64,000 bases of DNA from Amphiscolops sp. MND2022. Taxonomy: Eukaryota. This document shows positions 1-64,000 of this stretch, in pieces. Below the pieces are notes generated by a model. The model saw nothing but the letters and a program-made list of their open reading frames with translations. It was not told the origin of the DNA and did no database searches. The translations under genes and the position numbers were made by a program. Every line of letters starts with the position of its first letter. Positions within the stretch are counted from its first letter, which is position 1. The stretch is taken from the NCBI GenBank assembly GCA_964187785.1, contig OZ076421.1, positions 49,414,001-49,478,000 of the forward strand. Direction: 5' to 3'.

Positions 1-422
1 CCATTTTAAGCACCCTTAATTACCATAGGTGTCAATAACAAAACCCGCCAAAATGGGAAAAATTGATTTCTCTTCACGACCAAAGCATTCATCAAAACCA
101 AATTTGCCTGAACATTTGCTTTTAATTGATTTTGTTCAAACTTATCCAGTTTTCGTTCAGCTTTTTTCCAACCAGTTCAAATTTTATTAATTCCGCAATC
201 AACTGAAAAAAATTCAATCGAACTTTTATCATTTTCAATCAAAAAAATACACAAGTTTCCAATAATCTTGAGGTTCTAATTAGCAGTATTGAATAATACG
301 TTGCTACCTTGAATTTACATAAATGAACATCAAATTCACTTAGCCAGTTGACACAATTTGATTTCAATTGATTATCATTTATCTCCGCAATACAACCAAT
401 TTAACCCAATTGACTAATAATT

Positions 423-635
423 ATGAAAGACTTCAAATCAACTTCAAATTGCTCCAAAAGATTTCACCCTTACCCGAACAAAGGAGACTCCAATTTTGAT
501 TATAATAATCCTTCGGTCGCTTTTTATAACAGCAGTTCTCCTAGTAATGACATGAAATCTATTTTCATGGAAAATCAGCAACACCTAAGAGGAGTGAAAT
601 CGGAAAATGTCGCAACTTATCATTTCGACGCTGAG
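423..635 (+). CDS. Fer2: Probable first coding exon of the Fer2-like bHLH gene (MKDFKS...HFDAE)
   Basis: ATG at 423, 71 open codons ending GAG|GTAAAA (phase 0), matching the phase-0 acceptor at 7919; contains KRFHPY, a PY-NLS-like motif. Linkage to the bHLH exon is inferred and intervening exons are possible. Confidence 0.45.
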
Positions 636-2937
636 GTAAAAAGAACTTTCAGTAGCAATTTTTTGATAGACTTTTGCTTTTTATTCGGATGATCAGTTCT
701 CGTCATTATACTAAAGAGTAGAACTTAGTGAAAAAAAGTGAATGCAATTTAAAGTTCATTTTAATCGCATCTCTGAATTTTAATTTTAATTCATCTGGAA
801 CTATATCGCTTCGACTTAAATTGTACCGCCATAATTAAAATAATTTTCACATTAAGATTTTTTTACAAGCTAATCATATTTGGAATAATTGTGAAAAATG
901 TTTCCATTTTTCATTGTTGTCGAAAATAGTCAAATTTGAGCAAAATTGAATCGTCAAACTGAAAGAATCTTCTTTGAAATTCATCATCAGATAGACTTTT
1001 TACGGAACTTTAAATTGAGAGGTGAGTATAACATAATGAATATTCATCTACGAACTCATAACTTAACATAACTTCGTTTCTAACTTGACAGTCTTTTCTA
1101 TAGTAATCTTTTGGTTGATTTTATAACTAAAATATTCTTAACTGTATTATAACTTGAGGTACTTCAAATTAGAATTTCAACATGAATCATAACATTAACA
1201 AGTGCTATCAATACTGACATGGATACAGACACGCTATAGATATAAAAAGTCCAAAAATGAATTCCCTTACAAGTTATTTAACAATTTATTCCTCTCCATT
1301 TCGGTCAGCTTTGATAATTACGTTTGAAAATCTGTTCCCCGCATAACTTGTCATTTTTGAGTTCTTAAAAATCACTATAATTAGTATATTCAACTCCTCT
1401 TTTATAAATCCTTGAAAATATACAAAATTTTATTATTTATTGGAAAACATATAAAACAGAAAGATTTCATTTTAATTTTTCTTTTCTACAACAATTTCAA
1501 AAATGATTGGAGAGAATGTGAAATAATCTCAAAGCCAAGAGTACGAAAAATAATTTTACATCTTGATTTTTAAAATTGGAACGATTAACGATTATCGATA
1601 AAATTCCATTGAAAAAATCAACAAATTTCGCACTAAAATTCGCATGAATTCTGAGGCATGAAATACTCATGAAAACATAAAATGCAACCTTCAACTGAGT
1701 AATAATTTCCCATTGGCTCGCATGTAGTTCTTAGTTGATGTCGACACGAAAATCAATCACAGAACTTGGTTTTGAAAAATGTTAATTTCCCTCCAATAAT
1801 AAACAATATCCGGTATAATCCCCTTGGAACTCCTGAAGTCAATTGTCCTAAGGAGGAGTTGCTTTCAGGAAAGATAAAAGAGAACCCCCCATTTTAAAGC
1901 AATGTTACCCTCTTTTCCCGGAAAATAAGGAAATGATTCAAATGGTTCAAATCACCGATGTTTTATTTGAAAAAATAAACAGCAAAAAGACCACGAAATA
2001 GGTGAATTTGTAACAGACAGAAGGAAGTTTGTTTTTGGTAATTACGCTTCAAGCATTTTAGAAACGGTTAGGAAGTTCCAAAAAAGTCTTCCATGCAGAG
2101 TCTATGAATTTTCCATGTTTCATTAAAACTCTGCCTGCATGCATGAATGCAGCATGGAAAACGTGCCGGCAGATCGGACTAGGGAAGACGAGAAGGTAAA
2201 AATGAAAAGCAAAGGTTTGAATGGGTTTCCTGCTGTTGCTTTTCCAGAGGATTTTTCCCATTTCGTTGTCACCATTTTTGGATTTAAGGGTTCGTCTTTC
2301 GGAATTTGTTGAATGGTATCCTATGTTGTTGGAAGATTATGAATGAATCATGAGTAAAAACCAAAGATGATCATTTTATGGCCAGAATTTCTGCAATGAA
2401 CAAGCCAAATTATTGCATGGAACCTGGACTATTGTAAAAAAAAATCCAAGATAATAAATCCTAATCCATGAACAAGTCATGACAGAAAACCTGGAACTGC
2501 TTTTGACGAAGTGTTTTTGCTCAGCGGCTTTTATGAGAAAATGCGCCTGACTTTAACTGATTATTTTCTTTTTCGTAACACCACAGAATGTACGCGAATG
2601 GTCCACTTTTTAACATTTTTTCGGGCTGCCAGTAGCTATCTCGAGCACTTCCTAAGTAGACAGCGTCGATTCGATGCCTGCCGAGGCAATTCTTTACGCG
2701 TTGATGGGGGGGGGGGGGTGGGTTCCAACCCCTGTTTTTTGGCACTGTGCAACTTTTTGACAGAAAAAAATTGATTAGTTCATTTTTTCAAAGATTAGTA
2801 ACACTAGTAGAGACTGCTAAAACGTTTTATATGCTGCAGCACTGCATGCAGGGTAATTCTTTAGAACGTAAAAAAATTCAGTAAAATTACATTTATATAT
2901 CCACTAACAGGAAATAAACTTTAAAATAAATCCCATT

Positions 2938-3165
2938 TCGTTGCCGACACGACACTGTCAAATTGTTTTTTATCTTAGTTTTTTTCAACTACTCGTCTCT
3001 TAAGTAATGTAATCATTACTGTAATCATCGCTTCTCGAATAGCACTCTGAATATGACGTTGATGGGTTGTTTATTACGTAACCGAAGTTGTTACGCACAG
3101 AATAACAGCAAACTTGAAGACTTCTAAGCTGCATTTGAAAAAAGAACTGATGCATACTGAATTCT
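2938..3165 (+). repeat. Diverged interspersed repeat, related copy at about 12510-12715
   Basis: Colinear shared words in both places: GTTGCCG(A/G)CAC, CAACTACTC, GTTACG, AAGACTT, AGAACTGATGCATA. No formal alignment done. Confidence 0.35.
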
Positions 3166-3209
3166 GCAAAACTTCACACTGAAGTTAGCGCCAAATGTTG
3201 AATGAAAAT

Positions 3210-3280
3210 TTATACCGAGCTTGTGACGAGCCACTGGCAACAAACGTGCACTACGGGGGTGTCGACAAAGCTCGGTATAA
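3210..3280. other. 71-bp inverted repeat (hairpin)
   Basis: TTATACCGAGCTT (3210-3222) is the exact reverse complement of AAGCTCGGTATAA (3268-3280), with imperfect extension GTGAC/GTCGAC. Confidence 0.8.
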
Positions 3281-3288
3281 GTCCTATT

Positions 3289-6200
3289 TTACATGGAAGC
3301 GATAGTCCATAGGAAATTACGCCATAGAGGAAATTAGGAACCCAAGGACACGCGTAGGGGAAGCGCAGGCCTCGTATGAAGCAACCCCAATTGTTAATAA
3401 ATTACTACATGTTGACCCTACCCTTATGAATCTAGCTGTTCAAAGTTAAATAAAAGTTATTCTAATCATTCCACCGCGCGACGAGTATTGTTTGTTCGAG
3501 TACGGGCCTGGTGGAGGAGAGACAATTGACTTTGGCTTGTAATATCTCAAATATTCAGCAATAACAAAGATAGTAGATTTCTAACGGAAACGGTACCGTG
3601 TCTGTAACTCATACGGCGGGTAACCGCCTTAAGCAAACAAACGCTAATGACGTAACTCGGAGACACTAGGACCCGCCTTATAGTAGATTTAGTTGACACC
3701 GTAAAGCTTCAAGGACACAGGCTGACCTCAATGTCATCTCAAAGAACGACATCTGGAGATATTGAAAATGTAACAAACGACAAGTGGATCAGCATCATTT
3801 GCGTGATAAGTTTTGCATTTCAATCACTCCAGAAGATTTGCGGTGGACCGCATTCATAATAATGGAGCAATGCATCTCGCCTACATGAAGAGAAATCATG
3901 AGACGCGTAGAGGAATATTTTTGAGTGATCGTCACTACTTTGGAAAAACCTTGAAGCACTTGGAATGTCATGCAATGAGAAATTGAGACAAGTCGTTGAT
4001 CTATATATCGTTCGAAGCAAAGACGTTTTAGTCGAAGTATAGGTAGGTTCAATAGAGGTGTTCGTGGTTCCATGTGAAGATATGTAAATTTAAAGTAAAT
4101 GCATTCAATCTTAAGGTGTTCGTGGTTCCATGTGAAGATATGTAAATTTAAAGTAACCGCATTCAATCTTACGGTGCCGTCGCCAAATTTAATTGTCAAG
4201 TATGAAAGAATGTGAAGGTGAGATCACTAAAAAGAAATGAGATGAGTAAACGTATTTGAGACGAAACTGAAAGTTACTGTAATAGACACATCTGAGTTAG
4301 AGAGCTAGACGCAAGTTGGCCCTCCATACGGGGCAAAGAACTTGGCTGCTTCAAAAGACCTGGTTCGTCGGCAGCTAGAGGTAACAATCATGCTAGGCGG
4401 TCGACTTAATCGTGAATTTTTGTTAGTGATTACATTTGAAGACCAAAATTTGTTTTTCTTCCCTTAACAGCACTTCAATTGTTACTTCTATTTGCTTGGA
4501 CAATTCAATGGAGCCAAAAGAGCACACATTAGAAAAATTTTTTGCAGTTCTGTCTGTGGAAAAGAACCTTACTCATCATTTCTTTTTTGGCAACCGTTTT
4601 CGGTTAGAAATAGGTTTTGGCAACTTCTCTCCGCCCTCGAAATCTTCTTCCAATATTTCAAGCAGCTTGATAAAAGTCGATTGCAAGAGGGATGTATTAT
4701 TGCATGAAAAGGTTCGTAGGAATTCTGGAAAACTATTAAGTTGCAGGCAATTTTAAAGAAGATGTGAAAATATTCAAGTAATGTCAACAAGGGATTGTTT
4801 GCTTCTAACTTTCAATAATTGATACTTTTTTCGATTTTACAATGATGAAAAATGTCTCCTCTTACATGGAAGCGATAGTCCATAGGAAATTACGCCATAG
4901 AGGAAATTAGGAACCCAAGGACACGCGTAGGGGAAGCGCAGGCCTCGTATGAAGCAACCCCATTTGTTAATAAATTACTACATGTTGACCCTACCCTTAT
5001 GAATCTAGCTGTTCAAAGTTAAATAAAAGTTATTCTAATCATTCCACCGCGCGACGAGTATTGTTTGTTCGAGTACGGGCCTGGTGGAGGAGAGACAATT
5101 GACTTTGGCTTGTAATATCTCAAATATTCAGCAATAACAAAGATACTAGATTTCTAACGGAAACGGTACCGTGTCTGTAACTCATACGGCGGGTAACCGC
5201 CTTAAGCAAACAAACGCTAATGACGTAACTCGGAGACACTAGGACCCGCCTTATAGTAGATTTAGTTGACACCGTAAAGCTTCAAGGACACAGGCTGACC
5301 TCAATGTCATCTCAAAGAACGACATCTGGAGATATTGAAAATGTAACAAACGACAAGTGGATCAGCATCAATCTTAAGGTGCCGTCGCCAAATTTAATTG
5401 TCAAGTATGAAAGAATGTGGAGGTGAGATCACTAAAAAAAGAGATGAGAAAACGTATGTGAGACGAAACTGAAAGTTACTGTAATAGACACATCTGAGTT
5501 AGAGAGCTAGACGCAAGTTGGCCCTCCATACGGGGCAAAGAACTTGGCTTCTTCAAAAGACCTGGTTCGTCGGCAGCTAGAGGTAACAATCATGCTAGGC
5601 GGTCGACTTAATCGTGAATTTTTGTCAGTGATTACATTTGAAGACCAAAATTTGTTTTTCTTCCCTTAACAGCACTTCAATTGTTACTTCTATTTGCTTG
5701 GACAATTCAATGGAGCCAAAAGAGCACACATTAGAAAAATTTCTTGCAGTTCTGTCTGTGGAAAAGAACCTTACTCATCATTTCTTTTTTGGCAACCGTT
5801 TTCGGTTAGAAATAGGTTTTGGCAACTTCTCTCCGCCCTCGAAATCTTCTTCCAATATTTCAAGCAGCTTGATAAAAGTCGATTGCAAGAGGGATGTATT
5901 ATTGCATGAAAAGGTTCGTAGGAATTCTGGAAAACTATTAAGTTGCAGGCAATTTTAAAGAAGATGTGAAAATATTCAAGTAATGTCAACAAGGGATTGT
6001 TTGCTTCTAACTTTCAATAATTGATACTTTTTTCGATTTTACAATGATGAAAAATGTCTCCTCTTACATGGAAGCGATAGTCCATAGGAAATTACGCCAT
6101 AGAGGAAATTAGGAACCCAAGGACACGCGTAGGGGAAGCGCAGGCCTCGTATGAAGCAACCCCAATTGTTAATAAATTACTACATGTTGACCCTACCCTT

Positions 6201-7269
6201 ATGAATCTAGCTGTTCAAAGTTAAATAAAAGTTATTCTAATCATTCCACCGCGCGACGAGTATTGTTTGTTCGAGTACGGGCCTGGTGGAGGAGAGACAA
6301 TTAACTTTGGCTTGTAATATCTCAAATATTCAGCAATAACAAAGATAGTAGATTTCTAACGGAAACGGTACCGTGTCTGTAACTCATACGGCGGGTAACC
6401 GCCTTAAGCAAACAAACGCTAATGACGTAACTCGGAGACACTAGGACCCGCCTTATAGTAGATTTAGTTGACACCGTAAAGCTTCAAGGACACAGGCTGA
6501 CCTCAATGTCATCTCAAAGAACGACATCTGGAGATATTGAAAATGTAACAAACGACAAGTGGATCAGCATGAATCTTAAGGTGCCGTCGCCAAATTTAAT
6601 TGTCAAGTATGAAAGAATGTGAAGGTGAGATCACTAAAAAAAAGAGATGAGAAAACGTATGTGAGACGAAACTGAAAGTTATTGTAATAGACACATCTGA
6701 GTTAGAGAGCTAGACGCAAGTTGGCCCTCCATACGGGGCAAAGAACTTGGCTTCTTCAAAAGACCTGGTTCGTCGGCAGCTAGAGGTAACAATCATGCTA
6801 GGCGGTCGACTTAATCGTGAATTTTTGTTAGTGATTACATTTGAAGACCAAAATTTGTTTTTCTTCCCTTAACAGCACTTCAATTGTTACTTCTATTTGC
6901 TTGGACAATTCAATGGAGCCAAAAGAGCACACATTAGAAAAATTTCTTGCAGTTCTGACTGTGGAAAAGAACCATACTCATCATTTCTTTTTTGGCAACC
7001 GTTTTCGGTTAGAAATAGGTTTTGGCAACTTCTCTCCGCCCTCGAAATCTTCTTCCAATATTTCAAGCAGCTTGATAAAAGTCGATTCCAAGAGGGATGT
7101 ATTATTGCATGAAAAGGTTCGTAGGAATTCTGGAAAACTATTAAGTTGCAGGCAATTTTAAAGAAGATGTGAAAATATTCAAGTAATGTCAACAAGGGAT
7201 TGTTTGCTTCTAACTTTCAATAATTGATACTTTTTTCGATTTTACAATGATGAAAAATGTCTCCTCTTA
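3289..7269. repeat. Tandem array of three ~1.2 kb units (3289-4861, 4862-6063, 6064-7269)
   Basis: Each unit starts TTACATGGAAGCGATAG and ends AAAATGTCTCCTC; the same 106-aa ORF recurs at 4436, 5638, 6841. Unit 1 is about 370 bp longer and contains a 58-bp internal duplication (4056-4171). Confidence 0.97.
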
Positions 7270-7284
7270 TTTTCATATGATTAA

Positions 7285-7915
7285 TGATATTTCTTTCAAG
7301 CTTTCATTGATCAATAAGGTTTTTCTCAATTGTTCAATAAAAATTATTATTTCCGTAAAATCTTTAAAGGTTTCCTCAAACCTTCCATTATAATATATGT
7401 TTCCTCCCTATTCTTAATCATCAATGTTGCTTCTTTCAAACTTTCAAAGATCATTTGATATTTTCTTCAAACCTGCCATACTAATTTATGTTTCCTTCAA
7501 GTTTTCAATAATCGACAATGTTTCTCTCAAACTTCCAATGACCATTAAAGTTTACTTCAACCTTTAAGTGATCATCAATGTTTCTTGCAAACTTTTAATG
7601 ACCAATAAAGTTCCCTTCAAATTTTCAATAACTAAGTGTTTCCTTCAAACTTTCAATGATAATTAATGTTTCTCTCAAACTTTCAATGATCATCAATGTG
7701 TTTCTTACAAACTTTCAATGAATATCAATCTCAAATTTTCCTTCAAACTTTCAGTGATCATTGTTTCTTACAACCTTTCATTGAAAATCAATCTTTCTTT
7801 CAAACTTCCAATGACAATCAATCTTTCCTTCAAACTTTCAATGAATATCAATCTTTTCCACAAACTTTCAATGATAACCAATGTTTCCTTCAAACTTTCA
7901 GTGATAACCAATATT
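7285..7915. repeat. Degenerate ~30-bp minisatellite (consensus about TTTCCTTCAAACTTTCAATGATAACCAATG)
   Basis: About 20 imperfect copies; produces the 10-aa periodicity seen in ORFs 7696-7935 and 7718-8128. Confidence 0.92.
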
Positions 7916-7919
7916 TCAG

Positions 7920-8123
7920 TGTGGAGGCGGAGTAGGAGTGGGGGGAGTGGGGGGTTATTACGAGCCGCGAGTGGTGGCCAATGTGCGGGAGAGGAAGAGG
8001 ATGCTGAGCATCAACTCCGCCTTCGAGGAACTCCGTCTACACATCCCCACCTTCCCCTACGAGCGGAGACTCTCCAAGATAGACACTCTGCGACTGGCCA
8101 TCGCTTACATTGGGTTACTACAG
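7920..8123 (+). CDS. Fer2: bHLH exon of a Fer2 / 48-related-2 type (PTF family) transcription factor
   Basis: TTTCAG acceptor at 7919, CAG|GTTAAT donor at 8123; translation [58 protein letters not shown] and [13 protein letters not shown] fit Fer2 better than Ptf1a (RMQSINDAF, TLPYE) or Fer3/Nato3 (RMFNLNEAF). Confidence 0.92.
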
Positions 8124-8258
8124 GTTAATATCTAATATAATACAGTAGTTATTATTTAAAACTAACCAGTATTTGTGAAAAGTTGTTTCAGGTAGCTAAT
8201 AATACGTTGCATTGAAAAATTTCTTTTGCTTATACCGGATTACTACAGGTTAGCAAAG

Positions 8259-8800
8259 ACAAGACCCGGTTAAGCACCGACAAAATTTCCGCCCACAAAA
8301 GAGGCGTATAGAAGAGGCATACTGGAGATTGTATAGAATTCATTGATCTTTGTTGTCTAGCCAGAAACGTTCTAAATGGAATAAAATTCGCAGTTTTTCA
8401 CCGTGAAAACTGTATTTCCTTATTAGATGTAAATTGAGGAAAATTTACGTTTTGATCCTGACATTTTGAAACGATTGATCATTTGAAACGGGGTTGAAGT
8501 CAAAAGACATCCATGGATTCAGTAGATTCGTAGGAGTTAATCGAGTACAACATTTGCCGAATGCTGTCAAAATTTGGAAAAACGGCAGAAAATCCCACGT
8601 CTGCTCGAAATCAGCTACTTGTTTTTTTTACAATTTTTGTCTCAAAAATGTTGAAAACATACCAATGTAAACTAGAAGAAGTTCTAAGAAACTCTTATTC
8701 ATGTTTTTTGAGATTTTCAACAAATTTTGAGAGAATAGAGCCTAAATTCACCCGGGGAACGTTTCTTAATCACAGCACTGTACTTCCAATGTAAACTCTT
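8259..8800 (-). mobile_element. Interspersed repeat with hairpin + CTTGT terminus (Helitron-like?); far boundary approximate
   Basis: Minus strand ends TCGGTGCTTAACCGGGTCTTGT (short CGGT/ACCG stem then CTTGT), the same terminal style as 13150 and 17427. Confidence 0.3.
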
Positions 8801-9789
8801 ACGCATCATTTTGTTCTGCTCGCTAATAATGTTTTAACTTGAAATCTCTGGCCAGTTATATAATAAAAATTATAATCATTATGTTATTACTTGCTCAAGA
8901 ATCATCATTTTGCATGTCAATTGATATTTGATTGTCGCATGATCTCAAATATGTAAGTTATTCTTTTCGATCAAGATGTTGCGGGTTTGATTCTGTTACT
9001 AAAACACCAAAGCCCAATGTTTTTATCATTAGCCGCCAACCAATTGATTTTCGGACAGCTTAAATTCGGTACTGAGAAAAACGTTTGATACAGTTTTTGT
9101 AAATTCGACTATTGCTTTTCGTAGGGTAGCATTTCCATAAAATAACAATTCAAGAGTGTTTTTGACTGTTCCCAAGTAAACACCATGTTGTGAACAAAAT
9201 CTATCGAACTCAGTCTGCTTGAGGCTTGTTTACAAAAAACCAGTAATTTCAGTTCAGTCATTCTTTTTTCTTCACAGCGTCAACGCTATCAAACTTTCAT
9301 AAAAATTTGTGAACAAAATGGCCAACTTACTCATCCCACGTGGACTGATTTTACGAATCCTACAACTTGAGGAAAATCGAAATGTTTCAAATCAAGACGT
9401 CTTTCATCCAGTCAATGTAGCCTAAACTTGATTCTTCTACAATCATATGTTATGCTAGTCAAGGATTTTTGCTGCAAGATTCATCATTTCAGAACTGATC
9501 ATTCGACTGATTTGTTAATGCGTTGAACAATTCAAAATTTGGGTTAGAACATGAAATTTTACAAATCGAGTAAATTTTGATACAACTCGAATATTTGATA
9601 GTTTGAGCTTTTAGTATTAGTCCTATTATTGTGTGGTTATCACTTTTTAAACTTAGTTCATTCATCTTTTGAAAAAAATAATTTTGTACACTTTCAATCC
9701 TATCCTGAGCTTTTAAATTGGTATGTCAAAAATGTAGTCATTTTCAACTTCGATTTCATTCAAAAGTTGCTAATGCAAATCTGTTTCAG

Positions 9790-9901
9790 GCCATTTTGGA
9801 TTCGGGAAAAACGCCGAAGGAGTTCATAGCGGGGATCAAGCAACCAACTAACGGAGAAAATGTTGGAACTTGTCTGGGAAACGAACCTTGGAACACAAGT
9901 G
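9790..9901 (+). CDS. Fer2: Post-bHLH exon of Fer2-like gene (AILDSGKTPKEF...EPWNTS)
   Basis: TTTCAG|GCC acceptor (phase 0, matching previous donor), G|GTGAGT donor (phase 1); ends in WNTS, the start of the Fer2 C-terminal WNTSDL motif. Confidence 0.9.
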
Positions 9902-10112
9902 GTGAGTGTCTTTACTAACAATCACGCCAGTTGAAACTTCAATTTTCCAAAAATGCTAAACTGATTCTCAATTCCGAGATTCAAATTTTCTTCTTTTTGG
10001 TGCAAAAACTCGGAAATCTAACTATGAAAATGATTTCAAGTTTTTTCTTCAAGTTGGACAAAAAACCTCGAAGTATGAACAGATTTTGTACAAGGGTTAA
10101 CATGTGTTTCAG

Positions 10113-10150
10113 ATCTGACGTCACGACTGGACTGGGTTTCTTGGGACTGA
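10113..10150 (+). CDS. Fer2: Terminal coding exon of Fer2-like gene (DLTSRLDWVSWD*)
   Basis: TTTCAG|AT completes GAT; the joined sequence WNTSDLTSRLDWVSW matches the Fer2-family WNTSDLTARLSW motif; TGA at 10148-10150. Confidence 0.88.
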
Positions 10151-13149
10151 CAGAATTCTGAGAAATGGACCTAAGAGGAGCCGAGACACAAACGTTTATC
10201 CAAATATGGAATGATTCATATAGTATAGAATTAGTTATGACATTTTCGAACCAACTGATTAATTTTGTAGATAAGAGTTTTGTTACTTTCCGAAATTATA
10301 TTTTTTACTGAAAAATTTTGCATATAATTCATTGATGGCTTTACTTGGACCATATTTTTCATCCCCCCCCCCCCCCAAGTCACCGCGTTAGAGTTTATTA
10401 TCCCAGTGTTTGCACCCATGCCAAATTGTTTCATTCGTACAAGGAATGTTTTCACGCAAAAAAGTTGTTTTGGCGTTGGGGGTGGGGATGACAAACAAGG
10501 TGTAACTTGGGGCTGGCGGTTGTATTTGCGGTCACCTTTTATTTCAAATTTTAAAACCCAAGCTAAATACATGTCAGAAAAATGTGTTCAGTTGTTTTCA
10601 CCATAGTATAACCATGTTCTACCCATGTAACAACCAAGTTATAACCAAGTTATAACCATAGATTCTTCATATTTAAAGTTATTAAAAAATGAGGTTATTG
10701 CGTCTCATTTCGTCTTTTGTCCGCTGTTAACTATCGTAAAAGATCCAAACTGTTCAGCAAAAAACTCAGCAACAAACTCACAAAAAAGTCCCGAAACGCC
10801 CAACGGGTGCCTTTTGTGCTCGGAAAACGCTTCAGAACTTCGGATAGAGAGTGCTGGCCCACATGGGGGCGTTTTTTAACCATCGGCTTCCTACTTAGTG
10901 AAACGCAACTTCTTTCGAATTCGACGTCATAGTTCTGATTTTGCGGAATATTTTCGAACCTCGACTTTTGTTGCCTCTTCAAAATGGGACGAATTGTCGC
11001 CGCCCAACCGAGATCCCTTACTACTTTGCACGTACTTACAACGTCTATTCGCACCTACTCGGTTTTCACTGGACACACAATGATTACGTCCACGGCACTC
11101 GTATATTCGTTGATGACCCAGTCGGTCTATTTCAGCAGTCGAAGCAGTGCTGAGGAGTTTTGTTCCTCCGGTGAAAAAAATAAAACTAGAAAAATAGATT
11201 CGTTCTTCATCCGTTTCTATATACTTCGATACTTCGTAATTTTTTTCAACACTTCGAAACACCACAAAGTATGAGTTTCCTACTTCGACGAAATAGTACT
11301 GTACTTACAGTACTGATGCCTTCTCTTTGATTGTGTCGATCGGAAATTCATTTTATAAACTCTGATTTCAGTTCGGGTGCCAAAAAGATGAGGAAATCGA
11401 CTAATTTCTCTACTACCACATCTATGCTTAATTCAGAGGGCTAACTACCTTCAAAGGAAAAGTTTCCTGCATTAAAAACTATGAAAGGCAAACGCTTGAG
11501 AAATGAAATGATAGAGGTCGGAGATTTTTGATCCAGTCAAAAACAAAACTTTAGAAATTGCATAGTGGTAGAATTTTGCTCGAGATTCGACAGTTTGAAG
11601 ATTTAGTTTGTTTCTTCCAGTATACGATAGTGCATTTGAATTTCTCTGCATTGGACCCTGTTACACCTCACGGACTCATCAAATGCGTTCAAGAATTTTA
11701 AAATACGAAAAAAAAATTTCTGATCAAAGATACCAACTTTTGTCGTAATGTGCTTCGTACATTTGAAACACTGGGTTCTTCTTGTTTGAACTCTGGCACT
11801 CGATTTATCCCAGGAGCAGAATACAATAATTGGTAAATCCGCTTGCCATAAAATCAAACCAGAGTTTCATTTTATGCAAAAAACACAATCCAAATGAAGC
11901 AAAAATTGTAAGTTTGATAATTTCTGCACGCTGGGTTAAAACACGACTTTCGAACAATCAAGTTTCAACTTGCTTTTCTTCCTTCGGAGGTTTAAGAATT
12001 TTCTCCATTTCAAGCTTTCTCAATCGTGTTTTAGTTTCAGTTGAAACTTGTTGATCGTTGTGCGGTTGCAAATGCGTTCGGAAACCATAAACAAAGTCTG
12101 AAAAACATGTTTGTGGTGAGACGTAAATTGATCTAAAATTATCATTAAAACTCGGAATTATTCAAGGTAGTTTCTTGAAATTGTTAATCGAAAATTTTGT
12201 ATCAGGCGATTGGTTTCGATCGAACGAATAGCGTTTGAAACAATTTCAGGAAAACGTTTGAAAGTTTTTCTGGTGTAGTAATTACAGTTAACTCCTACAG
12301 ACAACTGTGAGAATAAAAATGTACATTGGTGATATTGATATAAACAACACATGATACAAAACTAAGTTTAACTGCTTGAACTTTTTACGTATTGCTGGTC
12401 TGTTGGCAAGGCCGTTTTTAATAAAATCTATGGAACTCCTGGATAAAAATCTTACAGCATCAGACTGCATATTTCATTATTGCAGTTAAAATCAGCCACG
12501 TTTACCATTTAGTTGCCGGCACAATCACGTTGCAATAACGCTTTGATCATCCAACTACTCATATAAAACAATCACTGCATCTTTGAATTACTTTTGAGAT
12601 GTGTTTGCAGTTTGTTACGTAAGCAAAGTTACTTTGGAGTAAAATGACAGTAAAGTTAAGACTTACCAGCGGTGTTTAAAAACAGAACTGATGCATAAAA
12701 AACCGGCAAAGTTTAATGGTTTCAGATTACAATAGGAACCCGGTTTCCTATTGAGTTTCCTTGGAAATTTTAGGGAATCATAAAAGGAGTAAATTTAGAG
12801 TTGTTTTACTTCAAAACACATTGAAAGTTCAAGCAATTCCAACAAGGTTGGACCCACATACGACCCGACTATAATATGCAAACACTGCGACCCACGACCC
12901 CAGCCGCTGGCTATCTTCGTATAGTTTCACATCATTTTGCCCGATTCGAAAAAAGTGATCGGTTAGAACTTTGATCGTCATTTGATATTAGGTTACTCAA
13001 AGTTCACAAAAACAATTGTGGCCTCTAACCAACGGGTCGACCCCAGAGGTGTGACTCGCTTTCAAAAAATTGCTACTCGCTATTGCCGCTAATTTGCTTA
13101 TCGCTACCGCTAATGATTTTTCCGATCGCTACCGCTAACGCTATCATGA

Positions 13150-14036
13150 ACAAGCCGGGAACGGCCCAAGTCGGCGTCATATCTAAGGCTCATTAATTGT
13201 AACGTCCAGCAAAAGACGTTACAAAATTTCGATGAAAAATTCAAAATGTGCGATATCAAAATAATATGCACAAAATCAAGCTGGACGACACGGCAGGTAC
13301 TCGAAATTGAAAAGGAGGATGAAAAGGAGAGCTCTAATTGAGGAGACCCCTTAGACGTCTGGAAAAGTCCCTTTTAGGAAACGATTTTGGGAGAAAAACT
13401 GATGTCTAGTGCTGTAGTAAGACAACGGTCTCCTGTTTAAGCACCCCAGGCATCGTCCCACTTCTACGATGTGCGCTACTAGCTACACGTTACAAATATT
13501 CAAGGAAAAACTCAACCTATTGTGAAATGTTTCATTTATTACACAGTGCCGAAAAATCACGAAACTCGAAAACTTTTTTTCTGCACTGGAAACATCAGAA
13601 AAAAACTTGCCTGTGACAAATGTTTAAACTTTTCAAAAAAAGGATTTGGTAAAAAAGACGCATAATGCCGAAAAACCCAAAAAGAGTCCCTTCAGCCTCA
13701 TTAAACGTTTTTTCATAAACCGACAACTTCAAAATACTTCAAGGGGGTACCCTTTGATAGAATTAAAAAAAAATCGGAAAAAAAGTCGCATAGTGCCAAA
13801 AAACCAAACGGGAGACCCTTTGGTGTGCCCTCTACTTTTGAAAACATTTAAAAAACTTGTGTTCTAGAACGAGACTCGAACCCATGCTCTCCTGCTTCTG
13901 AAATTCTGAGGAATAGTTGGCGAAGGAGTTGAACAATTGAACAAAAAAAGTAGACCGATCGCGTTGAACTGACACAAAAAACTAGCCACTGTAAGAATCG
14001 TACATTGTCTTGGAAAACGCCGACTGAAAATAAGAA
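13150..14036 (-). mobile_element. Interspersed repeat nested in the hAT element (B-box-like word, hairpin + CTTGT end)
   Basis: Terminus ACAAGCCGGGAACGGCCCAAGTCGGCG is the reverse complement of a near-identical terminus at 17400-17427; GGGTTCGAGTCTC on - near 13870-13885. Right boundary approximate. Confidence 0.55.
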
Positions 14037-14051
14037 CGATGAAAACTCAAG

Positions 14052-14249
14052 TTAATCAGTTTGATTATACTTAATCATCATTATATTTGACAAATTTTTA
14101 GGAATTCGCCGACTCCTTTTTGCAGGTGTTAAAGCGCCTGCGAGAGAAAAAAGGTGTTCCATTGCAGCACTTGTTTGTACAGAGGACAAAATCGTTTCTA
14201 TGAGGTCTGCTAACGTATTCGTTTCTGGGCTTCCCCAGTGATGATCCAA
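14052..14249 (-). pseudogene. hAT transposase C-terminal dimerisation domain remnant
   Basis: ILSSVQTSAAMEHLFSLAGALTPAKRSRRIPKNLSNIMMIKYN resembles the hATC consensus LsipatSa.sER.FS.ag...t..RsrL. Confidence 0.8.
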
Positions 14250-14274
14250 ATCACGTTAGTGACCGCGGGGAGAG

Positions 14275-14395
14275 GGAGGAATGAACAAAGGCAGGATGAA
14301 CAAAGGGGGATGAACAAATGAATAACAGGGGGATGAACAAAGGAGGGATGAACAAATGAATAACAGGGGGGATGAACAAAGGAGGGGGGAATGAA
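14275..14395. repeat. GGATGAACAAA-core purine-rich minisatellite (second copy about 15614-15735)
   Basis: About six ATGAACAAA cores separated by G runs and TGAATAACAGGGG. Confidence 0.85.
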
Positions 14396-15390
14396 TTGAG
14401 ACCATAATGGCTGAATTGAGTTATACCAACGCTATCTCCCGCTATTGAAATTTCAATGAGCTAATAGCGATCGCTATCGTTGGCTAATCGAATTCAGCTA
14501 ATAGCGGCGCGATCGCTAACGCTATCACACCTCTGGTCGATTCATATCCCGCTTTTTCCTTACACTGGAAACACGCATGGGCCCAACCCTGATACTTTGG
14601 TAGAGTTGTTAGTGGGTTAGTTTGAATAAATACAAAAATGAACTTCACGAATCAAAGTAGATTAACAATTCAAGTAATTTCCACTCTAAAACGAGTACTA
14701 GTCAGCTAATGTGTCGAAGTTATCCATGCTAAAGAAGGTATCAATCCCTTATTTTCATCTCGAAAGATTATATGAAGTGTTTAGCAGGAATCTTTGTTGG
14801 GTCGTAAAAACCTGTTATTGGATTTTGTTGTGAGTGACTGGAGTGAAAGTGTTTAAAAGAGCAACAGTTTCTTCAGCCATTGCTACGCCTGATTAATGTT
14901 CATGTCGTTCATTCCATCATTTCAACATCTATCTCTTGATCGTCTACCTGAAATGAAAATTGAAATTGCTTTCGCATTCATTAAACTCAATTCAATGGAG
15001 ACTATCTAGTGCAGTCAAAAAGTTCCACGAGCCAATCGTTTCCAATCCTGGTCAGTTTATTTATTTCCATTGAGATCGTTGCATAGCAAACCTAACGAAA
15101 CCAGATAATGGTCCAGATATATGCTGCGAAACCAAACATTATGGTTAGTTTGGACAGTTTGAAGTAGCGGCATCCACACTGCTGAAGTTCATAGACTCGG
15201 CAATAATTTCATTTTTTTCTAAAGGCTAGGGTTCCAAAATCCTGCCACGCGTTTCCGTAAGTGCATCCGAAGGAGATTAAAGGTCCACATAATCCTTCTA
15301 AGGTTTTTCAAACAACCATTTCGTTCCGTCACTAATACATCGAAGAAAAAATGTTCAGTAAAGTTTGAGGGGAATATATCAGAACTCAAG

Positions 15391-15588
15391 TTAATCAGTT
15401 TGATTATACTTAATCATCATTATATTTGACAAATTTTTAGGAATTCGCCGACTCCTTTTTGCAGGTGTTAAAGCGCCTGCGAGAGAAAAAAGGTGTTCCA
15501 TTGCAGCACTTGTTTGTACAGAGGACAAAATCGTTTCTATGAGGTCTGCTAACGTATTCGTTTCTGGGCTTCCCCAGTGATGATCCAA
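15391..15588 (-). pseudogene. Duplicate hATC remnant
   Basis: Translation identical to 14052-14249. Confidence 0.8.
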
Positions 15589-17269
15589 ATCACGTTAGTG
15601 ACCGCGGGAAGAGGGAGGAATGAACAAAGGCAGGATGAACAAAGGGGGATGAACAAATGAATAACAGGGGGGATGAACAAAGGAGGGATGAACAAATGAA
15701 TAACAGGGGGGATGAACAAAGGAGGGGGGGAATGAATTGAGACCATAATGGCTGAATTGAGTTATAACAACGCTATCTCCCGCTATTGAAATTTCAATGA
15801 GCTAATAGCGATCGCTATCGTTGGCTAATCGAATTCAGCTAATAGCGGCGCGATCGCTAACGCTATCACACCTCTGGTCGATTCATATCCCGCTTTTTCC
15901 TTACACTGGAAACACGCATGGGCCCAACCCTGATACTTTGGTAAAGTTGTTAGTGGGTTAGTTTGAATAAATACAAAAATGAACTTCACGAATCAAAGTA
16001 GATTAACAATTCAAGTAATTTCCACTCTAAAACGAGTACTAGTCAGCTAATGTGTCGAAGTTATCCATGCTAAAGAAGGTATCAATCCCTTATTTTCATC
16101 TCGAAAGATTATATGAAGTGTTTAGCAGGAATCTTTGTTGGGTCGTAAAAACCTGTTATTGGATTTTGTTGTGAGTGACTGGAGTGAAAGTGTTTATAAG
16201 AGCAACAGTTTCTTCAGCCATTGCTACGCCTGATTAATGTTCATGTCGTTCATTCCATCATTTCAACATCTATCTCTTGATCGTCTACCTGAAATGAAAA
16301 TTGAAATTGCTTTCGCATTCATTAAACTCAATTCAATGGAGACTATCTAGTGCAGTCAAAAAGTTCCACGAGCCAATCGTTTCCAATCCTGGTCAGTTTA
16401 TTTATTTCCATTGAGATCGTTGCATAGCAAACCTAACGAAACCAGATAATGGTCCAGATATATGCTGCGAAACCAAACATTATGGTTAGTTTGGACAGTT
16501 TGAAGTAGCGGCATCCACACTGCTGAAGTTCATAGACTCGGCAATAATTTCATTTTTTCTAAAGGCTAGGGTTCCAAAATCCTGCCACGCGTTTCCGTAA
16601 GTGCATCCGAAGGAGATTAAAGGTCCACATAATCCTTCTAAGGTTTTTCAAACAACCATTTCGTTCCGTCACTAATACATCGAAGAAAAAATGTTCAGTA
16701 AAGTTTGAGGGGAATATATCAAAAACAAATCGGAATACGTGTCAGGCTTTGATGATAGTAAAACACTTGCTCAAAGAAAATCTTGAAGTTAGGTCATCAA
16801 TTTTTACTGTGAGCTCTGAAGAATCAAATCATATTGACACTTCCAAAGGTAGTGGTCTATATGAGGCCTGAAATTGCAGTGAAGCGTTTACTGAGTTGAA
16901 ATGCTGTCTACGAACAACTCTTCCGTTCATTTCGCAATACGATGTTACTCCGACATCATGTCAATCATAGTACGAATCCTTACTTGCTCGTAGCCAATTC
17001 TTAGCGTGATTGTGGTATCATCAAACTGTTACCGTTACAGAATTGCAATGAAGGTGGAACGAGGTATTCTTATTAGTCGGTGATTTTCTAGAGAAACGAG
17101 TCGACTATAGTCATGGCTTTCCGTCAGTGTTTATTTTTCGATACACCTGAAGTGACCAAAATAGTTCTACAAGTTCTACAAAATTTTATGGTGTGAAATT
17201 GGACCATTTGGCCTAGCGAACTCTACCAAAAGTTTTTCCTTTTTATCCGCGTAACATACATTACCGGCT

Positions 17270-17427
17270 GAGACTATAGGGTCCCCCTTCCAGTTTTTTC
17301 GGCATTGTGAGACTTTTTTTCAAAAACATTTTCGGGTGCTGTAGAAGAGAGTACTTTGATACTTTGAAGTCCTTTTGCTATTTTTGAGGTTTATATATTG
17401 CGCTGACTTGGGCCGGTCCCGGCTTGT
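17270..17427 (+). mobile_element. Terminal fragment of the repeat family seen at 13150
   Basis: Ends GACTTGGGCCGGTCCCGGCTTGT (GCCGG/CCGGC hairpin then CTTGT). Left boundary approximate. Confidence 0.6.
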
Positions 17428-17448
17428 TTTAAAAGTTGAGAGATATTG

Positions 17449-17662
17449 TCAAATTACTTGTTCTCCAACGTCAGTAGAAGCCACTGATTCCAGGTCATCA
17501 ACGGTGTCTTGATATCTGTCCTCAAACAGTGGAAGCAGGTCAATCAGGGTGGCTGGTTCCCCTGCATGTATCATGCCACGTCTGAATTTGTCATAGGCAG
17601 ATGGACCTCGAGCCAGGACGTGTTTCACTAGTTCCCAGTTTCTGTCTTGGTTGGATTTCAGA
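17449..17662 (-). CDS. Terminal exon: C-terminal half of a CARD domain plus acidic tail
   Basis: TTTTCCAG acceptor, phase 2; NQDRNWELVKHVLARGPSAYDKFRRGMIHAGEPATLIDLL matches the CARD helix 4-6 pattern (compare caspase-2 [23 protein letters not shown]); TGA at 17449-17451. Confidence 0.85.
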
Positions 17663-17844
17663 CTGGAAAATGAAATAATTTCAGGAAAAACTTCCCAAAA
17701 AATCATATTTTTCGAAAGTGCTAAAAATGCTCCTCTTCAAAATTCAAGTGCGATTGTTCCAAATTTTAACGGATACTCGCAACAGTTTTGTCCAAAATGA
17801 AAGAACTCGCCTAAACGCATGAAAGGTATGAACAAAAATATAAC

Positions 17845-17974
17845 CTGCGTATTTCAATAGCCTGGGCCATTGTCATTTGTCCTTTAGAGACCAAGTAGCT
17901 ACAGATTTGGGAGGAATTAGTCATCTCTACTTCAAGTTTATACAAAGCTTTCTCCAGTGCAACTTTCCGTTTAT
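17845..17974 (-). CDS. CARD domain exon, N-terminal half
   Basis: TTTCAG|AT acceptor (phase 1), CAG|GTTATA donor (phase 2); 130 nt giving (D)KRKVALEKALYKLEVEMTNSSQICSYLVSKGQMTMAQAIEIR(S), in frame with the next exon and forming CARD helices 1-3. Confidence 0.85.
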
Positions 17975-18926
17975 CTGAAACACGTAAATCATTATCTAAG
18001 CTTTCACTGATGTGCCACAGCCTTCAACCTTCAACCGTAAGCTACTGAATTATCTGCTTTCATTCGGATTGTACTTCAACTTGAACCGATCGAAGAGACA
18101 TATTAGAACCATTGAAGCCAGACTCTTGAACACTCGACATTTTAAGGCCAAAGAATTGGCCCAATTTCTGTAGACGGAGACAAGCTTTCATTTAATCTAA
18201 TAGTGGATAAAACAGCTAGCAGATTATACTTTCAGCGAGCATTCGTTAGCGCCCTGGTTGGAACTGCTCGAACTTTTCACATGTTTTGTAGGTTGCTGAG
18301 CTAATTTTCCATGATTTTATAAAATTGTCAAAGAAACTTCACTGAATCGATTCAATGTTATCAAGCTGTCTGTCTATAAGATGCATCTTAAACTTGGCGG
18401 TAAAGTTTAGCAGGTTTTATTAAAACGCTGTTCCATTTTTGAAAGCAGCTGAGAACTTCATCAAATTTCAAAGCAAATAAACTTCGGTCACATTATAAGT
18501 TCCAAAATCAGACGGGCTCAACAGACATTGATTTGGTAGCTAATTTCTCATTCTTTGGTGAAACCACAGACTGAAGAACACAATGGAGGACGACTTTAAA
18601 TGATACCCACCTAGGAGTTTATCTTATCGGGAATGTACTGTTAGCTTTAATGCATTTGTGTCCTAGATTTCACTGAGTTTCAAGTTTCCCGGTCGTTGTA
18701 GTGTGCAATGCTGTGATTACGCTATATAGTCGTCAACAGAACCTATATATTCGTGATTATGCAAGGTTATGTATTATGTTTATGTTTGGTTTTGGTCTGC
18801 TTCAAAATTTACACTTACGTTATAGTGAAACTCAGAGTTTTCATTCAATGCAACTTTTTCGATCGAACTTTGTCCAATATTACTAACAAGTGAAACCTGC
18901 TTTTTCTCGAAGATCTTTTCTCTTTG

Positions 18927-19758
18927 GGTCTATTGTCCTGATTCTGGGTGGATTGGGTTGGTTGTTGTGGTTTCTGGTTGGCGGGTTTTGATTGTGCTTC
19001 TTCTCGGAGTCGTTTTCTGCATTCCACCCATTTGTGTCCATGTATACCGCAGTGACGGCATTGACCATCGAACTTCCTCTTCGTTTCCCTGTTTTGTTGG
19101 GGTTGAGCGTTTGGTGTCTGAGGTGTGGCCGTCCTTGATTAAGGTGCACTCATCTGATTGATGGGTTGTGCACTGGCCGTGTTTGGGAGGAGTTGTGCGT
19201 ACTGACATCTGGGTTGCACGAACGTTCGAATCTCCTCCATCGTGGCGTCATGTTTGCCCGCCATTGCCAGTTCATTCTGCATGTGCACGGGAAGCTTTGC
19301 GAACAAAAATGTCTCCGTTATGTCGCTGGATGTCTCCGAAGGCTTGTTTCGCTACTTTCTCAAATTTGTTGACAAAGTCACTCTTTTTTGAAGTAACGCA
19401 AGACTTGCGCTCATGTCGTCTGATTCGTTATTTTCAATGACTGCCAGACGTCATCACGGAGCAGGCGTTGAAAAAAAATATGTCAGTTTTTGCTCTTCTG
19501 ACAATTTATGCTGGTGTGCTCGGAGGTGATCTAGCAAGAGGTGCTCAAATTCGTTGTATTTTTCTCTGTTCCCTCTGAAGAGTGGGACTTGGGTTTGGAG
19601 AATTTTCGGATGTTGGACCTTGTCTGTCATGGTATCCCTCATGTGGTGGATTTCGGTGACAATATCCTCAGTTTGGTGGGCAGATGACTGAGGGTACTGT
19701 GCAGTGGGTGGTTGTGGTGGATTCGTATGCGCGTTGCTGGTGGACGCTCCTGTCACTA
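18927..19758 (-). mobile_element. gag: Truncated second internal unit (gag remnant) of Gypsy family A following the LTR
   Basis: Homologous to 35315-37096 with deletions; PQPPTAQYPQ...PLFRGNREKYNEFE and zinc knuckle CRHCGIHGHKWVEC; PBS copy mutated TGG to TAG. Confidence 0.85.
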
Positions 19759-20729
19759 TGTCGGAGCGGATCTCATGTCTTGTTGAGACAGTGTTAAGGT
19801 CGTTCCCTTCTCTATTGCTAGAGCTAATCTTCTTCTTTACTACCAAAAGTAAGTTTGTCAGCTCATTTATCTGTATGTTCATCTCAGAAAACCATTGATT
19901 TACAGATCGTTGTTCAACCATGTTACGACTATTTAACAAACCGCCGTTATCGAATTCGCTCATTTGTTCTCTAGTAAGAACGTCAGGCACACTGTCTTCA
20001 CTCTAAGCATCACTGTATCTATCAGTTCCGTTCGTGTTCGTTGAGATATTTCTAGCTGTTTGCGATCCAGTATTAACCATAAAGGAAAAATACTGGAATT
20101 TCGAAGTTTTATTGATTTATTGTAATGAGAAGGTTTAATGTAAGTATGATGATGTTGGTATTACACGAATACTGATGAGGTTAGCAACTGTACTTGGTAA
20201 CTTCACAAAGTCTACTGGTGGCGTTCTCGCACCTGTTGTTGAGTATGTCGATGTTGGTCACGTGACCACATCGACCAATCATATTGCAGCATTTTGGTAG
20301 TTTTCATCACACTTCTATCAGTAATTGCGCAATTTGAGTTTAAATTTAAGACTGCACTGAAATATAATGTACTTGTGTTACTATGATTACATGACTCACT
20401 AATTGGTTCGGCACTGTGATGTGGGTATGCTACCAACATCGTATGAGCAAATGGTTTATATGAGCAATGGTTATTTGGCTGATTGCAATAACGTGAAATC
20501 TGATAACGGTGTATCACCCACATCATATAATGTATCGTGAAGTTGATTTGAAAGATGCATGCAGAAGGCGTATGATTATCGTTGAGAAAGAGAGGAACTA
20601 TTTAGGAACTAAATATGAATGACATATTTGAAAAGTTTGAGTTTAAGTTTGATAATGGAGTTCGGTTAACTACATTCTTTTCCTTTCGTCTATGCTTCTG
20701 TTCAAAAATGTCATACCTCAGGCATGACA
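19759..20729 (-). mobile_element. Family A LTR (3' LTR of element A, also heading the truncated unit); inner boundary inferred
   Basis: Homology with 37097-38068 (roughly 90-93% by eye) stops exactly at TGTCATGCC; inferred end CCGACA; 971 bp. Confidence 0.7.
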
Positions 20730-20736
20730 ATCAGGG

Positions 20737-20746
20737 CCTCTTTTTT
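20737..20746 (-). promoter_or_regulatory. Polypurine tract of element A
   Basis: AAAAAAGAGG, followed by CCCTGAT and then the LTR start TGTCATG. Confidence 0.6.
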
Positions 20747-21171
20747 GTAAGGAAGTAGGCGGCTGAGAAGGTGAACGAACGAATATATTAGGATGGAAAT
20801 CGGACACTGCACTCGGGTTTGACAAGTTGAAGTCAGCTGTATTGGAGATTGAAGGCATAGATGATGTCGTTGTAGTAACCACATTGGTAGTGGCTAGTCG
20901 GCTTCGTATTCCGAGTAGTCGGATTAAAAATTATTTGCGAGTTAGCAAGCGAGAGGAAGGAATTGTAGTCGTGCATTTCTTGTTCAACTTCTGTAACGAG
21001 TAACTAGTGAGTGAATGTGGCGGCAATAGCCACGTCATCCAATCGTGCGCATTGTTAGTGATAGTGGTGTTAGTCGGAATTGAACTGGCCGGAAAGTAAT
21101 TTAACGTGGCAGCGTAAATAACTACTAGGCTGGTCCAGGTATTGATTCAAAGTAGATTACTGTGGACATTC

Positions 21172-24100
21172 GTGCACTTGGTAAAAAAATATTTCGTCGA
21201 TGCCAAATACGAGAACAATTTTTGTTCCGTCATAGTTGTTTTGAGATAACCATTGGCAGATCAGTTCAACCGCGGCGTACTGAGTAGCGGTATTAATGGT
21301 CAAGTGGGCTGAAAATTAGGTTACGCTAGGAAGTCGGATGTGATTTTCGTGTATCTTTTGGGGTAATAAATGTCCCTTTGAAGAGGACAATGGTGAGGTA
21401 TAAGGTCGGGGTTCAGGAAATCCTTTTGTAAGAGTTGGTAGTTTCTTCGCTGGGATAATGCGGGTGATTAGTCGACATGATCATTTGAAGATACCTTGAA
21501 CCTCAGTAAATCGCAACCGACTGTATGCTTTCCATTTAAGAGTCTCACTTCGGTTTTTTTGTTTTACAGATCTGTTTGTTGTTATTGTCATGGCGTTATC
21601 GCCGCAAGAGGGGCCGTCTAAGTCTGAATCTGATGTCGCTGCAATATTAGTAGCTGCAGAGGGTCTGCTTGCAGACATCGAGCAAATTAGCTTTTCTTCC
21701 GTATGAAGTGAGTTATCGGCTGCCGTAGAGGAGGTCCTCGCAGGAGGGGGTTCAACTCCATGTTGTCGCTTTGCAGACATGGTTACTCCGGGCAACGATG
21801 AAGCTGCCAACACGTTATTAGAGATCGCTTTATCCAGTGAATTCCATGAGTACTCGTATTATTTGCTTTTTGTTGTTGTTGTTTTGCAACTTTGTCGTGT
21901 ATACCATCGTGTTCTTGTTTCGGGTATGAGATGCCATTTCTTGCGTCAAGCACGTGAAGGGTTGTTCTTTTTTTATCAGAGCACTCTGAATTATCTTATG
22001 CTAATAGGCTGTAGGAACAATATTGACATGATAGCATTTGCACTTCCCGGGATCTCAATGCTCTGGGTAACTGATGTGGTTGCTAAGATGAAATCGGTTT
22101 TTTGTTGTGTTCAGACTCGTTACCATTGGTAAGGGTTGTACATTTGCTTCGCGCGTTTCCGGCTGCCATCTGTGGTGTTGGTACAAGTGGATCACAAGGG
22201 ATGACTGCGATTGAGAACCGCATCAGTGATTATCTCGCCTATCGATTGGGTAAGTGGTTTTTCATGGTACAATGTAGTCAGACAATCTGGGATCTCCAGA
22301 TGGTATTGGGAATGTATTGTAACTCGCAAGAGGGTGAGTGTAGGGTAGTTGTCGTAGAACAAGGGTTGTTTGAAGGTACTGCTGTTGGTGCGCCCGTAAT
22401 GCGGATTGAACTGGAGACAATACTGCAAAGTACGCTAAAAGAATTATCCGAGACAGCAAAGCAGTACTAGAAGCAAAGTTAGGAGAACTGGGTCCTGCTG
22501 GTGCAAGGTCACTGGAGGAATTTGTGAAGAAAGTGAAGGTAACCATGGGACAACAGGACGATACCACTCGATCAGGTGGGGCTGTGGCAGTGCGAGTTCA
22601 TCCATCAGTGTCTGTGTCGTCTTGTCAAGTGGAGGTTCTGGGTAGTCCAGTTGCCCTGAGTCGTGCTGTATCCACCAGTCGAAGTCAAGTCTCAGATGTG
22701 CCGACTGCTTTTGGTGGTGAGCTGTCCATGGTGTCGAAAGATGGAGGGGCTACCACATCTGCAAAACCTGGTAATAAATCTCAAAAATCATGGCAGGGGT
22801 TTTAGTGGTAATACTTATACTCAAGGCACACGTTAGGGAAACTACAATTTTTTTTGAAAAGCTTGACAAAGGTGACAATAATTTAGTCGTGTAAGATCAT
22901 GTCGTATGTTAATATGAGTGTTCTTTTGTGTTTCAGTTCGAATGAAGAAGGGTGAAGACACTGAAACTTTCGTGTCGGGCGTCGTCGGGACTTTCGTTGG
23001 TTTCCCCCGACAAAAACGAGTTGTCGAAGTTATGCTAGATGTCTTCCCTGCAGAGCCGATTTGAGTATTGCTGGACGCGGTTTGTCGTCGTTAGGGGAGC
23101 ATTGGCGGGCTGTGGAACATAAACGACTTGAGCAAAGGTATCGAATAATGATGCAAATCCCTTTACTCGACAAGGTTTGTCGTCCTGTTAAAGCCGAAGA
23201 AGATAGGCGTATACAGCAAGAAAGAATGACTGAACCACCTGTCTATCTGGAATCAGAACTGAGTGGAGGAGCGTGTCGCAATTGAGGAAGCCGAGGCATC
23301 TTCGGCGGAGAGGCCAACTTTGTCACCAGAGAGTGAATCGTTCTTGTGGTTAGGTAAATTCGTTAGCAGTTTTGTGATCTTGACATCCTTCGGTGCAGTG
23401 ATGAGGATGGTAGAGTCGTGGCGTGACAACATGAGAGCAGAACTACGCGTTGAGTGCCGCTCCGTGAACTGTCCTCGAAGTCAGGTACGTATGGAATTTA
23501 TAGGGATTTTGTATTAACGTGTATGCGTATTTACATGTAGTGGTAGTGCAATTGGTTTTGGAGATCGGTAGTTGGCGGGGGAGGGGTTAGTTTGGGTATT
23601 CAACTATGGTTACTTGTACTTTAAAGTGGTGATGTGGTAGCGTGACCAACATTATGGTATGTGTGTATTTTTACAGAGTTTGATGTTGTACGGTTTGTAC
23701 CGTTTCGTCATGGAACAGCAGGACAGTCTGTTAGTTCGCGGGCAAAGCTTGTGTGCACTTGGTAAAAAAATATTTCGTCGATGCCAAATACGAGAACAAT
23801 TTTTGTTCCGTCATAGTTGTTTTGAGATAACCATTGGCAGATCAGTTCAATCGCGGCGTACTGAGTAGCGGTATTAATGGTCAAGTGGGCTGAAAATTAG
23901 GTTACGCTAGGAAGTCGGATGTGATTTTCGTGTATCTTTTGGGGTAATAAATGTCCCTCTGAAGAGGACAATGGTGAGGTATAAGGTCGGGGTTCAGGAA
24001 ATCCTTTTGTAAGAGTTGGTAGTTTCTTCGCTGGGATAATGCGGGTGATTAGTCGACATGATCATTTGAAGATACCTTGAACCTCAGTAAATCGCAACCG

Positions 24101-26334
24101 ACTGTATGCTTTCCATTTAAGAGTCTCACTTCGGTTTTTTTGTTTTACAGATCTGTTTGTTGTTATTGTCATGGCGTTATCGCCGCAAGAGGGGCCGTCT
24201 AAGTCGGAATCTGATGTCGCTGCAATATTAGTAGCTGCAGAGGGTCTGCTTGCAGACATCGAGCAAATTAGCTTTTCTTCCGTATGAAGTGAGTTATCGG
24301 CTGCCGTAGAGGAGGTCCTCGCAGGAGGGGGTTCAACTCCATGTTGTCGCTTTGCAGACATGGTTACTCCGGGCAACGATGAAGCTGCCAACACGTTATT
24401 AGAGATCGCTTTATCCAGTGAATTCCGTGAGTACTCGTATTATTTGCTTTTTGTTGTTGTTGTTTTGCAACTTTGTCGTGTATACCATCGTGTTCTTGTT
24501 TCGGGTATGAGATGCCATTTCTTGCGTCAAGCACGTGAAGGGTTGTTCTTTTTTTATCAGAGCACTCTGAATTATCATGCTAATAGGCTGTAGGAACAAT
24601 ATTGACATGATAGCATTTGCACTTCCCGGGATCTCAATGCTCTGGGTAACTGATGTGGTTGCTAAGATGAAATCGGTTTTTTGTTGTGTTCAGACTCGTT
24701 ACCATTGGTAAGGGTTGTACATTTGCTTCGCGCGTTTCCGGCTGCCATCTGTGGTGTTGGTACAAGTGGATCACAAGGGATGACTGCGATTGAGAACCGC
24801 ATCAGTGATTATCTCGCCTATCGATTGGGTAAGTGGTTTTTCATGGTACAATGTAGTCAGACAATCTGGGATCTCCAGATGGTATTGGGAATGTATTGTA
24901 ACTCGCAAGAGGGTGAGTGTAGGGTAGTTGTCGTAGAACAAGGGTTGTTTGAAGGTACTGCTGTTGGTGCGCCCGTAATGCGGATTGAACTGGAGACAAT
25001 ACTGCAAAGTACGCTAAAAGAATTATCCGAGACAGCAAAGCAGTACTAGAAGCAAAGTTAGGAGAACTGGGTCCTGCTGGTGCAAGGTCACTGGAGGAAT
25101 TTGTGAAGAAAGTGAAGGTAACCATGGGACAACAGGACGATACCACTCGATCAGGTGGGGCTGTGGCAGTGCGAGTTCATCCATCAGTGTCTGTGTCGTC
25201 TTGTCAAGTGGAGGTTCTGGGTAGTCCAGTTGCCCTGAGTCGTGCTGTATCCACCAGTCGAAGTCAAGTCTCAGATGTGCCGACTGCTTTTGGTGGTGAG
25301 CTGTCCATGGTGTCGAAAGATGGAGGGGCTACCACATCTGCAAAACCTGGTAATAAATCTCAAAAATCATGGCAGGGGTTTTAGTGGTAATACTTATACT
25401 CAAGGCACACGTTAGGGAAACTACAATTTTTTTTGAAAAGCTTGACAAAGGTGACAATAATTTAGTCGTGTAAGATCATGTCGTATGTTAATATGAGTGT
25501 TCTTTTGTGTTTCAGTTCGAATGAAGAAGGGTGAAGACACTGAAACTTTCGTGTCGGGCGTCGTCGGGACTTTCGTTGGTTTCCCCCGACAAAAACGAGT
25601 TGTCGAAGTTATGCTAGATGTCTTCCCTGCAGAGCCGATTTGAGTATTGCTGGACGCGGTTTGTCGTCGTTAGGGGAGCATTGGCGGGCTGTGGAACATA
25701 AACGACTTGAGCAAAGGTATCGAATAATGATGCAAATCCCTTTACTCGACAAGGTTTGTCGTCCTGTTAAAGCCGAAGAAGATAGGCGTATACAGCAAGA
25801 AAGAATGACTGAACCACCTGTCTATCTGGAATCAGAACTGAGTGGAGGAGCGTGTCGCAATTGAGGAAGCCGAGGCATCTTCGGCGGAGAGGCCAACTTT
25901 GTCACCAGAGAGTGAATCGTTCTTGTGGTTAGGTAAATTCGTTAGCAGTTTTGTGATCTTGACATCCTTCGGTGCAGTGATGAGGATGGTAGAGTCGTGG
26001 CGTGACAACATGAGAGCAGAACTACGCGTTGAGTGCCGCTCCGTGAACTGTCCTCGAAGTCAGGTACGTATGGAATTTATAGGGATTTTGTATTAACGTG
26101 TATGCGTATTTACATGTAGTGGTAGTGCAATTGGTTTTGGAGATCGGTAGTTGGCGGGGGAGGGGTTAGTTTGGGTATTCAACTATGGTTACTTGTACTT
26201 TAAAGTGGTGATGTGGTAGCGTGACCAACATTATGGTATGTGTGTATTTTTACAGAGTTTGATGTTGTACGGTTTGTACCGTTTCGTCATGGAACAGCAG
26301 GACAGTCTGTTAGTTCGCGGGCAAAGCTTGTGTG
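21172..26334. repeat. Tandem duplication of ~2580 bp (21172-23752, 23753-26331)
   Basis: Identical ORF sets offset by 2579-2581; about five differences noticed; GTG microhomology at the breakpoints. Confidence 0.97.
21590..23752 (+). pseudogene. Partial duplicate (exons 1-5') of the antisense cargo gene
   Basis: ATG at 21590; first donor mutated (CATGAGT versus CGTGAGT in the other copy); truncated at the duplication junction. Confidence 0.65.
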
Positions 26335-28628
26335 TGACCGTGAGGCGACATGGAGCTGATTGGCTCTGTGAATGTCATGTGGTCGTCGACTGTGCATTCA
26401 AGACGGTTGTGCTGGGTGTGGTGGCTGATGGACCTGGGTGGGAAACTCGAATGATTGCCAATGTTGTTGCAGTGTTACTGAGCTTACAGCACGCTACTAA
26501 TGTCAAGATGTACCGTACAGAATCCGAGATGTGTATAGGATACGCATTTGCTGCATCAATTGGAGTGACGGATCCGTTAGTCGTGGGTGGTGTTGGCCAA
26601 GTGGGGTTGGTGGATCTGGTACGGAAGTTTGATGGCAAAGTTTGGTGGCCTAGATCCGCTCAGTGTGCTTGACTATCTACGTGTACGTTTAGCCTCTGTG
26701 GTCCAGGAAGTCTTTTTGGATCGTTTACCGAAACTGCGGCGAGCAAGTATTCTTGTGTACTGCTTTTTTTGTTTTTTAAATGATGTGATGGCTAAGGCTT
26801 CTTTTTGTTTTTTTGTATCTTTTCACTGTGTCATGATGTCGGAGGATTGCAGAATTCAGGTCAACCAGCTTTCTGTTGATGTTTCAGTTTATTCGATTTG
26901 GTGGCAATGATGTGGCTTTGCTGGGGTCATTGTTTGCTGAAGTCGTCGACTATTGGAATGATCTAGCTGTATACTTCGGTACGCGTCGCCCTAATGTGAC
27001 TTCGGAGTTGCGTTTGGTGACTTCACTAGAAGGACAATTGTTCGACGATGCTATGATGCGTCCTCGTTTTGCTGTTTTGTGACTAATCTTAGATTTGCGT
27101 TGTTGGTATTGCTTGTTTAACATAAGTTGCATTTTTTTGTTTTTTTTTGTAGGGGGGGTTGTTCAGGTGTTGGCGCAATTGAAATTTCTGATAGTTACAG
27201 TCTAATTGTGGGAGAGGGGGGGGGGCTAAATTTTTATTACTTGTGCGTGTCTAATGTTCTGTTTACAGTTGTCACGACGTGTCCAATTCTATGTAGAGGT
27301 GGGAGAGATAGCAATGTTTCATCAGAGCGTGAACTGTCGCAGTTCATCCGGAAGTTGATGCGCTTTGTGTGTCCTTCGTCGGTTATTCCCGCTGAATACG
27401 AGGTCAAATTTCTACTGAAACCTGTGGATCATGAGTACGTGTTCATGGATGAGAATCTGTACAAGCTTCATTCCGGCCAGTACTTCAGATACGATGTGCG
27501 GACGCAGTTGCCGTTTTTCTATCGGTCTGTGCAAAAGTTATTGGGTGTGGTTTGTCGTAAGCTATCAAGCACGTGGCAGCGAGGAACTATTGGACATCTT
27601 AGTTTGATACCTTTCGACCTGGAGTTAGTTCATCTCGGATTCGACGATCGCTGCATAAATGCCTTAGTTGGGGCTTGTACTACTCATTCGCGGTTCCATC
27701 TAATGGATGATAGTACTTCGACAGTTTTGCTCAGGCAGTATCGAGAGGTAGCACAACTTTTCCAGAAGAAATGTTCGTTGACCGACTTGCCACCCGCAGT
27801 TGATGATGTAATCTCATTGTGGCTCTCCTATCCCTTTTGGTCTCGTTGTCAAGAACTTTTGGCTGTTTTCAAGGTCCTTTTTGGGCTAAGTGTCGTCGGG
27901 TCTTATGTACCAGATTTCGTCGACGAAGTAGATGTTGCAATGCCTAAAGATACACTACGTTCCATTTTACATCTTGTTCGAATTTGCTGCGCAATTTCTA
28001 CTCGCGCCACACCCGTCAGACTATTACCGGCTCAATACGAGTTTGTGATACCAGTGATATGCAAGTGTCCCGTCTTTCTAATGATGCGAGGTCGAGACCC
28101 TGGGACTCATTGCTCAAGTCGGGGTCAGGAGAGGCGCTGTCGTCGGGTAATGCAGTGTTGACGAATGATCTTGTTACCTTACTGACTGTACCATTTGATG
28201 ACTATCGCTCAAATGTGTTGGCACAACTAAACTTAGTAGAAGTCATGAGTCCGCCACGGGCCGGGTGGCGCAGTAGTCCTATTGCATTGAGTGCGTCAGT
28301 TTCTAAGAAGAGTGCTCGACGAAATAGCGACGTTGCTACTTCTGCTAAACGTTCCGTTACGGTGCAAACTGGTCCTGGAGGCCGCAAATCTGTCCCTAAA
28401 GGTGTCCGAGTGAGTGATGCACCTTCATCAAGTCGTGGAACTGCTGCTACGCGTCAGTCTAGTGGGTGCCGTAACGGTGGAGTACCGAAAGAAAAAAAGA
28501 ACTTGAAGCTCGCTAGTGTCGCCGGTTCTGATGAATATTTGGATGGGGAAGAATTAGTGTTGAAAGGGAAAAACGGCATAGTCTTTTTGAATTGGAGTCG
28601 TATGAGGAAAGCAACTGAATGTAGATAA
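24171..28628 (+). pseudogene. Multi-exon gene antisense to gag-pol; degenerate hAT-transposase-like, roughly 1100 aa; disabled in this copy
   Basis: Exons 24171-24426, 24694-24828, 24937-25349, 25516-25932, 26256-26746, 26853-about 27100, 27269-28628. GT-AG introns with donors GTGAGT, GTAAGT, GTAATA, GTAAAT, GTATTC, all phase 1 and frame-consistent (exon 6 donor unresolved); in-frame stops and frameshifts present. Colinear hAT-like motifs by eye. Confidence 0.65.
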
Positions 28629-30668
28629 GACTAATGTTTTTGGAGACATTTTAGAACTGCTGTTTTTTGTTTTCACGCTAAACTGATTTACATGTATTTT
28701 TTCTGGTTGATTTTTGGTCGATGTAATTTTGTTGTTTTGATGTTAAACTTTGAATTACATGTTGAGTGATGATTTGCTGGTTTGCTTTGCCTGTAATTAC
28801 TTCTTCGTTTGTTGGCTGAGAGGCCTTCTTGTACATGTTTTCATGTGAATTTACATGTTGCCTACGTTATATTAATTTTTTGGCCCATTTTGCATGTAAC
28901 CTTTGTTAGCTGGTTTCGAAATGTTAGAGCAGTAGGCTCAGCTGTTGTAAGTCTTTCTGTTCTAGTAGAGTAGTTGCTTGCGCGACTACCATTTGAAAGC
29001 TCTCACCAATCAAGCACCATCTTCTGTTATACGTTTTTCATGATAATCGCTCACATGTAGAGATGGAACTTGGTTGGTGGGTGGAGCCGTTCTGCTCCTA
29101 TAGATGATTTGAAGATATAGAGCGTTTGCTTTTATACTCCGCTAGTTGGTGGTTCGACAGGTGTTTACTAACTAAGTGTCACTTTAGTTGTCAATCAGTT
29201 TGTGTTTTTGCATGTGAACGCTGTAAACTAAATGTCATTTTTGACGTCGTCATCGAAGATGTGTGTCTCATGACGTCATCACTCAAGACGTGTGTCAAAT
29301 TTCAACATTCGATCAACGTGAAAGGGGTTGCCCCCATGTCCATTGAGCTTATTGGCAAGGGGTGGTGTAACCCATCCCTTGTTTTTTTAATACATTCACG
29401 TGGTAAGTGTGTCTACATGTGTTTTACTGCCTTGCTCTTTCTGACGCGAGGCGGAGCCTACGAATCACCAGTAAGAACAACATCGTTACGACTTAAGCGT
29501 CAAGTAGTGGTGACGACTGCATGTAACTGTCCTAAGAAGAAGGTTTTCTATCGTTTCATGGGGAAAGGTTATTTGCCGTCGCAGAAACTCGTGCAAAACT
29601 AACACCGAATCCACTTGCTAAAGAGCAAGCTTCATCTGAATATGTACTACCAACCACACAGACACGTTTTTGATGACGCACCCACATAGCCGACACTATT
29701 GCTTTTTAGGCGGAAATTGTGGGACTAGGTTATGTTGGCATAACCTAAACGAGTCAGCTAAGTCCTCTTCATTCTTGACTGAGAGTCGTTACGTTTGTAA
29801 GATAGACTTAACCTTTTGGATAATTACTGGTAGTGACAGAATTGCAAAGCAATTCCTTTGAAGGTGTGTGGTTGGAACTTCTCGTGAATTGCATAAATTA
29901 GCAATTCGGTTACATGTGAGTTACATGTACTTAGTAACGTCCGGTTAGAGTGATGTGGTGTATATGACTGCATTACATGTATTTACTTTCACGCTCAACT
30001 GTGTCGGTAGAGAGTAATAATTTTACTCTGCCGGTAAAACTCAAGTATGCAGGACAGTGAGCATCAGTCGTCACTGAAGTGGCGTAAAGTTAAGAAAGTA
30101 ATTTGATGATATGATGGTTGCATGTGGTGATGTAGACTACATTCCATTGGACGTGTACGTGAAAGTTTTGAAAAGTTCTCGAAGGTTTGCAGATTTTCGT
30201 TGCATGAATTTTAGTGAAGCAGGTTTCGCTTGTAGTTCATAAACAAGGAAGTCATCAAATGTTTTGGGTGCTGGTGCTTCTCAAAGGTTGTATCGGGTAA
30301 TGTTTTTGCGTGTGGTAGGTGCGGACGATCCGGCAGTTGATGTGGTCGATGCCTCAGCATCATTTGTCGGGAGTTGTTGTTAAGACGAATGGGGTTGGTG
30401 TTAATATTGTTGATTGATCAGTGTGGTTTTCAGTTTCAGCTCGATGGGCATTTTCAGTGTAAGCAGTTTCCGGAAGCGGACTCGGTAAAGGTGGTATTTC
30501 ATGAACTTCTCTGTTCTCTTAGTGAATTGTTCCGTGTTCAGTGTCAACGACTTCGGGCTCGTTTGCGTCGATTTCGGATGTGTTTCCAGCCGGTGGTAAT
30601 GGATCGGGTGCTGGCAGATTTTCGTTGAATACTGACTGATCGTCAATTGCGTCAGGGTCGCTGTAATG

Positions 30669-32093
30669 TCAACTTGCGTCGTCATTCACATCTTCACTGG
30701 GGTCGTGTGGTATAAATGGGCGGAGCCGCATTCTATGTACACACTGTGTTTTGAAAGTCCCGCTTCTTCTAATAATGTAGTTTGACTGTGACAAAACCTT
30801 AACTACTTTGTAAGGACCTTCCCATTTGAAAGAATCAAAGGGGATCGTTTCTGATTGCGCACTAATTTTAAGATTTAGTAAGAAGACAAAGTCGATTACT
30901 TTCACTGGTGACGCTTGTGCTTTCCGATCGTAGTACGCTTTGGACTTGTGGAAGGCTCGGATTATGTTCGTGTGCGTTTCTTTGAATTTTGAATTCAAGT
31001 TGTCCACAAGGGACTCAGTGTCAGTGGTGTTCCTCGGGGGACTTAGAGTATTACCGAATTTCATATCAAGCGCGTTGTATGGCACGCGCCCATGAAAGAC
31101 TTCTGCCGGTGAACATTTCAGTGTCTGGTGGTAAGTTGTATTGTGAGCCATTACAGCTAGGTTGACGCACAGGTCCCACTGAGGGCGGTCCGCGGAATCA
31201 TTGATTTTCAGAATCTGTTCCAGGCGTTGATGCGACCTTTCGATCATCCTAATTAGTTGGGCATGTTTGATTGTCGCGTGGGAGACTTTAATACCGGCTT
31301 TGTCCATCAGTTCTTTCATGACTTGCGATGTAAAAGCTGAACCTTTGTCTGTGATGATGTGTTTCGGCACATATGCGTGTTTTGTGAATATGTCTAGCAG
31401 TGCATCAACTACAAATTCGGTATCAGGTTTTCGGATCGGGATGGCAAACAGATATCGCGAAAAATAATCGCGTGCAGTCAGAATGTGTGAGTACCCTTTA
31501 GATCGCGGTAACTCACCGACTAGATCGATTTCTAGGACGTCTTCTGGACCGTTGCAGTGGTCATAGATTGGTTCAAGTGGTGGTGTCACTGGGCTAGGTT
31601 TTACAGGTTTTGCCTTAATACAGTCTTGGCAATTGTTAACAAACTTTTGAACTTTTTCAGCTACGTTCGGGAAGTGGTACCCTTTCCTGAGTTCACCTAA
31701 TATTTTTGAAGCTCCAGTGTGTCCCTGCATTGGGTCGCCATGCATCGTCCTGATTATGGCTTCCGTAGTTTCTGGAGGAACTACAATTTGTCGGTAAGCT
31801 AAGTTTCCTACGTTGTCAAAAAACTGCCTGTACAACACGTTGTTCACTACTTCAAGTCGTTCACGGATTTTGAAGAGTTTTTTTAAAAAGGTGTTGGCAA
31901 AGTTCACTTGGTTCGGGGGGTGGGGGGGAGTTTCTTGCACAGTAAGGATCCTTATTACACATTGGACATCACTGTTTTCTCCTTGAGCCTCAACGATCTC
32001 TGAAGTCCCCGAAGGGCATACCTGATTTACCGTGTGAACCTGGCTCCGTTGGTAGAATTGGGTGAAGAAAAAGGTTGGGTCAGAGGGCGTCAC
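30669..32093 (-). pseudogene. pol: Element A integrase
   Basis: HHCC (H...GH...CQDC), D (LEIDLVG), D (ITDKG), E (IERSH), GPY module (WEGPYKV). Confidence 0.95.
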
Positions 32094-33800
32094 AAACGGT
32101 TACACCTGGGTCTTGATATCGTCATTGCGTCTATTGTACTGTTCCTCGTCTTCGTGACACCATCGAGGAAGTATCGCCAAGAGTGATTGCATCGTCGCGT
32201 TTGTGATGTTATTGCATCAGGCACATTCGTTTCGTCGGGTATGTATTCTTCTTCGTCATCATCCTGCCCAGGCGTTTTCGAGGCCAGATACATTTCGACT
32301 TTGAAGACTGGTATTTCGTCATGAAGTTTGAGGTGGATTCTGTCCTTCGGGTTGATGTTGAGTCTGGACCGGTAATCAGCAGCTGGGTTTTCAACGACAG
32401 GTACATCGGCCAGGACAAAGTTGAATTGGAGGGCCTGGTCACAGTAGTTCCACAGTTTCGGCGGTAATCGTTTGGACTGAAAAAATCTTGTGAGTGATTT
32501 GTTATCAGTCATGACGATCGTTGGTTTCTTCACTCCCCACAAGATATGGGCGAACTCGTCGAAGGCGAAGTGCATCGCTAGGAACTCCTTTGCGTACATC
32601 GTGAGTGACATCTGGCCCTCAGTAAAGCGTTGCGATTCAAAGGCTCCTGGTGCATTTGACTTCGTTGGACCATCATTAGTCTCAGTATAATCCACGATAG
32701 GAGAACGTATCCAGCTGCTTGCTCACTAGCATCGCACATGATTGCTAGCTGTTTGTCCGGAAGTGGTAGTCTCAGGGACATCTTAGCTGCATTTGAAAGG
32801 TTCTCATTGATGTCGAACATTGCATATTTATGGACTTGTATTAACTCAAATTTGACATATTTCTGCAACAGTTTGTAGAGTGGTACGAGTTTTTCGGCTA
32901 AGCATGGGATGTATTGGCGGTAGAATTGGACGAATCCAATGTATTGTTGTAGAAACATCATAGACGTTGATAACTTGATGTTTTTCAACAATTTGTCGAT
33001 TTTTTCTTCAATGGGTGCAACTGTTTTGGAGGTGATGCTTCGTCCCAGGAACTCTTTTTCGCGTTGTCCGAAAGCGCATTTAGCCATAGACAATTTCAGG
33101 CCATCTTGTCTGATCTTGATGAAAACAGACTCAAAGTTATCGACAAGCTTTTCGACATTGTTGGCTGCAATGCCGATGTCGTCAACATATTGAGCGCATT
33201 TGTCAGCATTTACCAAGGGGTCCAAGTACTCTCGAACATTACTGTTGAAGGCTGATAGTGATCGGTTCAGTCCTTGGGCTAATCTGAGGTAGGTGAACGC
33301 TTGCGAACAGTCCAGTTTGCAGAAGTATCGTTTTCCTGCCATGTGCTGCGCTGCATCGGCCATCGTCGTCACTTGGTGGTTGTGTTGATTGTAGTCACTC
33401 CTCAGTAAATGATTGATTCGTCTGAGGTTGACAAGGATTCTAAGCTTCCCATTCGGCTTGCGTTGGGCGAAGATGGGCGATGAGTACTTTCTGTACGGCA
33501 ACGTTGTGATTTTGCCGTACTCCTGCATCAACGCCAGTTCAACCAGCAGATCATCTTTCAGTTTTGTTGGTGTGGGCAAGCTTTGTGCATAGACTGGTTC
33601 GTCATGTTTGGGAGTCAACTTTATCTTGAACTCAGTGTTGATCCCTAAGTCCAATCTATGCCTGGCGGAGATGTCATGGTACTTGACCAATAGAGCCTCA
33701 TTTTTCTGCTTCTCGTGAGGGTTCAGTATTGATTGTTCCCACTGAAGTTCGCCAGGATTTCGTGTCGTTGTTCTTCACTTGCTGTTGGGCCCTCCCCTTC
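32090..33800 (-). pseudogene. pol: Element A reverse transcriptase and RNase H (frameshifted)
   Basis: YSSPIFAQRKPNGKLRIL, KLDCSQAF, QYVDD, FLG, IMCDASE, KEFLAM...TDNKSL; internal deletion after KLDCSQAF. Confidence 0.95.
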
Positions 33801-33801
33801 C

Positions 33802-34878
33802 CTAAAATTTGACCATCTCATCATAGATGCGTTTTCCGATCTTGTTTAGTTTTGACGGGTCGTCGAATGTCTCAGGGGTAGGGTACCATCGTCTATCTGA
33901 CTTTGCAGTTGGATCCTGGAAGATTTGATTCAAGACTGTTTCGGCATCATCTGGGTACTGTGAGATCAGGTTTAGTTGTTGACTGGTCATCGGCTGGAGG
34001 TTGTGGGCTTGCTTTGGTGTCATTATTTTGAATGATGCTACGGCTGTACCCACATTGATGGTAATCTGGTAGTCGAGCGAATTTGTGACCTGGACGTGCG
34101 TCCGACCCTCCTGGGTCTCGCTAATAGTCGGAGATACCAATAGGTGTGAGCGTCTTTCAAGGGCTGGTAATCCTTCAACAGTGCCAGTGATGTTACCTAG
34201 GTCGCGTTCAATTACCACTGGGACAAACACTTGTTTGTTGGGTTGGATCACAACCTTCTGGGTTGTCTTCAATTCGAGTAGTTTGTTTTTGAATTTCCCG
34301 TTGACTGATCGTAGTTGGAGGGTGATGTCCGGGAGTTTGACAATGTTGTTATCTAAGTCTATGTAAACAAAGATTTTTTGAAGAAAGACATTCCATTGAG
34401 TACGTTCCCCACAGTCGGGAACCATGAATGTTTCTTCGAAGACATTTCCACCAATAAAGAAGCGTAGCAGGACTTGTTTCCTCACTGGGACTATGTTCCC
34501 TTTGGCTATTTGGACTTCGAACTCTGGGGCTGGGAGTTCTTGGAGAAGGGCTGCTGGGTGTGCTGAGAGGATGCGACGAAGTTCTGCTTCTGATAGTGCA
34601 CTTTGAATTGCACCCGTATCGAGAACACCAAAGTTTTCGTATGCCCGAAATTGAAGAAGCATATACAACATCTTGTCCTTTTTGTTAAGTTGTAAGGTGG
34701 CACTCAGCTGGCTGATTTTGTATTTTAGTTTCTTTGGCAGATTGTTTGGTTTTGGAGGGGAGGGTTGTTCATCATCATTCGGCAACTCAGGTATCGCGTT
34801 GTCCTGACGTACTGGTTCTATGTTGGTGACTTCAGGTCTCCGTTTCAGGTCTTTCGTTTTGATGGTGTAGTTGTCCAC
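33802..34878 (-). pseudogene. pol: Element A aspartic protease plus spacer
   Basis: VLDTGAIQS catalytic motif; downstream beta-rich spacer typical of Gypsy pol. Confidence 0.9.
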
Positions 34879-34899
34879 CGAGTGTCTCGTGATGACAAA

Positions 34900-36700
34900 A
34901 TTTGTAGTTTCTTTAGCGTAGGTTGAAGGACGGGACTGCCACCTCGTGTGGTTTTGATTTGTGAGGCGTTTCTGAGTAGTAGTCGGTCGTTGTTTTTTTA
35001 GGTGCGCACTTTTGTTCAGTTGAGGTGGATGACGTGGCTTTAGACGTTTTTTGGGTCCTCCACGTCATCGTGTCGTTCTATTTCCTCAGTATCGTTAATC
35101 TCGTCATTGGCAGTGTGGGACAGCTCGTTGGTGTTATAAATTCTGTTGTTGGTTTGTTGAAAGTCCCTTCTGAACTGTTTGTTTTCTTCCGTTGACTGTT
35201 TGGTATATGCAACACTTCTGTAGGCTGATGTGGTCGTGTTCCTGTGGTAACAGTCTCGGGCAGAGTGTCCCACATTCCCACAAAGTTGACACACGAGTTT
35301 TGAGTTGTATTTGGGTCTATTGTCCTGATTCTGGGTGGATTGGGTTGATTGTCCTGGTTTCTGGTTGGCGGGTTTTGATTGTGCTTCTTATCGGAGTCGT
35401 TTTCTGCATTTCACCCATTTGTGTCCATGTATACCGCAGTGACAGCATTGACCATCGAACTTCCTCTTCGTTTTCCTGTTTTGTTGGGGTTGAGCGTTTG
35501 GTGTCTGAGGTGGGGCCGTCCTTGATTAAGGTGCACTCATCTTATTGAAGGGTTGTGCACTGGCCGTGTTTGGGAGGAGTTGTGCGTCCTGACATCTGCG
35601 TTGCACGAACGTTCTAATCTCCTCCATCGTGGCGTCATGTTTGCCCGCCATTGCCAGTTCATTCTGCATGTGCACGGGAAGCTTTGCGAACAAAAATGTC
35701 TCCGTTATGTCGCTGGATGTCTCCGAAGGCTTGTTTCGCTACATTCTTAAATTTGTTGAGAAAGTCGTTAAATGTTTCAGTGGAGGGATCGTAGCGCATT
35801 TGTAGTTTCTTTAGCGTAGGTTGAAGGACGGGACTGCCACCTCGTGTGGTTTTGATTTGTGAGACGTTTCTGAGTAGTAGTCGGTCGTTGTTTTTTTAGG
35901 TGCGCACTTTTGTTTAGTTGAGGTGGATGACGTGGCTTTAGACGTTTTTTGGGTCCACCACGTCATCGTGTCGTTCTATTTCCTCAGTATCGTTAATCTC
36001 GTCATTGGCAGTGTGGGACAGCTCGTTGGTGTTATAAATTCTGTTGTTGGTTTGTTGAAAGTCCCTTCTGAACTGTTTGTTTTCTTCCGTTGACTGTTTG
36101 GTATATGCAACACTTCTGTAGGCTGATGTGGTCGTGTTCCTGTGGTAACAGTCTCGGGCAGAGTGTCCCACATTCCCACAAAGTTGACACACGAGTTTTG
36201 AGTTGTATTTGGGTCTATTGTCCTGATTCCGGGTGGATTGGGTTGATTTTCGTGGTTTCTGGTTGGCGGGTTTTGATTGTGCTTCTTATCGGAGTCGTTT
36301 TCTGCATTTCACCCATTTGTGTCCATGTATACCGCAGTGACAGCATTGACCATCGAACTTCCTCTTCGTTTTCCTGTTTTGTTGTGGTTGAGCGTTTGGT
36401 GTCTGAGGTGGGGCCGTCCTTGATTAAGGTGCATTCATCTGATTGAAGGGTTGTGCACTGGCCGTGTTTGGGAGGAGTTGTGCGTCCTGACATCTGCGTT
36501 GCACGAACGTTCGAATCTCCTCCATCGTGGCGTCATGTTTGCCCGCCATTGCCAGTTCATTCTGCATGTGCACGGGAAGTTTTGCGAACAAAAAAGTCTC
36601 CGTTATGTCGCTGGATGACTCCGAAGGCTTGTTTCGCTACATTCTTAAATTTGTTGAGAAAGTCGTTAAATGTTTGAGTGGAGGGATCGTAGCGCATTTG
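34900..36700. repeat. 898-bp tandem duplication of the gag 3' half
   Basis: ORFs offset by exactly 898; ATTTG microhomology at 34900, 35798 and 36696. Confidence 0.96.
35046..35052 (-). promoter_or_regulatory. -1 ribosomal frameshift slippery site A AAA AAC at the gag/pol junction (copy at 35944-35950)
   Basis: Gag reads CCA AAA AAC GTC TAA; the -1 frame is open without stops into the protease ORF at 34878. Confidence 0.8.
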
Positions 36701-37084
36701 GTCAAACTTGTACTTGGCCACTTCTTTCAGGTCTTCTTTGGCATACTCTTTTTTGAAGTAACGCAAGACTTGCGCTAATGGCGTCTGATTCGTTATTTTC
36801 AATGACTGCAAGAATTCAATGTCGTCATCACGGATCAGACTTTGAAAATAAATATGTCAGTTTTTGATCTAGCAAGAGTTGCTCAAATTCGTTGTATTTT
36901 TCTCTGTTCCCTCTGAAGAGTGGGACTTGGGTTTGGAGAATTTTCGGATTTTTGACACTGTCTGTCATGGAATGCCTCAGGTGGTGGATTTTGGTGACAA
37001 TATCTTCAATTTGGTGAGCAGATGACTGAAGGTACTGTGCAGTGGGTGGTTGTGGTGGGTTCGTATGCGCGTTGCTGGTGGACG

Positions 37085-37096
37085 CTCCTGTCACCA
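37085..37096 (-). promoter_or_regulatory. Putative primer-binding site (tRNA-Leu-like)
   Basis: TGGTGACAGGAG directly after CCGACA; 11/12 match to the complement of a typical tRNA-Leu(CAG) 3' end (TGGTGTCAGGAG, from memory). Confidence 0.55.
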
Positions 37097-38068
37097 TGTC
37101 GGAACGGATCTCATGTCTTGTTGACACCGTGTTAAGGTCGTTCCCTTCTCTATTGCTAGATGTAGTCTTCTCCGTTAATACCAAAATTAAGTTTGTCAGC
37201 TCAGTTATCTGTTTGTTCATCCCAGAAAACCTTTGAATTACAGATCGTTGTTCAACCATGTTACTACTATTTAACAAAGCGCCGTTATCGAATTCGCTCA
37301 TTTGTTCTCTAGTAAGGCCATCGGGCACGCTGTCTTCGCTCTCAGCATCACTGTATCTATCAGTTCCGTTTACGTTCGTTGAGATATTTCTAGCTGTTTG
37401 CGATCTAGTATTAGCCATAAAAGAAAAATACTGGAATTTTGAACTTTTATTGATTTATTGTAATGGGAAGGTTTAATGTAAGTATAATGAGGTTGGTTAT
37501 ACACGAATACTGATGAGGTTAGCAACTGTACGTGGTAACTTCACAAAGTCTATTCGTGGCGTTCTCGCACCTGTTGTTGAGTATGTCGATGTTGGTCACG
37601 TGACCACATCGACCAATCATATTTCAGCATTTTGGTAGTTTTAGTTCACAACTCTACCAGTAATTGCGCAATTTGAGTTTAAATCTAATACTGCACTGAA
37701 TTATAATCTACTAGTGTTACTATGGTTACATGACTCACTAATTCGTTCAGCACTGTGATGTGGTTATGCTACCAACATCGTATGAGCAAATGGTTTACAT
37801 GAGCAAGGGTTATTTGGCTGACTGCAATAACGTGAAATCTGATTATGGTGTATCACCCACATCATATAATGTATCATGAAGTTGATTTGAAAGATGCATG
37901 TAGAAGGCGTATGATTATTGTTGAGAAAGAGAGGAACTTTTTAGGAACTAAATATGAACGAAGTATTTGAAAAGTTTGAGTTTAAGTTTGATAATGTAGT
38001 TCGGTTAAATACATTCTTTTCCTTTTGTCTATGCTTCTGTTCAATATTCTCATGCGTCAGGCATGACA
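37097..38068 (-). mobile_element. Element A 5' LTR (972 bp; inner boundary inferred)
   Basis: Starts TGTCATG, inferred end CGACA; contains AATAAA twice near 37445-37460 and the gag ATG. Confidence 0.7.
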
Positions 38069-38291
38069 CTGAGATTAATGAGATCGCTGGAAACAGTCCA
38101 TTTTCTGTTTTTGTGATTGAACTATTTGCAAGCAAACAAGCGTAGGAATAAAAAAGGTACTCATTTGACAAGCCATTCCTTTATGACTTTTACTACTATT
38201 TACTAGCATCCTTTGAGGTTTTTCAAAAATCATCTATGGTCTGTCATTCGGTACATTGAACATTTTTATACGAAATAAATATGATTCTCAC

Positions 38292-41200
38292 CATGAGGTT
38301 GCTGTGTATGATCTGGTTCATCAGAATCGTCCTGTCCTATGTCAGGCGTCACGTGGGGCAATTGATAAAACATGTGAAAAAGCTTCTTTTCTTGGCCGTT
38401 ACGCACTAAACTATAATCGATATATCCTCTCCAAGATCCGTTTGCTTCCACTTTTCGCATTATGTATTCCTGTTGATTGCTCACATGATCTTCGTGATCG
38501 GGGCTGCAAAATTCCAATTTATTGTCCTTCTCGAGCTTGGGTTCCAGAACCGTCAAGTTCTTTCCCAAATTGGCAAGTAGTTTCTGGTCGATTTGCATTT
38601 CAGGTATTTTACGTTTCTCGAAAAACGGGTTTAGCCTCAAATTCTTTCCATCTGTTTCGTCTCTTTCTTTCACGCAATCAAAGACAACGTTTCCGATTCT
38701 ATATTCCAAGGCTAAGATAGTTACGAACGTCGTCTCTTTGAAATACCTTTGAATATAGTTTACAGGGCTTGACGATCCTTCTCCTGTACTAAATTCCCCT
38801 ACAATGGGTGAAAAAGTGTCAGACTGGTAAATTAGTTTCTTTTCGCCATCTTCCAAGGCTATTTCGTAGTTAGACACAGCTTCCCATTCCATTTTTTCAG
38901 GCGGATGCTTCGAAAACAGTCTTGGGTAGAATCTTTTTCTTTCTTTTGGAAAAGGAAAGACTACTGATATTTGTTGTAGAAACGGCTTGTCTTCGCAATG
39001 ATCAATGCTCACTAACGGAGTTGGTTGACAAAATCCGTTAGTTTTCTCGTTGTTAATGCAATCAATGAGATACTTTGGGAAACGATTGATTTCTATTGCC
39101 ACTGATTGCGGTTCTTTTGTTGATTGTTTTGGAAAAATGGCTTCGACATCATTCAGAGATACAATTGTCTTCGTTTGGGTTAAAGTGAATCGAAACAAAG
39201 CCCAACCACTTTCATCACAATGAACTTCCAGCTTTAGAGTTTTCAGTCGAATTCCCAGTCTATCGAGTTCCTTACAAAATGCCACGATCAGTCCATCCAT
39301 TTCATTTCTGCTGTCAAATTCGAAAATTTCAATAACGACACATGGCATAGAAAAGTGTGCTGAAACTTCTGTAAATTTGATTTTCGAGAGCAATTCCCTT
39401 GTGTCTATCAAACTATCTCGCTTGAAATTGAAAACTTGTATTTTGGTGAAAATTTGAAATAGATCAAACGCGAAAGAATTGTTCAGTTGGAACAAGAAAC
39501 AGTAATCACGCTTTTGATGTATCAGAGCAAAATCTTCACACTTGAGATTGTCAATTTGGGGCAATCTCCACAATTGACATATAGCTGTGACGTCTTCGTA
39601 CGATTCAAACCAAACGTGAAATCCTTTATGAACATGAAGATTGCTCAATTTACCGTCTGTGAATGTCAAAGAAAAGTGACTTGCAGCTAAAAGACTTGTG
39701 ACATCGATCTTTTCCAGCTTTTCCGAAAGACCAGCTTCAGTAGATGTTAACGAAATCAAAAGGTGGAAAGAACTTTTTGAATCCTCAAGTGTAAGAACGG
39801 TTTCCTTCGTTGTCCGAACGAAAGAAAGTAAAGTTTTTCCGAGATATTGAACTTTCTTTACACTATCTGGCCGCAAGTTAACACCAACCAGCTTTAATAC
39901 TTTCAGGTAAGATGGGTTGGGGGGAGATTCGAAAAAGTTTGTCAAGAGATCAACAACATTTTCATCAGTTGTTCCATATCTCAGTGGTTCCATTTCTTGT
40001 CTGAGCAAGGATGAAGAAGAATTGACACAATTTATGCTGACTGAGCTACATAGAGGCAGTTTCAGCAACAACCCTAATGCATTCACATTGGAACTCTTTG
40101 AATTTGTCGTAACTATGAGGTTTTCTATTTGTACTTTAGATGGGCTAAATGAATCAATGGTTTCTCTCTTGACCAAAATTCGTTCCATAAGTATCTTGAT
40201 TGTGCAGAAATGTAAACTATTTACATTCTCAGAAGCAAAGAATCCGCCTAACTCTTCAATGGTCCTGATGGCAGCTGAAAGTACGTCAGATTGGTTTTTA
40301 CTGTGAACCATAGAACTGTTTCGTGTGACTGGAAATGGAAATCGGTAATTTGTGACTTCAATGCTACCATGGATTTTGGTTTCCTTTTCATTAATCTCAT
40401 AAAAGTCAATTGTCCCATTTAGAGCAACAAGTTCTGAATCGGCATGTTCAATGGAAATAGTAGTGCTTTCGTTCTTTTTCAATACCAGAGTTTGATAGCT
40501 TTGTCGGAAAGAACTGCCGGTTAAATAGGGAGAAAGAATCCGAAATCCATTAGCTCTAATGAAAAGATTTGATTTGAGATCGCAAACATTTAAAATCTTC
40601 AAAATAAAGAAATTTTCAATAACCATTTTTGACTGGTCAATTTCGCCAACTGTACTGTATTTAATTATAAATCTGGAAGGGTCATTGTTCACATATCTCG
40701 CCATTATTACCACGGAATTTTGCTTGGCACCATCTAAAACGTAACTTTTGATTGGATCTCCATGTATTGAAATAACTAAACTTTTAACCTCGTTGTTTCT
40801 TGATTCACTATGTTCCGGATGGCTGAAGGATGTGGAGCCAAGTCTGTAACGAGAATGCTTCTCCATAACACGCGCAGATCGTAAAGGAGCGCTGGCTGAA
40901 ATTGGGATGTTAGCTCTAGAATAAACACTTCTCGATCCAGAATATGAATCAACGTCTCTTGAATATATACATGACGAAACATTCGGTTTTTCACTCAACC
41001 TTCGAGATTTTGCAGTGGGCGCAAGCAACGTCAAGTCTTTTTCATTCAGACTTTTAGGATCCACTGGACGTTTCATCGGAGTACGTGCATATGGCGAATG
41101 AGCGAACGCTGGAAATGGATTGTTATCAGCTCTAAAAAACCCACTTCCTGATCCAAAAGATGAATCAACTTTTGATTGGTTACGGGACGAATCATTCGGT

Positions 41201-42282
41201 TTTTCACTCATCCCCCGAGATTGTACAGTGGGCCCAAGCATATTCAAGTCTTTTTCATTCAGACTTTTAAGATCCACTGGACGTTTCTCTGGAATACGTG
41301 CATATGGCGAATAAGCGAACGCTGGAAATGGATTGTTATCAGCTCTAAAAAACCCACTTCTTGATCCAAAAGATGAATCAACTTTTGATTGGTTACGGGA
41401 CGATTCATTCGGTTTTTCACTCATCCCCCGAGATTGTACAGTGGGCCCAAGCATATTCAAGTCTTTTTCATTCAGACTTTTAAGATCCACTGGACGTTTC
41501 TCTGGAATACGTGCATATGGCGAATAAGCGAACGCTGGAAATGGATTGTTATCAGCTCTAAAAAACCCACTTCTTGATCCAAAAGATGAATCAACTTTTG
41601 ATTGGTTACGGGACGATTCTTTCGGTTTTTCACTCATCCCCCGAGATTGTACAGTGGGCCCAAGCATATTCAAGTCTTTTTCATTCAGACTTTTAAGATC
41701 CACTGGACGTTTCTCTGGAATACGTGCATATGGCGAATAAGCGAACGCTGGAAATGGATTGTTATCAGCTCTAAAAAACCCACTTCTTGATCCAAAAGAT
41801 GAATCAACTTTTGATTGGTTACGGGACGATTCATTCGGTTTTTCACTCATCCCCCGAGATTGTACAGTGGGCCCAAGCATATTCAAGTCTTTTTCATTCA
41901 GACTTTTAAGATCCACTGGACGTTTCTCTGGAATACGTGCATATGGCGAATGAGCGAACGCTGGAAATGGATTGTTATCAGCTCTAAAAAACCCACTTCC
42001 TGATCCAAATGATGAATAAACTTTTGATTGGTTACGGGACGAATCATTCGGTTTTTCACTCATCCCTCGAGATTGTATAGTGGGCTCAAAGGATATCAGT
42101 AACGGTCGGACAACCTGAAAAAAACGAATAGAACATTTGATTGAAAAAAAACTACAAAAAGATTCATATGACAAATTTGACATGAAATGAACCTTTCCCA
42201 AAAGTTTTGCAATCCATCGATTTGCTCCTGGAGGAGTGCAAATCTTTGAACAAACAAGAAAAGTTCTTCGCAAATTCCACAT
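38292..42282 (-). CDS. Large exon: five 71-aa repeats, unassigned middle region, ZU5-UPA (FIIND-like); predicted to splice to the CARD exons
   Basis: 4-kb uninterrupted ORF. ZU5: VEAIFPKQSTKEPQSVAIEI and PTPLVSIDHCEDKPFLQQISVVFPFP (compare PIDD1 VSPLLCLSQSGPPSFLQPVTVQLPLP); DTF|SPIVG (compare NLRP1 PSF|SPLGV); UPA: VTILALEYRIGNVVFDCV and HMFYQLP. Phase-1 donor CATG|GTGAGA at 38292. A possible in-frame 78-nt intron at 42115-42192 leaves the true start uncertain. Confidence 0.82.
40999..42063 (-). repeat. Coding tandem repeat, 5 x 213 bp (71 aa) plus a degenerate sixth unit to about 40860
   Basis: Units start at 42063, 41850, 41637, 41424, 41211 (MSEKP...); all frame-preserving. Confidence 0.98.
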
Positions 42283-43021
42283 TAATTAACTTTTTGGCTC
42301 TGAAATAGTCGAAAACTCATTTTATTCTGATGCGTTACATTTCCTGCAATTTTGTACAGTTTTTGACTTTTTCCGATTAACCAAAATGTCTGAACACAAA
42401 AACAGCAGTATTTCAGGACATGGTTTGCAAATGAAATCTCCATTGTAAAAACGCAAATCGATTAGCTTCAATGTTGTTCAATCGCAGTTTTTGCACACTT
42501 TTAGAAAGTTTTTGTCAGTTAGATTACCCAAAAATTCAACGAATAAAACAAACTACAGTTTTTAGAAGAAAAGTCAGAAGTGTTTTATACCCAGAAGACT
42601 AAAATCTTGTTTTTCACTGATGTGTTGCATATTTCGGACAAACTCATAAATTGGGTTATTCTGGAGAAAAAAAACAAAACAAAACGCCTAGGATTCAAGT
42701 CTGCTTTACTGCATCAAACTGCAATACATTGCATTCAACGTAGGACTCAAAAGAATAGGAAAGTATTCGAAAAAGCGCCAGTAGTTGCCAAAAAAACTAT
42801 CTGACAAAAATGAAAATTTGTTCTGGAAATATTCCAAAAGCCAATTTGTTTTTAAAAATCTGACAATTCTCGTCAGAGAAAACTTTTTGTCCGTAGTAGA
42901 TAACTTTTGAGGGATTCCTGCACGTTTCAGTGGGTAAATTTGTTCGAGATTTTCCTGAGAAACAAGAACGTTTTTTATTTTCAAATACAACAAAAAGACC
43001 GCAAAAATTCGGAAGCTGCAC

Positions 43022-43753
43022 TGTAATGTAAAGCGCTTAGCCTTTGTTCACTACACAGGGTGGAGGAACTGATGCCATGGATTAAGATTCGGGACCAATC
43101 ACCATAACGCCAGTCCATTTTGTCCTCCTAAGGAAGCCGGTCCCGAGGAGGGGGAACCGTCTCTAGGGATGCTCTCTGGCCTGTTCCAGTCTGTTACTGC
43201 TGAGAATAACGGGCATTATGCTTTCTCCTCTCATAACCACCGTCTAGGCAGCCTATAAAAATGGGACTAGTTGCATAGAACTCAATTGAATTGTCCAGAA
43301 TCGTAAATAACATCAAAAGCTCTCGAATGACAAATTAATCAAACAAATCAATAAAACAGCCTCATAAAAGAGTCAAATCCAGTTTTTGGCAAGCGGTTGA
43401 ATCTAGGTGGCATAGCACCGGCGGTTCTTGGGCTGATCACAACCCTGGGTCCGGGAATGGCAACTATTTCAGCATGGGGATGGTCCGGCACGATACAAAC
43501 TCCATTTTCATCTTGTCACCGTGGGTTTTCTCGAAAATTAGCGCATAGGCTGGGCACTCGGGCCACTTCGTAGTTTCATTTTGCGTACGTTCGGCACTCT
43601 CCGCTTCGCGGGGTCTGCTCTTTCAGCCTTCTATGCTTTTTCTGGCAGGTACTTCGAGAAAACCATGTTTGAGTGCCACGTCATCCTTGAACGAATTTTT
43701 CAGCAAACTTCGAAATTTTCAAAAATCGTCGTTGATCACAGGATGTCGTTACA
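43022..43753 (-). mobile_element. Element B 3' LTR (732 bp)
   Basis: TGTAAC...ATTACA termini; roughly 97% identical to 62771-63502; preceded by purine-rich GGAGCCCGGGAGTGGA. Confidence 0.93.
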
Positions 43754-44512
43754 TCCACTCCCCGGGCTCCTGGCTTGTCGTCCCTGGCAAGCATCATAGG
43801 GGTCCACGTTGAAGATGAGATTTCACACAGGCTGTGGATACATCTTAAAGCCAGACCGCCGTTGCATAGAACAGCTACCTAGGGCAATGCCTTGTAGATC
43901 CCATGACAATTTTACGGCAAAACTTAGTATTTTTACGAAAAAAACTGAGTCGTTTATAGCACCAGTGCGAGAGCTAGAAATTCTCGATGGCTAAAGCCAT
44001 GTGAAGCACCCTTGGCTGGTTAAAACGCTTTTTTGCGGCTAGTGCCTGCTAAAAAAATTTCTTATCAGTTTGGTCAGGATTCGTCTTTGTTTCAGTTTTT
44101 TGCTAAAGATATCTTTTGTAAGAGCGCATCGGCTCAACTCAACAATTTTCAATCGATAGAACATACATGACTCAACGTAAGAGTGTCAGGCCATTTTAAA
44201 AGATCTTTTCGCTCGTCTGCTGTGCTAATGCACCTGGATATCTTTTTCCGAGCGTCACTGGAGGCTTTCGTAAAGGAAAAACAATGATTGTTCGTTTCTT
44301 TTTGTTGAACTTTGTTAACGCAATATCAGCACGAGGGGCAGGCGCACTCAGTGACCGTACACCCAAAGCAAGCAGTGAAATCATTTGATAAACAGTCATC
44401 ATTTACTAACAGTTACTAACTATCAACTAAAATTGCACCATAACTAATGCAGCACCAAGATAAGGCTAAAGAGTTCAATCGGAGTTTGTAGTAGGCAAAC
44501 GGCAAAGAAGGC

Positions 44513-47500
44513 TTAGCTTCTGATGGCTTTCGCTGAGCCCTCGGGCTCACTTATGTATTGGCAGAGGTGCATCGTTCCTTGGACAGCAGATCTATTTCGG
44601 CTACGAGGGGAATTTTCCTTGTGGGGTGGAACATCGCTCGTAGACACACGTCGGGCAGGCGAAGGTACTCTTGCTTCTGCTTCGGTGTCAATCGTCAACT
44701 GGCCAATAGGATCAGCTAGTGCCGAATTGAGCGTAAGTTCTGCAGTATGCTCTCCGCAAGGACTTGGGGCTACAGACATTGCTGTTTCGACGGTAACCTC
44801 ACTTTCCAAGGATGCAGCTTCCACAGTGAGAGTCTGCTCTAAGGACATGGCCATAACAGGGGCGGTGGTGCTTTGCGACAGTGTGGGAGCATAGCGCTGA
44901 ACACGCTCCTCTTCAGCGCGATGGTGAGCTGCTAGGGCTACTCGCTTGGAGATCCATCCGCCCTGCTTCCAAAGCGCACACGCTTTCTTCCAGGTTTCAA
45001 AATTCGTCACCTCTCAGTGGAGACATTCGTCGTCCCACTCAGCGCGCATTTCTCCACCTAGCACTTGGTTAACGATATCCAGCAGTGTCAGTGGCATGTC
45101 TCCCGACATCGTCATGCGGCCTTGAGGGCGCCAGTCCGGCTCATATTGTATCGGGGCCACCCGGCGGGAAAGATTGCGGTCACGCACCTGCGGCGCAGCG
45201 ACACTGATCCACTGTGGCACATTCGCATAATCAGTGTGGCGAAGCTGGTGGTTAAGAAGCTCTTGGCCGCTCCCAAAAGGACGAGCACGGGGATACCCCA
45301 CAGGCTCTTTCCAGTAGCGGTTGGGAACCTTAATAAATTTGAATTTGTAATCTGAGCCAACTGTGGGACTCGCATCCAGACTGGCATTGATAGTCTTCTT
45401 GACAAAGTCCACAGTCCAAGGGAACCGGAAAGGGTGTCCGTGAAGGTCCACTGGTGCGTTGTACCAGTTGACTGGTCCGTATTCACGGGGAAGCACTGCG
45501 GCCTTGCGCGTGCGGGCACGAATAACGCCCATCATATTTTCCTCGGCTTGAAGCTCAGTTTTTATGGTTGTATACGCCTGAGGCATCTCACCGCTCAGCG
45601 TTTCTTGGATCATGCATTCGCACGACATGGGTGGACTTCCCTGCAGGTAGGTAAGTATTGAAACAGTCGCTACTTGAATTGCCATGGAGACGGGTTTGGT
45701 TGGGTAACGCAGTACACCCAAAGCTCCAAAGATGGGGATCAACACTGGGGCAATGACAGGGATCAGGTCTTCCACCTCTGCCAGTGTTAAGTCAGCCAAT
45801 TGCTGTGGGAGTGGAAAGCCTGCGTTCTCGCGCGGCAGTTGCGCGTCTGGGTGATGAAGTGGTTGAGCTTGGTCAACTCCTACAAACCATCCTGATGAAT
45901 AGATTAGAGTAGAATACAACCAGTGTTGTACCGAAGCTCTCATGCGAAACAAATGGTCGGTATAGTTGTGTCCATTCTGTAAGAATAGCACCTCTCCGGG
46001 ACCAAGCAAGCTGGTTAACTTTCCTTGAGCCAGCACCAGGTATATATAAAACTCTAAGATTCCCCCTCTGGTGGTCAAATCCACGAGAATGGCTAGAGGA
46101 CCAGCCACGAACTTTGTGGGGCCCAAAGCCAATGCTAGTGCCAATACCTCATTGACCGTGGTCTGCTGCAGCAAATCAGTGAGCTTCTTTAGTTGGTCGT
46201 CCGACAGGCAAAAGTCGGCGGCAATCACATCTAAATGCCAGCCCAAGCCAAAACTTGTCAGAAGAGCCTAAAAGGACACAGACAATCCTGTTGCGGCCGT
46301 TTCCAGGCTGACGGTGGCCAAACGGTCCTGATACCAGTCACCATACGTGACTTCACGCGCCTGGACCAATTCGTCAAGCGTAACTGCTTCTTGCGCTACC
46401 AGGTGCCTTACACCCAGGGGCATTTTGATTATTTCCGAGTGGTTAGCAAATTGGATTCGAGGGATCGTTCGCTCGACCTCGCGGTTGAGTGGCTATCTGC
46501 CGATTTGATCCCAAACGGAGGCCAGGTCCGCTTTGATGGTGTTTGGGTGGGCTTCGCGCACCAACCAGTTGTATCGGCGCATGTTCTCACGCTCTTTGAG
46601 CGTGGCTTCTGGATGAGTCCGGTTGCCATTCTCGTCAAAGGTGAGCGTGCCTAGACGCATTCCGTGATCGCAATAGATTGCATCGTCCCAAGTGAGCTGG
46701 GCGTTGCCTCCCTTCTCTACCGGCTGCAGTAAACGTGAGATTGCTGCCAGATACGCGTGTGCTGACAGTGCGGCAGGGCGCAAGTCCATTTTGTCGACAC
46801 GCAAGTTGGGCGCGCACAAGTAGAATTCAATACCACGGGCTTTGTATACCTCACTCAGCATGTACACAAACTGCTGAAACATTCCTCCCCAGTACAGCAT
46901 GCCTGGAGGAGAACCGAACATGGATGGCACTCCCAACTGAGTACGGAACTTCTCTGCCGTACGCTCCATCGCGGTGGCGATCAGGTGCAGCAATCTCGAT
47001 ATCTCATGTCTGGCGGCGTCACGGGTGGTCATTTCGCGCAATAGACGCGGTAGGTCTTGCAATTGACCTTCGCAAGCCATGTGGTCCATCAAATTGGAGA
47101 AAATAATCCTCCGCGGTGGTGGCTCCTTTTGCGGTCCTTCTAGCTCCGGAGCGAACGTGGCGATGGCCACTTCGGCCATCTCTGGCAGTCGCGACAAAGG
47201 CATCGTCACTACCAGGACATCCGGAATCAGGTTGTCAAATGGGAGGTCGCATGGGACCGTGGAATCCATCATCACGCAATAACGTGCGCGCTGCAGAATG
47301 TTTTTGAGAGAGGTTGAATAGCTTTGAGGCTTCGAGGATATTGTGTCCGTGGGTCTCCCAGGTTTCACCTTGTTGCAATGAATACCTGGCGCTACATTGC
47401 GCATGTAAATCGTTCATCATGGGTCGCAGATAATTGTCGTGGGCAGTTGTTAACCTCTGAACCACTCGTTGCTCCCAAGCTGGCTCACCTTCGTCAACGT

Positions 47501-48859
47501 CAAAAGCTCGCAAGGTCCTTGTCACGTGGGCTACGATGGACAACTTCTTTAGCTGAGCTTGGTCAGCGTTCAAAGGTGGAACCCGCTGTCGATCGCGAAA
47601 TTGTCGCTCATCCAGCTTTGGGGCAACCTGCCATATGCGATTAGCATCGCGTGTCACCACAGTTCCTGCAACGTTCTCGGCGGTGGTGTTGGTTTTGTGG
47701 ACCTAGAAGCTGAGGAGGTCGCCGATGTGTTCGATCGTTCAGCACCGGTTGAGGAACTAGAGCTGGGAGCATACCTTTCCATAACCTCGCTCATCGCCAT
47801 TTGAGGCTTGGGTATACCCTGGTAGCCCACTTTCATTGGTTCCTGTATGACAACTGAACGCAGCGCATGCTGGCGTTTGCCTGGGGGAGGGCGACTTGTT
47901 GGACTATCAGCGGTTCTGACCGTTGGTGACTGTCCATGCGTTGAGGTCTGTTTCCGAACCAGCTCTTTGTCTGAGACAGGGGATAGTCCCGAAATTGGCG
48001 AGGGGGTTCTAGTCCTAACAGCGCTAGGGCCAGGCGCATTCGAACTGGTGCCTTGACCAGGAGCTTCTAGTAGGTTTTGGAGACCTGGAACCTGCTTTGA
48101 CATGGTTTTGACGAACTCTCTTGACTCCGGGTAGTTCGCCACTGCTTGGAGGGCTTGGATGACTGCCTGCTCACTTGGCGTTCTGTGCGACATGTCTGGT
48201 GCAGTGATATTGTTGCGGGCAGAGGAAGGTGCAGGAGACTGTACTGACTGCACTCTGGCGCTGGACATTGGAGAGGAGCCCTCAGGCTCCTGCTGGGACA
48301 CTGTACTTAATACCATATGTGACGCATTGGTCGCTGGAGCGCTGGCATAAGGTGCTATTTGAGCTACCGAAGGCATGACGGCATGCACACTAGGCAGATA
48401 TGTTGCTTGGCTCGTCTGCTGCATTGTTGGCGTGTGTGGCTGGATCTCAATATGTGCTGGTTGAAGGGCTTGTGGCATTGGCACGTTAGCTATGGGGATT
48501 CGCAGCGTTGCTTCCTGTTCAATTGCCGTGAGCACGCTGGGACCTCGTACCACTGAGGCGCGATCGTCAAGAAAGGGGTGAGTCAGGTCATAGCCATCCC
48601 AAGTGCCATTTTTGCAGGTCATGGTGCGCTTGTAGCCGGCCACGTCTGCGATTATTGAAACTGCCAAACTAGGCAGTGTAGGCTGTGTTTCTAACTGTGC
48701 CAATAGGGCAGTAATCCCTGCAATGGCGGCTGGCGATATGCCATTGCGCAGCCTTTCCTCAATGTACTGCACTTGCCTTACACGTTGCGTTTGGGCAACG
48801 TCCTGATTAGGTTGGGTCGTGGCAGGCATAGCTGCATAGGTGGAATAGTGATAAGCCAT
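44513..48859 (-). pseudogene. Element B ORF3 (about 1450 aa before frameshifts) with SGNH-like domain at about 46721-47281
   Basis: Overlapping long ORFs 47654-48859, 47235-47660, 46493-47404, 45014-46246, 44513-45010 tile 4.3 kb; SGNH-like blocks CVMMDS, IIFSNLMDH, FGSPPG, MDLRP; acceptor-like TTTAAC...CCCTTATTTTAG 6 nt before the ATG. Confidence 0.7.
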
Positions 48860-49097
48860 CCTGGTCTAAAATAAGGGACTGTTAAATCCTTGGTACTGAT
48901 GTCGCTTGGTGCATTATTGAAACCGGTTTCGTAAGGGAACTAGTTAGTGAAAACATTACTGTAAACATCACAGGTTAATTAAAAGGGGCACAGAAGGCGT
49001 CCTTATTCAATACGGATCTCAATGAAACATGAGGACGGAATAGAGGTACTTTAATAAAGATAAAATTAAATTTACATGAGCTTTCGCTCAAGTGAGA

Positions 49098-51500
49098 TCA
49101 ACTTGGGAGATGGCACTCAGGTGGTATAACACCAATCTCTATGCCGAGTATAGACACGTACACACGGTTGTGTAGCACTACGTGAATGTTCGTGTCCACG
49201 AACAAATCTATTAGTATCTTGTACAGATTGGTCAGGGAGATTACTGGCCTTTCGGGGTCCAGTATCGGAAAATGGACTCAGGCAAAACCCCTGTCCTCTA
49301 GCCATGCCGTTAATTGAGGCATGCATAGTAGGAAATCATCGGCCATTAGCGGGGCGCGCTGATTCGCACGGGTTATTAGCAGGTGTATAGTCTGGGCGGG
49401 TTTATTGGTGATTGCAGGGGTCAGGGGTACAATTTCTCCTACCCGAGGGCGTAGTGAAAATACCTGCTCCTTGCCGCATTCCCGCAACACGTAGCGCAGT
49501 GCTGCCGAGCTAGTCTCTAAATCGGCCGGGCACGCCAGGGCTATATGCCCTTCGACTTGCAAAAAGTCAGTGGTGTCATAGGAAATATATTCCACCATGT
49601 TCGGGCGTAAACTGCCGGGATAGACTATTTCCCGATCCGGTCCGTTATCAGGGGGTAAACACACGCGTGGGGTGCGACACTGTATTGCGGCTAAGTCCTG
49701 CCACACCGAGCGCGGCAACGCTTGGTTGTCCACACTTGCCCGGACCCACGTGTCCAGCGTGTTCAACGCTGCTCTTACTTGCAGAGGTTCTTCGAAAGTG
49801 TGGATCCATTCGTCCAATAGACGAATGCGGGGGTAGTCGGTGAAGCACGTTATGATTAGCTCCAACCACCAGCGGAACTTTACTTTCCCACGATACCAGT
49901 CAAGGAGGTGAAAGCACAAGATCAGATGTTCCGTTGTGGAAGTTCTCAAACTTTCCAGACATAGCAGCAAGTGCCGTGGTTCCACTAGCGCGTCTACACG
50001 GGGTGCAGTCACTAACAGCCACCAGTGCGGGGCAGGGCTATACACGCCACCTGGCTCTACCTCGACTCCGTATCGGTCCAGCAACAGGTCAGCAGTGATG
50101 CCTCTGGCCATTTGCACCGGCTCTCGCTCAAAGTTGAACGGACCAAACACGATGCTTGGGGGCACTGGAGGTACCACGGTTGCCAGCGTGAACTCTAGGC
50201 CTTTGCCGTCACTTGTCCATTCCTTGAAACGAGGACATGGCGCCTTCGCAACGTCTGGTACAGCAATTTGTTGCAAGATAGTTTCCGTTAAATAATTCTC
50301 AGCTCGCTCTATCCCAACGGAGGTCTTTTCCGCTCGCACCACAACACGATGAACCAGTTCAGCATTGTGTCGTCCCTCCGGGGGAACTCCCCGGGCTCCA
50401 ATGGGAACCTCCCGGTTCTCGTGCACGGCTAGCACGCATACGCAGTCGCGCAAGCCACAGGTGCCACATTTGTACCTGGGCTGCCGTTTGTGTCTCAGTT
50501 GGTATCTATTTTGGGTTCCCGTTTGGGTATTCGAATGGGTGTCCGAAATTGGTGCATAGACCTTAGATGCTGTTTTGTCTGAGGGCTTGCGTGGGCGGGG
50601 TGCCTTTGTCGCCCTTTTCTTTTTTCGAGGTCTTCCCCTCCCCCTTTTAACAGAAGGAGCGGTGGGTGGATTGGGTATTGAGGGTAGGTTTTGGTCCGGT
50701 TGGGGTGTAGGTGGACCAGAAGTGGGTGCATCGGTATCTTTGGCATGCTTGTGCCAAAGAGGGTAGTTACTGAGGTAGTCGGTAAGAGAAGGATGTGTCA
50801 GCAGCGGAGCAGAGGTACCCGAGGGGGATAGCTCCGGTGGATTGTCTGACGGTGATAACTGTGGTGAGGGTGAGCGCCTAGGCTCATGATCGGAAAATAG
50901 CTGCGGAAGGCAGTCGAACATTGACGTGTCTGACAACTGAGCAGGCATATCGGTGATGTTTGTAGGCTGCGTTTGCATCAGTTGCGGGGAATGGGTGGGA
51001 ATAGGGAGCATCGCGTCCGAGGTCTCATCGTCGGTCCCTGACGTGGAATATTCGAACTGTTGGTAATGCTGTCGGGCTCCTCCTGCGCGCAGCTTAGCGC
51101 GCAACCTAATGTCCATCCAATGGCGCTTCCTGGATGGCAGTGACACATCCGATGCCTCTGAAAGTAATGGTTCAGAGTGATAGGAGGGCTTGGAACAATC
51201 ATCATCAATTGGTTCCATGGAGCGCTCGGGCTCAGGATCCATTACCACGGCGATGTCACCGGTATCCAATGGGGTTGCGGCGAACTCCAGGGGGCTACTA
51301 TTATGAGGTTTCAAACGTTCAAAGTGAACCTTTTGCCCAGTGTCCAGGATGTACACACGTCCATCCTGGAGAGTGTGAAAAATGCGGTGTGGACCTCGCC
51401 AGGCCCGCATTAGTTTCGGTGAACCCTTTTGTGGAACATACCGACAAAAAACCCAGACCAAGTCGCCAGGTTTGTAAGCTTTAGCCTGTATTGCGCGATC
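49098..51500 (-). pseudogene. pol: C-terminal extension of element B integrase: WRGPH module, AT-hook, Cys cluster, two TARG1/OARD1-like macrodomains
   Basis: Same frame as IN across one TAA (51501-51503); KRGRGRPRKK (50619-50648); CGTCGLRDCVC (50436-50468); macro 1 about 49812-50204; macro 2 about 49170-49598, crossing a TGA at 49278-49280. Confidence 0.75.
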
Positions 51501-53480
51501 TTACTTTAGTTTTTGTCGTAGCTGAGCCTGGTGCGTGTTTCTCCGCACTAAGTCATGGATCTCTTGGAGACGGGCTAATACGTGATCGACATAAGCGTCG
51601 TGTGTGGGAAAGGACCGTGAAGCAAACTCGGGGTATAAGTACGTAAGAGGTATGGCTTTCTCGGTGCCTCTGGTCAACATGTAGGGCGAGAACCCAGTGG
51701 TTGCGTGCCGTGTGGAATTATACGCACCTAGGACCTCGTCCAAATGACAATCCCAATCACGCATTCGTCGCGAACAAAAAACACGCAACAACGTGAGCAG
51801 TGTGCAATTTTGGCGCTCTACTAGACCTTGTGTGCGGGGGTGACCAGCAGTGGACGTCACCTTCGTGACTTGCGACGCTTTCATGAACTCATTAGAGACT
51901 TCTGCTGTCAAATTCGGAGCATTGTCCGATTGCATCCGGGTAGGTGTACCATGACGGGCAAACCACTTGAAGAGCAAGCGTGAGGTGGTAATTGCGTCAT
52001 GTTCGTCATGACTACAAGGAACAGCCTCGGCAAACTTAGAGAAGTGATCAATGATGACTAGAACACCCGTGTTGCCATCATCGGTGGGGCACAGCTTCAT
52101 ATGGTCGTATTGAACCAACTCATTAAAGTATCCGCTTTGAATGTTCTTGAGATGGAACCGAACGTCCCCTGGTTTGTTCCGTACCTGCTGACACGTAAGG
52201 CACTGGCTCACGTACTCGCCTACAGTACGGCGAATCCCAGGCCAGGTGTGGCGCTCTTGTATTCGGGCCACAACTTTACCGATGCCTTGGTGACCCATAG
52301 CATCATGGGCACGAAAAAGAATTTCGTGTTGATACAATTGTGGCATCACTATCATGCAAGGGCGTTCATGAAGTGGAGGTTGGGCTGGGGGATACTTCAC
52401 ACAGGGCACGCCATTGGGATTCACGAAGAGCAGCTCCTTCTTTTGTTTGAAATAGTTCCGCGCAAAAGCACGTACGTCCTCAGGAAAAATATCCTGGTCG
52501 ATATTTTCCCCATTCACTAGTTTTTTAAGGGCAAGGACATGCACCTCTCGATTTTGCGCGAGGAGTAGGTACTTGATGCCATGAACCGTGTGGGTATGCT
52601 CGTGTAGCTCAGTACTCACACTGCGAACAGCCAGTGCGGCTTGCCTGAGGGAACTAGGGACATTTTGCATGGTCGTTCCATCAGTGTTTGCTAGGTCGTA
52701 GGTAGTGCGTGAAGGCACGTTTGTAATGTGCGTGGGCAATAGGTAGTCATGATGAGCTTCTTCAGACACATCAATCCAGTCCTCTGGATAGTCGGGGTAA
52801 AAGTCTTCATGAGCATGAAGGACTGGGGGTGGAGGTCGAGGCAAAGGTGTTTCCAGTGCCTTCTGCCGTTGTTCTCGCCGGCGGCTACGTTGTGCCCGGC
52901 GGACTGCGCGTTGGATGATATCAGGAGGTGCGGGCTGCAGATTTTTGAGATGCTCGGGTAGCTCAGGGTGGTTTGGAATAATCCGGCCTTGTATGTCAAA
53001 CCAAGGCGCCGTAGGCAGCTGTTCGTATTCCTCTTGCGATAGGAAGTTCCAGCCCTCCGCTACCGAGGGCAGCTTCTCAAGTTGTAGTTCCCGCCATCGG
53101 TAGTCATTGGTTCGTTTGGACAATCCATCGGCATTGCGATGTTGTGTTCGAGGTCGATGTTCGACTCGGAAATGGTATTTATCCAATGTCATGATCCATC
53201 TGCCAATTAAGGCTTGGTCGGTTGAGTACGTTTTGAGCCACGAGAGGGCCTGATTGTCCACTCGCAGAGTAAACTTGCGCGGGCAGAGGTAGCTGTGATT
53301 CTTCACAATTAAGTGATAAGCAGCATACATCTCCAGTTTGGGTGCTCCGTACTTGGCTTTTGTCGCGGTGAGCTTCTTGCTACCATAGAGTATTGGGCGC
53401 AAACGTCGCTCTCCCGGTGGGCCTTGCCACTGGTGGAGGATGCCGGAGATAGCGACAGCACTGGCATCAGTGTCCAACAC
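51501..53480 (-). pseudogene. pol: Element B RNase H and integrase
   Basis: LDTDAS, LEMYAA, RVDNQAL; HHCC (AHDAMGH...CLTC); D (VQYDH), D (QSDNA), E (LVERQN). Confidence 0.95.
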
Positions 53481-55339
53481 AAATTCGCCCTCAGAATCTG
53501 GCTGCGCTAACGCGGTGGCATCAATGAGCGCCTTTTTTATTTCATTGAAAGCTAGCTGGTGTTCGGATCCCCAAGCAAAGGTAGCGTTGAGGCCAGTGAT
53601 GGCTGCAAGGGTGCAACCAGTTTGGCATGCCAGGGAATGAACTCACGATAGTAGTTGGCAAAGCCTAGAAAGCTCTGCATTTCTGTCTTGTTGCGAGGAA
53701 CTTCCCAGTCGCGCAGTTTTGCGACAGCCTTGGGGTCGGGTTCTATCCCTTCCGCGGACACTACGCGATCAAGGTATTTGATCTCAGACTTCATGAAATC
53801 ACATTCAGCAACTCGCATTTTGAAGCCAGCTCCGCGCAAGCAATTGAAAACTTCACGGAGGCGTACCATGTGGTCTTCTACAAGGAACAGCCTCGGCAAA
53901 CTTAGAGAAGTGATCAATGATGACTAGAACACCCGTGTTGCCATCATCGGTGGGGCACAGCTTCATATGGTCGTATTGAACCAACTCATTAAAGTATCCG
54001 CTTTGAATGTTCTTGAGATGGAACCGAACGTCCCCTGGTTTGTCCCGTACCTGCTGACACGTAAGGCACTGGCTCACGTACTCGCCTACAGTACGGCGAA
54101 TCCCAGGCCAGGTGTGGCGCTCTTGTATTCGGGCCACAACTTTACCGATGCCTTGGTGACCCATAGCATCATGGGCACGAAAAAGAATTTCGTGTTGATA
54201 CAATTGTGGCATCACTATCATGCAAGGGCGTTCATGAAGTGGAGGTTGGGCTGGGGGATACTTCACACAGGGCACGCCATTGGGATTCACGAAGAGCAGC
54301 TCCTTCTTTTGTCTGAAATAGTTCCGCGCAAAAGCACGTACGTCCTCAGGAAAAATATCCTGGTCGATATTTTCCCCATTCACTAGTTTTTTGAGGGCAA
54401 GGACATGCACCTCTCGATTTTGCGCGAGGAGTAGGTACTTGATGACATGAACCGTGTGGGTATGCTCGTGTAGCTCAGTACTCACACTGCGAACAGCCAG
54501 TGCGGCTTGCCTGAGGAAACTAGGGACATTTTGCATGGTCGTTCCATCAGTGTTTGCTAGGTCGTAGGTAGTGCGTCGGTAGTCATTGGTTCGTTTGGAC
54601 AATCCATCGGCATTGCGATGTTGTGTTCGAGGTCGATGTTCGACTCGGAAATGGTATTTATCCAATGTCATGATCCATCTGCCAATTAAGGCTTGGTCGG
54701 TTGAGTACGTTTTGAGCCACGAGAGGGCCTGATTGTCCACTCGCAGAGTAAACTTGCGCGGGCAGAGGTAGCTGTGATTCTTCACAATGAAGTGAAAAGC
54801 AGCATACATCTCCAGTTTGGGTGCTCCGTACTTGGCTTTTGTCGCGGTGAGCTTCTTGCTACCATGGAGTATTGGGTGCAAACGTCGCTCTCCCGGTGGG
54901 CCTTGCCACTGGTGGAGGATGCCGGAGATGGCGACAGCACTGGCATCAGTGTCCAGCACAAATTCGCCCTCAGAATCTGGCTGCGCTAACGCGGTGGCAT
55001 CAATGAGCGCCTTTTTTATTTCATTGAAAGCGAGCTGGTGTTCGGATCCCCAAGCAAAGGTAGCGTTGAGGCCAGTGATGGCTGCAAGGGTGCAACCAGT
55101 TTGGCATGCCAGGGAATGAACTCACGATAGCTCTGCATTTCTGTCTTGTTGCGAGGAACTTCCCAGTCGCGCAGTTTTGCGACAGCCTTGGGGTCGGGTT
55201 CTATCCCTTCCGCGGACACTACGCGACCAAGGTATTTGATCTCAGACTTCATGAAATCACATTCAGCAACTCGCATTTTGAAGCCAGCTCCGCGCAAGCA
55301 ATTGGAAACTTCACGGAGGCGTACCATGTGGTCTTCTAC
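52012..55339. repeat. Tandem duplication of the RT-end/RNaseH/IN-start segment (1866 bp and 1462 bp copies)
   Basis: CTAC microhomology at 52012, 53878, 55336; the upper copy has lost about 390 bp and 21 bp. Confidence 0.95.
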
Positions 55340-55904
55340 GGTCTCCGTGGCGATGACTATACCCATTACCATGCTGCCTTCACGGTTTACAATGTTGCGC
55401 AGCGCTCGTGTTATTGCTCTTTGGAAAGTGGCAGAGGCATTGCACATGCCAAAGGGCATGCGTCTCCACTCGAACAACCCTAGCTCACAGACGAAGGCAA
55501 TTTTTCTGGCGGTCAGCCTTCCGGACTGGAATTTGCCAATGTGCCCAAGCTAGATCTATACTAGTGTAGATCTTGGCTTTGCCCAGCCTGGCCAGGCTTT
55601 CATCAATGCGAGGCAATGAATATGCATCCTTTACAGTGACCTCATTCAAAGGGCGGAAATCACAGCAGAAGCGTAACTCGCCGTTCTTTTTCTTCACCAT
55701 CACGATTCCGCTTGCCCACGGGGACAGGGAAGGTTGGATCATTCCCAATGCAAGCAAGTTTCGCACTTCCTGATTAGCCCGTTCGGCTTTTTCAGGGGAC
55801 ATGCGCCGTACACCTTCACGGTGAGGTATGGCGCCTGCTTCTACTTCTACAGGATGCTTGGCTATGGTGCATCGACCAATGTCAGCCTTATGTTTCATGA
55901 ACAA
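55016..55904 (-). pseudogene. pol: Element B reverse transcriptase, catalytic YxDD deleted
   Basis: SPWASGIVMVKKKNGELRFCCDFRPLN, SIDL, RMPFGM; reads SMVMGIVIA where AYxDD is expected. Confidence 0.93.
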
Positions 55905-56178
55905 ATCATCAAACTCTGTGAGAATGTTGTCAAGTGCCGTGCAGGCCGCTGGGCCCCAGAGGTCCTGGACCTTTTGAGTTGCGACTCAGGTCCCGGTATG
56001 GGAGCCATAAACTCTGGGTCCGCGCGCTTGCGTATCTCGCGATCCGGGAGACCTGCTTCAGTTGGCTCAGTGGAAGACAAAAATTCAAATTCGGAGGAAG
56101 AGGTTAATTGAGAGTCAGTACTATAGTTCATTTTCTCATAAACTCTATTTACAAACAAAAGATGGTCATTATCTGGCG

Positions 56179-56878
56179 TTATTTGGGGTTATCTGGCGTC
56201 TGCTGAGGAATGGCCAGGTAGACCAAGGAGACTGGTACCACATGGCCCAGCCGTGTTCCTTTTCGCACTCTTTGAGGGTTACTCGTTAGATTCATCAGGC
56301 TGACGAACACCATGCCTGACTCGCTGACAGTGGCAACACTTTCCTCTAAAAACACAACATTGTGCAACGATGCGTCAGCAATGTTTGCATTCAAGGCTGC
56401 ACTTTGAAAGATCAATGGTTCACGCGTGTCACTGATGAGCTTAGCCTTAACCACTGTGCGCTCGAAAGGCTGTAGGATTAAGTCACTGTTCAAGGCAACT
56501 GGGATAGCTAACGAAGTATCACCTACCTGCGCATGTGCATGATGCCACACAGGTTTCACGGGTGCCCGCACAACGATCTTCATGGACGTGAGATCCACCA
56601 GGACCTGGTTGGAACGGAGAAAATTCCGACCTAGCAGAAAGTCTTCTACACCCATTGCATCGTCCACTACGACAAAGTTGGTTTCAAGTTCGTACCCTCC
56701 CAACTGGAAACGAACGTGCTCAACTAGACCATAGGTCTCTATCGTTTTTCCATTGGCAGCATACAAGTCGATTTGGTATGGCTTTAGGACAGTACCGGTC
56801 CGAGCAGCCACTCGATTCAAGGCGGAGAACGTTAGTATAGATACGCCTGAACCGGTGTCCACAAGTCCACAAGTCCAC
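56179..56878 (-). pseudogene. pol: Element B aspartic protease plus dUTPase-like-fold spacer
   Basis: LVDTGSGVS is restored after removing an 8-bp duplication (56858-56873); FLLGRNFL. Confidence 0.9.
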
Positions 56879-56879
56879 G

Positions 56880-57371
56880 CAGTGGGATGGGTGCCGCATG
56901 GCGCACTACAAAAGAGACGACAAGCGACGCACGTTCGTCTATGCGTGCTTCACCCGTGGGTACTTGGTGGTTGATGTTATAGCACTTCAGCTCGTGAGGA
57001 CCCAGACATATGCCAGGTGGGAATACATCCATCACCACACAGGCTTCGAACTTTACATCCACACCATCCATGGTGGCGCAGATTGGTACTGGAGAATATG
57101 TCGTCAGGGTATCAGAATCTCCAGGGGCATACCATTCTTTGGGACGGGGCAATTCAACTCGTCGATACAGAAGGGACAATTCAACCCAGAGCTTGGCCAG
57201 GGTTAACGTTGGTCTGCGCATTTGCTCGGCTGCCAACATCAAGTGGATCGAAATCAACGTCCGCCCTTGTGGATCGAACGTGGTAGGCTCTAGGCAGGTT
57301 TGGACTTGCTTGGCACCGCAAGTAATTGTTAGCGGGGTATAGAATGCTGGTGGTTTCGCCGGATGTAGCAT
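56880..57371 (-). pseudogene. Asp-less protease-like domain upstream of the protease
   Basis: YAPGDSDTLTTYSPVPICATMDGVDVKFEACVV...ICLGPHEL aligns by eye to the neighbouring protease YAANGKTIETYGLVEHVRFQLGGYELETNFVVV...FLLGRNFL; no DTG. Confidence 0.6.
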
Positions 57372-57437
57372 TAATACGCGATCATCCTCTAAGGGTACGG
57401 TGTGCGCAGCAACGCCTGCCGACTCGACCTCTGCCGA

Positions 57438-59944
57438 TCAGTTGTATGCAAATTCATCATTAGGTTTCGGTGAGTGGGAGTGCCCACCACATTGCACCTC
57501 TGCATGATCAAAAATGCCACAGTTGGTGCATTGATGAATTCCAGGATAGCCCTCCAGCACATCATCAGTCACGTCCTCGGTGGTGACTTTCACGCCTTCA
57601 GGTTCGGGAAAGGGCACTGGTTTGCGAGCTTGGTCGCGATTGGGGCAGTCTCTCGCGAAGTGCCCAGTTTGGCCACAATTAAAGCAGGCACCTAGGGGTA
57701 GACTCGCTGCAGGCTGTGCTGCTGCTTGATTTGGCGGGGCATTGCTCGCTGGTGGGGCGGCATCACTCCTTGCGGTAGCACCATCTTGTTGGGAGGTAGT
57801 GGTGCAAAAGGATGAGGCCTCGATCTCATGGCATAGCGAGGGTCATAGGGCGCTGACCTCGGTCGAGTGCGCTGCAGTTGACGCGTTGTAAATCGCAATG
57901 ATTCAACAGTGGGAGGCTCTGCGACTGTGGACTCGGACGCATAAATAATGGAGAGCTCCCTCCGTAGAGCAGGATCACGAACACCTTCAATAAAGCGCTG
58001 CAGGATTTCGTAACGTTTAGTCGTGACGGGCTCATCAGGGAAACCTTGGCTTCGCAACCCTTCCAATGCAACCAAATACTGCATCCAGTCTTCCCTGTCG
58101 GATTGCTGCCGCGTAGCAAAGGCTTGACGCACTTGCATGCGATTTCCGCCCGTGCCGAAGCGACTAGCCAACAAGTCAAAGACTTTTTCCGGTGTGTCCC
58201 TTTCTGACTCGGCCTTGTTGATGATGTAATTCCTGGCCTCACCTTCCAGGTGCCCAATGATGCTCCATGCTTTGTCGTTAGGGGTGGCTTTGGCCTGAGT
58301 GCGTTGGAGGTATCGACGCATTACCAGGATCCAACCATCGATAGAACCCTCCTTTGAACCTCGATAGACGCTGGGCCTAGCCTGGGTCTGATCGCGCCCG
58401 GTCAACAGTGGGGCCAACTCTTTGGACATGGCCTTAGAAATTGCCGCGGTGAACCGTAATTGCTCTTGGAAAACCACTTCCCCTTCCTCATTAGGGGTGG
58501 GAGAGTTATCTCGGCTGCCCCTAGTGGCTTGCATAGACAATTCACCGTTGACATCGTCTTTTTTACGAGTGCTACTGGCACAAGGGTCACCAGTGGGGAC
58601 TCCCTCACTCGCAGTGAGGAACATTGGGGTGATGCCTGCGATACCGCTTCTGGCAGTGGTGCAGACTTCATCTTCGGCACTGCTGTCGTGCGAGCCAGCC
58701 ATTGCCTTGGTGTCAGTAAGATCAGCAGTTGATGAGGTGGTCGTCATGGGATCCACTGCTCGATTTTGGGTGCTATTAAACGTTTGTGCTGGTGGTAGCT
58801 GCACGCTACTGACTGGATTGGTGCCCGTCGGTGGTGGTTTGGATACCTTGGGTTCAGATTTGGGGCTCGTTTTTAGCATGATCGCCGGATTGGGAGTGCG
58901 CATAGGCACAGTCTTGCTGGTGGATGCAATGGGTTCGGCGGCCTTGGGTTGCTTATCGGCGGGTGCCGCCATGTGAGACGCAGCACTCAGGGTATGCATC
59001 TGGTTGTTAAGCTCCGCCATCTGGACTTCCATGCGCAGTCGATATCCTAAAGCGTCAACCTTGGCTGCTTGGACTGTTGTCTGATGGGTTGCAGCCCTCA
59101 GGCTATCCTTCACTGAGCTCTGCATGGCCTCTAGTTCCGCGGTGATAGACTGGTGTTGTTCATTGCACTCAGCGCGGGTGTCGGCTAAACGTGCCAAGGC
59201 CCGCTGGGCTTCGGCTTCCGCCTTGAGCATCGCGGTCCTTGCTGCTGCCGCCTCCTCAACGGCTCTGTATGCCGATGAGCGTCGTGAAGATGTGCTCGAT
59301 GTGGTGCCATCGCGATAAGTAGAGGCACTGTAACGGGCCAATTCCTCTTGCACGCGCAACGCGGGGGGGCGTGTCTTCTTCTGCTTACCGGCGCTCTTTG
59401 CTCGGCTTGCTTCGAGGCGGTATCTGGCATAGTTCATGCCGCCCACATAGGTCATGTTCTCTAAAACCACCGCAGTGTCGTTTTTGGCTGGACTATCATC
59501 GTCTTGGGGTGATCTCGAGCATCCGCCACGCGTAGGGGTCACCTGCGCTGCCGTTTGATTTGAGTTGGGCCAGAACGCTGCGGTTTGAGGCGATACTAGT
59601 TCACCTCGATTGTCTTGAATCCATTGTCCAGTGCGAATAAGTTCATTGGATACGGGTGAATCTCTACGATTTGGAGTCATGGCAATCTGCTCCTCTCGTT
59701 GTTGTTGATCGGCGGTTACGCAATCACTCATTGCTTCTGAAAAGGAAGAACCGGTTATCAAGGAATCCACAGAGGACCATGCCGTTAGGCTCAGTTCGCT
59801 AGTGGTGCTAGAGTCCTCTCGTTGGATTGAGCTCGTTTCTTGTACCTCCTCCTCGCTTACTGCATTGCTGGTATTGGACTCGCTAGTCCTCGGCGTTCCG
59901 CGCGTAAGCAGCTTAACAATGGCCGCTACACCGGTCCAGAACAT
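57438..59944 (-). pseudogene. gag: Element B gag
   Basis: 750-aa ORF with capsid-like YRGSKEGSIDGW...LEGEA; after a frameshift two knuckles CFNCGQTGHFARDC and CTNCGIFDHAEVQC; TGA at 57438-57440. Confidence 0.92.
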
Positions 59945-61284
59945 GATGTGTTAATCAGACAGCTGCGCAGTGATTCGAATCGACGCACCGATGATATCCG
60001 ACCAATCTAACGGCAAGGTCTGCAGTTACACATATTTGTGTTCGCTGTCCTCCCGCAGGTTTAATTCTCGCAACAGGGATTGCAGGTACGCGGGCAATGT
60101 TTAGGGCTCCCGCAATATGTCCCCAAGGGTTCCCAGGGAAAGTCCGACCTTCAGTCGTTTCGGTGGGGACTTAAGATATTTTCGACCTTAGCACGTCTCG
60201 GGAGGGTCGAAAACACTTCTAACGGTAGTATCGAGCTCAAAGTTACACACGCGGCAGGTATCTACCCACAATCTCCAAAAGTGATCCTGGATTCACGCTA
60301 GGGGCGAGTGGAGACCAGTGCAGAGCGTTCACAACACACTCACTGTTTTCTCAGGGTGTGTAGAAAAAAAACACAAGTTACTCGTGCCCGTCGCTCAACA
60401 GTCGGATCTGGCTCAAAGTTGACCAGAGGATCCTACACACAAGTAGGTACACGGAATTGGGCACCTATTTGGGCTCCGAGGCCTGTACACTGTTTCGCCT
60501 TGGTATAGACGTGCGGTACTCCTATGTATCAGTAGGAGTCAAAATGCACCCTTATTACGCAATTTCCAAACACCGGTATGAGTTAGCGGCTTGGTTTTTC
60601 GGCTAACAATGCACCAACTAGCACAAATTACGTCAGTGGGCTGCAATTTGTCCTCACTTCCCGGGTAAAGTGTTCAGGCACTTCCAAAAAATTTCGAAAA
60701 ATTTGTCTTTTTGCACCTCTTTCTGTGCAGTACGTTTTTGCAAATTTTTCAACAGATTTTGCAACAATCAGCTTGAAACTTGGCAGGCGCTGCCAGTGGG
60801 CACCCACAATGCTGGTATCACAGCTCAATGGAAGCCCTTGGGCTTAGCGGGAATTTCGACTAGTAGTGGACACAATGTCAGAAAAAACGGTCTTTTTTGA
60901 CGCTTTTTTTCACAAATCGGCTAAGAGGGTCGACACTACAAATGGTACGGCAGGGTCAGTGGGGTTAACGCGTTGCCCCACTGGTCACAGTACTGCCACA
61001 AGCCCTCAATTAGCCGTGCCCGTTGGGTATAGGGCACTGTCGGTCCTACAGTTTTAGAAAATTTCGGCTATTTTAGCTCGTTCTGATGTCGAAACGTCAG
61101 AGCGCTTTTCTCGACTTTGGTGAACGTTATGGCCACCAAATTTTCGGCACTAGCGTTCATTTTGGCGGTGGTTACAAAAATGCAACCAGTTTTTAGCTAG
61201 GGTTCGGGAATTTATGACCCGACCCTAAAAATTGGACAGTCCGGTTTTGCGGAACTTTGATCAAATTCAGTGCGTTTTTCCACA

Positions 61285-61555
61285 TTTCTCAGCACTGAAT
61301 GGGAGTTTTTACCTGCGGTTTTCACCACTACACGTTATTTTTAGTAGAAAAACAGAAAGTGAGAGCGCATAGGCTCCTAGCTAACAAAAAGACAGAGTGC
61401 CCAGGGTGTTTTGATTGTTGGCTCGAGCACTCCTGGAACTAACTAAAAATCAAGGTTTTTCAACTTTTCTCAGCACTGAATGGGAATTTTTACATGCGGT
61501 TTTCACCACAATGCATTAATTTTATTACACAAACAGAAAACGAGAGCGCTTGGGC
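61285..61555. repeat. Two ~90-bp imperfect direct repeats in the element B leader
   Basis: TTTCTCAGCACTGAATGGGA...TGCGGTTTTCACCAC...CAGAAA..GAGAGCGC at 61285 and 61466. Confidence 0.8.
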
Positions 61556-62737
61556 TCCCAAAAAGGACTAAAGATAAAGTTTGATCGATTTTTGATTTAC
61601 GTTAAGCTTGATCGACGTTTATCTAGGCCACAGACGGCCAAAATTGCAAGATTTGTGCCTTCTTGCTGCTTCTACACCGGCCAAAGAGTTACTGAAAGTT
61701 ATTTCCGGTACCCTAGGGTTGTGACTCGCTCGAGAAACTACTTTACAGCGGTGCCCCAGGCTTCTACACCTAGTCACTGTGGTGTTTTGAGGGTGTTTTT
61801 TTACCCTTTTTCTCTTTTTCCGCACTTTTTCACTGGAAATTCCAACTTTTTCACCTAGAAGGGGCAACGGGAACACTTGCCCGTTATTCTTTCCTGCTCC
61901 CTCAGGCTTCGAGGCAACTTTCGCCACCATCCTGGCAGGGTTACGTTGAACTTACGGAGCACTCGTGCTCCAACCAAGGAAAACACTCAAAAATACGAAA
62001 TTTCGCTGTTTTTTTGGAAAATCTCTGTTTTCTTCGCTCAAAAGCGTTCCATAGGGTGTCGTTACATTGTATAAAAATGTCACGGACCTGTATCAATGAT
62101 TCCCCATGAAAAAAGACGCAATTTCAAAATTTTCAGGAACCATGACCCATTCGAGCGACACGTCTGGTCCCAGGGGGTGCACCTTCGTCACGCAATTTCT
62201 CCACACCCAGACCAGCTAGAGACTTGCGGTTGGGACCGTTAGTTTTGTCACGAGTTGTACTAGCTGTTCACTAAATTTCACCTCTCACGGACGTCTCCAC
62301 GAGAAATGGGTAGGGACGAACCATAGCACACAATTTCACCTCCGCGTCGCTCGGGTGGAGTATGGATTTTCCATCGTCGGTACCTGTCTTGCATGGCTCA
62401 AAAAGCTGAAAAAGGCTGAAAAAACCGGTTAGACACCCGTATTCACGTGCTACGATGCTCACATCCTGCAAAACACGTACCCGCTGATGGGTTAAGAACA
62501 TGACATCACACAACATGCATTTACGGATTTTTCAACCTCAAAAATGCCATTTTCACACCTGAAAACGCATTTTTTTCCGGGTTTTCTGGGCTTTCTTCGT
62601 TCCAGCTGCTAGGAATACGCGTAATCGTTAAAATAAAGGAAAACTCTGTTTTCTCCCACAGAGTCGAAACTGTCTTGGCGCTAAACACCAGAGGGTCAGA
62701 AATTTAATAACCATGCAGGAAAGCTTCCCAAAGACTA

Positions 62738-62754
62738 TCCCTCTGTGGTCGCCA
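62738..62754 (-). promoter_or_regulatory. Primer-binding site (tRNA-Arg(TCG)-like)
   Basis: TGGCGACCACAGAGGGA versus expected TGGCGACCACGAAGGGA (from memory of eukaryotic tRNA-Arg-TCG). Confidence 0.7.
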
Positions 62755-62770
62755 AAAAATGATGTTCCTA

Positions 62771-63502
62771 TTTAATGAAAAGCGCTTAGCGTTAATTCAC
62801 TACACAGGGTGGAGCAACTGATGCCATGGATTAAGATTCGGGACCAATCACCATAACGCCAATCCATTTTGTCCTCCTAAGGAAGCCGGTCCCGAGGAGG
62901 GGGAACCGTCTCTAGGGATGCTCTCTGACCTGTTCCAGTCTGTTACTGCTGAGAATAACGGGCATTATGCTTTTTCCTCTCATAACCACCGTCTAGACAG
63001 CCTCTAAAAATGGGGCTAGTTGCATAGAACTCAATCGAATTGTCCAGAATCGTAAATAACATCAAAAGCTCTCGAATGACAAATTAATCAAACAAATCAA
63101 TAAAACAGCCTCATAAAAGAGTCAAATCCAGTTTTTGGCAAGCGGTTGAATCTAGGTGGCATAGCACCGGCGGTTCGTGGGCTGATCACAACCCTGGGTC
63201 CGGGAATGGCAACTATTTCAGCATGGGGATGGTCCGGCACGATACAAACTCCATTTTCATCTTGTCACCGTGGGTTTTCTCGAAAATTAGCGCATAGGCT
63301 AGGCACTCGGGCCACTTCGTAGGTTCATTTTGCGTACCTTCGGCTCTCTCCGCTTCGCGGGGTCTGCTCTTTCAGCCTTCTATGCTTTTTCTGGCAGTTA
63401 CTTCGAGAAAACCATGTTTGAGTGCCACGTCATCCTTGAACGAATTTTTCAGCAAACTTCGAAATTTTCAAAAATCGTCGTTGATCACAGGATGCCGTTA
63501 CA
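62771..63502 (-). mobile_element. Element B 5' LTR (732 bp)
   Basis: Colinear with 43022-43753; starts TGTAAC, ends ATTAAA instead of ATTACA. Confidence 0.92.
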
Positions 63503-64000
63503 CACCAATGTAACAAAACTCGACAGTTTTGATCCTTATGTGTGTTAATGTTAATTTCGCCTATTATTATTATTGCATCATCTAAGTTCTTATCCTTCTG
63601 GATTCTGGTTTGATTCTGACACTATAAAAAGCTTTAGAATATGGTATGCGGGACCTTCACAAAGTATGAATGACATGAATGTGTTAAAACGTACAGTAGC
63701 GTTCTAAAATATCGCAACCTCAATGCTTAAAATGGCAAAATTGAAAACCAAATAAGTCGTAAACTGTCTCGAATAGAAAATTTTGCGAGCTACAAAAGTT
63801 TCTGAGAATTTTATCTAGTTTACAAAAATATTTGTTCCAAATTTCTGCGACAAAGTTTATAGGAAGTTTTTAAGTGTAAAAATTTTGACAAAAATTTCAT
63901 GAACTTTGCACTTTTGCTGGATTTTCACAACGTTGAAAAAAAAACATTTTTGAAAAATTTTCAGTCAATCATTTGACCCACAATCACCTGAGGACGCTTT

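Follow-up and report, generated by a model that had tools for sequence, protein, structure and literature searches.

The five-fold repeat studied here, found in a window of 64,000 nucleotides (the whole stretch of DNA that was analysed), encodes the disordered N-terminal leader of what seems to be an animal gene for an invertebrate, FIIND-like, self-cleaving cell-death sensor. The conserved part of this leader resembles a phosphorylation-dependent destruction tag and not a set of viral-protease cutting sites. The explanation tentatively favoured, with a likelihood a little short of even, is that a start-codon-containing, disordered, degron-bearing leader was recently amplified in tandem and in frame, taken jointly with a gene order of leader, UPA-like, LRR-like, ZU5, Phe-Ser-Pro motif, UPA and CARD (Table 1). 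That the leader is repeated five-fold may in itself be incidental.

Table 1. Features of the candidate sensor gene and its surroundings, in window coordinates (a slash marks a scissile bond or exon-intron boundary)
Feature	Position	Strand	Remarks
Gypsy element B, broken	43022..63502	-	Lies upstream of the gene; its two LTRs share 97.4% identity
Putative splice acceptor and leader	42064..42124	-	T-run and CAG, first exon base 42114; predicted from sequence context
Repeat unit 1	41851..42063	-	71 aa; starts with the first in-frame ATG past the putative acceptor
Degron-like motif of unit 1	42018-42001	-	YSSFGS, Asp lost
Repeat unit 2	41638..41850	-	DSSFGS at 41805-41788
Repeat unit 3	41425..41637	-	1 nt from units 2 and 4; DSSFGS at 41592-41575
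Repeat unit 4	41212..41424	-	Identical to unit 2; DSSFGS at 41379-41362
Repeat unit 5	40999..41211	-	Resembles unit 1 in its 5' half, diverged in its 3' half; DSSFGS at 41166-41149
Degenerate sixth copy (older)	40786..40998	-	DSYSGS kept at 40950-40933; GFFR, NPFPAF and QS absent
N-terminal UPA-like beta-sandwich	40342..40779	-	AlphaFold2 model
LRR-like alpha/beta solenoid and linker	39223..40338	-	Predicted structure
ZU5 domain	38743..39204	-	Ankyrin ZU5, Z 11.8, rmsd 2.6, 142 aligned
His1127 in ZU5	38907-38905	-	31 residues upstream of the cleavage-type motif
Phe1158/Ser1159-Pro	38814-38806	-	Just ahead of the last ZU5 beta-strand
C-terminal UPA domain	38350..38730	-	CARD8 UPA, Z 6.6; AnkB ZU5-UPA, Z 12.9
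Putative phase-1 intron	17975..38291	-	20.3 kb, donor G/GTGAG; holds broken Gypsy element A
Gypsy element A, broken	~18923-38068	-	Same strand as the gene; inside the putative intron
Putative CARD first-half exon	17845..17974	-	~43 codons; phase-matched splice sites; acceptor of middling strength
Putative last exon	17449..17662	-	CARD second half, acidic tail, stop; strong acceptor

The repeat opens a stop-to-stop ORF of 1,339 codons (38266-42285, minus strand) that carries all units in frame. Each of the five other frames holds 7-48 stops against none here, which ruled out another frame or strand. Tandem Repeats Finder places the array at 40912-42089 (period 213, 5.5 copies, 95% matches), that is, five in-frame units of 213 bp (71 aa) and a degenerate sixth copy, inside which falls the lower limit of 40860 given in a preliminary description of this DNA. 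The five near-identical units announced there were recovered, although they belong to three types: units 2-4 lie 0-1 nt apart, with unit 1 at 5-6 nt from them, and unit 5 stands 15-17 nt from each of the other four full units. GFFR, NPFPAF and NQSK, three of the motifs ascribed to every unit, do occur in 5/5 full units, but TVQSR is limited to four, unit 5 reading TAKSR; a TIQSR stands before unit 1. The composition called Ser/Pro/Lys-rich has to be corrected to Ser/Pro/Asn/Arg-rich (S 11, P 7, N 6 and R 6 of 71), as Lys (5/71) matches the 7.4% of the folded part and is not enriched. Codon differences among units comprise 14 non-synonymous against 3 synonymous changes, showing no sign of purifying selection.

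The disorder expected of this N-terminus was borne out by prediction. All six units score below zero in FoldIndex (-0.06 to -0.15) and the next 520 aa above it (+0.20 to +0.24), and AlphaFold2 gives units 4-6, the only ones folded, a pLDDT below 50 and no secondary structure. This low pLDDT is partly expected because none of the homologues examined carries the repeat, leaving no alignment depth there. A folded repeat domain was ruled out on these two grounds. Shorter repeat-bearing proteins were likewise absent among 8,000 candidates, nor did any transcript or allele containing the repeat turn up.

The start proposed by the ORF finder, 73 codons upstream, was rejected as it crosses the likely splice acceptor; a 26-nt leader following this acceptor is duplicated along with the ATG. 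At the other end, the gene probably continues into a CARD split over two exons beyond the 20-kb Gypsy-filled intron, as judged from splice signals and reading phase. Spliced together, the three predicted exons give an uninterrupted frame of 1,371 codons, and the last one matches the second half of Pfam CARD, below threshold, at E 0.0034-0.01 (16-18 bits for a cut-off of 23.9) from profile position 40-43 of 85. The putative first-half exon alone has no Pfam match, and none of 26 candidates proved to be a longer protein with the CARD half-exon. For the half-CARD, ESM Atlas returned GidA-type helical fragments and no support for a CARD; PDB sequences gave nothing relevant for the last exon, a profile built from the death-domain-like tails of four relatives did not match the spliced tail, and a complex prediction of the two half-exons scored 0.01, which carries no weight either way. 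The CARD exons sit behind a same-strand LTR element, and AATAAA signals occur in the intron.

The folded part is recognized by structure. The whole ORF matches no Pfam family at E<=0.1, including FIIND, ZU5 and UPA; Pfam yielded nothing relevant for 27 homologues either, PDB sequences searched with the ORF or the family profile gave nothing relevant and no solved FIIND chain at E<=10, and ESM Atlas returned only unnamed clusters (0.77-0.78) for the folded part. For the first beta-sandwich, UPA domains fill all of the top five VIA ranks: rNLRP1 (Z 6.8, rmsd 2.9, 102 aligned), AnkB (6.1), CARD8 (6.0), hNLRP1 (5.8) and UNC5b (5.5). In Foldseek, C2 domains head the list instead, though not one reaches E<=0.001. 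The profile match of this domain to UPA being weak (E 0.1-0.4), the UPA-like assignment rests on structure; the domain is found in 10 homologues. The following solenoid has no Pfam match and resembles many LRR proteins (Z 6.5-8.8 over model residues ~360-655). A single ZU5 is seen by both profile and model, and the ZU5-UPA fold lies nearer to ankyrin and UNC5 than to NLRP1 in Foldseek (AnkB E 1e-12, UNC5b 9e-9, rat NLRP1 1.1e-5). Another member of the family, P0020, looks by eye like a NACHT-like, LRR-like, ZU5-UPA and death-domain-like protein, with no Pfam match.

The Phe1158-Ser1159 pair falls between model strands 861-868 and 874-879 and is preceded by Thr instead of Ser. Among the 18 alignment rows that cover the site, F-S is kept in 15, the Ser in 17, Ser-Pro in 16 and the upstream His in 16. 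The earlier view of the repeat as a disordered N-terminus is supported; the protein behind it has ZU5, an F-S motif of the self-cleavage type, UPA and a probable spliced CARD, and this combination makes a functional-degradation mechanism reasonable. By analogy with NLRP1 and CARD8, degradation of the front and release of UPA-CARD is plausible. The protein would cut itself between Phe1158 and Ser1159, with both halves remaining bound; the leader would offer the proteasome a handle for removing the front half, and the Ser-Pro-UPA-CARD fragment, once freed, would form oligomers and recruit a caspase. As long as the front half is in place, this UPA may be capped by the extra N-terminal UPA-like domain.

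The nature of the trigger is suggested by the leaders of the relatives, in which DSxx[G/E]S is preserved as a motif that the family has inherited. A canonical DSGxxS, a motif picked after inspection (post hoc), occurs within the first 120 aa of 4/27 homologues for 0.07 expected in shuffles, none of 2,000 shuffles reaching three. These four homologues represent three lineages, 23-28% identical, and each carries the motif in an acidic disordered leader, its second Ser being followed by Pro. A DSxx[G/E]S lies at a similar place in P0003, P0004 and the NACHT-like P0020. The relaxed form in P0021, an internal fragment, is probably due to chance; two more DSGxxS matches sit in folded regions of P0004 and P0006, and the motif is absent from 4/10 homologues with the N-terminal UPA-like domain (P0009, P0014, P0018 and P0023). 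The units of the window gene contain no canonical DSGxxS: four read DSSFGS, one YSSFGS and one DSYSGS, the Gly being replaced by Ser or Tyr, and the Asp also being lost in unit 1. The degenerate sixth copy retains DS-x-x-GS despite the loss of GFFR, NPFPAF and both QS sites. Unit 5 aligns via the motif to the single-copy leader of P0003, the closest relative (score 45, equalled by 0.3% of 1,000 shuffles), and neither unit 5 nor unit 6 aligns significantly to the other seven leaders tested. A tree from which the leaders were left out places the window gene and P0003 within a set of DSG-bearing branches (unstarred node, 93/95 support). From these sequences, the degron-like motif may be decaying in the window gene.

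The ancestral trigger would thus be phosphorylation of a beta-TrCP-type DSGxxS(P), acting from kinase to SCF to proteasome, and not a pathogen protease. In the branch of the window gene, the degron would have lost its Gly before the leader was copied five to six times, which would multiply weak degron-like and phospho-sites and lengthen the unfolded handle. In published work, an SCF-type degron fused to NLRP1B suffices for its activation (10.1101/317834), human NLRP1 is activated once its linker is phosphorylated, by way of cullin ligases and cullin-dependent degradation, the text consulted naming no specific ligase or degron (PMC9623368), and beta-TrCP motifs are more degenerate than DSGxxS (PMC5954166). 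In the literature searched, whose coverage leaves out most subscription journals, no FIIND or ZU5-UPA sensor was found described with a beta-TrCP degron, nor NLRP1 with a DSGxxS-type motif. Of the two papers mentioning FIIND and beta-TrCP together, one treats beta-TrCP only as a viral target; the other is PMC9253692.

The same Asp-Ser could instead be a cut site for a host caspase, which, once active, would trim the leader and amplify signalling. Small residues after Asp are preferred by caspases, and degron and caspase sites can overlap. All motif-bearing leaders have acidic or Val residues ahead of Asp-Ser, with candidate sites DDND/S (P0008), EDAD/S (P0004-6) and SKVD/S or RDVD/S (units). 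This reading is nevertheless very unlikely: it leaves unexplained why the divergent DSGxxS lineages share Gly at +2, Ser at +5 and a Pro thereafter, and unit 1 has lost the Asp.

The preliminary description had read the units as multiplied protease baits. Under this reading, a viral or retroelement protease would cut the leader at F/F, F/P or Q/S, and the new N-terminus would lead to degradation and UPA-CARD release. The T-V-Q/S of the units presumably fits coronavirus-type 3CL specificity, and FF, [FY]P and two Q[SG] co-occur in only 0.6% of 20,000 shuffled units (a post hoc figure). The sensor architecture permits such a tripwire, and any cut in the NLRP1B leader can activate, whatever its position (10.1101/317834); the cited precedent of CARD8 cut by HIV-1 protease between F59 and F60 is correct (PMC10359095). 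The dipeptides taken singly are however near chance: FF appears in 26% of shuffled units, [FY]P in 53%, Q[SG] in 38% and all three in 4.9%, and the folded part holds 0.34 FF, 0.60 [FY]P and 0.51 Q[SG] per 71 aa. They are lost in the sixth copy, which lacks GFFR, NPFPAF and both QS sites, and mostly missing in the leaders of six relatives (FF 0/6, [FY]P 1/6, QS 3/6). Moreover, no breadth is gained from copies that are identical, unlike known tripwires, which diversify, as CARD8 does under positive selection (PMC10249858). A protease tripwire is accordingly held improbable, and its retroelement-specific version, in which the two adjacent Gypsy elements would be sensed, scarcely credible. Both elements retain the protease D-T-G motif, yet their pol is split over several frames and LTR elements make up 62% of the window, so that adjacency is little informative; the link with these proteases was rejected.

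A close rival to degron-leader amplification is a neutral or near-neutral coding minisatellite in a tolerant N-terminus, its copy number perhaps inflated by assembly and the gene perhaps crippled by LTR insertions; the leader might still be a handle, but the number five would mean nothing. This explanation, possible though on the doubtful side, fits the near-identity of units 2-4, the seemingly unconstrained substitutions and the absence of the repeat from homologues. A duplication also costs nothing because the unit length is a multiple of three and each unit brings its own ATG in the same context. Furthermore, another six tandem duplications occur locally in the window (0.7-2.6 kb, 96-99.8% identity), several within broken elements. 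Against it, at least three distinct unit types and an old degenerate copy point to repeated real duplication, the 4-kb frame is intact although the flanking elements are broken, and P0018, with its own separate N-terminal repeat, hints at a family tendency.

Amplification of a degron-bearing leader may be extended to the family. In its broadest form, judged unlikely, an invertebrate lineage would possess an expanded family of its own of self-cleaving ZU5-UPA-death-fold sensors, one of them NLR-like, switched on by a built-in beta-TrCP phosphodegron and guarding kinase or ubiquitin-ligase activity as a decoy of IkappaB or beta-catenin, with the second UPA as internal cap and sensitivity tuned here by leader copies. 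A Pfam-invisible family in which a textbook DSGxxS(P) is kept along with the F-S-P site and the His would be a directly testable natural case of kinase-to-SCF-to-functional-degradation, a logic that, if this is true, would seem to have arisen outside vertebrates.

Among known systems, CARD8 shares the disordered N-terminal leader, the ZU5-UPA in which F-S precedes the last ZU5 strand and a His lies upstream, and a C-terminal CARD (probable here). CARD8 self-cleaves in the loop before this strand, its His270 lying 26 residues upstream of the site compared with 31 for His1127 (PMC3210808 for CARD8). Unlike CARD8, the window gene has ~520 aa of UPA-like and LRR-like sequence between leader and ZU5, lacks a sequence-level FIIND match, and bears a homogenised 71-aa tandem array in place of a positively selected single stretch. 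NLRP1 (NACHT-LRR-FIIND-CARD) also has an LRR region immediately ahead of ZU5-UPA-CARD, and its NLRP1-CT, held by DPP9, starts with Ser-Pro (10.1101/2020.08.14.246132) as the predicted freed fragment would. NLRP1 is moreover known to be triggered when a disordered linker is phosphorylated (PMC9623368). The window gene differs from NLRP1 by the absence of NACHT or PYD, the extra N-terminal UPA-like domain and the DSGxxS-type motif.

PIDD1 (LRR-ZU5-ZU5-UPA-DD) similarly places LRRs ahead of ZU5-UPA and a death fold and has an F-S self-cleavage motif (PMC3210808), whereas the window gene has one ZU5, TF-S and not HF-S, a CARD-like and not a death domain, and a long disordered leader. The ZU5-UPA-DD supramodule of ankyrin and UNC5 provides the best structural matches to the ZU5-UPA part, from which the window gene departs in having neither ankyrin repeats nor a transmembrane part; UNC5b carries Leu at the scissile Phe position of CARD8 (PMC3210808), whereas the family of the window gene keeps F-S. 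Finally, the beta-TrCP phosphodegrons of beta-catenin, IkappaB, Snail and NRF2 are matched by the DSGxxS, then Pro, of the four relatives' acidic disordered leaders, the window units having DSSFGS or DSYSGS without the Gly. In contrast to these phosphodegrons, whose destruction removes an inhibitor or a transcription factor, destruction would here switch on the released fragment.

Sequence searches assign no named family to the protein encoded by the repeat-bearing ORF, whose 27 homologues or fragments comprise P0003-P0006 (38-61% identity) and P0007-P0029. A structure model of residues 288-1331 built from 25 sequences (pTM 0.66) shows a beta-sandwich followed by an alpha/beta solenoid, a ZU5 domain and a UPA domain, all C-terminal to the repeat. 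In Foldseek, the ZU5-UPA pair matches AnkB (E 1e-12), UNC5b (9e-9) and rat NLRP1 (1.1e-5), with Z 12.9 and 11.8 in a second structural comparison, where the solenoid matches many LRR proteins (Z 6.5-8.8). The first sandwich is labelled UPA-like from its model: modelled alone, its best five matches are all UPA domains (Z 5.5-6.8), and Foldseek ranks C2 domains top with weak E-values. In the model, Phe1158-Ser1159-Pro lies immediately before the final ZU5 strand, the corresponding place to that at which CARD8 is reported to self-cleave (PMC3210808, available text). Among the 18 of 25 aligned rows reaching this site, F-S is conserved in 15, Ser in 17, Ser-Pro in 16 and an upstream His in 16; FSP also occurs there in P0011 and P0020, both outside that alignment.

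Several homologues vary this architecture. P0020 (1,301 aa) looks like an NLRP1-like arrangement, with NACHT-like, LRR-like, ZU5-FSP-UPA and death-domain-like parts, and Pfam gives no match on it. P0011 has two ZU5-UPA modules, P0014 a UPA preceding the UPA-like domain, and P0022, judged by eye, an ankyrin-like-looking N-terminus and a death-domain-like tail. P0010 (96 aa) shares 96% identity with the final stretch of the window ORF and, on sequence, appears to be an allele or very close paralogue.

No death fold was found within the ORF itself. A donor at 38292/38291 joined to two putative exons gives 1,371 stop-free codons from the first repeat ATG. The final exon has a sub-threshold Pfam CARD match (E 0.003-0.01) that begins at position 40-43 of the 85-position profile, making a CARD probable in the spliced model. 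Transcripts without the CARD are possible because the 20-kb intron holds the broken, same-strand Gypsy element A and contains AATAAA at 37459 and 37451. Just downstream of the CARD exon lies an inverted repeat pair, possibly DNA-transposon ends.

The repeat array was confirmed as described initially, with some corrections. GFFR, NPFPAF and NQSK occur in all five full units and TVQSR in four; divergence is 0-1 nt among units 2-4, 5-6 nt between these and unit 1, and 15-17 nt between unit 5 and the other four, so "near-identical" covers three types. Four variant sites are common to units 1 and 5 versus units 2-4. The ORF's own frame is the sole one open across the array. The units are enriched in Ser, Pro, Asn and Arg, and the supposed Lys richness fails, Lys being at no excess over the remaining protein. 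Disorder is predicted by negative FoldIndex in 6/6 units and by pLDDT <50 for units 4-6 in the AlphaFold2 model, a stretch devoid of alignment support. In another family member, P0018, residues 1-20 form a short and independent tandem repeat (Gln/Pro/Met).

The preliminary description suggested that the units may be multiplied protease baits, as in the CARD8 tripwire. The CARD8 facts it cited hold in the available parts of the sources (PMC10359095; PMC10249858), the second reporting positive selection on that tripwire. However, in 20,000 shuffles of a unit, the frequencies are 26% for FF, 53% for [FY]P and 38% for Q[SG]; 4.9% of shuffles contain all three, and 0.6% contain them with a second Q[SG]. 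Per 71 aa of the folded part, the counts are 0.34, 0.60 and 0.51, respectively. The degenerate unit 6 has lost all these candidates, and the leaders of six relatives show FF in none, [FY]P in one and QS in three. The window units are homogenised copies, whereas the CARD8 tripwire is positively selected. A pathogen-protease tripwire is thus an improbable explanation of the leader, and a caspase site in it is more doubtful still.

Sensing of the adjacent Gypsy proteases was also proposed, and is very improbable. Both elements keep the D-T-G protease motif, but their pol is split across several frames and together they fill 62% of the window, so that adjacency is uninformative. Identity between LTR copies is 92.7% in element A and 97.4% in element B. 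Of the initial reading, the repeat is confirmed and the interpretation is partly supported: activation through degradation is reasonable, and the baits and the Gypsy sensing are not supported. Element B has long ORFs with no Pfam match, possibly accessory genes. The host genome is that of an animal, rich in AT and in LTR elements, and carries a bHLH gene.

Positions of the features discussed (window coordinates)
Feature	Position	Strand	Remark
ORF carrying the array	38266-42285	minus	1,339 codons
213-bp tandem array	40912-42089		5.5 copies, in frame with the ORF
Five full 71-aa units	42063 to 40999	minus
Degenerate sixth unit	40998 to 40786	minus
Likely splice acceptor	42114	minus	5' of array
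Putative exon	17974-17845	minus	splice model; ~43 codons before last exon
Putative last exon	17662-17449	minus	splice model and sub-threshold Pfam CARD match
Inverted repeat pair	13149-13202 / 17375-17428		54 nt, 80% complementary, 4.2 kb apart
Element A	18923-38068	minus	~10 kb strongly skewed sequence between it and the second LTR copy
Second LTR copy and partial gag, seemingly following A	18923-20729
Unexplained ORFs between A and the second LTR copy	27121-29602	plus
Long ORFs in element B	45014-51500	minus	306-740 aa, 3' of pol
Local tandem duplications	4163-7269, 14044-16724, 21172-26334, 34900-36700, 52012-54576, 53097-55339		0.7-2.6 kb, 96-99.8% identity, several within Gypsy elements
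Degenerate 30-bp array	7221-7917		precedes bHLH exon
bHLH exon	7908-8135	plus	Pfam HLH, E 6.7e-21

A DSGxxS motif followed by Pro is found in the acidic leaders of P0005, P0006, P0008 and P0029. Within the first 120 aa, it occurs in 4 of the 27 homologues against a shuffle mean of 0.07, and none of 2,000 shuffles reaches 3. As P0005 and P0006 are 75% identical, the carriers represent three lineages with 23-28% identity between them. Relaxed forms in P0004 (DSCFES), P0003 (DSETGS), the NACHT-like P0020 (DSAFES, residue 52) and the internal fragment P0021, where the occurrence is probably chance, bring the total to 8/27. The motif is absent from 4 of the 10 homologues having the N-terminal UPA-like domain: one of them is leaderless, another is partial, a third has another UPA in front and the fourth a short Gln/Pro repeat. 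From its Met through the motif, unit 5 can be aligned with the single-copy leader of P0003 (0.3% of 1,000 shuffles score as high); 15 other unit-versus-leader comparisons gave nothing significant. A tree of 10 rows, leaders excluded, groups the window gene with P0003 (100/99), adjoining P0004-P0006 (93/95, unstarred), and leaves P0008 and P0029 outside. Thus, DSG would be the simplest ancestral state, Gly having been lost along the window gene's branch, where units 2-5 read DSSFGS, unit 1 YSSFGS and unit 6 DSYSGS. DSGxxS is the beta-TrCP phosphodegron, and actual substrates are more degenerate (PMC5954166, available text); the window gene's form is non-canonical and may be decaying.

An amplified degron-bearing leader is tentatively preferred as the explanation. 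Most likely, the protein would self-cleave at F|S and the proteasome would remove the front half, freeing Ser-Pro-UPA-CARD; the leader would be the handle for degradation and the phosphodegron its inherited trigger. In the available parts of the sources, NLRP1B is activated by an SCF-type degron alone (10.1101/317834) and human NLRP1 through cullins on linker phosphorylation (PMC9623368). UPA-UPA contacts are both inhibitory and activating in NLRP1 (10.1101/2020.08.14.246132), which suggests that the extra UPA-like domain could cap the freed fragment.

The copy number itself may be a neutral or assembly-inflated expansion, a close rival to the preferred reading. Because each unit brings an ATG of its own together with 26 nt of leader, duplication is cheap, and between-unit changes look unconstrained. 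Inflation of units 2-4 by assembly is a possibility too, given six further local duplications of near-identical sequence in the window, which are either very recent or artefacts of overlapping assembly. The four readings (degron-bearing leader, neutral or inflated expansion, tripwire, caspase site) are not fully exclusive. What matters most is the degron at the level of the family, together with the architecture, more than the number of repeat copies.

Literature searches found no beta-TrCP degron on a FIIND/ZU5-UPA-type sensor; in the available part of the closest match, beta-TrCP figures only as a rotavirus target (10.64898/2026.10.24.761588). If the host is an acoel flatworm, the gene would be of note, since these animals reportedly have no NF-kappaB signalling yet keep NLRs (PMC12849515, available text). 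PIDD1 identity is ruled out by the single ZU5 and TF|S. The gene would function like NLRP1 or CARD8, as a candidate FIIND-sensor-like protein with no sequence match to FIIND. In fold it is closer to ankyrin and UNC5; it also has an added UPA-like domain, and its LRR-like region comes without NACHT.
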